Positions 1-64,000 of a stretch of 64,000 nt of DNA are shown one piece after another. Source of the stretch: Yuukianura sp. NJ FZ-2021. Its lineage: Eukaryota. How positions within the stretch are numbered: position 1 is the first letter of the stretch; every line of letters starts with the position of its first letter. The position numbers and the translations under genes were made by a program. Below the pieces are notes generated by a model. It made no database searches and was not told the origin of the DNA. It worked only from the letters and a program-made list of their open reading frames with translations. The stretch covers positions 11,532,001-11,596,000 of the forward strand of contig CM102286.1 of assembly GCA_046563655.1 (NCBI GenBank), read 5' to 3'.

Positions 1-143
1 GACGAATGCTATTGGATGTCTTCAGTTTGCTCTTAAATTATGTAAATGCCACTTATATAAATGAACTGATGTAAATGAACCTTACGAAGTGTTTTTCGTC
101 TTCCTTCGGAGAAAAAAAACAAACTAAGAGAAATTGTGAAAAA

Positions 144-1164
144 AATAAACTTCTTGCAAAGACGGTATATATAAGTATCGTCAGATCAATTATAGAGAGT
201 GGATATTGTTGACGTTGACCTCTGATATTGTTAGAGATCCCTGGAGGTCAAACAACATTCGCAATTTTAGTCAATTTGTCGTCAAACATCAATCCCCAGA
301 AACAACTTCCGAATCGGTTCATCCGTCTCCGGATTGTAAAGAAAACGATGACCTTGAGCATTGACCCTGTTAGAAGGTCATTCGAGGTCATCAAAAGTCC
401 ATACATGCAAACGGCTTCCGAGTCTGTCCATTCTTTTCCGTATTGTAGATGGAGCATAACTTTGACCTTTGGTGAATCCAAATACTGATTTTTAGTCATC
501 TGGTCAGTAGTTACTAATAAAAGAAAACCGCTTAAAAATCAGTGTAGTGGTTATCAAGTTATAAGCTTTACTGACGGACGGATAGACAGACGGACGGACA
601 ATAAGATCCCTTTAAGTATCTGACGATATTTAAAAATGTACTTGAGCTTGACCTTTGACCCGGAATTTGGCCACTTCCGGTCAAACCAGAAACCGATTAG
701 TCACCCATGTTCAATGCAAAGGTCATCTCAGAAGACAGGTTGAAAATCGGTTCAGTTGTTCCAATGTTATAGACGCGCGTAGCATGGGCGACGCCATTTT
801 GCAACTTGCAGCGTCTATATCTCTAGAACCGTAGGTCAATAGTCAAGATCACCGACAGAAAAGTTGTTCCTCTCATTGAGATGAACAACTTTTGTAGAGG
901 CCATTTTTCCAAATTCCGTCGAAAATGTACTTGACCTTGACCTTTGACCCGGAAGTTGGCCACTTCCGGTCAAACCGAAAACCACTGGTCCACCCCTGGA
1001 CTATGTATAGTTCATCTGTGAAGACAGATTGAAAATCGGTCCAGCGGTTCCAGAGATGTTGTGGCTAGTATAGTCGGACGGACAGACGGACGGACGGACG
1101 GACGGACAGACAGACAGACAGACAGACGGCCATTACGATCCCTATAAGTATCTGACGATACTTA
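144..1164 (-). mobile_element. Non-autonomous Helentron-associated (DINE-1/HINE-like) element, family A, composite copy
   Basis: Subterminal IR TAAGTATCGTCAGAT (172-186) / ATCTGACGATACTTA (1150-1164). Terminal hairpin TAAGTATC-tgac-GATACTTA, (GACA/GACG)n microsatellite and AATAA at both ends. A second internal terminus lies at ~613-632. Same ends as 49608-50745 and 54193-54895. Confidence 0.8.
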
Positions 1165-1331
1165 ATAAGGATATAAAGAGTACAAAGAAAAAATTCAAAA
1201 GCATCGAAATGTTGAAATCGGTTAATCGACTTTTTTATTAACTTAATGAAGTTAAGAAATATTTAATAGCAGAAGATTAACCTACCCAAAACTCCCTTTA
1301 AGTATGATCTAAAAACTTTGATTTTTTGCAG

Positions 1332-1963
1332 TTATTGTGTTTTCCGATGCGGAATGCGATCTTTGGCTATGTTCACGTCTTCATAATCATTTTCATCTGA
1401 TTCGTCGTGAATTTGTATTCCCATTGGTTTGGGAGTCTCCTCCAGAAAAAATGGTGCGACGATGAGGCAAAGAATTGTTGAAACTGTAAATACAATTCTA
1501 CATTGAGATTTTCGTTCAACATTTTATAAGTTTAAAAACGATGGATGGGTTTAACTCACCGCAAACTATACTTGGAAAAATATTATGAAAGTCAAAAGTT
1601 GCAGTATCATTTGAAAGAGCCTCGGACAAATAAAATATTATTTCAAGTGTTAGACTGAAAATAGAAATACTAATGACTGGTGTGTAGTGGATGAAAAGAG
1701 CACAATGTGTCATGGTTACTCCGTTTAGAAGGTTGTAAATTCCAAGAAGACGGGTTGCAGTCGTTGAACCTGCAATGAAAACGGAATTAAATTTTAGCGA
1801 AACAAATTGCAGTTACAGATTTTACTCTACCATTTCTCGGTTCTGTGAAAAATTTGCCCAGAAATTGGTTGTCATCGGTGAAGCAGCGTATGGCGTTACT
1901 GAATTCTATGAAGGCCACAAACGCAATCCAACCTCTCATGCCGTAAATCAATGAGTGCACCAT
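1332..1963 (-). CDS. ERG28: Ergosterol biosynthesis protein 28 homolog (3 exons: 1963-1831, 1769-1560, 1483-1332)
   Basis: Spliced translation MVHSLIYGMRGWIAFVAFIEFSNAIRCF...TRLLGIYNLLNGV...HCALFIH...FYLSE matches the ERG28 family pattern (LRSW...GN...ARTFGIWTLL...CA..IH...FLSE). GT-AG introns are in phase. Confidence 0.85.
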
Positions 1964-3013
1964 TTTGAGACGATGAACCCCACTGCGTTATTAACTCTGG
2001 AAGTACTAGGCAAATTCAAATTATATTTGAGTTTTTTTATTTATAAAATTAAAAGTTCAACGTTTTTTAATCTAAAAGCTTGCAAAAATGAGTAATATAA
2101 AAAAAAAAGTTGGATAAGTCGGTGAAAGGAGGAGCGTTGAGCTTTAGTATGTATGATACTATTCCAATCCACGCTTGCGCCACCATAAACTAAATAACAA
2201 AACATAAAGCGAATGAGTTCACAAAAGTTCCGTATGAAAACGGATTTAACCGAAGTTTTCGAAAGTGACAATCCATACAAGTTTCATCTTTCGCTTCCTT
2301 TCACCCGAATTCTCAGATTACCAAATTTATTTTAATCATTCAACGGAAAGAAAGGTCAGCGTTTTGACGTTTGCTTCTAAAGAATCGCAAAATCAAAAAC
2401 ATTATATCGTAACAAATCATCAAAACAGCGTTCTCCTCTGGGCAAAAAATCTACATAAAATGTTTGCTTTCACCAGTTTTAACATTTGCATAATACATAA
2501 TCAATGTTGAAATTATAGGAATACATTCCATAGGGAAAATGTCAGAATGTTCCAATATCGAGTAACAACATTTCACGGTTTTAAAGAGATTCCTGTTAAC
2601 TATTTAAACAGCGAATTACGCTGTAAAAGTTATTGATCGAATAGGTTTTTCGCTGGGCAGTTTATTGCGCCTGCGGTTTTGATTATACCATCGGATATGT
2701 GTGGGCGTAGATAGAAAGAGAAAGCATAACCACAATAGCTAAAAAAAAAAAGAAAAGGAAATTTTATGTCTACTCTTTCACAAACAAATTTTCAGAGAAA
2801 TTGGATCAGAATCCTACGTTGTACTTGTAACACTCAGCGTCGACCACAGTAGTTAACCACAGTATACCTCTATTAACTATACATACTTTAGGTTGAATTG
2901 ACTGGGAGTGATCAATGTTGCTGATTTCCTAATTCCAGAAAGTGAACTAAATTGCAGGTGAAACAGTGATTAGTGGTTTGAAGTAAACTGTAACCAGGTC
3001 TGTCGCTGGAGAC

Positions 3014-6000
3014 ATGCTTCTGACGCCAACAATACTGATGATGACGTAAGAATATTGAATACATCGACTTTATAATTCAATTTTTAACTGTCATTTGACA
3101 CATAATAGATATGCCTACGCTTGTATTGGTGGTCTATGTTTTACTTGGAGGCTTTGAGGCTTGAAAATGCTTTTTGTGTTCAATTTAAAAAACAAAACAA
3201 AATTTCTAAAGGTTAGACCTCAAAATCTCAAAATTCTGGTTTCACCATATCGAAGGTTCAGCGAAAACTTTATGTTTACGAAGAGATTTACGATGACGAA
3301 CTCCAAGAAATTTGTCGTTAGTAATATAATAGTAATGGGGACTTTTAGATTACACATGCGATTCTGACAATTCAAATGCTTCGCTCAACCCCCAATTATG
3401 TCGGCAGAATACTCAACCTCATGTATGATGCATTTCGATTAGTATCCGATGGCAGCGGAAGCATTTTGGAATTGACTCTTCACTTGTAGTTCGTTCCCGA
3501 ACAAGACGCTTCCGGTAGTCCTCTGCTTTGTGGTTAATGTTTTCTTAAGTTAGCATGATAACTTATGCCATAAAGCAATGCCGTGTTCTATGTTGACATA
3601 TCAAAACCGAATTTCTGATGTAAACTGCAAAAAAAAAAAAAGAGACAGACAGCAAAAGGTCAAACCAAAAATAATGTTCCGCTGCATTGCGATTTTTTTC
3701 TTTAATTACATTAACAAAAAATTGCATTCTACGTTTTTTTTTATTTTTATTTTTATTTTTTTTATTCTACGGATTTATTATAAACCCAGTTTTTAAAAAC
3801 AAAACAAGCCAAAGGCTATTTTGTAACTTAATCATTGTATGCATGAGAATTCTGTGTTCAGAAAACACTGCAATAAACTTATTTCTTGTTATATTTTGTA
3901 CTTTCAAGGGCGTCTAATAACCGGGAAGATAGTCGAGGTGGAGACGACGACAAGCAACGCGTAAAATATAACGACGTGAAATCAGGAGGCGCGACTGAAA
4001 AATCTCCATCCTGTGAACGATATTCAGTCGGTCCAAACACAAATGACCAAACTCCACATCACGTAGTACATAAAAAGGTATTTAAACCAAAGTAATTAGT
4101 TAGTTTAGTCGAGATGAACGTAATGAAGCCACCAACTAGCATTTCGTTGAGTACGCAGACGACGCTCAAAAGAAGAGGTCGTTGTTACGATACTTGACGG
4201 TTTCTGTTGATTTATATTTTGCCGCATATTTTCCATGGTTTCTAGATGGAACTTATAATTGAAACGATGCAGGACGAAGTAAATGGAGTACCCGTTCGAA
4301 CTGTTAAGAGCTTTCTTACCAAAATTCCATCTGTATTTACAGGTGAGTACAGCAGAAAAAAGCTACCTACTAATATGATAATATGACTATAGAAAACACA
4401 ATCGGCTCCTTAAATGGGTAAAACCGTTGTTGGGTTTCCGGACTATTTGACCTCTCATTCTTAGCGTATGCAGCACGTCTTCGCCCGTTTGTTTAAGGAC
4501 TTCAAAAATATTTTCATGGAGAAGGAATTTGGAAAAAAAAATCTGGAAGTTCATAATATCGCAATTTACAAATTGGGTGGAAACCCCACGCAATGACAAG
4601 TTTTTCCAACGTTTATTGGGTCCCGCAAATTGAGTTTGTGGCGTTGAAAGGCTATTACGTAGATTACAATTTAAAGTTTCCCGGAGTCACGACACTTCTT
4701 AAAGCCAACGGCTACTTTACTTCATTTTTGCTGTTTCAGGAACTGATTTGATTTGCTGGATACAGCGACATTTAGACGTCGAAGATCAAAGTAAGAAAAA
4801 CTCTCGTGCTCGCTCATGCTTCATACCTTCCTATTTTATTGTGTTATGTCAAAGTCACATTGCATTTGGCTTGTCTAGCTAATAGTTTTTGGTGAATCAC
4901 ACTATAATTTATAAATTAATTATAAAACTATGAATTATTAAGTAGCGAAAGTATGAGCTACTTTATGTTTTTGCCCGAGTCTGTCTGTCTGTCCGTCTGT
5001 CCGTCTGTCCGTCTGTCCGTCTGTCTGCTGGTCAAGCTAGCTCTGGAACCGCTGGACCGATTTTCAATTTTTTTCCACAGATGAACTTGACATGGTCTGA
5101 GGGTGAACAATCGGTGACCCGTTTGACCGGAAGTAAACCCCTTAAGGGTCAAAGGTCAAGGTCAAGTACATTTTTGACGGAAATCGGGAAAATGTCATTT
5201 ACAAAAGTTGTTCATCTCATCGAGCTGAACAACTTTTGTATAGGTGACCTTGACCTTTGACCTGGAGTTCTGGAGATATAGACCTTAGAAGTTGTAAAAT
5301 GGCGTCGTTCATGCTACGCGCGTCTATAACTCCAGAACCACTGGACGGATTTTCAATCTGTCTTCACAGTTGCGCTTCACATGTTCCAGGGGTGTCTAAT
5401 CAGTGTCCAGCTTGACCGAAAGTTGTCCAGGTCAGGGTCAAAGGTCAAGGTCAAATACATTTTTCACGGAAATCGGGGAAATGTCCTTTACAAAAGTTGT
5501 TCATCTCATCGAGCTGAGCAACTTTTGTATAGGTGACCTTGACCTTTGACCTGGTGTTCTGGAGATATAGACCTTAGAAGTTGTAAAATGGCGTCGTTCA
5601 TGATACGCGCGTCTATAACTCCAGAACCACTGGACGGATTTTCAATCTGTCTTCACAGTTGCGCTTCACATGTTCCAGGGGTGTCTAATCAGTGTCCAGC
5701 TTGACCGGAAGTTGTCCAGGTCAAAGGTCAAGGTCAAATATTTATTGAGGGAAAGCGAAAAAATGACCTCTACAAAAGTTGTTTATCTTATTGGGCTGAA
5801 CAACTTTTGTAAAGGTGACCTTTGATTTAGGGTTACAGAGATACAGACGATAAAAGTTGCAAAATTACGTCCCTCGTCCTACTCGGGGAAGCATGACCTA
5901 CTTTATGTTTTTCTCCTAGTCGGTCTGTCTGTCCGTCTGCCTGTCTGTACAATAACTATACCTCCGAAACCCTTGGATCGATTTGCAATCTGTCTTCGTA

Positions 6001-9000
6001 AATCAGTTTGTCATAGCCTGGGGGGGGGGCGATTAATACGGTTCCGGTTTGACCGGAAGTGCACAATTTACGGGTTCTGAATTCTAGCTTCCTTTCGCTA
6101 CTTGCGTACGGCGTTTACAAACGGTTTATTACAAAACATATATGCTTCTTCAACTGTTGTTCTAGCTGAAGCTCTCCAGGTTGCTCACTTGCTCTCAGCG
6201 CATGGGTACATATTTCCAATTGACGACCACGTATTGACAGTTAAAAACGATTCTGGATTTTATCGTTTTCAGGTAATACTAACTCAAATACACATTTGTT
6301 GCAACTATTATTAAACCAGTATGTGTACATCACTAACTTTCGCATTGTGTATTCAGACCCCGTACTTTTGGCCGAGGTAAGTTCGTTATCCCAATTAATG
6401 GGTCAAATAATTTAATTTTGTTTATACGTGGAAATCAGATCAAGCGTTTAATTAAGTTTATATGGTTCGTATTCATTTTCCTAAAGGGGCGAGTTGGCTC
6501 AGTGGTTAAGCCATCAATGCTTTTCCACTGGCCGGCCTGGGTTCGCACCCAGTCAGCGGGAGAGGAAAAAAAGAAGTCGAGGCCGTGGGTCCTCCCTGTC
6601 CCGAAGCAGGGAGGCAAGTGCTGGACTTCTGGCCTCTCCTGCGGCTGCTGTGTGGACACCCCAAGATAAAGGAGAGTGTCGGGGGCACCGCATCTACAAG
6701 AACTGCCTGCCGTGGCTACAGTACCAAGCTGACCTTGAGTCAGAGGTCTGAGCCTAAGCAGGTAAGAGCTTCGCAGATCTTGGTGTTTACTGATTACTAC
6801 TCCTTGAATCAGTCCATTAGGCAAAAAATACTCATTCAATCTGATTTGTTTATCGAATACGGACGACCTCCGTAAGGTGATAACATTCAGATTATCATAA
6901 TGTGTGTTTGCTCAGAAGGGACGAAAAATAACGCTGTTTCTAAAGGGGTTGATGTTGAAATATTCCATATAAGCGAATGCTCAGCGTGAGTCAGTCACCT
7001 AAATATAGGTGACTGCTCCCCCCAATAAACATATATATTCATTTTCCTACATAATATGCATTTTATTAATTATTGTTAAGTGTTTCTAATATTTCGGGAA
7101 TTTTTATAGTAATTACTGGGATCCAGAAAATTCAGACTATGGTTAGTCCAAAAAACCCATTAGATGCAGCTTCATTTTTGAAAATGGAAAGGAAAATTAA
7201 CTAAACTTCGAATTTGATCGCCATAGCTGTTTACCTATGCAAACGCACGATGCAAAATAAAACGCGTCTGGAACTCGCTGACTACGAGGCAGAAAATTTG
7301 GCACGCTTGCAGAAGATGTTCTCCAGAAAATGGGAATTTATATTCATGCAGGTATGTGATTTATACTTGTTGAAAAATATTACTGCTCGTGTAATATTAC
7401 ATTAGAACAGTCAGTACTAAATATTTCACGTAACAGGCGGAGGCTCAGAGTAAGGTGGACAGAAAACGTGATAAATTGGAGAGGAAAGTACTAGACAGTC
7501 AAGAACGAGCGTTTTGGGATGTACACAGACCTTCGGTAACAAAACATGCTTATAAGTTATACGCTTTTACGTCACTATATTATAAAACGTTTCTGAACTA
7601 AATGTAATGTGACGTTTAATGTTTAATTAGCCAGGGTGTGTAAACACTACAGAAATGGACATAAAGAAGGTATGCAGAATGAATCGTCCAAGACACGGAA
7701 GTGAGCGCGGTAGAACTAAGGGATCGGTCATACCAAAAAAAGAACCACCCCTTACTGCTGTGGACTTGACAAAACAAATCAAAGCATTGAAACATAAGCT
7801 TGACCGTCATTCTATCAATGTATCCAAAGTAGCTGAAATGTAAGTTGTTAACTTTAAGTTAAACTTTATTAATTGAGTAATGAAGCTCATACTGCTGCCA
7901 GGCACTTGACCTATTACGAAATGTACTGCGAATACGACGCTTTCATCACGTCTCCAGAACCGTCAAACCCTTGGCTATCTGATAATACTGATTACTGGGA
8001 TGCGGAAAAAATTGGGTGCGGAAAAAATTTATTAATTAACCGCTATCTGAATGCAATTTTATTAAATTTGTGTTTAGATCTTTATAAACATATGTTTTGT
8101 GCAATAGGAAGGATATTCCAGCCCGCCGTGTACGTCGCTGGGGCTTTTCGGTAGAAGAACTTCTAAAAGATCCTGTTGGAAGGGAACATTTTGCAAAATT
8201 TTTGGAAAAAGAGTTTTCAGTGGAAAACCTCAGGTAAAATGCTTGGCATATTGTATTTTGCTCGTATGAGAAACACATCAGGCGCAGGAAATACAAGTTC
8301 CCACCAAAGCGATGGTATTACACAAACACAACGCTAACTTCACATTACCTGCAACGCCGTTTACGCTTTATAAATGTTTATAAACATTACAAATGTTTAC
8401 AAACAGCAAGCCTACTCCACATATTCAAAATTAACCAAAAATTCCAGAATAGTGCTTAACTACGCAGGTTGGAATTGTGAAATCAAGGTTAATACGTATT
8501 TAAGGAAAATGTTGAGCACTCCGACTATACTTGGAGAAGTTCAGTAGTCAGCGGTAAAGTGATTCAACTTTACTGCTGACAACACGAACAATTTGTCGCA
8601 AGAAATACTTTGAGTATAATTAATTATAATTTTGATTCATGTATCGATTAGGTTTTGGGAAGCGGTGCAGGAATTGAAAAGACTCCCGTCAAATGAAGTC
8701 CCCAAGCAAGCACAAGAAATATGGGCGGAATTTCTTGCACCGGATGCCACGTCCCTGGTCAATGTTGATTCTCAGTCATATGACCAAACGCGGAAAAATA
8801 TTCAGCAAAATCCGGACCGCTGGACCTTCGATACAGCCCTCGTAAGTTATCATTTCCAGCAAGGTTACAATTATCGCTTAGATAGATAGAATTGGTGCGC
8901 CACTACTAAACATTAAAGTATGAATTCACCAGCTACAACCTTTGATTCTTGTTTTCTGTACTATATAGGCACATGTGTACCACCTCATGAAGAGTGACAG

Positions 9001-9102
9001 CTATTCTAGATACATCCGGTCTGATATGTATAAGGACTTCCTAAACGGTGCAAAAAAGAAGGTGCTGTTTCTGTCATTACCCGCAAAGTTTAGGAAACAA
9101 TA
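3014..9102 (+). CDS. RGS7: Regulator of G-protein signalling, R7 family (DEP-DHEX-GGL-RGS), multi-exon; start and last exon tentative
   Basis: Exons encode [109 protein letters not shown] and [14 protein letters not shown], all hallmark RGS6/7/EGL-10 motifs. Confidence 0.93.
4939..6130 (+). mobile_element. DINE-1/HINE-like element, family B, in an RGS7 intron
   Basis: Subterminal IR AAGTAGCGAAAG (4940-4951) / CTTTCGCTACTT (6092-6103). 5' hairpin AAGTAGC...GCTACTT, (GTCT/GTCC)n tract, internal ~0.3-kb tandem repeats, and a 3' stem-loop CGTTT-AC-AAACG followed by GTTTATT. Confidence 0.8.
6486..6800 (+). mobile_element. tRNA-derived SINE in an RGS7 intron
   Basis: Pol III A box TGGCTCAGTGG (6495-6505) and B box GGTTCGCACCC (6540-6550). 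A GC-rich non-tRNA body follows and ends in a short TAC-repeat tail. Confidence 0.7.
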
Positions 9103-10929
9103 AGGAGACACTCTGCGAGGATGCGGAAGCGGAAAAACATAAGAATCTCATCTACTCCTACTGTAATTGTTGTGGTGACTACTGGGCGGTATTTCCGTAT
9201 AATGCGAATGGTAATAGCTCCTTCTGCATTAAATTTTCAGTTGAATCATTACCATGTATTTCTATTTGTATTCAGTATTTGTATTTGTAACCTTATTTCT
9301 ATTCAGTTTTGCTTGTTGAAATACCTAAAACATTCTCATTACCGCAAACTATGTAATCTAACATGGTAGGTGAAATCGTTAAGTCAAGTATTTAGTTACC
9401 CTTTGTGCAAATGGTTGTTATTTCAACAAAAAATTTGGCGACTTTTCTGAGTTCGATACATAACATTCATCTACTACATATTGCAGCATTGTGGAAGAGT
9501 CATCGTGGCCACTCAAGGGAGGAAAGTGAGAGTTAACTCTCGCTTTGAATTCAAGGTTATCCAGCACAGGAGTTAACCCTCACTGCACGAACACCAAAAC
9601 ACGGGTTGAAGTAACCCGGATACGGGCTCATTGTACTCAAGTTTTGTTTTTTCTCCTATTTGTTTCAAAGACTGCGATATACTACGATTATTCTGTCAAA
9701 CTGGTACATTCGCCACACTCTAGACTAACTGCGTTGCCGATAGGCAACGTAATCTTATACTATGATCGGTAACGCGTTAACGCCCTAGATACATCATGTC
9801 GAGCTTATCCGCCATCTGACGTCAATGCTCTGCAAGTTATGCTGTTTCGAAATTTCCATTTGGCCAAATTGCGATAGATTAGTACGCTATTTTCCGACAC
9901 GGAACACTATTTCAAAAAGGAATTTCCAAGGAGTTTCCTCAGGAATGAATTTTTATCAGTGACCCGCTTATTTGAGTCCAACAAAGTAGGAGAAATTTTA
10001 ATTTGCGCAGTACGGGGAAAGGATGCTGCGGCCATCTTGTTATTAAAAACGCCCATTTTTTTTTTCTTTAGCGGAAAACCAACAAAACCACATAGCGAAC
10101 TCGTTGATAACGCCTGTTACTGGCGGGTTGAAAATTGTTTTGAACTGTGCTTCGTACGGAAAATAGCTGTCGCAATTTGGCTTATTTCGCATTAGGTAAA
10201 AGATGAAGCAGTAAGCTTTGGCATAAGTGTATAACACCCCTGTCTGTTCCTGTGGTGATTAAATTAAGCGATCACAATGCTCCTACCAATTGTATGTTCA
10301 ATTTCACGAATAAATAAAGGCAGTTTTACGTAGTTGAACGTTGATTTTATAAATTCCCTCCAAGAATGCTGTTTCTTTCACTCAAGTCAGCGTATGAGGG
10401 ATAGTGCTACGGTGCAATGACAGCACAATACAATTCATTGGAAAGTGAAATATTACACAAAAACCAAAAGTCTAATTAAGTTATTAAGCGGTAACCTAGG
10501 CGGCCGTAGGCGCCGCCAACGACAGGCTAGTATTTTATAATTTATTCGTTCTCCCAGAAACGCAACCTTCCTTTCCTTCTGTTGATTCCGTTCGAGTACT
10601 ATTCTGTGGTGTCTAGTCTTATGTGTGCTTCTATATAGCATAATAGCGGAAGGAGGATGTCTAGCTGATTGGCACAAAGTTATTCACTTTCTTTTACTTT
10701 GGATAAGAATAATAACAATATAACAAACTGGTGGAAATGCATCCAAGGAATAAAAATTTCAGTATGTGGTATAGAGGTAGAAAATGTCAGTATAAAACCT
10801 TACATTCCTGCCAGCATCTTCTTTTTCGTAATACTTCTCATTCGGTAATAAGCAATGACAGGAAAGGTAATCAACTTGCCACATCAGCCTTGCTCTTGCA
10901 ATTTGATGTTCTACACTTTGCACAGCCTT

Positions 10930-13900
10930 TTACGACTCCTGAATAGACGTGAAGTTCCCGTTGCTGCTGGCCAACGTAATTTTTGACTGCTGTTCCGGTA
11001 ACTTGTTCTTTGGCTTCGACGAGTTGTCACCGCGCCGGGAACCAAACTATAATGGAAATTGACATTAATTTTCAAATGAGAATTCAATCTTAGGAAATAA
11101 TTCTACTGCTTAGCATTCGTTATGGATATTCTTATGTGAACAAATCAGACGTTAGCACAATGAACTTTGGTACTAAAAGCAAGCAACGGTGGTGCAAGAG
11201 CAACATGACCGATTTGAGCTTGCTTTTGCGCTACTCTCTTGATCATGAGCAGCACTTATATGGAAAAGTTGCCAAAACATGTTATCGTGGATTGGATGCA
11301 ATTTTTTTTAGCATGTAGTAACAGTAGTACTCACCCCCCACAAACTAAGTGATGACATGTTGGAACGAAGTGGTGTCGTTGTAGCGGTCTCCGAAGTTGT
11401 CGAAGTGTCCGTATTCTGATAGGACTTACTAAATGCGAATGGGCTGAGCATCTGCGACACTGTCCTTTTAAGTTTGCCAGGAGTACGAGACAGGCTTAAT
11501 GCACGAGAAACCTGTTATTTGATTGTACAAGAATATTTTGAATTAATGAGTTAATTGATTAAAAAATATGTTCTTGTTTTTTGCGAACTTTGTGCCTGGT
11601 GCTGTTGGCAAACTTGGATGCCTTTTCTAAGACTGTGGAAGACAAAGATGAGAATTCCAATCGAGAGTATTCTTCGGTTACAAGTTTAATTTCCTGAAAA
11701 AAAACAGAACTGCAATGTAAACTTCAATAACAAACATTTGAAATTATAGCATACATAGTCTAAACGATCCACAGCATCTGCAGCTAATTTGGCGAGGCGA
11801 TGCAACAATATCATTTTCGGCCAATTTGGATCGTCAGGCAGTGTAAAACCAAACACACGTTCCCGGTTCTCGTGAGGTTCTCTTACAATCAATGCGAAAC
11901 ATGGTGCATCTCTGTAAACAATATGAAAAAATATGTATTTGACGTCCCCCGAACCAGTAGTGAACTAAAAAACTGAAATATTTGAACAAAGGGTAAAGGA
12001 TATAGAAATTGATGTAGTAATTATAATTACCGAATATCCACCACGCGGACAATGGCGACATGATATATCATTTCTACAAATTTATAAGGCTTCTGTGAAT
12101 TTTGCTGGCTGCGGACAGGCTGTTGCCGTGCTGTAGTCGACTTTCTAGACATGCTAGGGCTGCGCATGTTGACAGTCGAAATGACGGAGTTTAGATGCTT
12201 GTTGTGGACGGCATTGGCCCTCCTCTTCACAATCAAGATCGAATCATTGAAAACAATCAAACTCAGCGGCTCATTCTTTTGCCCCCATGTTTCAGTAATT
12301 GAATTCACGTCAATCCTAAGTTGCATCGAGCGCTGAGCTGAGACAATATCAACCTGTAAACAAAACAAACAATGCTCAAACTCTTTCGTTCGTTCAACTT
12401 TACAGTTGAGATGAACAATTTAAGAGACCTACCGGGCATCCATCAATGTCATTGTAGATATCAAACATGGCTATCCTGGCCTCGGTGACTCGCTTCCCTT
12501 CATTGATTGCTTTGTTTACTGACGTAATTCCCTCCACTGCTTTTACCATCCACTCAGCATCAGGATTTGGGTCTTTTGTTCGCTTTACAAGTGCGGAGAG
12601 AATAAGAGCTGTTGAAGGAAGCCGCTGAATGGGTCTGATCAATAGCTCGGTCAGTGACTGCTTACCAGATTCGGGACGACCTATGCTCAAACACAATACA
12701 ACAAAAGTATTGGAAATATACTATATTATATTTATTTACTATATTGTATTACTTTGTGCAATTTTAAGAAACGCCATAAACCGGGCGTCTTTCTCTTCAC
12801 ATCGCTTAATTTCGTCCTGCGTCGCTTCAAAAAAATTCACGAAGGGTTCATACGCCCTTCGAAATGAATTTACCTGAAGAGACATAAATTACAATTTACG
12901 CTTTAGTTAACACTCAGATATTGACATTGGAAACTGAATAAATTTCGTACATGATCGCAGTACACTTTCCCAATCAGATTATCCTCCGACCACGGCATCA
13001 GTAAGCGTGATAAATCTCTCAGTAATCTTCTATGTAGTGAGTAAATTGGCAGGATCGTATGGAAGATAGTCTTGATTTCTAGCGGCCCTAAAATAGCGCC
13101 GCCGGGTTGGGTTGTGTCTTCACATGGCTCTTTGAAATTCTATAAACAATATAAACAATAATTTCAACGATATGATTTTAGAACAGTTTTTGTCTTCCAG
13201 CAATAAAGAATAGGAAACTTGAGGCGCGTAACGACAACATTGTACAATAAGTTTGTCTCAAAAGGCTGACAAATTATTGATTTACGAGGTTAATTGGTTA
13301 ATGCCTAAACAAATAGGTTTTCGATCGCAGAAATTTAATTTTAGCATAAATGATTTCTGCAAGGTGTTGACTGTTGTGACAAATTACTTACCTTAACAAT
13401 GTTAACCAAGATGGCAACGTAGTTTCGTTCCGTTTCAATGAGATGAGCAAATTCAGCTTGTCGAGGAGACATTTGTTTGAAATCAGCCGTCAACAGGAAG
13501 TCGTTGATCTGTTTTAAGGTATTACCAAATACTACGTCTGATACATCTTCGTCGGCTCCTAACGAGTTACCGCCCAAATCTACGACGGTGGCGTCAGATT
13601 GCGTTATGTCTGTGATGATCTTTGGAGGGAGGTCGGGCAGGACAAGAGAACTCACGTTGGCTTCGCTCCTGAAAACCACACAGAAATATGCTACTCAAAA
13701 AATCATGTTGTTTGCTTAGATGACAACCGCGGTCGGTAAGAGTTCTTGACCGAAACCATGAATTAAACAAGACGTCGTCGTGTTTGCTTTACTTCATGAA
13801 CTTACTTGCGGGATTCCTTTGGTCTCTTTCGTTTCCATCTGCCAAGCCTATCAGATGTGCTCCCAGGCGTATCCCATGTTCCTCCTGGATCATTGCCTGG

Positions 13901-16472
13901 AGTGAAAGTGGTTGGACTGATCAAATCAGTAGGAGTACCGATACTTGCATCAACGGCTTCGTCGTATTGTTTCAAACAAGTCTCAGAAGTAGTGATAGGA
14001 ATGAGATAAGGCTCTTCGCGACTACAATAGCCGACTTGCAGGGTAGTCCAAAACCATTCTTCTTTGACCACTTTTACTTTTTCACGGTGGAACTGAATCG
14101 GCGTACTCACTGAAGCCGGAGTAAGAGTAGCTTGATTCCCGGGAACCTAAAATCGAAAATTCACAAATTAGGTGATGCTTTTTGGAAACTGAAGTTTAGA
14201 GAGGTTTAAAGTTGCTCACAGGAAATTCCACACGAGGTCGCTTAGGATTGTTCTGCATGTCTGTCGGTACTTCAGGTTGTGACGATTCGACTTGATCTTG
14301 GTGAAAATTTTCTCGCATATCATCCCGCAGCTTAACCCAATTCGATTCTGTGTGGACCACCTGAAACAAAAAAAAATTAACGTAAAAAAAAGACGCGCTA
14401 CTTTCCTAGGAACCACACTGTAAATGTTAGACTTTTTCGCACGTCGAGTACCGACAGGAAGAAATTTGCGATACACGTTAAGAAACAAGCGTGGCTTGCA
14501 GAATTTTGTTTTATTGCCTAAATACAACTACTAGGGGGGGGAAATCCAAGTGTGATCTCGTTGTCCCGCATACATCGGCACTTTTCGCACATCTCCGCTC
14601 ACCCATTCCCAAAATATTTTTTAAACGCAAAACCTTAATTTAAAAAGCTTATTAGTTATTATTTATTTACTTATGTCAAACTGATGTAAGAATATTGTAA
14701 AGCAAAATGGCGCTCGCTGCACAGCTACGCTCCTATTATTAACAAGAATATATTAACAAGAGGTCAAAATTTGGGAAAAAAATTCAAAATTTCACACTTT
14801 TAAAATTTTGAAAAAAAATCGCAATTTTGAAAAAAGTTCGAAATTTTGAAAAAAGTTCGTAATTTTGAAAACAGAAAACAATTTGGACAACCTAGGGAAG
14901 GAAAGCCGCTTTATTGAAAAACGTCGAATTTTATTTTTGCGGAGCTTTTTTTCTGCTTGCCACCATAATTCCTCATTTCCAGCCTGCCACTTTTAGCTTG
15001 AGGGACAATAGCAGTACCCATTTTGCTTTTCAATGTCACTAAATCAAGCTAATGAAGGTGCTTAATTTAAATTTCAAATGAAATATGTTCAAAAATACTT
15101 ACAATAATTAATTAATTGATATACAAAAATGAACTAATGAGAAAACCTAGAGGTTCCGGATGATGGTTATAGCTTAATTTTTACTTGAGCGGAAAGGCGT
15201 AAAAAGTGCCGACATGAGCCAAACACCTGATATTTTCACGGGACAACGAGATCACACTTGGATTTCCCCCCCTAGTAGCCAAGCCATTCATTGACCTTAA
15301 CGAGATTGCGCAGAGATTTGACTGGTGTGTTAAAACTTACAATATGGGTTGCTTGGGGGTCATCAGGTTCAACAACAGCACCATCCCTGGATATTACATG
15401 TGTAGTCAATTTGGATTTTAAGTCGTCGTCAAATCCTTCAAACCCAATTTTCAGTGAATAAAATGCTTTGCATGTCCAGGATTCCTGCGAGAAAGAAACA
15501 TTATGTCGTAAATACTTTTTCTTCAAAGAGAGTCAGCCTTATATGTATAACTTTGGAAAAAAAAACGTGCGAAATTGGAAAAGACCAAGACCAATCGAAG
15601 AGAAAAGCATGCCGTACCTAAAAGCATAATAATAAAGTCTTTACCATGTCAGATTCCCAATCCAACTGTGGGCAGTCACGTCGATTCCATAGATGATTTA
15701 TCCAATTAGGGTTCATAACTGGGACAGCAATTGCGCAAGCATCACGATATCTTTCTCCGCCGACTTTCTCAACAACCAAAAAGTCCACTTTTACTGCCTT
15801 CTCGAGAAATTGTCCTCCGAGATAAAGAATTTTCCGTCGCATCTCCACCTAAACAGTCAGACAAACGTTTAGCATGCTAGTACTAAAGATGAAAAGAAAC
15901 TGAACAATTGAAAATCGAACATAAGACAAAGGTATATGTACAATAATAAGAATCTTACCATCTTTTCCTTTGAGCGCATCCCAGTTATACTAAATGTTTT
16001 ATTCCCAAAACAAGTCGAATAAACCGGGTAACCAGAATCAGAGGGAAACTGTTCACATCCTCCCGTACGAAATGAAGCCAAAACAGCAGGCACTCCCAAG
16101 ATTACGACTTTAGGGTTATGTTGTGCACGTTTTCGGAGATGTTCGAAAATCGGTCCGTCGAATTCTTTGAAAATATAAATTGAGGGAATATCTGAATCAA
16201 ATGCAAATGCGCTTTCGTCAGTCTGAATGGGTTGTATTGAGCGTTCCTGCAATATCAATCAATATCAATTAGGATAGGTTAATGAAATGTCAGAATCAAT
16301 CCCCCCCCCCCCCAACACATATACAACAATACAGAATAATAATAATAAATTCATCAAACAAACCCCGAAGGGTTCAAGGAATTTCAACAGCACTTGCCTT
16401 TAGTATATTTTGAAGTTCAGTATGTTCCAAAAGGCAGTTGCCCACAAGATGTACAACTTTCTGGTCCTCCAT
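10930..16472 (-). CDS. ECT2: RhoGEF ECT2/pebble (BRCT-DH-PH), multi-exon; first intron GC-AG
   Basis: BRCT segments (IYIFKEFDGPIFEHL...PVYSTCF...ITGMRSKE; VMNPNWINHLW; VVKEEWFWTTLQ), DH motifs (HLIETERNYVAIL; GKQSLTELLIRPIQRLPS; INEGKRVTE) and a VSRALSL..TP C-terminal region. Confidence 0.92.
14534..15272. mobile_element. MITE in an ECT2 intron
   Basis: ~35-bp TIR G7-8AAATCCAAGTGTGATCTCGTTGTCCCG at both ends, flanked by TA (or CTAG). Internal ~20-bp tandem repeats at 14765-14870; no ORF. Confidence 0.85.
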
Positions 16473-17229
16473 TAGTGACAAAAGGCACTTTGTTAACGAC
16501 AACACGGGTATTGGTTAGCTTCGTCCTCCCTACGTTATCACAAATTCCGATTCACAATGTTCCAAACAAACAAGATATTCAAGAAACTAAAACCGTATTA
16601 CAATTATGTGAACGATTTGTCTTCGAGGTTAATCTAAACTCAAAAAAGCAGCCAAAGGCGACAGAGATTTAGGTACAAATTAACAAATAAAAACCTCCAA
16701 AACAACCGTCCGACTATTCCTCATAAACAACACACGTTGTGACTTCCTAATCCTCTGAATCCTGTTAGCGATTTTTGAATCCTTTTGGTTTTTAATTTGA
16801 TGATAAAAAGTTACAGCAGACTTACGATTAGTTAGTGAATCAGTGTTCGTATCTTTACTATAACCGATTAGGTTCATCAAAGTTCATTTCAGTTTCGTAA
16901 AAAAAAATTAAAAACCGAATCGGAACACCTTCGGCAAACTCGCGAAGCATGTAAAATTAAGATAAAAATCTCAATTAACTCGTCAGTTTTTTACGATGAT
17001 TCTGCAATTGGTTCTAACCGCTCTCGTCGCTTTATATTTATTTTGTTGATTTACAAAAAAAAAATCGCGTTTCAGACTTTCGGAGTTCCCGTACGGTTAG
17101 CGCTGTACAGGTTGAACTAAAACTCAGAATCCGAATTTACTTTCGTCAATTCACCAACTGTTCCCGGCCCGCCAATTTTTTCAGCCGAACTAATTGCCCA
17201 ATCCTCTATCACCTACGAAACCACTGCTA

Positions 17230-17510
17230 CAGTGTAGTCATTTGTTAACAAGAAAAATCAGGTCTGACTATTTCCTTAACCCGTTTTTTTCTCTAAAACC
17301 TAACAATGGGCAGTGGAATAGTCAGCCACAATTTTTCTTATATTAGCTACTAATGACTATACGGTAATAAGGATCATTTGCTAACAAGAAAAACTGGGGT
17401 CTGACTATTCCACTGACACGTGTTTTTTCTTCCTTTGGCTCAATGAGAAAAAAAACGTGTCAGTGAAATAATCAGACCCAAGTTTTTCTTGTTATTAAAT
17501 GACCCTACGG
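17230..17510. mobile_element. Two adjacent related ~135-bp palindromic MITEs (Tc1/pogo-like ends)
   Basis: Copy 1 (17230-17364) reads TA|CAGTGTAGTCATT...AATGACTATACGG|TA. Copy 2 (~17368-17510) has the same internal IR and ends ...AATGACCCTACGG|TA. Confidence 0.65.
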
Positions 17511-17938
17511 TAGCTTTAGCTTAGCTTGTGTTAGCTAAACTACCGATTTATTGGTATTTTCCAGAAATTTTATTCTTCAAGCCTATGCCGCGGACTGCCT
17601 CAGAGGGAACCCTCATTTCTGACGTTTATGAAATTAAGATTTACTAAATAATTTTTAGAATAGAATTCAAAAGTATTTAGTCAAAAAGTAATATAATATG
17701 TACAGAACCCTCAAGCCTCGATCCATTCATCGAGAAAGAAAAAACGCCTAACTTTTTTTCTTCGTATTCGCCCTAAGTTTACCTTTGTATTACTATTATT
17801 ACATTCTATTACCAGGCCTACCTACCTATGGAGGAATATTAGTGGCAAAACTAAGTAAACTTTCCCCCGCCAATTAAATTTTCCCCAATTAAAAAATTTA
17901 ACTTTCGCCAATTTAGTAATTGGCAAAAACTTAATTGA

Positions 17939-17960
17939 TTAGGTTAGGTTAGGTTAGGTT
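17939..17960 (+). repeat. (TTAGG)4 tract just inside the left TIR
   Basis: ttaggttaggttaggttaggtt seen directly. Confidence 0.8.
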
Positions 17961-18213
17961 AAACTAAATTTCCAATTATTTCTAATTAATACTTATTACA
18001 TTTACTTTTTCATTAACTTGTACTACATTAGTTTTTGAATTTAATATTGCCCATGTATGAAGTGGGCACTGTGAGTTGCTGAATGACCTTTTGATTTACC
18101 GTTTTGTTTGAAGTCTTCCTATTTCTTATGTGGTTGTTTGATGTTAAGGCGTGAGAAGTTTAAAGTTTCAAAGTTGTTAGTTTATTTAAAAAAAGCTTAC
18201 AAACCTAAACAAG

Positions 18214-18663
18214 ATGCAGGAACCGACAAATTGTTGGAAGTGCGGGTTAAGAGGTCACATGAGGTCAAACTGCACAACAACTGTTTCGCCTTGGAGATGG
18301 GCTGAAAACCGAAGGATGGCGAAGGGTGGGTACGAATCGTTTAGGCCTCGAGAGAGAATTCTGGTGCCAGTATCCGCGAAGGAATTCCGAGTAAGTTAAT
18401 AAATACGGTATTTGATTTAACAACAGTTTTTGATTAAGTGCGGCACCGCAATTAATCCATGTGTATATTTCTAAATGTAACAGATTATCATACTGGAAAA
18501 TTTTCTCAACTATGCTGTGGACAAATACAGGACCTTTCTGCAAGTCGTTCAATTCATCGACCAGAATAAGGCTACAGCTGAAGACTCGGAGGAGTACTAC
18601 CAACGTCAGAAGTTGGCCAACGTCAGAATAAGAGCAGAACGGAATCGAAGCAGCATTAGTTGA
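18214..18663 (+). CDS. Small spliced CCHC zinc-knuckle protein (cargo); exons ~18214-18390 and 18484-18663
   Basis: CWKCGLRGHMRSNC = CX2CX4HX4C. GTAAGT donor at 18391 and CAG acceptor at 18483 give an in-frame second exon IIILENFLNYAVDKY... Confidence 0.5.
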
Positions 18664-19539
18664 ATTTTCAAAAATGGTGACGACATTTAAAGCCGGTTTA
18701 ATTAACCTTTCATTTTGCTAAAACCTATTAACTTTGCAGAGATTGCTAGGAAACTTCATATCCATGGCCGAGAAGGACAATTTTAAAAATCTCATTGAAG
18801 ATGCTGTTGAAGTCAGGTGCCTGGTATATAGAAAGTCATATCAATTTGTTTGGATGCGCTTGACGCTGCTGCAAACAATTTTTGGATTCCGGTTTCACAT
18901 CAACGGTAAGCGCAGTGTTTAATGATTTTGTAAAGGGCCCCCTAGTTTTCAACTTCGCTTTGGAGTTTTACCAAAGTCATTAGGTCGCTAACCATGTCAG
19001 CGACACTGGCTATGTCATTTTCATCGAGAATCCTTTATTAAATTAGGGAGCCCTTTTTTGTACAGTTGATCTGCTTCAGAACTCACACGTCATTCTTCTT
19101 TATTTTTAATATGTAAAACTTAGCACTTAAAAATATCTTTGTGATAATAATAAATATGAGAAATAACAAGTGTTTGAAACAATATTTAAATAATAGTTAA
19201 AATAAATCTGACAAAATGTTGCCTAGGAGCGGATGCGGGGGCGCTTATGCGCGAATACTTTTGGATGGCATTCACAGCTTTGGGAAACGGAAAGTAACGG
19301 AAACGGAAAGTAAAGAAAAGTTGGAACTTTTTCGCGTGTATGTGGCTGAAAAGTGCAGCGGGACGGTACACCACCACACCCACCCCACTGGACAACAAGT
19401 GTACTGGTGATAGGTTAAGCAATGCTTGTCAGTCTTCATTCAGTCTCTGAATAAACACCTTCAAGGTGATCTCTCTGGACAAACAGTCCTTCATACAGTT
19501 TCGTATTCGTTTATTCATCGATTAGTGTGTCAGCACAGT

Positions 19540-19758
19540 CTCCTGGGTCATAGGTCAAGAGGGCAATCTCCGGTCTGCCGCAAAAGACGTGTCTGGGATA
19601 AATCTCCCCAAAAAACATGTTCAACATGGACGAAGTTCAGTGTCAATTTGATTTGCCTGGCACCAGAACCATCGCCGAAACGGGTCAAAAGGATGTCACA
19701 TTGGTTACCAATGGCTCTGAGAAAAAAAAGTTTCATGGTAATCTTGGCCGTAGGTGGT
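19540..19758 (+). pseudogene. pogo/Tigger DDE_1 transposase remnant, N-terminal part (frameshifted)
   Basis: MFNMDEVQCQFDLPGTRTIAETGQKDVTLVTNGSEKK, then SFMVILAVG in the next frame. Matches the pogo NMDE...FD.P..RT....G...V....TG.EK..FTV.L motif. Confidence 0.7.
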
Positions 19759-21019
19759 GTAGGAGAGAATGTAACAGTGGAGAAAGCTGTCAATCAATTT
19801 TAAAGTATTGATTGGCAACTCTCTCACTGGAACACAGGAGAAGGGAATGAATTAGTTCATTCCTTTTTCGCGTGTTTCACAATCAAGAGGGAGACGACCC
19901 CAGGGTGCTTCGTTAGCACTCTTATCAGTGGGATTGGCAGAAAAGGTTACGACTTTCTGGCTATCAAGCTGTAAAAGTCAGGTCATGAGTGATCTGACGT
20001 GACTCAAAACTTTACTTAGAAACCAAGTAAATGCAAATTTTAAGACAAAGTTTATGTTTAATTATGTAAAATCTTTTCTTAGAATAAGACAAGATTAGAA
20101 ACACTTAGTTTTAGCTGACATATGTAACTTTGTGGTTACTAATTCTAATCACTGGACATGTTTATGAGTTAAGTTCATTAGGATCATGTAATTGCATGTT
20201 AGTGATTAGTTATCTTTAGGTATAAATAGAGGATCGGGAGGCCGACCTCTTGGTCAGTTGTCCAGTAGCTTGCTAAGCTCTTAAGTAAATAGTAGTAGGC
20301 ACTTGGCCAATCTTGGCCCTTTCACTTTCAAATCTCAGAATTAAAAACAGTCACTTCATTCGCATCTACTCTCAACTTTCACTTTCTTTCAACTTCTAAC
20401 GTCTGACGAGCATCTTTCTTCCGAGCCACCACCAACCGGAGCCCACAGGTCAACCGAGAGGTCAAGAGGTCAACCCAGCGGACATCTGAATCAGAGGCAG
20501 CGCCAAGGCAAGGCCAGACCTCAGGTATGTTCAAAACATATTACACCTAAGTAAGTACTCAGGTCCTCCTGCTGGGCTCTGCCCACAAATGATCAAAACG
20601 CTTTCATTTCTCTCTAACGACTTTCACCAACCAATCCAAGAACTAAAAGAAACCCCGGAAGCTGGTGCTAGACCAGCAAGGTAGATTCAAGTCCAAAAGT
20701 GGAAAGTGAGAATTAGTTTTTATTATCAAGGTCATTATTATTATTATTATTACCTAATTCTGATAGAGTCTAAATGATACAGATCTAGAAGATATAGAGA
20801 GATCCTGTTCAGTTTAGGTGATTTCTATTTAGATGAATTTGGGGGAGGTTTCAAATGCATTAGCATCCAGTGCTACAGACAGCAGTTTGCTGATCCTGAC
20901 CTTCCTTAATTAAAGGAAGGCAAAGCACTAAATTGGTGGCGTAGGTCTAATAGTATCAGAAAAGAAAACTGATAATGTAAATATATGTTTTAAAATTATT
21001 TGATCACAAGTCAAATAAC

Positions 21020-21990
21020 GTTCAAAATTTTGACCCAGACGAGGTCAAATTCAAAATTTATGAAAAACAAAGGAGGGGAGGGCACGTAATGTGATTAACA
21101 TTGTCTCGACCCCACATGACCCCAAACAAAAACAAAATTATTACGTTGACCCCTTAAAGGTCACGTAAGGTCAAATAAATAAAAATTTATTTTTACAAAA
21201 ACTTGTTGACCTTGAAAAGGTCAAATTAACAATTGAATTTATTTGACCCCTGTGAGGTCACATATGAAAAAATTTTGAAAAATCACTTTGACCTTGAAAA
21301 GGTCAAATCGCAAAAATTGACGAAATTTTGACCCAAAATAGGTCAAACTCAAAATTTATGTCAAACTAAGGAGGAGAGGGTAGCCAATGCTTTCAGCATT
21401 GTGTTGACCCCGATTGACCTCCATACAAGATTCGAGTTGGTAAAAACTCAAAACACAAAACAACAACGGACTTTTAAAAATCAAGTTTAATTCAAATTCT
21501 GAGGTGAAATTCAAATCACCTGTAAATAAGCAAATGACCTAAAACTCCAAACTCCATTTGAGGACTCAAAATGCAGGGTCCAAAATAATATGGAGGAACA
21601 TAAAGGCATTGCTAATTTAACTGACTAAACCCAGACAATTTATTAAAAATTATACAACTGGTATTAAATTACCTCTGAAATTTGTCAATAACAATTGAAT
21701 TAAGCCCATTTTCACAAATACACGTCAAAAACAAAATTATTAAATTTGACCTCTGAGATTTGCTGAAAATTGCGGGAAAATTCAAAAGTTAATTGCAAAT
21801 TCAAGTAATAATTGCCAATAAAAATTACCTCTGAGTTTTGCCAAAAGCTGAGGAAAATGAACCTCAGTTACGCAATTCCAAGTAATGTAACTAAAAATAA
21901 AAATTACCTCTGAGACTTTTAAATTTGAGATAACGTTGCCTCAAATGTAAAGTACACGTAATTTATCAAAATTATTATCACATTGCATCT
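21020..21990. repeat. Degenerate direct/tandem repeats (~100-bp pair at ~21025 and ~21325; ~78-bp period AATTACCTCTGAG units at 21665-21990)
   Basis: Repeated TTTTGACCC..AGGTCAAA.TCAAAATTTATG...AAGGAGG.GAGGG and AATTACCTCTGA motifs. Confidence 0.6.
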
Positions 21991-22348
21991 GACTGTTTAA
22001 ATCAAAACCAAAATCATGATTCGATGATGCGCCGCCATAGAATTTGCTCAAAAGGTGAGGAAAACCTCAACCGAGCAAGTTCAAACTCAAAAAACAGTCG
22101 GCAAAAAGCCAAAATTGAACTGTAGAGTAACTTGGTGTGTGTCATTGTCTTTTTGCAAAAAATAAACTTGTTTTAAACAAAAAGTTGCAAAACTGCGCGA
22201 AATCGGCTAAGTCCGCCGATTCGTCTCACCCCACAGTGTTTACTGAGGTAAACAAAAAGAATAAGCAAATTTCCAGCAGAGAATCCAAGTCTACTGCTGT
22301 TAGTCAAATTAGTGACAAGTCCACTTCAAATAAACATTCTGTAATGTA

Positions 22349-24388
22349 CAGAGTGATTTTAAAGATCCAGACATAAAAACCCACTCCAAAACCTCTTTTC
22401 ATCTCCACCTCTCCAGTCAACTCCCCTTCATCCCGCGCAAACTCGTTCCCTCCGAAAGTTTATTTCGGTTAAGAAATTAGCGCGGCAAGAAAGCCAACCG
22501 ATGCTTTTTCTTTGATTATTACTTAATAAGTCACAGCAATTGGTTTACTCTCTCATTGTTCAAGTTAAATATAAAGTTAAAGTTAAATATTGTTAAATTA
22601 GTAATTCCCTAAAGTTAAAGAGTCATCCGGAGTTGAACGGACGCACAGCACTTCATGTAAGGTAAGTGATCAGTTATTATTGTGAAAATCTTTTCATTCA
22701 GTGATTTAGGGAAGTGTCATGAGGGGACTTCTGTTGTCGAAAACTGAAATCGTTGTTTTAATGCTTGACATTTTTTGCTTTTTAGTTGAACCATGACTGT
22801 CCGTTACTCAGAAGCTCAACGCCTTTTCATCATAAATCTGCGACTTGAACATAAAGATGACAATAGTACACAGCTTATGCTAAAGTACAATTCGGATCCA
22901 ATCTCTCATAACCGACCCATGCTCCATCCAAAAGATGTCAACATCATTCTAAAGAGATTCTCGGAACTGGGGAACACAAAGGATCGTCCAAAATCGGGTA
23001 GACCAAAGACAGCAACTGACGAAAATTCGGCGACTGGAATTCTTGGTGCTTTTGCGGCGGATCCGCACATTAGCACACGACAGATTGCCCGGGATATGGG
23101 GGTTTCTCAGACGTCGGTGCTAAAGGTCAAAAATGAAAACGGTTGGAAATCATACAAAGGAAGGGTACAGCAAGTTCTGAAACCTCCTGACGGCCCAGAA
23201 GGGGCGTGGTTTGCTCGTATTTGGCTTCCAGTTTTAAATGGAATTCCTGAGTACGCAAAAAATATTGTGTTTACGGATGAAGCAGTGATAAAGTTGGACG
23301 GAACTGTAAACCGACAAAATTACCGATATTGTTCAGATACGAACCCTCACTGGAATCTGCCAGGTATGATTTAAAAACTTATGAACGACTTTGACAGAGA
23401 GTTGTGGTTTGCCTCAAATTCCCCCTCATGCCGCATTCTGGATTTTTTAAAATATGGTGGGGTATTAGTGACTAGAATTTTTTTCCTCAAAATTTTTTTT
23501 CTTTTCTGTTTTTAGTCAAAACGCAATCAGCAGCAAAAGTAAATATCTGGGTCGGGCTATTTGGAGATGAAGTTATCGGCCCATTTTACTTCAATGGAAA
23601 TATGACCGGCCAAATCTACCTCAACATGCTACAGGGTCAAATTGTTCCCGCGATTCTACAATCCGCAACTAGACAGCAAATCCCGCACGCGGATATTATT
23701 TATCAACACGACGGGGCTGGACCTCACTTCGCACGGATCGTAAGAAATTTTCTTGACCAAGTGTTTCCCAATCGTTGGGTGGGACGGGGTGGACCTTATC
23801 ATTGGCCGGCGCGGAGTCCTGATTTTTCGCCACTTGATTACTTCGCCTTTGGCCACATGAGGTCCCGTATTTTCCTGACACCAAGACCTGTCACTGCGCA
23901 AGACCTAATGGCACGAATCGATGATTTCTTTCGTAACGATGTCACTCCAGAAATATTGAGAAATGTAAGAGAAGGATTTCGTACGCGGTTACAAATGTGC
24001 CTCCAAAACCATGGAATGCATTTTGAGCACTTAGATGATGGTCTAACTACCCCTCCATAATATTTTTTTGCCACATTTTGTTGACATGAAGATGTTGAGT
24101 CACTAATCATACTTCTGATTACTAATCACTAATTAATTATAAATGTTTCAAATTATTCTATTTTAAGCTAATAAATTCAAGCTTATGTCACTTTTCAACT
24201 CTAATTAATAGTTAGTGTTCAAAATTTTGATTTTTAAGTGTTTTGGTACAACACGAAGTGGCGCATTATTAGGATGTAGAAAACTTTCCGAACGGAGGAG
24301 GGATCCGCAGGGGGAGTTGATTGGGGAGGTGGAGATGAAAAGAGGTTTTGGAGGGGGTTTTTATGTCTGGATCTTTAAAATCACTCTG
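22349..24388 (+). mobile_element. Tc1/mariner DD41D (rosa/VS-type) transposon, 2040 bp
   Basis: ~78-bp TIRs CAGAGTGATTTTAAAGATCCAGACATAAAAACCC..., with TA duplicated at 22347-48 and 24389-90. Confidence 0.93.
22793..24060 (+). CDS. DD41D transposase, 371 aa, two coding exons (22793-23363, 23516-24060)
   Basis: HTH with GRPK, FTDEA, VNIWVG..IGPFYF, YQHDGAGPH and WPARSPDFSPLD. There are 41 residues between the 2nd and 3rd Asp. A 152-bp GT-AG intron joins the two ORFs in frame. Confidence 0.9.
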
Positions 24389-24803
24389 TATTACATAATC
24401 TCTCAGATGCAAACCAACTCGTTTGATCTGACATACTTAACCAAGGGACGCATTCTCATGCAACCTTACGTAATGGTGTCAAGAAATAGGGTCGGTCACA
24501 CCCAACCATTGTTAGGTTAAGCAACATTGCATAATCATGCAAGTTCCTCCTTCTCTCCCTTTCACTTTCGTTAGTATAAAAAGACCAATGTAAAACCATC
24601 TCAACATCACAATCCATTTAACAACTGAATAAACTTGAACCACATACACAACACATTCAAATCACGGTTCCAGCTACAGGTCATTGCCTGGACATTCTGG
24701 ACATTCAAGGTCACATAGACACAGTGCTCATGCAAAAACACAAAGTGACAATGCAAGTGCAGTGACAGTGACATTGACCTCACGGCTATAAAAGAGCCTA
24801 AGG

Positions 24804-25473
24804 ATGACGAAGCAGTTGTCACTCCAGTTTCATCTTCGTCGTCTGAGGAAGAAGATTCATCTTTTCCTGCTCCAGCACAGTCAAAGGTCAACGACTCTGT
24901 TCCACCGAGAAGAACTGGACGATCTAGAAAACCCCCGGACAGATATGGAGATTGGACATACTACTGCGGACTCAGAGACTGAGGATATTCACCTTCGTCA
25001 AATTGATGAAGAGGTCACCCGTAAGTGCTCCGTTGACCTCCACAGGTCAATGAGTCATTCCCCAATCTCCACCTTCAACTTCTATTTTACTATGTACATT
25101 TCATTTCTAATATATTTTTCTTTTATTTTTTACAGGTCAGATGAGGGAACTCCAGATGTCTCAATCTGCCCGATCTCTAGCCATCTCCACTTCATCAACA
25201 ACTTCCGGATCCCCTACGATGCCATTTCTACTGGACATTTCACACGCCGAGGAAAACACAAACCGTTGCGACTGGTGTTGCAGGCGTGGTCACAACGCGA
25301 AAAGTTGCATCTTCCGTGCCCTTGACCTCCGTGCTACTTCCAAAGTCACCCACTCCGGAATACCTCCGCGACATTGCCCAAAACCCTGTTTCATCTGCAG
25401 TCAAATCGGCCACAAACAGAAGTCCTGTCCACAACGCCCCGTATTTAGAAACTCAGGAGATTTTCCCAACTAG
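24804..25473 (+). CDS. Spliced double CCHC zinc-knuckle protein (exons 24804-25020, 25136-25473; start uncertain)
   Basis: CDWCCRRGHNAKSC and CFICSQIGHKQKSC. GTAAGT donor at 25021 and polypyrimidine-TACAG acceptor at 25135 join in frame (T-R-Q-M). Confidence 0.6.
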
Positions 25474-26004
25474 TAGCATTACCTACCATATACCAAATAA
25501 AAGTTAGGGGATTTGGCAACGCGTACGGGCACTTTTAATTCATTAGATATGGAAAGTGTTTTTACGTTTTAGTTATTTTAAAAATAATTAGGAGTGAATT
25601 AAAATATTTTGAAATATAACAAAAAAACAAGCACATTTTAATTTGATTTATGGCGTTTTTACTTTTTCAAAAAAGTTGTTTGCAATTAGTTTTAATTGCA
25701 ATTAAAGTAGCGCAATTTCACTTTTTCTCAGTGGGTGGGCCAGGAGTCGAGTTGGGGTTTTTTGTTTAACCAGATTCAGGGTTGGTGAGCGTCCCGAATC
25801 ATTCCATATGCTGACCCGGTTGTTGCATGTGAGGGTACTTCCCGGCACATGAGATATTGGTACTTATGAGTCATATGTACTACCAACACCCGGGTACCCA
25901 CATACCCGGCTACCGGGCATTAGGGTATTCATGAATTATTGCAATTTTCATACCAACGTTTTCAGCAAGAGCTTTTATCATGTCGCAAGGCGTTCCCTGT
26001 GCCC

Positions 26005-26301
26005 TGGTACCCACCCGCCCGGCGGGCGGGTAGTAGGGTAGTGTCGTTTTCTCTTTGTTTTTGTTGCCAAACTCCACAAAAAACGTTTATTTCACCTACA
26101 GCAACGATTTTTAAGACCGGGTATCCCCACACCCGGTGGGCGGGTAGCAGGGTAGTGTCGTTTTCTCTTTGTTTTTGTTGACAAACTCCACAAAAAACGT
26201 TTATTTCACCTACAGCAACGATTTTTAAGACCGGGTATCCCCACACCCAGTGGGAGGGTAGCAGGGTAGTGTCGTTTTCTCTTTGTTTTTGTTGCCAAAC
26301 T
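26005..26301. repeat. 114-bp tandem repeat, ~2.6 copies
   Basis: GTGTCGTTTTCTCTTTGTTTTTGTTG recurs at 26041, 26155 and 26269, with near-identical sequence in between. Confidence 0.9.
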
Positions 26302-26319
26302 TGTTTAGTGGAGAACAAG

Positions 26320-26989
26320 TTGCACCAGTTGTACCTGAAAGCGAAAAACCAGAGAGTTGAAAACAAAATAAAAAGATTTGATGCAATTCAGCAACCCAAC
26401 GTGCCGTACATCGGAAGGGATAGTGATTTCTTCTACAGTGTCTTATTCAAGCACAAAGAGGTGTATGCTCTAATGCTGCATCCAGAAGCAAAGCCTTCCG
26501 TTGCTTTTACGTATACGTACGATGCGTTTCGTAAATTGGATGGTTTCAAGGTTTATGTGGATTGCGAGTTTGACCATGTTGGGTGCGAAGGCCTGCTGTA
26601 CTCTTCGAAGATTAAGTACTTCGTAATGGCAAAGGAGGTGTGGCTGTAAGAACCGAACTTAACAACTGAGGAAAGTAAGTACAAAAAAGTACGAATTGTA
26701 AATGCTACTGGAAATAAGTTGCGTTTCATTTGTGTACAGCTTACTTAGATAAAGTGCTAACGGCAAGGGAGGAAGTAAGAGAAATTTCTCGAAATGTGAC
26801 GAATATGGTATGCCAAGTTTTCAACAAGCCAAATTTAAATTGTCTAGTGATGGGATGTTAGTTCATATACTGTTCTAGCTAACTGAAGCGGTGAAAGTAA
26901 AAGATGAGCTGAAGCGCGTTGTAACAGCGTATTTGCAAAGAAAAATCAAGACACCGAAGCAAACGGAGACTTGGCTGGTGAAGAAATAG
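26320..26989 (+). pseudogene. Orphan spliced gene fragment with an internal stop (cargo)
   Basis: ORF to 26649 continues past TAA to a GTAAGT donor. Two further short exons follow in phase (YLDKVLTAREEVREISRNVTNM / LTEAVKVKDELKRVVTAYLQRKIK). No family recognised. Confidence 0.4.
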
Positions 26990-28007
26990 GCATGACCCAA
27001 CTAACAGCCAAGTTGTTTAACGAATTCCAATACAAATTATAGAAGTTGTTTTGATTAGAAAATAGACTTACGTGATTGTATTAACTAATACCTCAGAAAC
27101 AATTTAAATTCAATTTTTACTAAAATTGATATTATGTCATTCGAAGTAACAATTGCACTCTAATTTTTATTCACACAAACGACCATAATATAATAAAAGT
27201 TAAAAAGAAATGGTCGAAAAACCGAAAACTGAAAAAAAATTTTTTTTTATTCCTAAATTAGAAAAAAAAATAATTTATTTTACATAATTTTATTAAAAAT
27301 TTTTTATAATTTTTTTTATATTTTTAATGATTTTTGCAATCCATTAACACAATAATAACCTTTAATCACAAATATGCATGTTTGCCCATATGCGATGCGG
27401 GTGGACCCCGGATTGTTCACCTAATTCTAGAAGGGTTATTCATAATTAATGACGGTAGGGAAATGTAATGAAATTAACAACAACAAAAATTATGTTAATC
27501 ATTTGTTCTTTGTAGTCGTTTGTTTTCTGCAAATTAGTTCATTTTTGCACAAGTCATCCTAAAAATAGACGTTCGACTCTAGGTTTAGTCTTTTGTTGTA
27601 ACTCATTGTTTGTCTAGATTTACATCTAGTTAACTCGGCGCGTGTCGAGTCCCTATAAAAAGGGCTCGGCCGTGACCTCTCAATTCACTACAACTCCAAC
27701 TTTCAAACATAACGGAACTCTGTTCGTTCTGCGAACGAACCAGAGTTCATTCAACCCAAAAACTTTATTTCTGAATAAAAGTTATTTCTTTCTCCAAATA
27801 GCGAGCAACTTAGAAATAGCCTTCATTCCAGAACAACTAGATAGAGGCCATCGACCCTTCCTAGATAGTCATGGCGTTTTAGGAAGAGAAACGATCAAGA
27901 ATTAATTTACAAATAAGATAGAGATTGATTTGGCGGAGGTAGATGTTTCTTTGTTTGTTTTTTTTTGTTTATTTGTTTGGGTTAGAGTCGATGCGATGAG
28001 GGTTTAC

Positions 28008-28145
28008 GAGGGTTTCAAGAAATTGGTTCAAATGATCATTTTTAAACGGAAGACAATTCCGAAAGAAAATTTTCCATCGGGTGTTCTCGTACGTGCCAAT
28101 GAGAAAGGATGGATAAATGGAGATTTGATGGAAGATTGGAGGAAC
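28008..28145 (+). pseudogene. pogo/Tigger DDE_1 transposase remnant, continuation
   Basis: EGFKKLVQMIIFKRKTIPKENFPSGVLVRANEKGWINGDLMEDW matches pogo DG.KLPP.IIFKRKT.PK..FP.GV.V..N.KGWM. Confidence 0.75.
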
Positions 28146-28159
28146 AACTTTTTCAACAA

Positions 28160-28686
28160 TGAGGAACTTTTTTTTTTCAAAATTATCCGAAATTTCTTAG
28201 ATAAGACGCGTCTTGTAGTCAAGGAAATACGGTATATGGATTCAATTCCTATTATTGAAGGAGAAATTGATCATAAAATACCGAATTCTGATGCGGTGCT
28301 GCTGCGGAACAACGTTTTCAACCTGGTTGGAAAGTTTATGATACATGCCTGCATTCACAGCGGCATTGCATTCGTCGGTCTCAGCAAGGTCGTCTCAGAC
28401 TACGTGTTGGCGAGCTCCCCTGGTGTAGATTCAGGATTTGAAATAACTATTCAAGACGTCGCAGATCCGGACGTGAGGGATGCTTTATTGAAAGTAAGTT
28501 GGGTGCCCAAATTATTTTTCACGCCTAGACCTAGAAGCTATATAAACGCATTATTATTTGGATGAGTAGGTTGAGGCTTGGGACGAATCGAACTCTCCTG
28601 CAGATCGAGATTTGGCTCCAATCGAAACTATTCCTACTCAAGCTGAAATAAGCATGAAGATAACTTATGAAAATCGGCTTTGTTAA
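28160..28686 (+). pseudogene. HECT-domain (G2E3-like) E3 ligase fragment with retained intron
   Basis: IIEGEIDHKIP...FNLVGKFMIHACIHSGIAFVGLS...ITIQDVADPDVRDAL resembles the HECT N-lobe (F...G..I..S..HGG......LS; I.DV.D). GTAAGT donor at ~28494, then a short further exon. No catalytic C-lobe. Confidence 0.6.
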
Positions 28687-28694
28687 CATTTGCC

Positions 28695-29008
28695 AAAGAA
28701 ACTTACCGCCGTTTAAAGTTTTCCCGATTAACGTTTCGCCGTTTAAAGTTTCCCGATTAACTTTTCGCGGCTTAAATTTTCCCCTATTAACTTTTCGCCG
28801 TTTAAACTTTCCCCGATCAACTTTTCGCCGTGTAAAATCCCCCCAATTAACTTTTCCCCGTGTAAAGTTCCCCTAATTAACTTCTCCCCGTTTAAAGTTC
28901 CCCCAATTAACTTTTCTCCGTCTAAAGTTTGCCCGATTAACTTTTTCCCGTTTAAAGTTCCCCCAATTAACTTTTCCCCATTTTAACTTTCCCAGATTAA
29001 CTTTCCGC
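28695..29008. repeat. Subterminal tandem array, ~30-bp unit (2x15 bp), ~10 copies
   Basis: ATTAACTTTTCCCCGTTTAAAGTTCCCC-like units, related to motifs inside the TIR. Confidence 0.9.
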
Positions 29009-29202
29009 CAATTAAGTTTTCGCCAATTATTAAATTGGCGAAAGTTAAATTTTTTAATTGGGGAAAATTTAACTGGCGGGGGAAAGTTTAATTAGTTTTG
29101 CTACTAATATCCCTCCATACCTACCTGGTATAGTATTATTTCTTTCCTTATTCATGTTTCCTTATTGTATCTAGCTAAGAGTTGGAATACGTAGTCAAAC
29201 GT

Positions 29203-31237
29203 CTACTTTGACTTGTCCGAAATTGTGTATTTGGAGTACGTCTTGTTTGGGTCGTAAGGTTCCCACCTGGATGCGGGGAATATGTGCTTGTTCCTCTCAT
29301 ACCTGGTAAGAAAAAGAATTATGTATCTGGTAAGTTAAGTCAATTGTGAAAAAGTATTTACCAGTTCCGGATTAAGACCTTTCCGGCATGTGAGTCTTCT
29401 TTTTCACGACTGGCGTCGCTTTGTAGCCTGATGTCGTCGTTCGCAGTGAAAGCAAATAGAGGTCCGCTTTTCCCCCGAGCTTTTGTTACAATTAAATCGT
29501 AAAAGGAATAATGATGCGGCAAAATCAAATCCTCCTTCACGTACCTGTAATCAATAAAAGCATAGTAAAATAAAATTGCAAAAAAAATGTAATTACGCGT
29601 AACAAACTACTATTTTCCCTTCAACGTTTTTTGAATTAAGATGAAACCTTGGTTCCCCTCACATATGTAAGTAAAACTGTACCTTTTTATACTTTGATTG
29701 TCACATGATGCGAAGATGTGATTCACGCTCACATCTAGTATTTAGTTGGGTATATTTCAGTTTACGGGAGAGTTCACGCGTAAAAAAGAATAGCGTTTTT
29801 GCGTTTTACCGCAGTATGTTCAATTGGAGCGGAGATATGAAGGAAAATAGAAGCTAAGCGTCACGAAAGCTGGATTATGCGATTACAGAAAACGAACAAT
29901 TGTGAAGGGAAACGAATAATTTGTAACATAACGAATATGTGATATCTAACCTTAATGCAAGTTTAAATATTTCACTCCTACTGATTCATTTTTAGTGTTT
30001 CCAATAAGACACTTACATTAATTGGTCCGCCGTGACGCTTCTGAGTTCCCCAAATTCATCTCTCAAAGATTCCAGGCAGCGTTGCAGAAACTGGTAGATT
30101 GTTGTGCCTGTAAAGAACCAGAATATAACTTACTATTTAGTGAGTTTAGGTAATGACATTAAGTTTACCTTTCGACACTGTAATCACCCTACGATGTCCG
30201 GATCCATCCCAATAGCTGAATGTGACATCTATTTCCTCATTCTTCAAGGCCTCTTGTGCTGCTACCCATTCCTACTCCGGGAAAGCAACACAGCAAAAAT
30301 CAAATCATAAAAAACAAAGCCATCTTTACGTCAGCCGGTGCAAAGTCGCGCTACTTTAAGTACATTCCAGTTTATCGTTTCTCATAACATTTTTGTTGAG
30401 TTTTTGGGGTAACACCGCCCATTTGTATTGCGACTGATTTTAACCGAAATCTCACCTGCCTAAGGATTTCTCTTAGATGATTTTCTTCTTCCTCGCGCTT
30501 TCTATCCGGAAGGAAACTAGTATCCACGTCGGGGTTCTTTTTCCCGATTCGAGGTTTTTTTAACGGACAAGGTTTCGAAGCAGCCGCATCAGAATCAGAA
30601 GCGTCAACTTTCTCATCATCGTCTGCTTCAGATTCAGAGCCTGCGTCGTCCTCGTCCTCATCCCCTTCGTCTGCGGCAAATGACAGCGCTCGTATCTGCT
30701 TCATCTGTAGTTCCTTTTCAGCCCTTTTGGCGTGCAGTTCTTCTTGCTTCTTCTGCTCTTTCTTTGCTTTTCTTTGAGCTATTTTTATTTCTCGTGCCTT
30801 TATAACGGTATCTTGTTTTGCCTTCATTTCATCCAACGTTACTAGACCAATAGTGGAACTCTGGAAAGTAAAACAAGAAATGGTAATTACTTTAGTTAAA
30901 CAGTGAATCACTTTGCATGGGCTTGAATTCAAAAAGAAAAAAGTTAGAGTGACAATTCCTGTTCTATTTCGTTAGTAAATTAAATACAACAGAAGAGAGT
31001 TAATGTTTCTAGGAACAATCTCGGCAAATCATACCCAAATATATGAATAACGTTTACCTTCAGCTGAGCTTCAATGGCGTCATAGTGAACAGCAAATTTG
31101 TTTTCCATTTTATCAACTTTGAGTTCCTCCTCAATTTTTCTACGACGAACTTCGAGGTCGTGCGCTTCCTTTTCTCGCTTCTTCATTAATTGCTGAGCCC
31201 TCGAACCCTCACTCGCAGCTCCCTTGTATTGAGCCAT
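29203..31237 (-). CDS. FAM50A: FAM50/XAP5 homolog (6 exons)
   Basis: [83 protein letters not shown] and [18 protein letters not shown]. Confidence 0.95.
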
Positions 31238-32187
31238 CTGAAATTAATATATCGAAACTGAGTCTAAATTCCCCCAACGATTTTTAAGCGAAGTTTATAA
31301 AGATAAACTCAACAAACCTTAAGTAAAATGCTCGGCGGCTTTGGTGGTTTGAGTAATTGAAAATCCTAGTTCGTTCTTCGGTGGAGTAATAAAGGCAGCG
31401 TCCGGATGAGCTAATTACGATCTACGAATACACAAACATTTAGTAAAATGTCGGCTTTTTAAATAACAGCAACAGCAGCTTCAATCGACCTGTTCCGACG
31501 CCGAGTCCGAGTTGCGCCCGCCCACGGCCCACGGCCCAGGGCCCAGGGCCCACAGCAAGCAAAATTAAGATTTTCCCGAAAATAATCCGATAACTTCTCT
31601 TCCTTCTTCCGTGTTAGGTATTTTAGCCGTCGTATTGAATTGACTGCCCTCGGTAAGGACAAACTAATTAATGGGTTAAATCGGGTATTTATACTTTCGG
31701 TTGTGCTTATAAATCGGATCTGAACGGAGCGACAAGGACCTGGAAGGGATAAAAAAAAGAATAGGGAAACATATCAACGACGGGCAGTCTAATCCACTGA
31801 ATCCGCTGATCGTTCAAACTCCCATGCTGATTGCTTTGAATCGTGAGTCACGATTCGTGACTACGCGCAGTATAGGTTGTAACTTACAACTTGTAAAACC
31901 GGAGGTAATAAAGTAGCGCAAGCCAATGGGCGCACGATAGTGAATGTCGGCAATGAAAATCCATTATCTCTATCGAGCGACTTTTATCGTTCAATCGGTC
32001 AACGATTTGAAAAAGACGAATATGAATCTAAATGAAATTAAGCACGACTGGCGTGACATTGAATTTTAAGTTCATTAGAAAAAGACCAACCCGGACTCCT
32101 ACTTTTTTATTTTCCCACGACTCGAAATTAATTGATCGGATTGTTTAATTGAAATGAAAACAAAATTCTTCCGTACTTTTCAAATTT

Positions 32188-34280
32188 TTACATAGGTTTA
32201 CAACTGATTGGAAAACTTTCAAGTTCCTTGACGTCAATTCCTATGCCAAAGGATTTGGACTTGGATGGCACTGAGGGATGATTCGATTTCCCTGGTTTGT
32301 TAATAATTTCTTCTTTCTGGCATAGCTGAGAGGAAGATCTGTTGTGATTCATATGGGATGTTACTAGATGTCCAGCGCTCAGTGCACTCATCAGTGACAG
32401 CTCCCCGGCGAGTACTGCTGCACAAATGATACGGGCAAATGTTCTTGCATTTTCTCCGGGATTTTCCGGGTGAGGACCATCCACACCTAACATTTTGAGA
32501 CAAGCTAACTGCGGAGGGAGTACTGTTCCTCCACCAACAGTACCAACCTCGATGGAAGGCATAGTGCAACTGATGCGTAGGTCTTTTCCGTCTGTGCCAC
32601 AGCGTTCCATCATTGTCACGCAGTTGCTGCTACCAACGTTCTGGGCAGGATCCTGAAATATTCATTTTGTTATTAGGAATTGTGAAAAGACTAACTTTAT
32701 CTGAATGGTACACAAAAAAAAGTGCTGGCGATGGTGAAAGGCGGGTAGTTGATAGCAGTATGTCATTAATTGTAAATAAATGAAGAGAATAAAGCGGAGA
32801 ATAAATAAAATACATGTATATCTATGTTTCTAAATGTTTAGGTATATTTTTACCTGTCCGGTTGCGATAAAAATTGCCGTAACGATGTTCGACGCGTGAG
32901 CATTAAATCCTCCGATTGAGCCAGCCATAGCGGATCCTACATAGTTCTTTGCAATATTTAGTTCAATCAGAGCTTCGACGGATGTCTTAAGTAATTTCTC
33001 CACAACACTCCCCGGTACAACAGCTTCCGCGACTACCGACTTTCCTCTTCCTTCTATCCAGTTAACGGCAGCTGGTTTTTTATCAGTGCAGAAATTCCCA
33101 CTCAAAGCCAAAATTTCCATTTCTGGGAAAACATCGTCGCGTAATTTCTTGAGCATTACTTCTGTGCCTTTAGATATCATGTTCATTCCCATTGCATCGC
33201 CTGTTTTTGCTATAACTCGAATGTAGAGGTTTGTTCCTGCTATTGAGCAAGTAATTTTTTCGAGTCGAGCATATCGACTAGAAGAGTCAAAGTTAGTTTT
33301 GAGTTGGGACAAATTCTTCGGATCTTCCAGCCAAAGCATTGCTTCCGCTGCTTGTCTCGCACTTGGGAACTTCACAACCGGTCCTCGGCTCATTGCATCC
33401 CGTACAATTGTACTTTCTACGCCGTTGGTAGACAGAGCTCTGCATCCGCGATTCGTGCTTGCTATTAAACATCCTTCCGTCGTGGCCATTGGAATTTGAT
33501 ATGACTTCCCATCCACTATCAGTGGGCCAGCAACTCCCACGGGTACGGGAATAAAGCCAATTACATTTTCACAGCAGGCTCCTAAGACCTTTGAATAGTC
33601 GTATCGTTCGTACGGAAGGTTCGTTAGGATATCATGGTGAACACGATCAGGAGATTGTGGAAGAGCATCGCTTACAAGTTTCCTCCTTTAAAAATAGGAA
33701 CAAAAATTAGCATAGTAAATCATTTTAACGCGCTACTATTCATTAGTGTTGTTTGTTATAGTAGAATTCAGAATTGCAAAAATTGGAAAATTCGCTAAAT
33801 AAAATTCGCCAAATTAGTCTTCAACAAAGGTAATTAACACGACGCTACAATAGCATTGTAGCATCGTGTCGCATTGTCTGTCCGTTACAGAACAATATGC
33901 TATTTCTGAAAGTTAGGAGGTAGTTAGATCCGTGAGGACATGATTTCTCGATCGATTGAAGCGGCCCGCCCGCACAACTTTTTGAGGGAACACGGAACAG
34001 CTCATCAGCTCATGCAAAGGCATGAAACCCATGAAGAAAGATTAACTAGGCTTATATTAATGTAGGACGCTTGCCAGTCTCAGTGCCCACTTCTTCTAGT
34101 TCTAAAAAAACGTTTAGAAACTGACCTGATTGCAACTCCCCGCTCAAAGTCTCCACATACTTTTTCCAACTCATAGGTAGAGATGTGCTTCTCGCGGACC
34201 AACTGAACTATTTCATCATCCGATAAACACTTCGCGGAACCTTGAGCTCTGAAGGTAGCGAGCGCTTGGGAGGAAATCAT
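32188..34280 (-). CDS. HMGCR: HMG-CoA reductase (class I), catalytic domain only, 483 aa (exons 34280-34126, 33685-32854, 32652-32188)
   Basis: [69 protein letters not shown] and [12 protein letters not shown]. In-frame TAA (34302-34304) lies 8 codons upstream of the ATG. Confidence 0.93.
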
Positions 34281-34834
34281 TAGGTACTTTGCAGTTCCAA
34301 GTTAAATGTTGACAGGTCAACGTGTGTATTTGTGTATACTTGGATTTGGATCTGTACGTGTCCCACTCCCAACAATGACCAAGATCACCTGAGCAAATAG
34401 ACGTAAACTTCAATGTTCCGTTCCGTTAAGTTTCGAATTAACGTAATGAAAAACTCTTTTCTTGCTTATTCATTCTTACCTGAATCTGTCAGAATCTTTC
34501 TTCTAAAACTTCATCATTTAAAATCCTTCATTTGTCCCTGCTCGCAATAGGAACTGAGTGAGTACATATCGGATTAGGTTGGGGAGGCAGCAGACGACGG
34601 AAGATGAAGGACGAAGGAAATTATTTCAGGGAAAGTTAGATTCTATTCCACAGAAAGGGAGAAGAGCGAGCTGTGTTTTGTACAGTTATACAATACCATA
34701 CATCCCATAGTGGTATACTAATATTGCAATTGCATCATCGTTACGTGGCACACTAATCCTCTGGGTTGTCGGACTCCTTTGATGCCTGAGATTCGCGACA
34801 GCTTACTATCATTTTACTTACGACCAGATAAATT

Positions 34835-35146
34835 TTTTTTTTTTTTTCCAAAATATAAAAAAAGTTTATTATTCTCTGTTAAGGCATAAATACGCATTCA
34901 GAGACATTGAGCCTTAATTTAAAAACACTTGGATGAAACTTAAATACTAGAGATAAAATATTTCCAATAATTCTCTTCCGGGAGGAAGCGTTCCTAAGAT
35001 TGAGGCACAGTTGCCACGTTGCATTTCAAGGCTAATTCTCTGGAAAAGGAATGACGTGGCTTTCTGTTCCCCAGTGTAGTCAGCAATCCGTTGGCCAATA
35101 GACTTCAGTATCTTCAGACCTTCGTCTCCAATGACCCCGGATGATT
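34835..35146 (-). mobile_element. 5'-truncated non-LTR retrotransposon (CRE-like RLE C-terminus) with poly(A) and 9-bp TSD
   Basis: Minus frame ...KSIGQRIADYTGEQKATSFLFQRISLEMQRGNCASILGTLP...* followed by AATAAA and a poly(A) tract. AGATAAATT is duplicated at 34826-34834 and 35147-35155. Confidence 0.8.
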
Positions 35147-35373
35147 AGATAAATTCTATAAATGATTTGAAACGCAAACTCCCTATTCGTTATCGTTCCT
35201 GTGGTGTTTGTTCATTTTTTAATTCTTTGTTGAATTTCCGGGAATGTATGTTTTTCAAGAGGGAGATACGCCGGGAAAGCTTAATAAGCACGCACCGATG
35301 AGGCGCCCTTACTTAGGCCGTCAACTATGTTTGACGGGCCTATTTCAGTTTTCCGGAGATAACTTCGACATGC

Positions 35374-35575
35374 TCTAGCTTTTTGAAATTTGGAATTTTT
35401 TTATTATTATACTCTAAATTTCATATTAAATTTCTAGCTTTTTGAAACTTGGAATTTTTCTTATTATTATACTCTAAATTTCATATTTAATTTCTAGCTT
35501 TTTGAAATTTGGAATTTTCTTATTATTATACTCTAAACGTCATATTAAATTTCTAGCTTTTTCATTATATTATAC
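35374..35575. repeat. ~59-bp AT-rich tandem repeat, ~3.4 copies
   Basis: TCTAGCTTTTTGAAATTTGGAATTTT...TTATTATTATACTCTAAATTTCATATT repeated. Confidence 0.9.
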
Positions 35576-37010
35576 TTTAAAGTAAAAGTATTTGCTGGGG
35601 GTGAAGACACCACAGGATCAACCAGTAATTCATATCATGATATTACAACCGTTCATGACGAAATCATACGGAGAGCTTTATACACGAGGCGGTAATTGAA
35701 TTACCGCCTTAATTAATTGAATTTAATTCAGAAGTCGAATAGTAGAGACCGATTTCCAAACATTGTCAAACTCTCACCAGACCGCTACACGCGTTACATT
35801 CTCTCACTACAGTCTTTCACTAGTTTCGTGTATAACATTCCGGTACACCGCATTCATGGAATACGGAATATTTTTCCGTTTTGACCGTTATTAGAAACGG
35901 ATATTTATTCGCTTCGGTAAAATGCCTGTGTTCTGAAATACTCACTCCTCATTCCTCCGCAGTGAATGTAAAGATAATTGAAATATTTACAGTTTTTATT
36001 CAAATGTCTGTTTTTAAACAGTCCTTGTAATTTACTCATACCATATAGATAATTAACTAGCCCTTACGAATTCCATAATCGTAATAAAACAATAATAAAA
36101 CAGAGTTGCTGAATTATCATTCTTTCTGGCAAATAAAAAAAAACAACAAAATACACATTCATTTATGGCAGTAGAAAATTTTTGGCAGTTGCTAAATAAA
36201 TTATGAGACCTTGGATTGTATACGCTATTGAACACAAAGGAATAAATGTATCAATTGCTTACTAGTAAATGGAAATATAATATAAATGATAATAATAATG
36301 ACAAAACCTTAAATACGCCAGGGATTGCACTTTAGTTTGGGAATTGCTTCCTTAAATTATTAAATTATTTGAACTATTTTACATTTCCTTAAACCCCGCG
36401 TTTAATGGTTCAAGTAAGCAGTGCTGTTCAGGAGAGGACAAATTGCCTTTCTCCGATCACACTGCTTACATCATTCGACCGCGCTTAAATTATGAATGTA
36501 TCCGGATGGACAAACATACGTAATCAAACTCTATGATTGATTTCCACGGTGGAAATCCCACCCCCTAACGACGCATACTTGGAGTTAGCAATGATTTCTG
36601 TTTTGCGATAGAATTCGCTGCTTAGTGTCAAGGTGAAACAGAGTATTGATTGAATCAAGGTTTGTGGCGTCTTCCAGATGCAACTGATCCCCCAAGGAAA
36701 TAAAAGTTAACATGGCAACAGAATTTCCTATGTACACGTACATTCTCTGCAACTTACAGACTGCAAGCAAAGCAAAGGCACCTTCTTAAAACTCGATTAA
36801 AGCTAATTTATGCAACCACATTGTCTGTCTGTTCTTCGGTCCGTCAGGCGTCGTTTGTTTCTGTAATGTCAAAGCAGGGAATTTTTCAGAGTTTCCTCCA
36901 AATATACGTCATTTTGCATTCCATCCTATCCATAAATATCGACGTGAATTTACCCCTCAATAAAATTCGTACCTAACTAAAAGTATTACACTAACTTGAC
37001 GCAGTTATTG

Positions 37011-40000
37011 CTAGCATGCACTTTCCATCCGTTTTTTCTGCCTACGTCGATATTCAAAAAACTCCTCTTTCATGGCGGCGACCCGGGCTTCCATATTTTC
37101 ATACCGATCTCGAGGTCTGCGGAGTCTGGACGTAGTCGACGCAGACGGAGTGGTAGTTACCATTGGGCCTGGGAGGTACAAACCTGGCACTTGCGTTGAA
37201 CCGATTTCGGGAGATGTATCGGGAATGATGGGATCAAATTCATATGGATCATCAACTGACATGTCATGTATAGTTCTTGCACCGGGGCTCGGTTCGGACA
37301 CAGGAACCGTTGGAGCTGAGGCTCGTTCATCTATATAGTGGTCAAAAATGTACGGAGATCGTGTAGGTGCGGGTGAGAAAGCCTGGGACATGAATACATC
37401 ATGTCGTGGCCAATTCTCGTAAGTACCCGAAGCTTGGTGACGAGTTTGTGAAGGATAATGTAGGAACTCGGGTGGAACAGCGGCGGGTGTTTCCGGGAGC
37501 GCAGTGGAGGACAAAAGAGGATGACGTTGACCAGGGATACTGCCACTCGAAGGTCCGGAAGTGGTAAACTTACTGCCACTAAGAAAACCGGAAGAGGTAG
37601 AAGGTTCGTGAAATTTAAAAACAGTAGAGGATTTAGACGCTCCTTCACTGCGAGAAGTATCCAATTGTTGGCGTGGAGGGAACCGTATAAACCGTGGTGC
37701 ATGTTTCTCAAGATAGTCTAGGTCACGAGCAAGTATATCTCGAATTCGTTCGGCTTCCCACGGCGGAGGAGTGGGGTCGCTGCCAGGGTTATAACCGCTT
37801 GTTGTGGCAGTACTCCAGAGGTAGTCAGGGCGTTGATGAACTTGGACTAGAACGGGTAGACGTGTCACTGAATTAAGGTCAACTTCAACTGGGTACAGTA
37901 CACTTCTGCGAGGAACAGGGCTAAACCGACCAAATGGTGCACTTGAAACAGGGATTGAAACCAGTTCCTCGTTTCTGAAGGAAGTAGACGAAGGCATGAA
38001 ACTTCTAGGAAGCACGAGGTTGAATCGCCGGCGTCCACGAGGATAAAAACGAAGTGGTTGCGGAGCCAAAAACCCTCCATCATCTGAGTTTTCTTCTATT
38101 GCGCCTGCGGAAAATTACGAAAAAAAAATTAATTAAGCCAAGTTAGTATTAAAATTTGTCTGAGCTTCACAACTACGAAACGGTGATGGCGGTGAGGATT
38201 AAACTGAATAAAGTTGACGTTTCTACGAGGTTTGTATATTAGCCGGAATCGGAGCAATACCCATGTTACACTTTATTAAGTACCGAAAGTATGAGCTACT
38301 TTATGTTTTTTCCCGAGTCTGTCTGTCTATCTGTATGCTGGACACCATAACTCTGGAACCACTGGACCGATTTTCAATCTGTTATCGCAGATGAACTTCG
38401 AATGGTCCAGGGGTAATTCATCGGTTTCTGGTTTGTCCGGAAATGCACAATTTCCGAGATGTGACTTTCAATTTCCTTTCGCTACTTACATACGGCGTTT
38501 ACAGCGGTTTATTTATTTCTGAATGTTTACGGTAAAGCAAAAGCCACTAACGGGCTAATTAACCAACAAGCAACTAACTGTTTAGACCAGGATTAAGGGG
38601 TTTCCGACATTGTGAGTAAGGTGATAATGTTTAAGATGAGTACCTGTACTAAGATGTGGTATAAGATGCGATGTCGACGTCGAGAAGTGGGGATGTTGGG
38701 TGGCCCGGAGGAGAGCGATGTCTGCCAGAGAGAGTGTGATGCTGGTAATGGATGGATGGTGGCCCTTCTTCGTTGTTGTAATGATGGCGTGGGGGTGCTT
38801 GCGGGGGAGATCCGATAGGCGAATAATGCAAAGGCCCACCGACCGGCCTACCCATCGATAAGCTCTCTTCGCCCACGAAGTCACAACGAGTACTCGGCCT
38901 ACTCCACTCCTACAAAAAATTTATCAAAATCTCAGTCCTTTGCCCACAACAAAACTATTCAAACCAAGATGTGAACTAATAGTAGCATCCTAAGTTTTAT
39001 TTTAAAGTCGTTGGTATGCTTTTGTATTCTTCGTAGAATGTGAATAGCGTTGAAGGAATAAATTGTTGCCCACGTCATCGAAAGTTAAATTTGGCGCTGG
39101 CGTTCTTTAATTTGTTGTTAGTAATATAGTCAACATGACAACATGTTTTTCTAACACTGCATGTGCAACGCGAGAAATATTTTTTTTAAATAAAGCTGTA
39201 ACCAAATGATACGCAGTTGAAACTATATAAATTAAATCAATACTTAACTGTTCCACTGTTCTTCTGCCTGCTGGCCGCGGTAAAGAAAAAAGATGAATAC
39301 TTCGTTTAACCGTATGTTGTACAAGGGGGGTTGAAACATTTTAGTGGAACGGGTAAAAATGAGTTACATAAAATACATTTAATGCAATACCTTTTTACAG
39401 GAACTTGAGGTTGTGCAGGAATTTGGCCTCCATTTCTCGAATCCGTCAGTCGACAAGCAACCATGTTATACGCTACAAACGTATAAGAACATACGCATTA
39501 ATAAAATGTAATTACTTCGGTTAAACTTCTTGTACGGCACCTTTTTCTTGTTTCCGTCTCTTCCTTCTGTTACAAATTTTGACAGCGCAGACTGAGAGAA
39601 TGATGGCAACAATGAAGAACAGGATACCACCTACCAGTCCAGCGATTATAGCTCTCTGTTTGTCACGTTCGGGGACATAGAATATCACTTCCTCGCTATC
39701 TCGGGAAGTTCCTGCTACGTTGTAAGCAGTAACCCGGATTGTGTAGTTTTTCTTCTCTTGTAAGGTTCGAGCTGAAACAGAAGTTTCCGATACAATTATG
39801 AATTAGCAGTAAAGAAATAGGAATATATTGTAAAAAGTACTAAATTTAAACCGTTTATTCCACAAATGTTTTTTCGTTATGGAAATTGTAAAACTTAAGT
39901 TTGTAGGGGTATGTCACATTGACACAAGTAGTAGTGTGATGTACGGCTGGCATACGTTTATGGTAGCTTGATCTCAACCAACTGATTAGAATGAGGACTA

Positions 40001-43000
40001 TGGTAGTGTACTTAAGTGTGGAGAGTTGTAACTTACTTGTGTAAGATGTTTGTCTAATGGGTTCCTTTGATAACCTTTTGTAGTCAGGGTCTGTTGGCAG
40101 TAACTTGTGGAAAACGTGGTAGTAAGATACTGCGACCTCATTGTCAACGGGTGGTAACCACGAAATTTGTACTGAATAGTCTAAAGGCTCGACCGTAACG
40201 TTCCATGGAGCACCGGGTTTCGGACCTACAATAGTTTTGCACATTATGTTACTGTAAATACAAAATTACTGTAAACATGTTTTACACCTAGATATCATCT
40301 ATACATGCTTTGTAAAATTACAAGTCTAAAAACAAACCTATCGGTTTGAGTATTTTCGGTATATAAAGCGTGCCATTTTCGTAAGTAGGTAACATTGCAA
40401 CGGAATAATCATGCTCTGCAAACAACAAATAACAATAATAATAATAATAAATAAATATACATGAAAAGCCAATGTATTTTTATATAGGACAACTACATAG
40501 CTGAACGGATTGATTGTTGAAAATAGATGTAAGTTAAGTTTAAAGAATTTAAAAAAAGCAAAAACCCCATACCCTTATACAAGAAATAGTTTGTACACAA
40601 GGATCTATTAGATAGATATAATATATTTCAAAAATACCTCCATCTCAACATTAATGTTACGTTATTTCCTTGGAAACAAATGGTCGGAGATATTTTTGGG
40701 AAAACACAGTGTCATAGGTAGCGTGGGGTGCACTAGGTAATGTAAATACCACGTGCCCTGTAGACTAAAACCGACTTCTTCCTAACACATAGACAACAAA
40801 ATGGTCATCACAGCACTGTTGAAAGGAGAATACCGCTTTTGGTACGTATTAAAAATATGCACAAGCGAGCCAGTTCATAGCAGTAACAGAAGTGAGAGTA
40901 AAGCCGTGAAAGTTTGAAAGGAATTACCATGGCCATCAGAATTAGCAGTAGTTGAAGCACCAGGCGGAAGTGGTGGTCCCGGACCAGAACTGATCGGAGT
41001 CAGATTATTATTTTTATTACTATTTCCACTTTTTTCGGAAGAACCATTCGGTGATAAAATTGTGTCTCCAACCCCTTTACCGATTAAAAGACAGAAACGG
41101 AAATGAAAGAAACCATTGGCAATAATGAAATATTCCCGCTTTTATCAGCGTCTGAACCACGACTAACAATGCAGTTAGTGAAGGACTTTTGAAGAGGATT
41201 TGTACAAGGCACGGCACTTACCTTTCGTGGTTACGTTTACGATTTCACTTGGATGACCCTCTCCAAGGTCATTTATTCCAACAACTTGAAACTGGTAAGT
41301 TCGTCCCGGACTCAAATTCCGCACGGTAATTCGTGTACTGCCTGGAGGTGTGACTGGAATAGTTTCCCACTTAAGTTCGCCCACCGCCCGAAACCTTGAA
41401 AAATTTAATACATAAATTAAATACAACTTTACACCTATATGGTATTGACTTAATATGAGAAACACCAAGACGAGTTGACGTAAATACAAAAAAAAAAACT
41501 TTACCAAACAACATAGTTTTGAGAGAAGTGAGGTCCCCCAGCATAACCGGGCAGCCATGACAGCGTTACCGTAAATACTGCACAGCTTGCTGTAATGTTA
41601 AATGGGGCATGTGGTTTGGTCCCCCTGGAATTTTTTGAAAATCAAGGTTAAGCGTTGCGTGAGAAAATAGACACATCGACGTTAATAGGAGGAAAATGTA
41701 AACTTACTCCACAATGACTTTGGTCGAAGCTACTAACGTTGCCACTTCATTGGATGCCACACATTCGTATTCTCCATAGTCACTCTGATGTAAATTTTTT
41801 ATGGACAAGCTCCCTTCAATTACTCGGATTCGGTCCCTGGAAAGCGGCTTGCCGTCCTTCTGCAACGTGAAATATTTAGAGTTTAGTATGAATGTATTCG
41901 GCAAGGTTCGTTCAACAAAAAAAAAAGTTTTTTCTACAACAGGTTGTCCAATAACTCAATGTTTTGAGAATTGTTAAAAAAATTCGTTAAAAAAATTCTC
42001 CTGCAGCTTTCTGTGGTAATTATTTACAAGTTGTGTAATACAGGACAACAGTTGCTGGACAACTGTTGAACGAATACAGTAGGGTTGTCTGTCAAGGAAC
42101 CTTGCTCTTTTTCATTCAATGGTAAATTAAATTTAACTTACCCGTTGCCAAGTAATGAGAGGACTAGTAGTTCCATTCGGAGCTCTGATAGTCAACAATG
42201 GAAAGTTGTTTTATTTACTTTGTGCTACAAAATACAAATACTACTATTCGTGGCAGTACTCACGCGGCTGAACAAGGAAGTTCTAACGATGAAGCCAGCT
42301 TGCTTTGGTATAGAGGTTCAGGCATTTGCTCAAATTTGGGAGGTTCTTTCACAATGACCTGCATCTGAAGCGAAGAGCCCTTAGTACCATGGACGTTGTA
42401 AGGCGTGCAAGTATACATTCCTTGATGAGTCTCCTTGACACGGTCTATCAGAAGCGATCCATTAGCCATTATAGCAAAGCCGTCAGTCTCGTATGGTTCG
42501 AGTAAATGCTTGTCACGTGTCCACATGACAAACTGAATTGGTGGATTAGCCATTATGTAGCATCGTACAACACCAACGAGGCGATGAGGTAGATATTGGA
42601 CTGTCGGTGTGTAGGTAACTTGAGCAGGATCTGCATTAGAAGCAATTCATTAGTAGCTATTATCGTCAAACATAGTATTTACCGCAATAGCTAAATGGAG
42701 TTCTTAAGGTAAGGCACACTTACATTCAACATTAAGGTAAGCCACGGCAGTTTGTGTCTCTCCAATTCCATTTGATACTCGGCACTCATAAAACCCGGAG
42801 TCATCTGCAGAAACAGGGTTGATGACTAGGCTTCCGTCGACGGATGTCTCGATTCGGGAGTCCAGAGATGAGAGTTGCCTCACCGGTACGCCATCTCTGA
42901 ACCATGTAATGGTCGCATTTGCAGGCATTGCTCGCCATTCACATGGAAACCCTGCTTTCTCGCCTTCTACCTTTGTCGTATTCTGTGGTGGGGTAACTAT

Positions 43001-45217
43001 CACTGCCGCCCCTGGGAATGTCAAACGACAAATAATTAGAATCCTGCAAAATTGTTGTACAAAGGACTGCTATATTAGTCGTAACCCTGTGATTCTGTAA
43101 TATATTAAGTCCTAATCCTTCATGTATTGAAATTTCAAATACTGCCGAAAATGTAAATTTTAAATTTAATTTAAAATAGTGCAATGTTGCTACTAAATTA
43201 CTATAAAATCGACATACTATTTTAATATTAAGTGCTATGAATTTGGATTGTATATATGATTTTGATTACCCGCAATCAACACTTTTACAACATGATGAAT
43301 CTTTCCTTCTCCATTCCTTGCGATGCATGTGTAGTCCCCAATATCTTCGTTTTTTATTTGCGAAATTCGAAGTTCAGTGCCTTCATTTACAATTGAAACT
43401 GTTATTGAGGGTTGCACCGGATCTGAATCTTTATACCTGTAAAGAAAAATTTGAGATTAGGTCTAAAATTCACTTCGAGAGAAAATTTATGGACAAAAAA
43501 CCATTACAAGCAGTGTTGCTGGATATCCACTTTTTGACATTTCGTCCAGCGGATATCCAGTGGATAATATATTTCATCCGGTTTTATCAGGAAGAAATGG
43601 CTAGATAAAATGGATATAAGTGGATACTTCCGGATACTTCCACCTATTTTGATGTAAGTGGAAAAAAGATTTGATCAATCCAGCAACACTGATTACAAGT
43701 AACTTTCGCTGGTTTCGTTTATGCGCTTGTCATCGGAAAAAAGGCAAAACTTTTACTATTTTGTCTAATTCACTTGATATTTCATTTCCTTTCTAATGGT
43801 CATACACAAGGTTCGTAAACAAAAAGAAAAGTTTTTCTACACCAGGTTCTCTAATAACTCGATGTTTTTGCGTTAGGCTAGAAAGTTTGAAAAACTTTTT
43901 TCTTATGGTAATTATTTTCATGTAAAGCAATTGAAATTTGAGGGAAAAATTAATCGAAGCACAATTTTTTGCCGACCCCGAGTTATTGGCCAACCTGTTG
44001 TAGGAAATACACTTCGGTTGTCAAGTAACCTTGGTTATACAGAAGATTAGCTACGCAGTTAGGAGGCTTACCACACAATTTCAGGCGACGGAGTTCCTTC
44101 TGCCCGGCAGTGGAGAATAATATTCTTGCCGACTTTTGTGTATACAACATCATCCGACGTGTGGACAAATCGAGGAGGTGCATGTACGTCTAAATGGAAC
44201 CAACTCCCAGTAACATTTTTGCTATTCTGTGGTGGCGGACTTCTGTTCAGAAAGTACACTCGACAGTTATACCAACCACGATCACTTTCGCGAATTGACG
44301 TTAGATTTAGTGACGCCAGTCCATATGAACTATTAGGGTTGACACGGGCAACCCGTTCCTCAAACCCATCGCCACTGTGTGTAGGGTAACCATCGTACCA
44401 AATGTGGATTGGTATGTCTACGCCCTACAAGAACAGAACAAGATTGAATAAAACTTTATTAAAAAATCACTTTGCAAAATCTAGGAAGAGCGTATCAGCT
44501 TCCAGTATGTTTACACTCTTCGGAAGCTATGATTATTGTATCAGCATAAATAAACTTCAAAATCAGTTCTCACCTTTTTATCCCATTGGACAATGTATGG
44601 AACAGGGTACCCCTCCGGAAATTCAACATGACAATTGAACACAATAAACTCCCCTATCATAGCAGTGATGTACTCGGAGTCAGCAGGAGCTCCGCCGCCA
44701 TTCCAATCGTCACCATTCCCATTCCCTCCATTTCCAGCTACCAAGGTACCATAAACAGAACTCAGCACATCTTCCTGAGTTGTGTCGCAGCATCCTAAAA
44801 AGAATTGCAAACTTGGTTTATCGAAAAAATAGTAAAATTGCACTGAAAAGAAGGTCGGTGGAATGCCAAATGGAAGGACAGGAAAGTCAGTTTTTTGATG
44901 TAGTTCTGGTCGAATTTGCCGAGTTCCCGCTTGAATGAAAACTTGGCCAAGGAAATAGTTTGTCTCCTTTAGATATGACGTTGTTAATAGACGAAACGAA
45001 ATATACCTTGGTCTTAGCCTGCCTTACTCGCAAATAGTTGAGTAGATTTACACAACTTACCTTGAACAATGGCGACTATGACAATAGTAAAAAGTAGTTG
45101 CCGACTACTGCCGCTATTTCCTGAGACAATTTTACCGACAGCATGTTTTGTGGAATGATGGTGAAAGTGTTGGGGTTCAGCTGCGTTGCATTGCAACAAA
45201 GCCTTCTTCTGGAGCAT
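37011..45217 (-). CDS. tutl: Turtle/IGSF9 Ig-superfamily receptor (signal peptide, Ig domains, FN3, TM, long cytoplasmic tail)
   Basis: FNCHVEFPEGYPVPYIVQWDK, IYIWYDGYP-like segment, LTSIRESDRGWYNCRV, GSWFHLDVHAPP, ANPPIQFVMWTRD, YTCTPYNVHGTKGS. FN3 exons, TM AIIAGLVGGILFFIVAIILSVCA, C-terminus ESAC. Confidence 0.9.
38277..38513 (+). mobile_element. Minimal family-B HINE-like element (~237 bp) in a turtle intron
   Basis: Same 5' end (TAAGTA.CGAAAGTATGAGCTACTTTATG) and 3' end (CTTTCGCTACTT...ACGGCGTTTACA..GGTTTATT) as 4939-6130. Confidence 0.8.
43511..43691. mobile_element. hAT-type MITE (181 bp)
   Basis: 14-bp TIR CAGTGTTGCTGGAT and a perfect 8-bp TSD ATTACAAG (43503-43510, 43692-43699). 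Confidence 0.88.
43807..44033. mobile_element. hAT-type MITE; related copy at ~41902-42105
   Basis: CAAGGTT...AACCTTG ends with flanks GTCATACA/GTTATACA (7/8 match). The first ~65 bp are shared with the 41902 copy. Confidence 0.6.
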
Positions 45218-48008
45218 CGCAATTCAAGGAACCAAGGCACCATTTCTATTTTTCAGTCGCCATTTATTGTAGTCACAGACCCTCCCAACCTTTGGAAATT
45301 CAAGTAAACACAAACAGATAGTAAACATTTGGCTACTCACTCCATATTCTTCAAAGTATTTAGCTTTAGCACGTATTTAGATTAGTCTGGGTATGGCGAG
45401 TGACAATGTGACAGATTTTAAAGACGAGGGAAATAATTTATGAGAAAGGTTAAGTTATGTTAAATATTTACCTATGTATATTGTGATTCGGAAGGAGTGT
45501 TCTGCAAATTTTGTCACACAATGCTACTCACAACTTTTCATTTAGTTTGAAGTACGATTTTTGTTCTTTCGGAAAAAAATCATGAAATTTCTTGTTTTAT
45601 TTTTGAGATCATGGTTCATACATTATATTGATAACGTAAGAGAAAAATTAATAACACACTGTAAATGACACTGCTAATCGTAAACTTTTTTAAATTTCTT
45701 GTTTTGTTTGTTTGTTTGCTTTCTTCCTAAATGATTCTCTAAATTCTCAGCGTAATTTTCAATCTCAACTACGTCTTCTTGAATTTTGCTTTGATATTAT
45801 TTGTTTTTGCGATTGAATAATTCACATTCATCCAGTTCTTGAACAAATAAATTGGTTAACCAAATATGTTCCACCTATTATTTATTTTGGACGAATGACA
45901 TAAACTCTGGGAGTTAGTACACGCCCAATTTGTATTGTGTACTTAACAATTTTTGGCACCCTTTGCTTTCTCCAGGCAACATTTGTCACCAATTTAGGTC
46001 TTCAAAAATTTGTAACTGAGACGTGAAATTGATGGAGGTATTGTTTGTTTAAAAAATTTTTTAATCTAAAGATGAACTTATTATTGGCTGGCAAAAAGTA
46101 TTCGTGATGGCATTTTTGTTGAAAATTAATTAGGAAAATTAAACAAAAATTAATGATACTGTAGCTTTCCAAATATTATTGCCATTGACATACCTTGGTA
46201 GAAATTACTTTGACGTGGCATTATTAAGGAGATATAATTGCATCATACGGTACATTTATACAACAGTGAATTCAGAAAAAATAGGCATAATAATCGATTA
46301 CGAGATTCGCTCCACCCCCAATGGTCTTCGTCATAGTTATTTGGATGAGCGATTTTAAGTAATAATTATTACTTAAAAAAAATATTTAAAAAATATTTAA
46401 ACCTCTTAAGAGCTTTGACTCCAAGTTGTGTTACGCATAAAAATAAAACTTGAAACCTGAAAGGCCTTTGGCAGCCACGGAGTTTTGAGGACTACATTGT
46501 GCACATAAAGATTGTTTCGTTTAGAGGTTAATTTCAAATTTTTAGGGTAGTTGTGGTCACTTTGTTACTTTTAAGTGGTATCGCATTTAGAAATATTTAC
46601 ACATAGGTCTAAACGGTATGATAGTAACCATATATTTCAGGATTACCATTGCGTAATTGTATGCAATGGCTCAGTTGTATTGATTTACAGGCTCGGTACT
46701 TACCGGAATTTCCGTAATCCTTGCTGAAAGCAACATTGCACCGAATTTGAGCCGAATTGCTGCAGCCTCTGAGTTGAATATTGCTAAAGACCTTCACTTT
46801 GTTTCTGGAACAATTTTGGCACGTGCAAAACACAAGCGGTTTTGCAGAAGAGACCTTACTAATTTTTTGTGCTTTCTCTCATTCCCAACTTGAAGTTTTT
46901 GACTTAGTAATTGAAACATAGTTAAACTTGGGGGTGGAACATACTGCTTTTAGAATTGATCTTGCTTAGGCTAATACTTTAGGAAATATTAAATGAAAGA
47001 TTAGATCTGCCTTTGCACTTTTTGATGTACTTAGAGTTTGGTAGCCTAAGGTTGGGAATGTTGGAATGAAGGTGTAATAAGAGGGTTTCTTATAAGCCAA
47101 TTCATCGACCGATGACCGAATAGCTGGGATCTACGTAGGAAAGCCTTGAATGCCTTAGGTTAGGCATCACGAGCAATCCCATTGTAAGTGTTTGGGCTGA
47201 GAGCAAATACCTCTCCTTTCTACGGATGTCATGCGTTCGAACACTTCGGAACCCGAGAGAATTATACAGTGTGGTTCACATAAAAGGAAACACCAACAAT
47301 TTCTAAAATTCTTAATTTTCAAAACTACGGAGGAAAAAAATTACAGACTGGAATAACTGAGTAAAAATTAGTTCGGATTTCTGTTCAACTAATTGGAGCT
47401 AATTACGTTTGGTAGCGATTTACTGTTCTAGTTATACAATTTAAAAAGAAACGTCATGAAAAGAATTTGTGGGTTTTAAATTGTAGCTGAATAACACTGT
47501 ATGCAACCCCAGAGAGATTCAGTCGAGGAGTCCGAAAGCAGAAACACCAGCAGAGATTGCCTTTCACGCACAAGCACAAACAACCCTGCAAGACTTTGAG
47601 CCACTAACGGGAATTAACTTTCTCCACGCAAAGCTATTGCAGAACATTCCGAGCCATTCTAAATTAGTGCATACTTTTAAGAATGATAATTATTGTTAAT
47701 TGTTTGAGATGTTATTGGAACAACGTAATGGCGTCTTAGGTGGATATATGCCTTATTCTTCACATTCTTTACGAAAGCTCCAAGTTTGTTCTTAGCTACT
47801 CATGACGCTATTAACAGAATTTGATGGCAATACGAAACCCAAAATTCTGGGATTGCCAGAAGGCCAATGTTTAAAATTAAATTTTATTTACAACAATGCA
47901 GTTGTGTGGCGGAAATTTGCAGGAAATGTAAGCACTGGTTAGTAACTGCGCAGGTTGTGGTGCTTGTAAGTTTATGCATGCATAAGGCAAGCCTTAAATT
48001 CAAGTGAT

Positions 48009-48892
48009 AATAAACCGTTGTAAACGCCGTACGTAAGTAGCGAAACGAAGCTAGAGTGCACTTCCGGTAAAACCGGAGCCGTATTAATCACCCCCTATGC
48101 CAAACTGACTTACGAAGACAGATTGCAAATCGGTCCAGAGGTTTCGAAGGTATAGTTATAGTGCAGACAGGCAGACGGACAGATGGACAGAATCGGGGAA
48201 AACATAAAGTAGGTCATACTTCCCCGAGTAGGACGAGGGACGCACTTTTGCAACTTTTATCGTCTGTATCTCTGTAACCATAGGTCAAAGGTCAAGGTCA
48301 CCTTTACAAAAGTTGTTCAGCCCAATGAGATAAACAACTTTTGTAGAGGTCATTTTTCCCGATTTCTGTCATTAAAGCATTTGACCTTGACCTTTGACCT
48401 GGACCTGGACAACTTCCGGTCAAGCTGGACACTGATTAGACACCCCTGGAACATGTGAAGCGCAAATGTGAAGACAGATTGAAAATCGCTCCAGTGGTTC
48501 TGGAGTTATAGACGCGAATATAACGAGTGACCCCATTATGCAACTTCTAAGGTCTATATCTCCAGAACCCCAAGTCAAAGGTCAAGGTCACCTATACAAA
48601 AGTTGTTCAGTTTAATGAGATGAACAGCTTTTGTAAAGGTCATTTTTCCGATTTCAGTCATAAATGTACTTGACCTTGACCTTTGACCCTTAAGGGGTCT
48701 ACTTCCGGTCAAACCGGGCACCGATTGTTTACCCCCACACCATGTCAAGTTCATCTGTGAAGATAGATTGGAAATCGGTCCAGCGGTTCCAGAGGTAGCT
48801 TGACCAGCAGACGGACGGACAGACGGACGGACGGACAGACAGACAGACAGACTCGGGGGAAAACATAAAGTAGCTCATACTTTCGCTACTTA
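48009..48892 (-). mobile_element. Family-B HINE-like element
   Basis: Reverse-complement homolog of 4939-6130 with one fewer internal repeat unit; same termini. Confidence 0.82.
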
Positions 48893-49433
48893 ATAATTCA
48901 GCAGGTCCAATGTGACTATTTTAAATGTACCAAAGTACGATTTCCTTTCAGAAAACAAACGCCATAAGAAAATTACCTACTGTATCAGTATCAAACGGTC
49001 AAATGTTTCTGAAGATTTTTTCTTTCAGCTCCTAATAAGGTCAAATCCAATATTAAAACGTTGCTCTTCCTCTGGTTTATTTGTCTCGTCTTTTTCAATA
49101 GCATAAACACTTTCAATGCATTTACGGTTAACCCATTACAATTTAATTGAAAATCCAGAACTTTGTAACATATTTCCAAAAATTAATGGGCCTCTAATAA
49201 TTTTAAGTGTTCGCATGTTAAAATGCTTTTAGCCATGACGAATTCTCCAGTCAGTTAAGGCTCTTAATGCTGGATTAGGACAAGTTAGTCCTGTAATTTT
49301 CCCTGGACTTCCGAAATCACGAACAGCGTTCGCTTCTAATGCTGGAGTTAGTCTGAGTTGGCTAGTTTGGTTCATTCATTGGTCAGAACCGGTCAAAGCC
49401 GCAGGTATTCAAGTCCATCTGACTTTTGTTGAA

Positions 49434-52400
49434 ATGTTAGTCACTAACACTGACAGACCTTCACTGTTCAACGCTATTAACAATGGAACTGGGAGCAAAG
49501 ACCAATCACCAGGAGCAGTACCTGGTGAAAAGACGTGGAACGCTTTCGTTGAAAAAAGTGAAACACGGAGCAAAAGAGAAAGTAACAGCCGAGATCAAAG
49601 CATGAGAAATAAACTTCTTGCAAAGACGATGTAAATAAGTATCGTCAGATCAATTATAGAGAATTCCCACGCCGGATATTGTTGACCTAGACCTCTGATA
49701 TTGCTAGAGGTAACTTGAGGTCAAAGAGCATTTGGCATTATATTAATATTAATGCTAATATTATATTAATTAATATTATTAATATTAATATGTATACATT
49801 AATAAATATTAATATATACAATATTAAAATTAATTAATTTTAATATATATATATGTATATATATATAATATTAATTAATATATTATTAATAATATTAATC
49901 CTCGCGGCGTCAAAAATCCATCCCCGAATTGTGTAAAAAAGATGACCTTGACCTTTGACCCTGCTAGAGGCCACTCAAGCTCATCAAAATCGGATCCCCG
50001 CATTCCCCTTTCGAGTCTGCCCATCCGTTTCCGTGATGTAAATGGAGCATAACCTTGACCTATGACACCAATAGAGGTCACTTAAGGTGAATCCAAAAAC
50101 TGATTTTTAGTCATCTGGTTTGTAGTTACTCATTAAAAAGCTGCAAGGTCACAAAGTTGTTGTCTCAATGCGATGAACACCTTTTGTAAGGGTCATTTTT
50201 TTGATTTCCGTGAAAAAATGTGCTTGACCTTGACCTTTGACCCGGAAATTGGCCACTTCCGGTCAAACCAGAGACCGATTAGTCACCTCTGTACCATGTG
50301 AAGGTCATCTGCGAAAACAGGTTGAAAATCGGTCCTGTGGTTCCTGAGTTATAAACGCGCGTAGAATGAGCGACGCCATTTTGCAACTTTCATCGTCTAT
50401 ATCTCCAGAACCGTAGCTCAAAGGTCAAGGTCACCTACAGCAAAGTTGTTCCCCTCAATGAAATGAACAACTTTTGTAGAGGCCATTTGTCCAAATTCCG
50501 TCGAAAATGTACTTGACCTTGACCTTTGACCCGGAAGTTGGCCACTTCCGGTCAAACCGAAAACCACTTGTCCACCCCTGGACCATGTGCAGTTCATCTG
50601 TGAAGACAGATTGAAAATCGGTCCAGCGGTTCCAGAGATATTGTGGCTAGTATAGTCGGACGGACAGACGGACGGACAGACGGACGGACAGACGGACGGA
50701 CAGACGGACGGCCATTACGATTCCTATAAGTATCTGACGATACTTAATAACAAATGGAGCAAGTTTAAGTTGAAAAACACTGGAAGATCTTGTGACCCTA
50801 AATTGTGCTGGTACCAGCCATCCGTGGAATCATTGCCGATGGATTTTTGTAACAATACTTCCCTCCACGGATTGAAGTATTTGGGGCAAACGAAGCGCCA
50901 TCTCACTGAAAGGTAATAGAAAAGTTTTAGAAAGATTCAGTGAGCAACGTGTCAAAAGTTGAGATTGCACGTAAAACCTAAATGCAAACTTGTCTTAAAA
51001 TTTTACTGGAATTTTTGTTTTTATTCACCGAACTGCTTTTTCGGTAGAATTTTCTGGCTGATGGCATTTCTGATTGGCTGTTTTGCCGCGGTTTATTTAA
51101 TTTCTGACGTCTGGAGGAGATATAGAGATTCTCCAGTCATTGTCTCATTTGAACCGGAAGAAACCAACATAGATCAGATTCCATTTCCAGCAGTCACAAT
51201 TTGCAACATGAACAAAGTTCTCAGAACGAAGGCAATGAAGTACCAAGAGTAAGCAGGTTTATGGAATGGAAGCTAAGAAATTATCAAATTTTGAATCACC
51301 GAATTTTTTTTGTTTCAAATTAAAAAATTTTTCAGTGATTCTCGACAACCATATCACAATCGTACGAGTGACCAAAATCTTTACTACCTGGACCATGTTT
51401 GCTCTTCATCAAAAAGTTTTACTAAGAGGTTCAATTTGACCAGTCGCGGAGACGTTGACGTGGAACTCAAAATGAAGCTTGCTGATTGGCAAGTCGAGGG
51501 AACTCGAAACAACCGAAGTTACGTTAGTCGCTTTTTAATTGCAGCTTCTCAACCTTGTGAAGAAATGATACGTCTATGTACTTGGAAAGACAAAGTACAC
51601 AATTGTGACCACATTTTTCGTTCTATCGAGACGGACTTTGGGAAATGTTGCACATTCAACATGGTACCGCAGACGCTATTGCACAGGAAGAGGTTCGTAA
51701 TTTCTTCAAAAATGTTCATAAAATGTATCTCTGAACTGAAATTTGTTATTGTGGTAACAAAAACTAGAACTGATGACCGTGACGACCCGGCAGAACTAAA
51801 GCTTTGGAACATTTCGAACCTTGAGGAGACTTGGCTTCATTCAGATGGAAAACGGAAGGATCTGCCGGAAGATGACCTTCGACCCAGACGACAGAACCAA
51901 GCTGGAAAATCATTTGGACTTTCCATACTACTGGATCCAGCATTGAACGAGTACTTCTGCACAACCTCGGATTCTACTGGATTTCGTGTAAAAATGAGCA
52001 ATTTACGCATCAACGCAGTGCGCGTTGCTTTCATTGTAGTACTTTCAATTTTTCTTTCAGTTGGCCACGCATCTATCAACTGAAAACCCACATGTAATTG
52101 ACTATGGAATTGCCGTGATGCCGAATTCTGAAATGTTCATCAGTTTACGTCCAGAACTCACCAAAGCTGATAACACCATTCATGGATACCCCTTGGTAGA
52201 TTCACAAATAGTACTTACTGCATTTGAAATTTCGTTAACTAGATTGTTATATACTTCCTTTAAAAATTATTTCACAGGCTTCCCGAAATTGTTACTTTCC
52301 ATACGAGTTCAACTTGACATACTATGAGTACTACACGGCATCTAACTGTGTTGACGAATGCATCGCCGGTAAATTCTCCTAACTTTTTGTTTTACAATAG

Positions 52401-53590
52401 CCATGTTATGTTGAATTAAAAAAAACAGCCTTGTAAAAAATTTCTTCATAGATACAGTTTTTAAGGAATGCTACTGCGTGAGGTACTACATGCCAAGTAA
52501 GATAAATCAATGGTTTCTTAACTTCCGCATTTTACAGAAGTTGTAGTTTTAAGCAAATGAAAATTTTGGAATATCAGGAGGAGACAATGATCGACCATTA
52601 TGTGGACCTGGAAAATTCGCTTGCGTCGAAAATGTTACACGTAAGTCCAATTATCAATTGATACTAAACAAAAATGAAAACAATACTTTACTAAAAATAT
52701 TTTTCTTAATTTTTAAGGCGGCCTGGCGGATATTGGGTTGAAGCGAAACTGCAGCCATTGTTTACCATCTTGCACGGAAATTACTTACTTTGAAGAAACC
52801 ACCACTGCGCCACTACAAACTGACAAAAATTGGAAGAACAGTGAAGAATCTCATTCACACCTGTAACATTTTATAAAAGCTACAGAAAATTTATACATTC
52901 GAATTGAAATATTATATTGATTCTATTGATTTTCAGAGCATCAGCTAATTTCAGTATAGTCCATATTTACTTTGGTCAGGACAGCACTTATGCCAGAATC
53001 CGCAAGGAGTTGTATGGAACAACTGATTTATTCGGTAATTTCACTCCACCACTTAACCTACCCCATGATTCCAATTAATTTCAAAAGACACGCCACAGTT
53101 GAAAAGTCTCTCCCAACCTTACTTTCCAGCCAATACTGGAGGGTTAATGGGTCTCTGCCTTGGATTTTCTGGATTGAGTGCCATGGAGGTACTCTACTTC
53201 CTCACATTGCGTGCTTGGTGCAGAAAAAGACGGAGACGCAGTCTTGGTGCCAAGGTTGCTGCAAAATTTCGGGACTTGTGGATCAAAGCAAAGAACACTG
53301 GAAAATATAGAAACAGTCGAGCATCTACGTCGACTCAGAAGTCATTTATTAAAGCACGACATCCAACACCAACAATTGTAGATCAGGATTTTCATGGAAG
53401 TAGTCGCCTTGTATTCGCTCCACAACGGCATGTCTTATCCCCGAATTCACGATCTGAGCGGATTTTGAAAAAAACGCTTTCTTTTGTGGAAACGCCGGAA
53501 GAAAATCCGTTACCCATTTACAGTGCGTTCATCAGAGAGATTAGTCCATTTTATGCATCTCGACAACACGGAAATTCTGAATTTAATTAA
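49434..53590 (+). CDS. Pickpocket-type DEG/ENaC channel; exon 1 interrupted by a HINE (alternative start ATG 50839)
   Basis: FCNNTSLHGLKY (HG motif), TM1, IPFPAVTICNMN, ETDFGKCCTFN, Cys-rich thumb exons and ANTGGLMGLCLGFSGLSAMEVLYF (TM2, GxS). All downstream exons splice in frame. Confidence 0.88.
49608..50745 (-). mobile_element. Family-A HINE-like element inserted in ppk exon 1
   Basis: AATAAACTTCTTGCAAAGACG..TAAGTATCGTCAGAT at one end and TAAGTATCTGACGATACTTA at the other. Contains an AT-only expansion at ~49740-49900. Confidence 0.85.
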
Positions 53591-54192
53591 AAATCGTCTC
53601 GACGCGGGTTGTCCTTAACCCGCAAGTAGGCTTATGTTCGCTTTTTGGGCAAAAATATGAATTTTTTTTAAACTTATCATGGTTGTATTTACAATGTGTT
53701 ATACTTTTAGAAAAATGAAACTCAAGCTTTTAAATTGACACAATTGTAATTTGCAGCTACGCGAAAAAGCGTCAATAGGAACCAAAGTTATTTGCTGCCG
53801 AAATGGTGGGATGAAGGTGTTTTTCCGATCAGTGGGTGACATAGGTCAGTGAGGTTTAAAAATGATAATGTTTTTTTAATTAATATAAAATGTATAAAAA
53901 TAAAAAGTTCGTTGTCTCTCCAAAGTTTAAATAAAATCTTTTACCAGAATGTTAGAGAATAGAAGCAGTTTAAACATTTTTAAGCGAGCCGCAGCAAGAT
54001 GAACGTCAAACAAAATGGAGAAATATACTGAAACTATAATAAAAGATATTGTTAGAAAGATTTTAAACAACTTCTCATTTGGGAAATTTCAATTTGGCAA
54101 ACAGGTTTTTAAGCCCAGGTTTAAATAATACAAAATTAAGCATACTATAATCTTAGAAAGTATGAATTTACAATTTTCTCATTTTTATTTAA

Positions 54193-54895
54193 AATAAACT
54201 TCTTGCAAAGACGATGTAAATAAGTATCGTCAGATCAATTATAGGGAGTTTCCGCGCGGGATATTGTTGACCTAGATCTCTGGTATTGTTAGAGGTCACT
54301 TGAGGTCAAACAAAATTCCGAATCAGTCCTCGCGTCGTCTAACAGCGATGCCTGGAAACCACTTCCAAATCGGTCCATCCTTTTCCGAATTGTAGAGAAA
54401 AGGAGGATCATGAGCCTTGACCGCTTGACCCTGTTAGAGGTCACTCGAAGTGATCAAATTCGAATCCCCGTAAACCGCTTCCAAATCCGTCTATCCGTTT
54501 CCCAATTTGTACAAGAAAAAGATGACCTTGACATTTGACCATTTTAGAGATCACTCAAGGTCATCAAAATTGAATCTCCGCAAACCCCTTTCGAGTCTGT
54601 CCATCCGTTCCCGTCATGTAAATGGGCAATAACCTTGACCTTTGACACCAATAGAGGTCACTTGAAGTGAATCCACAAACTGATTTTTGGTCACCTGGTC
54701 AGTAGTTACTAATTAAAAAAAACTGCTTAAAAATCAGTGCAATGCTTATCGAGTTATAAGCATTACGGACGGACGGACGGACAGACAGACGGACGGACGG
54801 ACGGACGGACGGACGGACGGACGGACGGACGGACGGACGGACGGACGGACAGACGGACGGACAATACGATCCCTATAAGTATCTGACGATACTTA
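54193..54895 (-). mobile_element. Family-A HINE-like element (short form) with long (GGAC)n tract
   Basis: Same termini as the other family-A copies; microsatellite at 54765-54862. Confidence 0.85.
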
Positions 54896-55117
54896 ATAAA
54901 CAGAAAGTTTCTACAGATTAAAAATTCTTATTGTTGCATGTTCTTTATTATTAGGAAAAAGTTAATAAGTCAAGTTTTTGTGAAGGCAATTATTTTCCTT
55001 AGAAAATGTAATTTAACATTACTTTGAGTCTTCAATTCATGATTTTTCATTCATAACGGACAACGCGCCCAAACGAGTAACAGAAAACCAACTTGCGAAG
55101 TGATTGGACTAGTCCAA

Positions 55118-55646
55118 TCAAGGGTCCAACTTTGCTAGCGGAATTGTTGCACGCAACCGGCATCGGAGTAGTTGTTGTCGTTGTCGTTGTGAAAAAGGCC
55201 GATGGTCGGGTCGCAATTGTTGAAGTCGCAATTCAGCCCTCCGCCTTCGATGTCCCTTGTTGCAGCCAAGTGCTCCCTCGTTGTATTCGTATCGCGAGCC
55301 GAAACAGCATATCTGATAGAGTTCAACGAAGACCACGTGGAGATAGCGATAAACGTCCAATGGCAAGTCGAGCAAATAATCGTTTCCGGTGGCGATTGTT
55401 TCAAAGTATACCTTTTGCGTTTGAAATCCAAATTCTCTTACAGCCAGTTTGGTTTGGTCTACATCCAAACACGGCCCATTTCCGCTCCAGTACGTTGTAG
55501 AATTCATCGCTAGTCAGGCTTCTGTCAATGACGCAGTCGTTATCGCTGCGCGACGGGTAGAGGTTTGCTGCACAACATGCATGAAGCACCACTACTGTTG
55601 AAAAAACAGTTACGAGTGCTAGGTCCCTTCGTGGTATTAACCCCAT
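55118..55646 (-). pseudogene. Possible secreted Cys-containing protein, apparently frameshifted or of unresolved structure
   Basis: Signal-peptide-like MGLIPRRDLALVTVFSTVVVLHACCAA. That frame stops at 55401, while the other two minus frames stay open to 55118 and 55135. GC-richer than the flanks. Confidence 0.3.
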
Positions 55647-56557
55647 TTCACTTGGGTTTATGTTTGGAGGATGCCAGAGAGCACTTACTACGTTTGCAGA
55701 TAGGAAAAATAAGTTTTTAAAATGCTGGCTTAATTCCAATGTCAGTTCACTGAATTAAGTTGTAATAATTGTTTAGTAATAGACGCCTTTGAGATTAAAT
55801 CAAAGATCAAGTTGAATCATCCAAATAAATTGAAAAGATAATTTTTGACGAAATATATAAATTGGGACTATAAAGGATTGTTTGTCAATTTCCCCGCAGG
55901 TATAACGGTATCTAATGGCAACAAAAAAAAAAATAATAATAAAATTCGTGACGTCATCGAGCGGAAGTAGTAAGTTGTTTGGGATTTGTAGTTAAAATGC
56001 ACAAGTTTTCCATGAAAGCGTTAAAACGGAAACAGACAAAGCAGACAGTGAACATTCCGCGAAACCACGATAGAAATGACGTTACCGAAGAGAAAAAATC
56101 CCCTCAATTCTTGTTCATTTTTTATGGACCGTACCTATTATAATATTATATATTATAATAGCAGTATTCTATTTACCCTGATTTCCCAGTCCATTACCAA
56201 CCGAACCTAACCGTTCAACCGTCTTGCTCAGATGTAATAGGCTAAGGTTAGTAACCTCCTTCTAGGAAACGCACAGTATTCCAGGAACTACCTACTATTG
56301 TACAACTCATTTTTAAGCATGATTAGTTAGCCATAATTTGGTAATCCTCTGACTCAAACACTTTTAGAGAAAAGCAAGTTTTGATGGTTTATTTCGTCAT
56401 TGAAATTGGTTACGTAGTAGTTAAGCTTATCGTGACAACACAATTACAGTAAAAAGTACGATTTACTAGCCTCTTCGGTTAGTGCAATCAGAGCAACGCC
56501 GTATGAACTTAAATATTATGTAATCAATGTATTCTTTTAGCGATGTTTGATTTCCGA

Positions 56558-59057
56558 CTAGCCCAGCCCGTGGTCCTCGAATAAAGACTGCGGTATCTCC
56601 TCCTAGAATTTAAGAGTCAATTCAATATTCAGTTTCATAAATAAAGAATTAACGTTTTCGGAAACAAGAATACTATTTACTTGTTTCTTTTTTTAAATAA
56701 AAAGTCGTTTCAAAACGATCCAGCATTTGAGAAGGCTAATTAATATAACCAAAGAAAAAGGTGTGAAGGCGTCGAGGAAACATGTCTCAAGTTTCGGGAA
56801 AATATTTACATAGGTAAGCAAAAATAGGTAGGTAAGGAATGCGTCTAGATCAACAATAAAATCAAGTTAAGTAAGCAGGAATGACGTAAATAGAAAACAG
56901 GTAAGTGGAATAATTACGTTAGCAGGAATCGAAAAAATGCAGTTCAGTGAGTTCGGACGTTTGTGTAAATAGAAGACACAAAGATATTTCTTGTTTAATT
57001 TTTACACAAAATTTAACGAAAAAAAAAGTTTTCTTTTCTAGCGAAATATGAAAGTCGATATGATCTTTTATAGCTTATTTCTGTGTGTCCATATTTATAC
57101 ATATTCATTTGCTTTTTGTTGATAAAAGTCCGAAGCCACTATCCCGTCATTTTTTTATTCATGCTTATGTAGGTAGCATTGCTTATATAATTATTGATTC
57201 TGCTGCTTACCTGTTTCCTGTTTACCTAATTGTATTGCTGATCTTAAACAAATTTCTTAGTACTTCCTGATTAACTACTCTGGTTGTTGGGAGCCTGCGG
57301 GTATTCTAGAAGAGTTCGCCTACTGGCCCGACTGGCCGAGAATTACGCAAGTGGTGCGTGACTATCGACTGCATTACTACGGTTTACGTTCCAGTGGAAC
57401 AAATTATGAAATCAAACAAATAGATATAGAGACAGAGGAATGCAGCAGTATCAATATTCCTCTTCGAAATATGGCGGATAATGAAGCGTACAAGCAGCCC
57501 TTGACAACTCCGGATGCAAGACTTCCTGCCCTACACGCAGTAAAAGTAAGCTACTGTAATACAAGGTGATATAAAAACAAAATGAGCATTGATTTGACTT
57601 ATTAGTTAAATCTTGTATAAGTTTTGATGTAGCGGAGTCGTTTAATACGGATATAAAACAATATGAATAATCGTACTTTACCCAGAATATCCTACACCAA
57701 CAAACACAAAAATATAATTTAAGTAAAATATGCTGTTAAGTAAATGCTGTTTTTAAGAAACGAATGTTTTCGATTCCTTACTTTTGGTTTAAGAAAACTT
57801 AACAAATGCTGACTAACCAAAACTATTATAATCTTTTACAAGTCCATATTTTGGGGCCCCTCGCTTACCTCTTGCAAAAGGTCTTGAGCGGCAATTGCCT
57901 TCAACACGTTCTTCTTAGATGTTTCTTGAACTTCGCCGCCAATAAGGAGTTCGTCCAAAATAAAATAGGCTTTCTCGAAATTAAAGATTATGTCCAGTTC
58001 GCAAACCTAGAAAAACAAATAAATATTCAAGCTGTATGTGGGTTTAACTAAGCATATTCTAAAAATAACATCATTTCTGTACGAAACGGGCGGGCATGGA
58101 ATGGGATGCCACACCACAAACTTCGCAAACGAGGTGTGACCAGCGCTTGCAAAGTTTTCTCAAAAAAAAAAAGAAGCTAACCTACCTCCATTCAGCTGTT
58201 TCAAAGACCACTAATAGTGGGTGGAGCAGTATAAATGGAGGTAAAGGCGAGAAAACTCTCATATACAGCTTTACTTCGTGTACTATGGAGTGTTACCTTG
58301 CCAATTTATTGTCGAATAGAGAACTAAAGCATGTTACGAGAATACTGCAAATATGAGTAAAAGAGATGGAAAACTCACACTTCCGAAATACTTGTCTAGC
58401 AGTTCAACATATCGGTGGATAATTTCCAGCGTGAGCAACTCGTTGTCATGCTGCTCTATTGCACAACAAAAGTACAAACTGGCGTACCTACAAAACCAAA
58501 ATAACCATTGATTAATAAATTAACACTAACTTCCTATATACAACCAAATAACAAATAGGAAACAGTATAGTGCTGTTCACGTACAAGTGCACACCCCGAT
58601 ATTGTTCTTACATTTCCTCCAAAACCAAAAACGGGGGAGAAGCGTCACTATCAATACAAACGATTAAACCAAGACCAAATGGAATGCAAATTGGGAACTT
58701 GCAATCGCCACTACGTTATTTTCAGTATTCTCCCATCAATTTCCTCTCTTATTTTTGAAGAGAAAAATTCATTTCGTTGATGTGTACTTTTACGCGAATA
58801 ACGCGGAACTGTACTAGATTAGTAGCAGAACCATCAAGCATAACAACTGTAAAATTACTAGTTATCCTTTTCATTTACCTCTTGTATACAATTTTTAAAT
58901 CACGCCATTCTAAAAACGAGCACATCTTGGGTTTTCTTGCAAGTATTGTTGTAACGAGCTCTCTGGTAATTTTCTTCCGTGCCTTGTCAGGCTGCGCAAC
59001 ATACCACTTTTGAAGTCGTAGCTTGCCTTGCCGACTAAAGAGTAACATGAAATGCAT
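56558..59057 (-). CDS. AP1S: AP-1 complex sigma subunit
   Basis: [19 protein letters not shown]...[67 protein letters not shown] and last exon [14 protein letters not shown]. Confidence 0.94.
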
Positions 59058-60057
59058 CTGGAACCAGGCAAAATTTAATTCAATTAATGTGGGTTATCAT
59101 CAGGTACTTACATAAATTACTCTAGAAAATATAATTAATTCTCCGCTTCGATAAACCTAACATATGTATGGAACAGGTGATGAGACACTTCCAAAGTCAA
59201 TCCCACCCACATAACGTTAACACTACGCACAATTTCCACGTAAAACTACCCGTCCTGAACTTAACATAGCTGCTTACCATCTTGATTGTTATGCTGGCAA
59301 TAGATGCTTCTCACCCTGCGTTCGGCGATACTCCTTGTACTGGTGTTCGATCTCGTGAAGGTTATAATTCGCGAAGATGTACTAAAACCCATCAACAAAC
59401 AAATTTTTACTGTGAACGTCACTGATTGAATCTTTCGTCGGAATCTCACGAAAAGACAAACCCCTTCAGAGATCGTCCTTATTCCTCTGATTTCTGCAGA
59501 ATTGGAGACTGACGGGAAAAACTGCGACCGAATGGTAAAGACTAAAGTATGATCTCGAGAGAGACGAGTTGGCATCTGGCCTGGGTTGACTATTAGTCCG
59601 ACCCACGTAAGCTTTACATTAGTATGCATCAAACGTGAACATGTGAAGAACATTGAATGTGGTCGGTTTAGAATTCGTGGTGCGGGTTGGACGAAGTTGT
59701 AATGTTGAATTTGTACATTGTTCGCATGAAAGACAAATCAATGGACAGTAGTCTTAGATCATTGTTTGTTAGTTCTATTCATCTATCCCATCGTTTGGGG
59801 TCTGGGTACATGCGGTCTGTCACCCGTATCTTAACCAAGATTTGGCTGGAGATGACTTTATGTGTGTAATCATCTTCCTACTTGTACCTTTTAGGATGAA
59901 GACCACGAGGAGTTGATACCGACTCTTTCTTTCTGCTTGAGCTATTGTGGAGTTCACACGTCTCTGGTCGTCGTCGTTGAAGATTCACTAGCGATAACTG
60001 GCAAGATTCTACAAAGCCAATCAGTAGTACACGTGCGGAACCAAAGATCGTATAACT

Positions 60058-63235
<3,178 letters not shown>

Positions 63236-64000
63236 GTGAAGGAACAAATTACATCGATCTGTCAAAGACCAAATTATCTCCACTCTACAAAGTCGAATTC
63301 TATTTTTAAAAATTTTGGTAGCGATATCACTAAATATTTCCTGCAGGCATCTTTAAGATCGCTTTCTGTCAAATCCATGTCAACTTCAATATTGTTCGCC
63401 ATTCTGTGAGTGTTTCCTAATTGTTCATTTAGATCATACTGGGTGTTTTCGGTGCATTTAGTAAAAATATAGCTATTGCAATTTCATCAGTTGGTACAAA
63501 AGTTTTTTCTTGTTTTTTAAAAAAAAATCGCAGTTATGGCATTTGTATAAATGGGTGCTGTAGCAACTTTGGAATTGACTGGACAATAGCTTTTTCTTCA
63601 AGAAACCGAAACTTTAGTTGTTACAGAAATCTGTTTTGTCAGTAGTGTGCTTTAAGAACTGATCTCCCAGTCAGTTTTTTTTCGCTACTAAACAAACTCC
63701 AATTTTTTTGAAAGCTGACAATCGTATGACTCGGGAATATACCATCCACCTTGGGAAGTCCATTTAGAACGCTGCTCTGCACACGTAAACTGTTGAATAG
63801 TTTAGGTAGAACTACTACTATAGAGGAGGAGGTGGGACGACGTAAGAACCTCCACTTTCGAAATCCAATGAAAAAATCAGAAAATGACGAAAAGCCGAGG
63901 ACCGTGAAGACTCAAAAGCATTAAAATTTTGGCGACGCACCACGTGCCTTTACAGCAAAACACTGAAGATTGTCAGTAGCAAACTGAACCTCTCTGGATG

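Follow-up and report, generated by a model that had tools for sequence, protein, structure and literature searches.

One TIR-bounded unit of 11 kb holding nested transposons and a single HECT-like exon

The locus described here, which lies between ECT2 and HMGCR, raises the question of how some 11 kb of mixed sequence came to lie between two inverted arms. A first-pass annotation had read it as a Pack-MULE-like cargo element carrying shuffled, intron-containing gene pieces acquired at the DNA level. To decipher its architecture we analysed the window, that is, the whole 64-kb stretch of DNA in which the locus lies, and compared it with public contigs from five runs, in which summed contig depth represents no copy number and gaps in cover (about 22776-24227, the nested mariner, in X1 and about 25680-26647 in X5) are not evidence of absence. 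The ends of the locus comprise the following features:

17820-17827, no strand: left flanking repeat ACCTACCT, lying within GGCCTACCTACCT; an 8-bp target duplication or one half of a (CCTA)n tract split at TA
17827-17937, plus strand: left terminal inverted repeat (TIR); its junction with the left flank is bridged by X1, X2 and X5 contigs
17939-17962, plus strand: (TTAGG)4.5 tract at the exact point where arm homology stops, the sole such tract in the window
28700-29029, plus strand: subterminal array of 30 bp x 11 with 15-bp sub-units, oriented as the left-arm units
29009-29119, minus strand: right TIR; its centre palindrome locally forms a hairpin (z = -5.7)
29119-29126, no strand: right flanking repeat ACCTACCT, identical to the left flank

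The inverted arms, each of 111 nt, are identical at 105 of 111 positions and enclose 11,071 nt. The left arm consists of a 30-nt unique terminus ((T)ATGGAGG...), three 15-bp units, a GCCAATT-TAGT-AATTGGC centre palindrome and the beginning of the inverted units, and its hairpin is not significant (z = -0.88). Units of 15/30 bp are present in both arms, with the 330-bp array confined to the right end, direct relative to the left-arm units and without a counterpart in the left arm. Within the 64-kb window we counted exactly two occurrences of the terminal 27-mer, versus 0 expected from shuffles. A search for inner copies of either terminus found none (scores of 20 and 24 versus shuffle maxima of 26 and 22, with the repeat units alone being aligned), and neither blastn-short nor nhmmer detected further TIR copies within the 64-kb window. 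None of the interior pieces recurs elsewhere in the window, and a metagenome scan with a 25-mer TIR pattern returned 0 matches. The TIRs of 110 bp and the subterminal tandem array that the first-pass annotation had described are thus borne out, the latter at the right end only, and its worry that two separate MITEs had been mistaken for a single element is answered by the lack of inner termini, which leaves one TIR-bounded unit.

The same annotation had assigned the element an 8-9-bp target site duplication, of which the identical flanking repeat stands while the length does not: the longest direct repeat adjoining the ends is 8 bp, and readings of 6 bp or of TA are equally compatible with it. 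ACCTACCT occurs four times on both strands of the window (128 kb) versus 1.2 expected, two of these occurrences adjoining the outer termini exactly, and TA is found next to TGGAGG...CCTCCA on either side. The insertion site lies within a (CCTA)n tract, for which reason a TA duplication of 2 bp explains this copy no worse than one of 8 bp does. Furthermore, at least seven X1 contigs match through ...CCTCCATA as far as the A at 29119, beyond which they enter dissimilar sequence, and since these seven other copies continue through ...CCTCCATA before diverging, TA is favoured; this evidence comes from a single row of loose ends within one run, and 446 further rows may include copies stopping at 29118. 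A TA duplication of the Tc1/mariner-like kind would be more likely than one of 8 bp. An outward extension of the inverted repeat into the flanks (ACCAGG / CCTGGT) was judged to be chance, as other copies diverge directly after 29119.

The ends belong to a repeated family that includes a short hairpin MITE form. Individual positions in the right arm and array carry as many as 7 different contigs in X1 and 11 in X2, and one X5 contig links 17893 to 29031 with only 20 nt between them, which is the hairpin MITE form itself. Both junctions of the present copy are bridged by contigs in X1 and X5 and the left junction also in X2, which overall represents two organisms and a diverged haplotype; the X5 contigs diverge from the window by several percent. 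No empty site (a joint of 17827 to 29119-29127) was seen among the 15 of 49 joints listed. The copy is probably old and fixed.

The interior contains the following features:

18017-18364, no strand: 348-bp segment with most of zinc-knuckle ORF 1; X2, X3 and X5 contigs have TTAA instead
18190-18399, plus strand: zinc-knuckle ORF 1, with ATG at 18214 and CCHC knuckle CWKCGLRGHMRSNC at 18232-18273
19220-19294, plus strand: HECT-like exon piece A (GADAGALMREYFW...GNGK), with AG acceptor at 19225-19226; profile positions 234-258, E 1.4e-5
19602-19748, plus strand: pogo transposase fragment, first piece, covering residues 159-207 of a pogo-like transposase of 434 aa (DDE_1 start)
19765-27994, no strand: composite insert of about 8.2-8.3 kb splitting the pogo ORF
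22336-24399 (about), plus strand: Tc1/mariner-like element; TIRs of 80-91 nt, TA on either side at 22347-8 and 24389-90
24804-25473, plus strand: zinc-knuckle ORF 2, putative exons 24804-25019 and 25141-25473, two CCHC knuckles at 25267-25308 and 25387-25428
26018-26301, no strand: tandem repeat of 114 bp, 2.5 copies
26299-26649, plus strand: orphan ORF without a start codon
28017-28139, plus strand: pogo transposase fragment, second piece, covering residues 213-253 of that 434-aa transposase
28221-28511, plus strand: HECT-like exon piece B, the start of a G2E3-like HECT domain; profile positions 255-358, E 2.5e-37

These features are arranged one within another. The outermost is a G2E3-like HECT exon, about 344 nt in all, which is split by the pogo transposase fragment. 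Five of ten HECT-like proteins match piece A, while piece B reaches its exon end at 28496 and is followed by a GTAAGT donor, a position at which all homologous fragment proteins have V. The HECT identity is drawn from longer homologues of the fragment and a weak Atlas lead; the Pfam HECT model gave no match to the fragment itself, a PDB sequence search with it gave a chance-level match only, and a search for longer homologues of the ORF that carries it returned two pogo-like proteins and nothing else. An extra upstream HECT exon at 18722-18915 was considered and is unsupported by the profile. As the exon has kept both splice sites, it would have entered as DNA and not as cDNA, and it alone looks like captured host DNA.

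Other genomic copies join the two pogo pieces directly (19726 to 28018, 19626 to 28108 and 19668 to 28174), with one joint carrying 38 nt that fill the missing codons. The roughly 8.3-kb insert that separates them here contains the mariner-like element together with CCHC zinc-knuckle ORFs and unique sequence. We found no inverted or direct repeat above shuffles where the two inner inserts meet their surroundings, and these layers, having neither TIRs nor target duplications there, may not represent clean nested transposition. The mariner-like element looks intact: its putative transposase is open, has two exons (about 22793-23364 and 23516-24057) with the motifs FTDE / QHDGAGPH / SPDFSPLD, and matches the Mos1 transposase at E 0.0097 as well as HTH_32.

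The zinc-knuckle ORFs account for all three canonical CCHC knuckles found in the six frames of the whole window. ORF 1 scores 19.4 bits against zf-CCHC, under the cut-off of 20.8; exon 2 of ORF 2 found no homologue among proteins of 60-193 aa, and the RKPPDRYGDW stretch at 24930-24960 may be a copia-like motif. For the orphan ORF, proteins of 63-203 aa included no homologue, Pfam returned nothing at E <= 5, and Atlas leads reached 0.89 at most. The 348-bp segment is an indel between alleles or copies (the X2 sample has a contig with the long form as well), and its joint points to an interior that is still changing. Over most of the interior each run supplies several different contigs, which marks this part as repeated sequence as opposed to pieces of host genes.

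The first-pass annotation had named most of the components well: its pogo fragments are two colinear pieces of one transposase, its HECT fragment is likewise present as two colinear pieces, its nested transposon exists, and so do its zinc-knuckle ORFs, their exon structure being putative. It had also seen no Mutator transposase inside, and our scan for transposase domains (43 ORFs of at least 60 aa and 103 ORFs of 35-59 aa, E <= 0.01) agrees, as none of the 146 ORFs matched the Mutator, hAT or P transposase families. The Mutator/Pack-MULE affinity that it proposed finds no support in this same scan or in a duplication of at most 8 bp that may be a 2-bp TA, and what it took for shuffled gene pieces are colinear and nested, the HECT exon holding the pogo fragment, this the 8.3 kb, and this in turn the mariner-like element. 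Its acquisition of cargo at the DNA level stands for the one exon with both splice sites, while the rest of the interior is mostly repeated sequence.

Our preferred reading, held as somewhat more probable than not, is that the locus represents an old and fixed member of a non-autonomous foldback/MITE-type family and that its interior is a nested stack which grew in steps. At each end the 30-nt terminus would be followed by 15-bp repeats that are predicted to be transposase-binding sites, and, lacking its own transposase, the element would need one in trans, presumably supplied by a partner. A small core may have held the one G2E3-like HECT exon and the intron borders on either side of it. This exon would then have received a pogo-derived fragment, the fragment in turn about 8.3 kb of additional repeat-rich DNA, and that DNA the mariner-like element, which is still open. 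We infer that this growth proceeded through insertions and break-repair filler, largely at the present site or in a TE-rich donor. The telomere-like (TTAGG)n tract, exactly at the broken inner edge of the left arm, hints at break repair and may be its scar. A single copy is compatible both with growth of the interior in place and with its arrival along with the element. Against this stepwise reading, an exon that retains its splice sites is just the cargo to be expected of an element that captures genes. The colinear split pieces make the order of events readable, and the locus offers a tidy case of a small non-autonomous transposon becoming an 11-kb composite. With mostly nested transposons and one stray exon inside, the element amounts on this reading to everyday genomic debris as opposed to a novel vehicle of gene shuffling. 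This corrects an attractive but over-read label; nothing in the locus reveals Mutator affinity or a large number of captured host genes.

A carrier of the Pack-TIR or Pack-MULE-like kind, which picked up genomic DNA including the HECT exon, transposed as a unit and acquired its nesting later, is unlikely in our view. Its outer termini and flanking repeat are intact, its family is repeated, and an exon with an AG acceptor and a GTAAGT donor is genomic in origin and not cDNA; animal Pack-TIRs also exist, one of them, in the cases presented in PMC8277862, being foldback-borne (Ssk-FB4). However, only the approximately 344 nt of the HECT exon, out of 11 kb, are identifiably of a non-TE gene, and even these are covered by several contigs per run. 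The 11,071-nt interior also exceeds the 100-5,000-bp range that the stated criteria of PMC8277862 allow, and Mutator affinity is lacking in all 146 ORFs.

Two palindromic MITEs that lack inner termini might alternatively have carried the intervening TE-rich DNA along as a composite (macro)transposon. Each arm contains its own centre palindrome and the start of the opposite half, which makes the arms equivalent to two MITEs and not to one split MITE, and the interior resembles contiguous, ordinary TE-rich DNA in which the nesting already existed. Foldback elements in Drosophila bracket large segments in a comparable way. Yet neither inner terminus is present, and hairpin-ended long members of the family, or internal duplication, would account for the same architecture, and we regard this origin as quite improbable. 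To the broader proposal that a foldback-type MITE family mobilises cargo of more than 10 kb, with this copy as a giant Pack-type or composite transposon, we give similarly little credence. If true, the HECT exon, the open mariner-like element and the CCHC genes would have moved together as one unit, and the family would be a vehicle that spreads G2E3-like HECT fragments, with exon shuffling beyond the scale described for animal Pack-TIRs; gene capture by animal TIR transposons as such has already been published. Finally, it is scarcely credible that two unrelated partial MITEs face each other by chance across 11 kb of intergenic DNA with ACCTACCT matching through low complexity, since even though the target is a (CCTA)n-like tract and the arms differ in inner structure (the 330-bp array on the right versus a truncated arm on the left), two of the four ACCTACCT occurrences in 128 kb lie exactly at outer termini that are the only two and oppositely oriented, with no inner terminus or flanking repeat for either arm.

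Among known systems, clusters of nested transposons resemble the interior in that colinear split pieces represent successive insertion into earlier insertions; here, in contrast, the whole stack lies within the ends of one TIR element and the two inner borders are without target duplications. Stowaway-like MITEs derived from Tc1/mariner transposons duplicate a TA target, and our element resembles them in having TA on either side, in other copies that pass the TA and then diverge, and in its short hairpin form. It differs in being far longer and in its termini (TGGAGG...), which match neither the TIRs of the nested mariner-like element nor the ends of a pogo contig from another organism (L001, 1,856 nt), the two compared here; L001 has no long TIR and may lack its own termini. 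To our knowledge these termini are also unlike those usual for Tc1/mariner elements. Plant Pack-MULEs are TIR-bounded, free of transposase and carry gene fragments with intron borders, all of which our element shares, but it has no Mutator domain in 146 ORFs and no 9-11-bp duplication, and besides the one HECT exon of about 344 nt its interior consists of pogo, mariner, CCHC ORFs, repeats and orphan sequence. Pack-MULEs are given a size of about 300 bp in the comparison drawn by PMC8277862, versus 11 kb of mostly TE debris here.

With Drosophila Foldback elements, as represented by the description of Ssk-FB4 in PMC8277862, our element may share long ends built from short tandem repeats, and it shares unequal arms, a non-autonomous nature and the bracketing of foreign DNA. 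FB4 combines TIRs of about 700 bp with duplications of 9-10 bp, as opposed to the 111-nt arms and the TA or at most 8 bp found here, and the 330-bp array of our element is direct and not inverted relative to the left-arm units. Tan et al. 2021 (Nat Commun 12:4280) reported 370 cases of gene capture by animal TIR transposons in 100 genomes in addition to Ssk-FB4 (PMC8277862), and as set out in its criteria a Pack-TIR has an internal sequence of 100-5,000 bp and a unique, non-TE-linked parental copy with at least 90% identity over 80-120% of the length. Unlike the Pack-TIRs so defined, our element has an 11-kb interior of mostly nested transposons with a single gene-derived exon. It is nonetheless similar in that two TIRs of one non-autonomous element cover its termini and enclose at least one gene-derived piece taken up as DNA, and the break-repair (gap filling) origin that the same source proposes for single-copy Pack-TIRs is compatible with the truncated left arm described here (PMC8277862).

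We conclude that the TIR-bounded stretch at 17827-29119 of the window arose by one old insertion of a member of a repeated non-autonomous TIR family, and that this insertion is present in organisms A and B as well as in a set of contigs with several percent divergence from the window. The left-junction region was found in five public sequencing runs from two studies, all kept as contigs and none recorded as RNA; four of these, X1 (organism A) and X2, X3 and X5 (one sample of organism B), were compared over 16000-30500, the comparison covering the contig rows listed for two samples. Both junctions are spanned by contigs of X1 (17401-17909 and 29090 to past 30500) and of X5 (17509-17906 and 29040-30500), the latter several percent divergent from the window, and the left junction also by an X2 contig (17546-17901). 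Among the 15 joints listed of 49, none links the two flanks directly, as an empty site would. At individual positions, the right arm and its array lie under as many as 7 different contigs (X1) or 11 (X2). Word depth summed over the array bin, which is not a copy number, reaches 20,221 in X2 versus 158-268 in the flanks. In one X5 contig, 17893 is linked to 29031 across 20 nt; this contig is a short hairpin (MITE) version consisting of the two arms only.

The element occupies the ECT2-HMGCR intergenic space, and the window on either side (1-16700 and 30000-64000) is gene-dense animal DNA. Its surroundings include Erg28, an Ig/fn3 gene, an amiloride-sensitive channel and AdoHcy hydrolase, together with ECT2 (RhoGEF + PH) and HMG-CoA reductase (32.2-33.7 kb), both on the minus strand. 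About 300 bp to the left of the element is a palindromic repeat (17370-17430 and 17446-17506; 61-nt arms, 89%, 15-nt loop), around which 17200-17540 shows raised contig depth and strand-switch joints in the runs; it is probably another MITE, unrelated to the element.

Features of the element (window coordinates)
17939-17962: (TTAGG)4.5 tract, beginning after 17937, the sole such tract in the window
19220-19294, plus strand: HECT-A, first piece of a G2E3-like HECT exon, profile positions 234-258 (E 1.4e-5)
19602-19748, plus strand: pogo-1, residues 159-207 of a 434-aa pogo-like protein (tblastn)
~22336-24399: Tc1/mariner-like element, TIRs of 80-91 nt, TA on each side, open two-exon transposase
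28017-28139, plus strand: pogo-2, residues 213-253 of the 434-aa pogo-like protein (tblastn)
28221-28511, plus strand: HECT-B, second piece of the HECT exon, profile positions 255-358 (E 2.5e-37)
28700-29029: subterminal array, 30 bp x 11 with 15-bp sub-units, just inside the right arm

A Pfam scan of 146 ORFs (43 of at least 60 aa and 103 of 35-59 aa) found no Mutator, hAT or P transposase, and yielded sub-threshold zf-CCHC in two ORFs, helix-turn-helix families in one, DDE_1 in one and a few weak unrelated matches. With ORF 27990-28562 as query we retrieved two pogo-like transposases, each carrying DDE_1 and HTH_Tnp_Tc5, and tblastn found no pogo parts elsewhere in the window than the two pieces listed. 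A HMMER search of the whole library with 28140-28496 returned 120 proteins at E <= 0.001, the majority of them fragments of 80-300 aa. Pfam was checked on 16 of the 120 (the three best and 13 of at least 316 aa; P0038 was spurious) and identified HECT in 8, in 6 above the curated cut-off, the query match falling at, or just before, the HECT domain start where the Pfam match spans it; one HECT protein bears the source name G2/M phase-specific E3 ubiquitin-protein ligase-like. All 10 HECT-like proteins used in tblastn match 28182-28517, and 5 also match 19226-19291 through residues just upstream. The profile that defines HECT-A and HECT-B was built on 119 of the 120 matches, a bacterial SprB-repeat protein being left out. 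An AG immediately precedes HECT-A and a GTAAGT donor stands at the end of HECT-B, at which point the five closest homologous fragment proteins among those read in sequence (P0004-P0008) have V, as expected where the GT is read through. Exactly at the 3' edge of HECT-A, where the exon is interrupted, lies a perfect 16-bp tandem duplication (19283-19313; GGAAACGGAAAGTAAC x 1.9).

The HECT and pogo fragments of the first-pass annotation are thus both present, but its shuffled gene pieces are not borne out. The interior is nested and colinear, since tblastn and profile positions give, on the plus strand, the order HECT-A, pogo-1, ~8.3 kb, pogo-2, HECT-B. Other genomic copies in organism B link the pogo-1 and pogo-2 points directly, in one joint with 38 letters between that supply the missing codons. 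No TIR or duplication was found at the two inner borders. At several interior sites, such as 19639, 20238 and 25126, 3-7 different contigs overlap per run, so such parts are repeated in the genome. On the most probable reading, a foldback/MITE-type non-autonomous element inserted once, relying on transposase supplied in trans, and is now fixed, its interior having built up in succession from a HECT-exon core, a piece derived from pogo, 8.3 kb of composite DNA and the mariner-like element. A Pack-type history, in which the ends enclosed the HECT-bearing core before the element moved, is a less probable alternative.

The nested transposon had been correctly recognised, and is Tc1/mariner-like. 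Its transposase carries FTDE, QHDGAGPH and SPDFSPLD motifs, with 36 residues separating the last two acidic ones (manual count), and its second exon aligns to the Mos1 catalytic domain (E 0.0097). In X2 and X5 a single 2,032-nt contig is ~99% identical to the element, which looks intact and, judged by sequence, may have been recently active. In X2 and X3, contigs run from 25673 back to 24218 through an intervening TT. The terminal ~180 bp of the mariner-like element are far deeper in contigs than its body, a pattern that suggests derived MITEs or tandem arrangements at other genomic sites. The window's only three canonical CCHC knuckles (six frames) fall one in zinc-knuckle ORF 1 (~18190-18399) and two in ORF 2 (putative exons 24804-25019 and 25141-25473); neither ORF reaches the Pfam cut-off, and a homologue search with ORF 2 found none. 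A 348-bp segment with most of ORF 1 is bypassed by X2, X3 and X5 contigs, X2 having the long form too. Over the first exon of ORF 2, an alternative frame (24749-24982) reads as an acidic/serine-rich stretch ending RRTGRSRKPPDRYGDW; it presumably resembles the linker between integrase and RT in copia-type retrotransposons, and Pfam gives just a weak DUF1674 match. For the orphan ORF 26299-26649 no homologue or family was found. The AT-rich block at 20840-21900 has many short GGTCAAA/TTTGACC hairpin motifs and internal direct repeats (21025-21129 versus 21323-21428, 77%), and is unclassified repeat sequence.

Both the ~110-bp TIRs and the subterminal array noted at first pass are real. The inverted arms, 111 nt each (17827-17937 and 29009-29119), are identical at 105 of 111 positions, and the terminal 27-mer, at up to 3 mismatches, has two sites in the window, namely the two arm ends, where shuffles expect 0. 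In each arm a unique terminus of 30 nt is followed by three 15-bp units, then by a centre palindrome, after which units of opposite orientation begin; the right arm's inner units run on as the 330-bp array, which therefore has the orientation of the left-arm units. The array is confined to the right side, the left arm having no counterpart of it. A local hairpin forms at the right end (z = -5.7); folding of the left end is not significant (z = -0.88). Left-arm homology to the right arm ends at the exact position of the (TTAGG)4.5 tract, an arthropod-type telomere repeat that may be a break-repair scar. The arms are the equivalents of two MITEs, each without its inner terminus, the left one cut exactly at the (TTAGG)n. 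Two complete small MITEs are ruled out because neither terminus has an inner second copy in the window, and a composite origin of the element from two MITEs is improbable. The truncation of the left arm at a telomere-like tract, together with inner borders that lack hallmarks, suggests that the interior was built in part by break repair with filler DNA, a process proposed in PMC8277862 as the origin of single-copy animal Pack-TIRs.

The target duplication had been given as 8-9 bp, and ACCTACCT (8 bp) does adjoin both element ends. Counting both strands, the window contains 4 occurrences of it, versus 1.2 expected. The junction order, ...GGCCTACCTACC-TA-TGGAGG...CCTCCA-TA-CCTACCTGG..., fits equally an 8-bp duplication (ACCTACCT) with termini ATGGAGG, a 6-bp duplication (CCTACC) with termini TATGGAGG, or a 2-bp TA inside a (CCTA)n tract, where the 4-bp period makes the longer flanking repeat automatic. 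Among the rows listed, one row in one run (X1) has seven contigs that agree with the window as far as the A at 29119 and beyond it differ from one another, a pattern that favours a TA duplication or TA-containing termini.

Mutator membership, and the Pack-MULE affinity once assigned to the element, is unsupported, there being no Mutator transposase in the 146 ORFs and no 9-11-bp duplication at the element ends. Animal Pack-TIRs have been published already: PMC8277862 reports 370 of them across 100 genomes, and also the foldback-borne Ssk-FB4, whose TIRs measure ~700 bp and whose duplications measure 9-10 bp; its criteria include a 100-5,000-bp interior and a unique parental copy of at least 90% identity. 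Set against the Pack-TIR criteria, the window element has suitable TIRs but an interior above the size range, and we rate it as a decayed, nest-filled non-autonomous TIR element with one captured exon.

Follow-up and report, generated by a model that had tools for sequence, protein, structure and literature searches.

The sequence and homology data suggest that the HMG-CoA reductase (HMGCR) gene on the minus strand of the window, i.e. the whole stretch of 64,000 nucleotides analyzed here, is a functional springtail gene reduced to its catalytic domain, that it is read from the ATG at 34280 into a soluble protein, and that it is one case of a springtail-wide loss of the sterol-sensing domain (SSD). 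We favor this explanation with moderate confidence. HMG-CoA reductase sets the rate of the mevalonate pathway and, in the textbook view, the eight-helix sterol-sensing membrane domain is a fixed feature of the animal enzyme and the seat of its feedback control. What is new here is that the SSD-less architecture appears as a trait of springtails at large and not as a one-off.

The encoded protein is the whole catalytic part of a class I HMG-CoA reductase, made up of N-, L- and S-domains plus a C-terminal tail. The coding sequence consists of three exons (34280-34126, 33685-32854 and 32652-32188) that together specify 483 aa, with the ATG at 34280-34278 and a TAA stop codon at 32190-32188; an AATAAA on the same strand, ~80 nt past the stop (32106..32111), is a likely polyadenylation signal. 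Coding exon 1 (34126..34280, minus strand) comprises 51 full codons and 2 nt, carries the start of the catalytic N-domain and ends in ERGVAI-R; it scores for no Pfam family and has 30 relatives by phmmer, the alignment with other HMGCRs starting at ~34274-34262. Intron 1 (33686..34125, minus strand; 440 nt, GTCAGT...TTTTTAAAG, phase 2) has canonical GT..AG ends and a position, between ERGV.IR and the following R, that is common to springtail and other animal HMGCR genes, and the exon-1 ORFs of the relatives stop there too. Coding exon 2 (32854..33685, minus strand; 832 nt) holds the bulk of the catalytic domain, matching Pfam PF00368 over profile positions 13-271 (E 4.3e-96) and the human HMGCR chain 1dq8_A (E 3.2e-112). 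Intron 2 (32653..32853, minus strand; 201 nt, GTAAAA...TTTCAG, phase 0), also with canonical ends, lies between Q329 and D330 at a site that is likewise occupied in the relatives P0001-P0004 and L001. Coding exon 3 (32188..32652, minus strand) matches PF00368 over positions 271-368 (E 6.4e-38), so that exons 2 and 3 cover the profile from 13 to 368, as expected of a class I HMG-CoA reductase, and it encodes a 48-residue tail that ends in FPISCKPM, with Cys480 at -4 (32202-32200).

All coordinates of the initial annotation agree with the sequence. The catalytic E, K, D and H and the AMPK-site Ser, which it had described as intact, were located codon by codon: E122 (TTEG, 33477-33475) and K254 (DKK, 33081-33079) in exon 2, D330 (GQD, split by intron 2) and H429 (SHM, 32355-32353) in exon 3, and Ser435 (32337-32335) in the AMPK-type motif HNRS that adjoins H429 in sequence. 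We take the human counterparts of the four catalytic residues to be E559, K691, D767 and H866. Both cofactor motifs are present as well, DAMGMN in exon 2 and GTVGGG in exon 3. The gene therefore shares with canonical animal HMGCRs (human, PDB 1DQ8; insect Hmgcr) the class I catalytic domain, exon 2 being 64-71% identical to insect enzymes, the catalytic E/K/D/H, the Ser next to the catalytic His and the ancient intron after ERGV.IR. A 'P.CK' motif near the C-terminus is found in beetles, bees and vertebrates, as in the window.

In contrast to canonical HMGCR, the window protein lacks the entire N-terminal SSD region (PF12349/PF02460) seen in Schistocerca, a tick and most insects listed, i.e. 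the multi-pass region by which the canonical animal enzyme is defined, as well as the linker bearing the 'F.VG' motif. Neither an SSD exon nor any other TM exon of HMGCR was detected in the whole 64 kb, where tblastn with 18 HMGCRs (seven with a Pfam-scored SSD; six insects, one mollusc and one echinoderm among them; also one TM-rich cnidarian HMGCR without a Pfam SSD hit) matched only the three catalytic exons, every non-catalytic HSP having E >= 0.28. The 2.7 kb up to the stop codon of the upstream gene had been said to hold no multi-TM ORF, and this stands: on the minus strand of 34281-37010 the longest stop-to-stop ORF is only 66 aa, and a single ATG-started ORF contains any hydrophobic 19-mer (start 36162, 32 aa, KD 1.55). 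This ORF lies in poly-T DNA and was discarded as a TM exon, and a TM-like frame at 36251-36331 (VFKVLSLLLSFILYFHLLV) has no ATG, sits in an AT-rich micro-repeat and was put down to chance.

The upstream gene on the same strand is turtle, as initially proposed. The stop-to-stop frame of its last coding exon, which encodes the C-terminal tail (37011..38114, minus strand), starts at 37011, 2.7 kb away from the ATG of HMGCR, and it aligns best with isoform X2 of the turtle protein of Folsomia candida (E 6.5e-65; 98% of the query covered, 46% identical); Ig and FN3 exons lie at 39.8-44.4 kb. No other protein comes close to that of Folsomia as a match for the turtle tail, the remaining six matches being aphid proteins that cover only 21%, and we therefore assign the window to a springtail (Collembola).

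The HMGCR tree, in which plants served as the outgroup and protist sequences were left out, places the window enzyme inside the arthropods and far from fungi and plants. Within the arthropods it groups with the metagenome exons P0001-3 (SH-aLRT 87) and not with any named species, and an 11-row group that includes the window and all named springtail sequences has an SH-aLRT of 85; no set containing the window reached SH-aLRT >= 95, so that support for the springtail grouping is modest. The end branch of the window sequence (0.55) was not flagged as long. Horizontal transfer, one of the origins initially considered, was rejected in view of the nesting of the gene in arthropods and the ancient animal intron positions that it shares. 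The closest protein is the metagenome-derived P0001 (78%), the 8172-bp contig of which lies outside the 80 of at least 531 confirmed metagenome loci that were examined; among those 80, L001 (1963 bp) is the only close relative with the same introns.

The loss of the SSD looks lineage-wide and not special to the copy in the window, since none of the five springtail-named entries among the 120 best-scoring homologs, out of 7189 longer ones, has a Pfam SSD, and it was in these 120 protein matches that an SSD-bearing springtail copy was looked for. Folsomia X1 and X2, Orchesella cincta, O. dallaii, the 590-aa Allacma protein and P0125 score for PF00368 only, whereas the tick transcript and Schistocerca, used as controls, score for PF12349 and PF02460. 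Similarly, hydropathy gives 5-6 N-terminal TM segments in canonical proteins and 0-1 in those of springtails, and ~25 further exon-1 ORFs follow the springtail pattern, with no more than a single TM helix or with a hydrophilic N-terminal extension. The named springtail HMGCRs that were recovered, from Folsomia, from two Orchesella species and from two Allacma genes, are all SSD-less. By the same count (0/5 in the best 120 of 7189), the data do not support the initial idea, as it was worded, that the gene is a special paralog and coexists with a canonical full-length HMGCR.

The public models that we compared are those of F. candida (XP_021944857.1, 870 aa; XP_035702065.1, 702 aa), O. cincta (ODN05034.1, 650 aa), O. 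dallaii (648 aa) and Allacma fusca (CAG7726650.1/CAG7726649.1, 583/590 aa; CAG7723341.1, partial), the last species having at least two HMGCR genes. We propose to delimit a springtail SSD-less group by the lack of a Pfam SSD, a C-terminal '[FL]P..CK..' with Cys at -4 and grouping in the tree, and the window protein has all three in common with these models; its FPISCKPM corresponds to FPTECKQS, LPECKQA and GPDCKQT in the other tails. What sets the models apart from the window is the N-terminus. Their N-domain is preceded by 85-370 residues, with a TM helix or an FFAT-like motif, and the window protein has 19 residues before LSDDE, the fewest among relatives (40-370 in the others), and neither device. 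In Folsomia X1 (870 aa) a strong TM segment (KD 2.57 at residue 139) lies ~230 residues upstream of the N-domain and isoform X2 begins just past it; Allacma 583/590 have a TM helix at their N-terminal start; and the Orchesella type carries a hydrophilic extension with a conserved FFAT-like motif and a 'KF.VG' block. The five exon-1 ORFs nearest to the window, P0261-P0265 (53-60% identity), have 40-65 hydrophilic residues before an LTDEE motif, three of the five sharing an MT.ES start. Two exon-1 matches were rejected as spurious, both repeat proteins: P0259 (2515 aa), which lacks the ERGV motif, and P0276 (581 aa), which lacks an HMGCR motif. Also set aside, as a parallel soluble case, was a 474-aa 'HMGCR-like' protein of Dermacentor silvarum, because a 753-aa transcript-derived mate in the same 90% cluster has an SSD. 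The literature matches, judged from the search listings to be mere co-mentions, included no article that describes how springtail HMGCR is built or reports an FFAT motif in an HMGCR, and searches on Insig or HMGCR in insects yielded nothing usable.

Judged from the sequence, translation most likely starts at ATG 34280. The in-frame TAA reported 8 codons 5' of it is present at 34304-34302 (34302..34304, minus strand) and closes the reading frame. The donor and acceptor signals of the upstream exon described initially are also found on the minus strand, a GT donor after 34480 (GTAAGA) and an AG acceptor before 34388; together with an Inr-like TCAGTT at 34557 they would delimit a non-coding leader (34388..34560, minus strand), the use of these splice sites being putative, and the 108 nt between 34388 and the HMGCR ATG (34388-34281) contain no ATG.

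Alternatively, an upstream coding exon, spliced to an AG at 34265 or to another acceptor, could add a TM helix or a hydrophilic extension to the protein, which would still be SSD-less, like Folsomia X1 or Allacma 583/590. We regard this alternative as unlikely, though deserving of serious weight. The context of ATG 34280 is weak, with C at -3, and a candidate alternative 3' splice site lies within codons 2-6 (34264..34279, minus strand), a pyrimidine-rich pattern that ends in AG (TTTCCTCCCAAG, followed by CG); possibly this AG at 34265 is used, in which case an exon beginning at 34264 in phase 1 would be joined to the upstream coding exon. In addition, the exon-1 frame of L001 is open for 84 codons further 5' and part of this stretch resembles P0263 upstream of the P0263 Met, suggesting that relatives may have more 5' coding sequence, and the TM helix of Folsomia X1, which is missing from X2 because X2 starts after it, and that of Allacma 583/590 provide precedents. 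Against this, the candidate acceptor coincides with no intron position known in relatives, the N-terminal extensions of eight relatives find no match in the upstream DNA, and the 2.7 kb offer only the 32-aa poly-T ORF and the ATG-less micro-repeat frame described above. Given the single TM helix encoded upstream in Folsomia X1 and Allacma 583/590 and the possibility of a short upstream exon here, the initial description of the enzyme as cytosolic is not supported as it was worded. A mitochondrial presequence was rejected: the alignment with the N-domain of other HMGCRs includes residues 5-19 and leaves no room for an N-terminal leader.

Returning to the favored explanation of a catalytic-domain-only enzyme, we suggest that the springtail lineage lost the SSD-bearing membrane region of other animal HMGCRs and that this region was replaced by a single TM helix, by a hydrophilic extension or, in the window, by almost nothing. 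From the start at ATG 34280 we infer a soluble and active enzyme that would make mevalonate from HMG-CoA and NADPH, and a mode of regulation in which control via the SSD (Insig/sterol-accelerated degradation) would be absent and AMPK-type phosphorylation at Ser435, close to the catalytic His429, would be retained as a putative off-switch.

More tentatively, springtails may position HMGCR with interchangeable light devices: (i) FFAT-like docking to the ER protein VAP in Orchesella, (ii) a TM helix that can be dropped by an alternative start, as in Folsomia X1/X2, and (iii) a potentially farnesylated Cys at -4. The 483-aa form in the window would then be an end point, either fully cytosolic or held by a prenyl group only, and if so an animal HMGCR could function with neither an SSD nor integral ER anchoring; this broader scheme is doubtful. 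The FFAT (VAP-binding) core is [FY][FY]DA.E within an acidic tract, and [FY][FY]DA was not found in the 483-aa protein and was seen in Orchesella-type relatives only. In a CaaX box, the Cys at -4 precedes two residues that are usually aliphatic and a final specificity residue; the C-K-P-M terminus of the window protein has the Cys at -4 and M as the last residue, and its K and P are not aliphatic. A farnesyl group on this Cys, if it is added, would be a product of the pathway that HMGCR itself feeds.

The gene could also be a silent or decaying partial duplicate, in which the catalytic part was copied without its 5' exons and a working HMGCR lies elsewhere in the genome. This would fit the shortest N-terminus (19 residues vs 40-370), the occurrence of at least two HMGCR genes in Allacma, the unusual residues at two near-invariant sites (R203T and F209V) and a location that is not conserved, as Folsomia has turtle and HMGCR on separate scaffolds. 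However, the 483-codon frame is intact across two canonical introns with all catalytic and cofactor motifs; the departures from conserved sites, at 5 of 187 near-invariant columns, fall inside the springtail range of 2-7 (77 sequences, median 1, maximum 9); the end branch is not flagged as long; and the crude dN/dS over 378 codons against L001, the nearest retrievable relative, is ~0.09 (LWL85; dS saturated). This ratio, from one relative and with dS saturated, is not near 1, the value that, combined with a lack of expression, was named at the outset as speaking against the proposal. With its intact ORF, splice sites and catalytic motifs and the low crude dN/dS, the HMGCR gene looks functional from its sequence, and a decaying duplicate is improbable. 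An assembly or scaffolding artefact that misplaced the SSD/TM exons of a canonical HMGCR elsewhere or upstream of turtle is still less probable, for although truncated models exist, as in D. silvarum (474 aa vs the 753-aa cluster mate with an SSD), the window has no N, tblastn of the 30 kb upstream and 32 kb downstream reveals no SSD exon, an entire gene on the same strand terminates 2.7 kb upstream, and the SSD is also missing from the independently made annotations of four further springtail species.

Soluble class I HMG-CoA reductases are known among eukaryotes from trypanosomatids and Naegleria, in which the enzymes are reported to be mitochondrial and to have an N-terminal leader; the position of the window enzyme within arthropods, in a tree without protist sequences, points to an independent origin. 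The engineered truncated yeast Hmg1, tHMG1, is a man-made catalytic domain that no longer carries the regulatory membrane domain, and plant HMGR retains two TM helices and has no SSD. By analogy, the window enzyme may follow the same principle of a catalytic domain released from its regulatory membrane domain, and the springtail proteins would offer natural, evolution-tested soluble animal enzymes for comparison with tHMG1.

Arthropods are sterol auxotrophs, and a whole hexapod class without an SSD would be a natural experiment on the role of the SSD in animals unable to make sterols. It makes testable where an anchor-less animal HMGCR resides in the cell, how mevalonate flux is controlled without an SSD and whether FFAT-like or prenyl anchors act as substitutes. 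The initial proposal of an HMGCR that would be feedback-resistant and would serve high-flux terpenoid synthesis is speculative, its support being circumstantial: active canonical terpene synthases are reported from Allacma and Folsomia (PMC11665903), and the SSD-less enzyme may be linked to springtail terpene chemistry.

The spacer between turtle and HMGCR contains two further elements mentioned in the initial annotation. The 'retrotransposon stub', a 65-aa ORF (34947..35144, minus strand), scores for 0 Pfam families, so that the label remains a likeness by eye. The tandem repeat at 35374..35562 is real and consists of 3.2 copies of a 59-bp unit.

The minus-strand HMGCR gene of the window consists of three coding exons (34280-34126, 33685-32854 and 32652-32188, the last ending in a TAA stop at 32190-32188) that are separated by introns of 440 and 201 nt, both GT..AG, and encodes a product of 483 aa. 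HMG-CoA_red (PF00368) is the sole Pfam family in this product, with exon 2 covering profile positions 13-271 (E 4.3e-96) and exon 3 positions 271-368 (E 6.4e-38); exon 2 also matches the human catalytic fragment 1dq8_A (E 3.2e-112). The catalytic residues Glu122, Lys254, Asp330 and His429 are all kept, together with Ser435 (HNRS), DAMGMN and GTVGGG, in agreement with the initial annotation, which had described the four catalytic residues and the HNRS serine as intact. The 5' signals that it listed are likewise present in the sequence: the ATG at 34280, which we infer to be the start codon, has an in-frame TAA eight codons 5' of it, a donor lies after 34480 and an acceptor before 34388, and on the minus strand there is no ATG between 34388 and the start.

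We consider it probable that this enzyme is anchor-less. That an upstream exon has been missed is possible but less likely; in its favor, the ATG context is weak (C at -3), and within codons 2-6 the stretch TTTCCTCCCAAG followed by CG has the sequence pattern of a possible acceptor. A search of the whole window by tblastn with 18 HMGCRs (from SSD-bearing insects, a mollusc, an echinoderm, a TM-rich cnidarian, springtails and a tick) recovered the three catalytic exons and no exon for a sterol-sensing domain (SSD) or transmembrane (TM) segments, all remaining HSPs having E >= 0.28, and the N-terminal extensions of eight relatives had no match upstream of the gene. The window contains no N, and the longest minus-strand frame between the HMGCR start codon and the stop codon of the turtle gene (37011) is 66 aa. 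The observation of a gene without a membrane domain, and with no multi-TM ORF up to the turtle stop, is confirmed. The sole ATG-started frame of this spacer to include a hydrophobic stretch has 32 aa and lies in poly-T DNA; a TM-like frame at 36251-36331 was rejected, having no ATG and lying within an AT-rich micro-repeat. The spacer also holds the tandem repeat reported earlier (59 bp x 3.2); as to the proposed retrotransposon stub, a 65-aa frame is present, but Pfam recognizes no family in it.

The window enzyme is a new form of a known enzyme type, and its interest rests mainly on the apparently lineage-wide loss of the SSD. Of 7189 longer homologs, the best 120 include five springtail-named entries (two from Allacma fusca, and Orchesella cincta, O. 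dallaii and Folsomia candida), each with PF00368 only; most insects in the same best 120 have PF12349 and PF02460 besides PF00368. A direct Pfam scan (E <= 1) found no SSD in Folsomia X1 (870 aa), Allacma 590, both Orchesella species and the homolog P0125, and scored one in Schistocerca and in a tick transcript. A missing Pfam match alone is insufficient, given a sea anemone enzyme that has no match yet six TM segments; by hydropathy, canonical HMGCRs have 5-6 N-terminal TM segments, Allacma 583/590 and Folsomia X1 have one, and Orchesella, Folsomia X2 and P0125 have none. The start of Folsomia X2 (702 aa, RefSeq) falls directly after the single TM helix of X1 (the isoform pair P0241/P0147), which suggests that one gene, through alternative starts, yields both an anchored and a soluble enzyme. 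In Allacma there are at least two HMGCR genes. A Dermacentor-like 474-aa "HMGCR-like" RefSeq model was rejected as a soluble case and judged N-terminally truncated because its 753-aa transcript-derived cluster mate has an SSD (the pair P0060/P0247).

A phmmer search with the 58 residues around the window start against 1.84 billion representatives gave 30 matches, two of them spurious repeat proteins. Most are single-exon ORFs that end at ERGV.IR, with an intron position identical to that of the window, and their pre-domain parts stay below a KD hydropathy of 1.6 throughout, except for one that reads into an intron. The nearest five ORFs (P0261-P0265; 53-60% identity) carry 40-65 hydrophilic residues ahead of LTDEE, three of them sharing an MT.ES start; the window protein, with 19 residues ahead of LSDDE, is the shortest among those seen. 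P0262 is the ORF of the metagenome locus L001, whose two introns match those of the window gene. In another ORF, P0260 (181 aa), a segment resembling HMGCR exon 1 (..REILALLQANHLAEYNLEKELGDYERGVLI..) is repeated in tandem three times, which looks like the outcome of a local exon triplication in some relative.

The window HMGCR has no identical counterpart in a collection of 5.8 billion proteins, the best match being a metagenome exon (78%). In a quick IQ-TREE tree (44 rows, 472 columns), the window protein adjoins the metagenome exons P0001-3 (SH-aLRT 87) inside an 11-row group with all named springtail sequences (SH-aLRT 85), within hexapods. No set containing the window protein is strongly supported in this tree and, therefore, it may be either an old springtail paralog or an ortholog from an unsampled springtail order. 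L001 and the window gene are 71% identical over 378 codons, with a crude dN/dS of ~0.09 at saturated dS, and 5 of the 187 near-invariant columns are altered in the window protein, R203T and F209V among them (comparison median 1, maximum 9; springtail range 2-7). Nothing indicates decay, and a silent duplicate or an artefact, which share the probability left by the two readings discussed before, are jointly improbable.

The anchor-less HMGCR would most likely be a soluble tetrameric class I reductase making mevalonate in the cytosol; the tetrameric state is that of the human structure. Its control would operate by Ser435 phosphorylation and transcription, without the SSD route. The initial annotation went further, interpreting the gene as a feedback-resistant paralog possibly serving high-flux terpenoid synthesis, and overall this is partly supported: the lack of an SSD or multi-TM region stands, the gene may be a paralog, and the terpenoid role has as its only link the active canonical terpene synthases reported for Allacma and Folsomia, with none in Orchesella (PMC11665903).

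Conservation in Orchesella-type N-termini is limited to three islands, the rest of the extension being variable. These islands are an FFAT-like core [FY][FY]DA.[EDQG] 20-36 residues from Met, a KF.VG block and R.V.ECL.IY. Of the 145 sequences that have >= 60 residues ahead of ERGV..R, 10 contain the core (P0136, P0146, P0266, P0267, P0269, P0270, P0274, P0277, P0282 and P0283, from outside the window). All ten lack an SSD, and no SSD-bearing HMGCR among the 145 has the core; it is absent from the 483-aa window protein. Judged by this motif, the core might tether Orchesella-type HMGCR to ER VAP proteins, replacing the lost membrane domain. Our literature search found no account of springtail HMGCR architecture or of FFAT motifs in HMGCR. 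At the other end, Cys stands at -4 in all seven springtail C-termini, as CKPM in the window (32191-32202, minus strand) and CKQS/T/A/F in the others (P0125, P0126, P0136, P0146, P0147 and P0211). A CaaX reading of these termini is only a lead because the P.CK motif is ancestral and, in bees and also in beetles and vertebrates (at -5/-6 in these two), is spaced differently from the C-terminus. In psyllids, HMGCR ends in CVSS/CISS.

The upstream neighbor is turtle, as first proposed: for a frame of 367 aa at 37011-38114 the best match is "protein turtle isoform X2" of Folsomia candida (46% identity, 98% of length, E 6.5e-65), its six further matches are all aphid turtle proteins at just 21% coverage, and Pfam places Ig and FN3 exons beyond this tail at 39.8-44.4 kb. 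By this match the window is DNA of a springtail. The two genes are on separate scaffolds in Folsomia. A lysine/glutamate-rich gene (30372-31243, minus strand) lies directly downstream of HMGCR. Elsewhere the window holds a RhoGEF with a BRCT-like exon (12000-16300, minus strand) and, on the plus strand, an HTH-bearing mariner-like transposase remnant (22790-24060), a DDE_1 remnant (27906-28565), an amiloride-sensitive sodium channel (ASC) gene (50944-53590) and an S-adenosylhomocysteine hydrolase exon (62270-62542). A dispersed repeat in three copies, at 4946-5260 (plus strand), 48575-48874 and 50418-50714 (both minus strand), shares a conserved frame, ..SVRPSAGQA.SGTAGPI.N..SQMNLTW.., and is probably a transposable element family.
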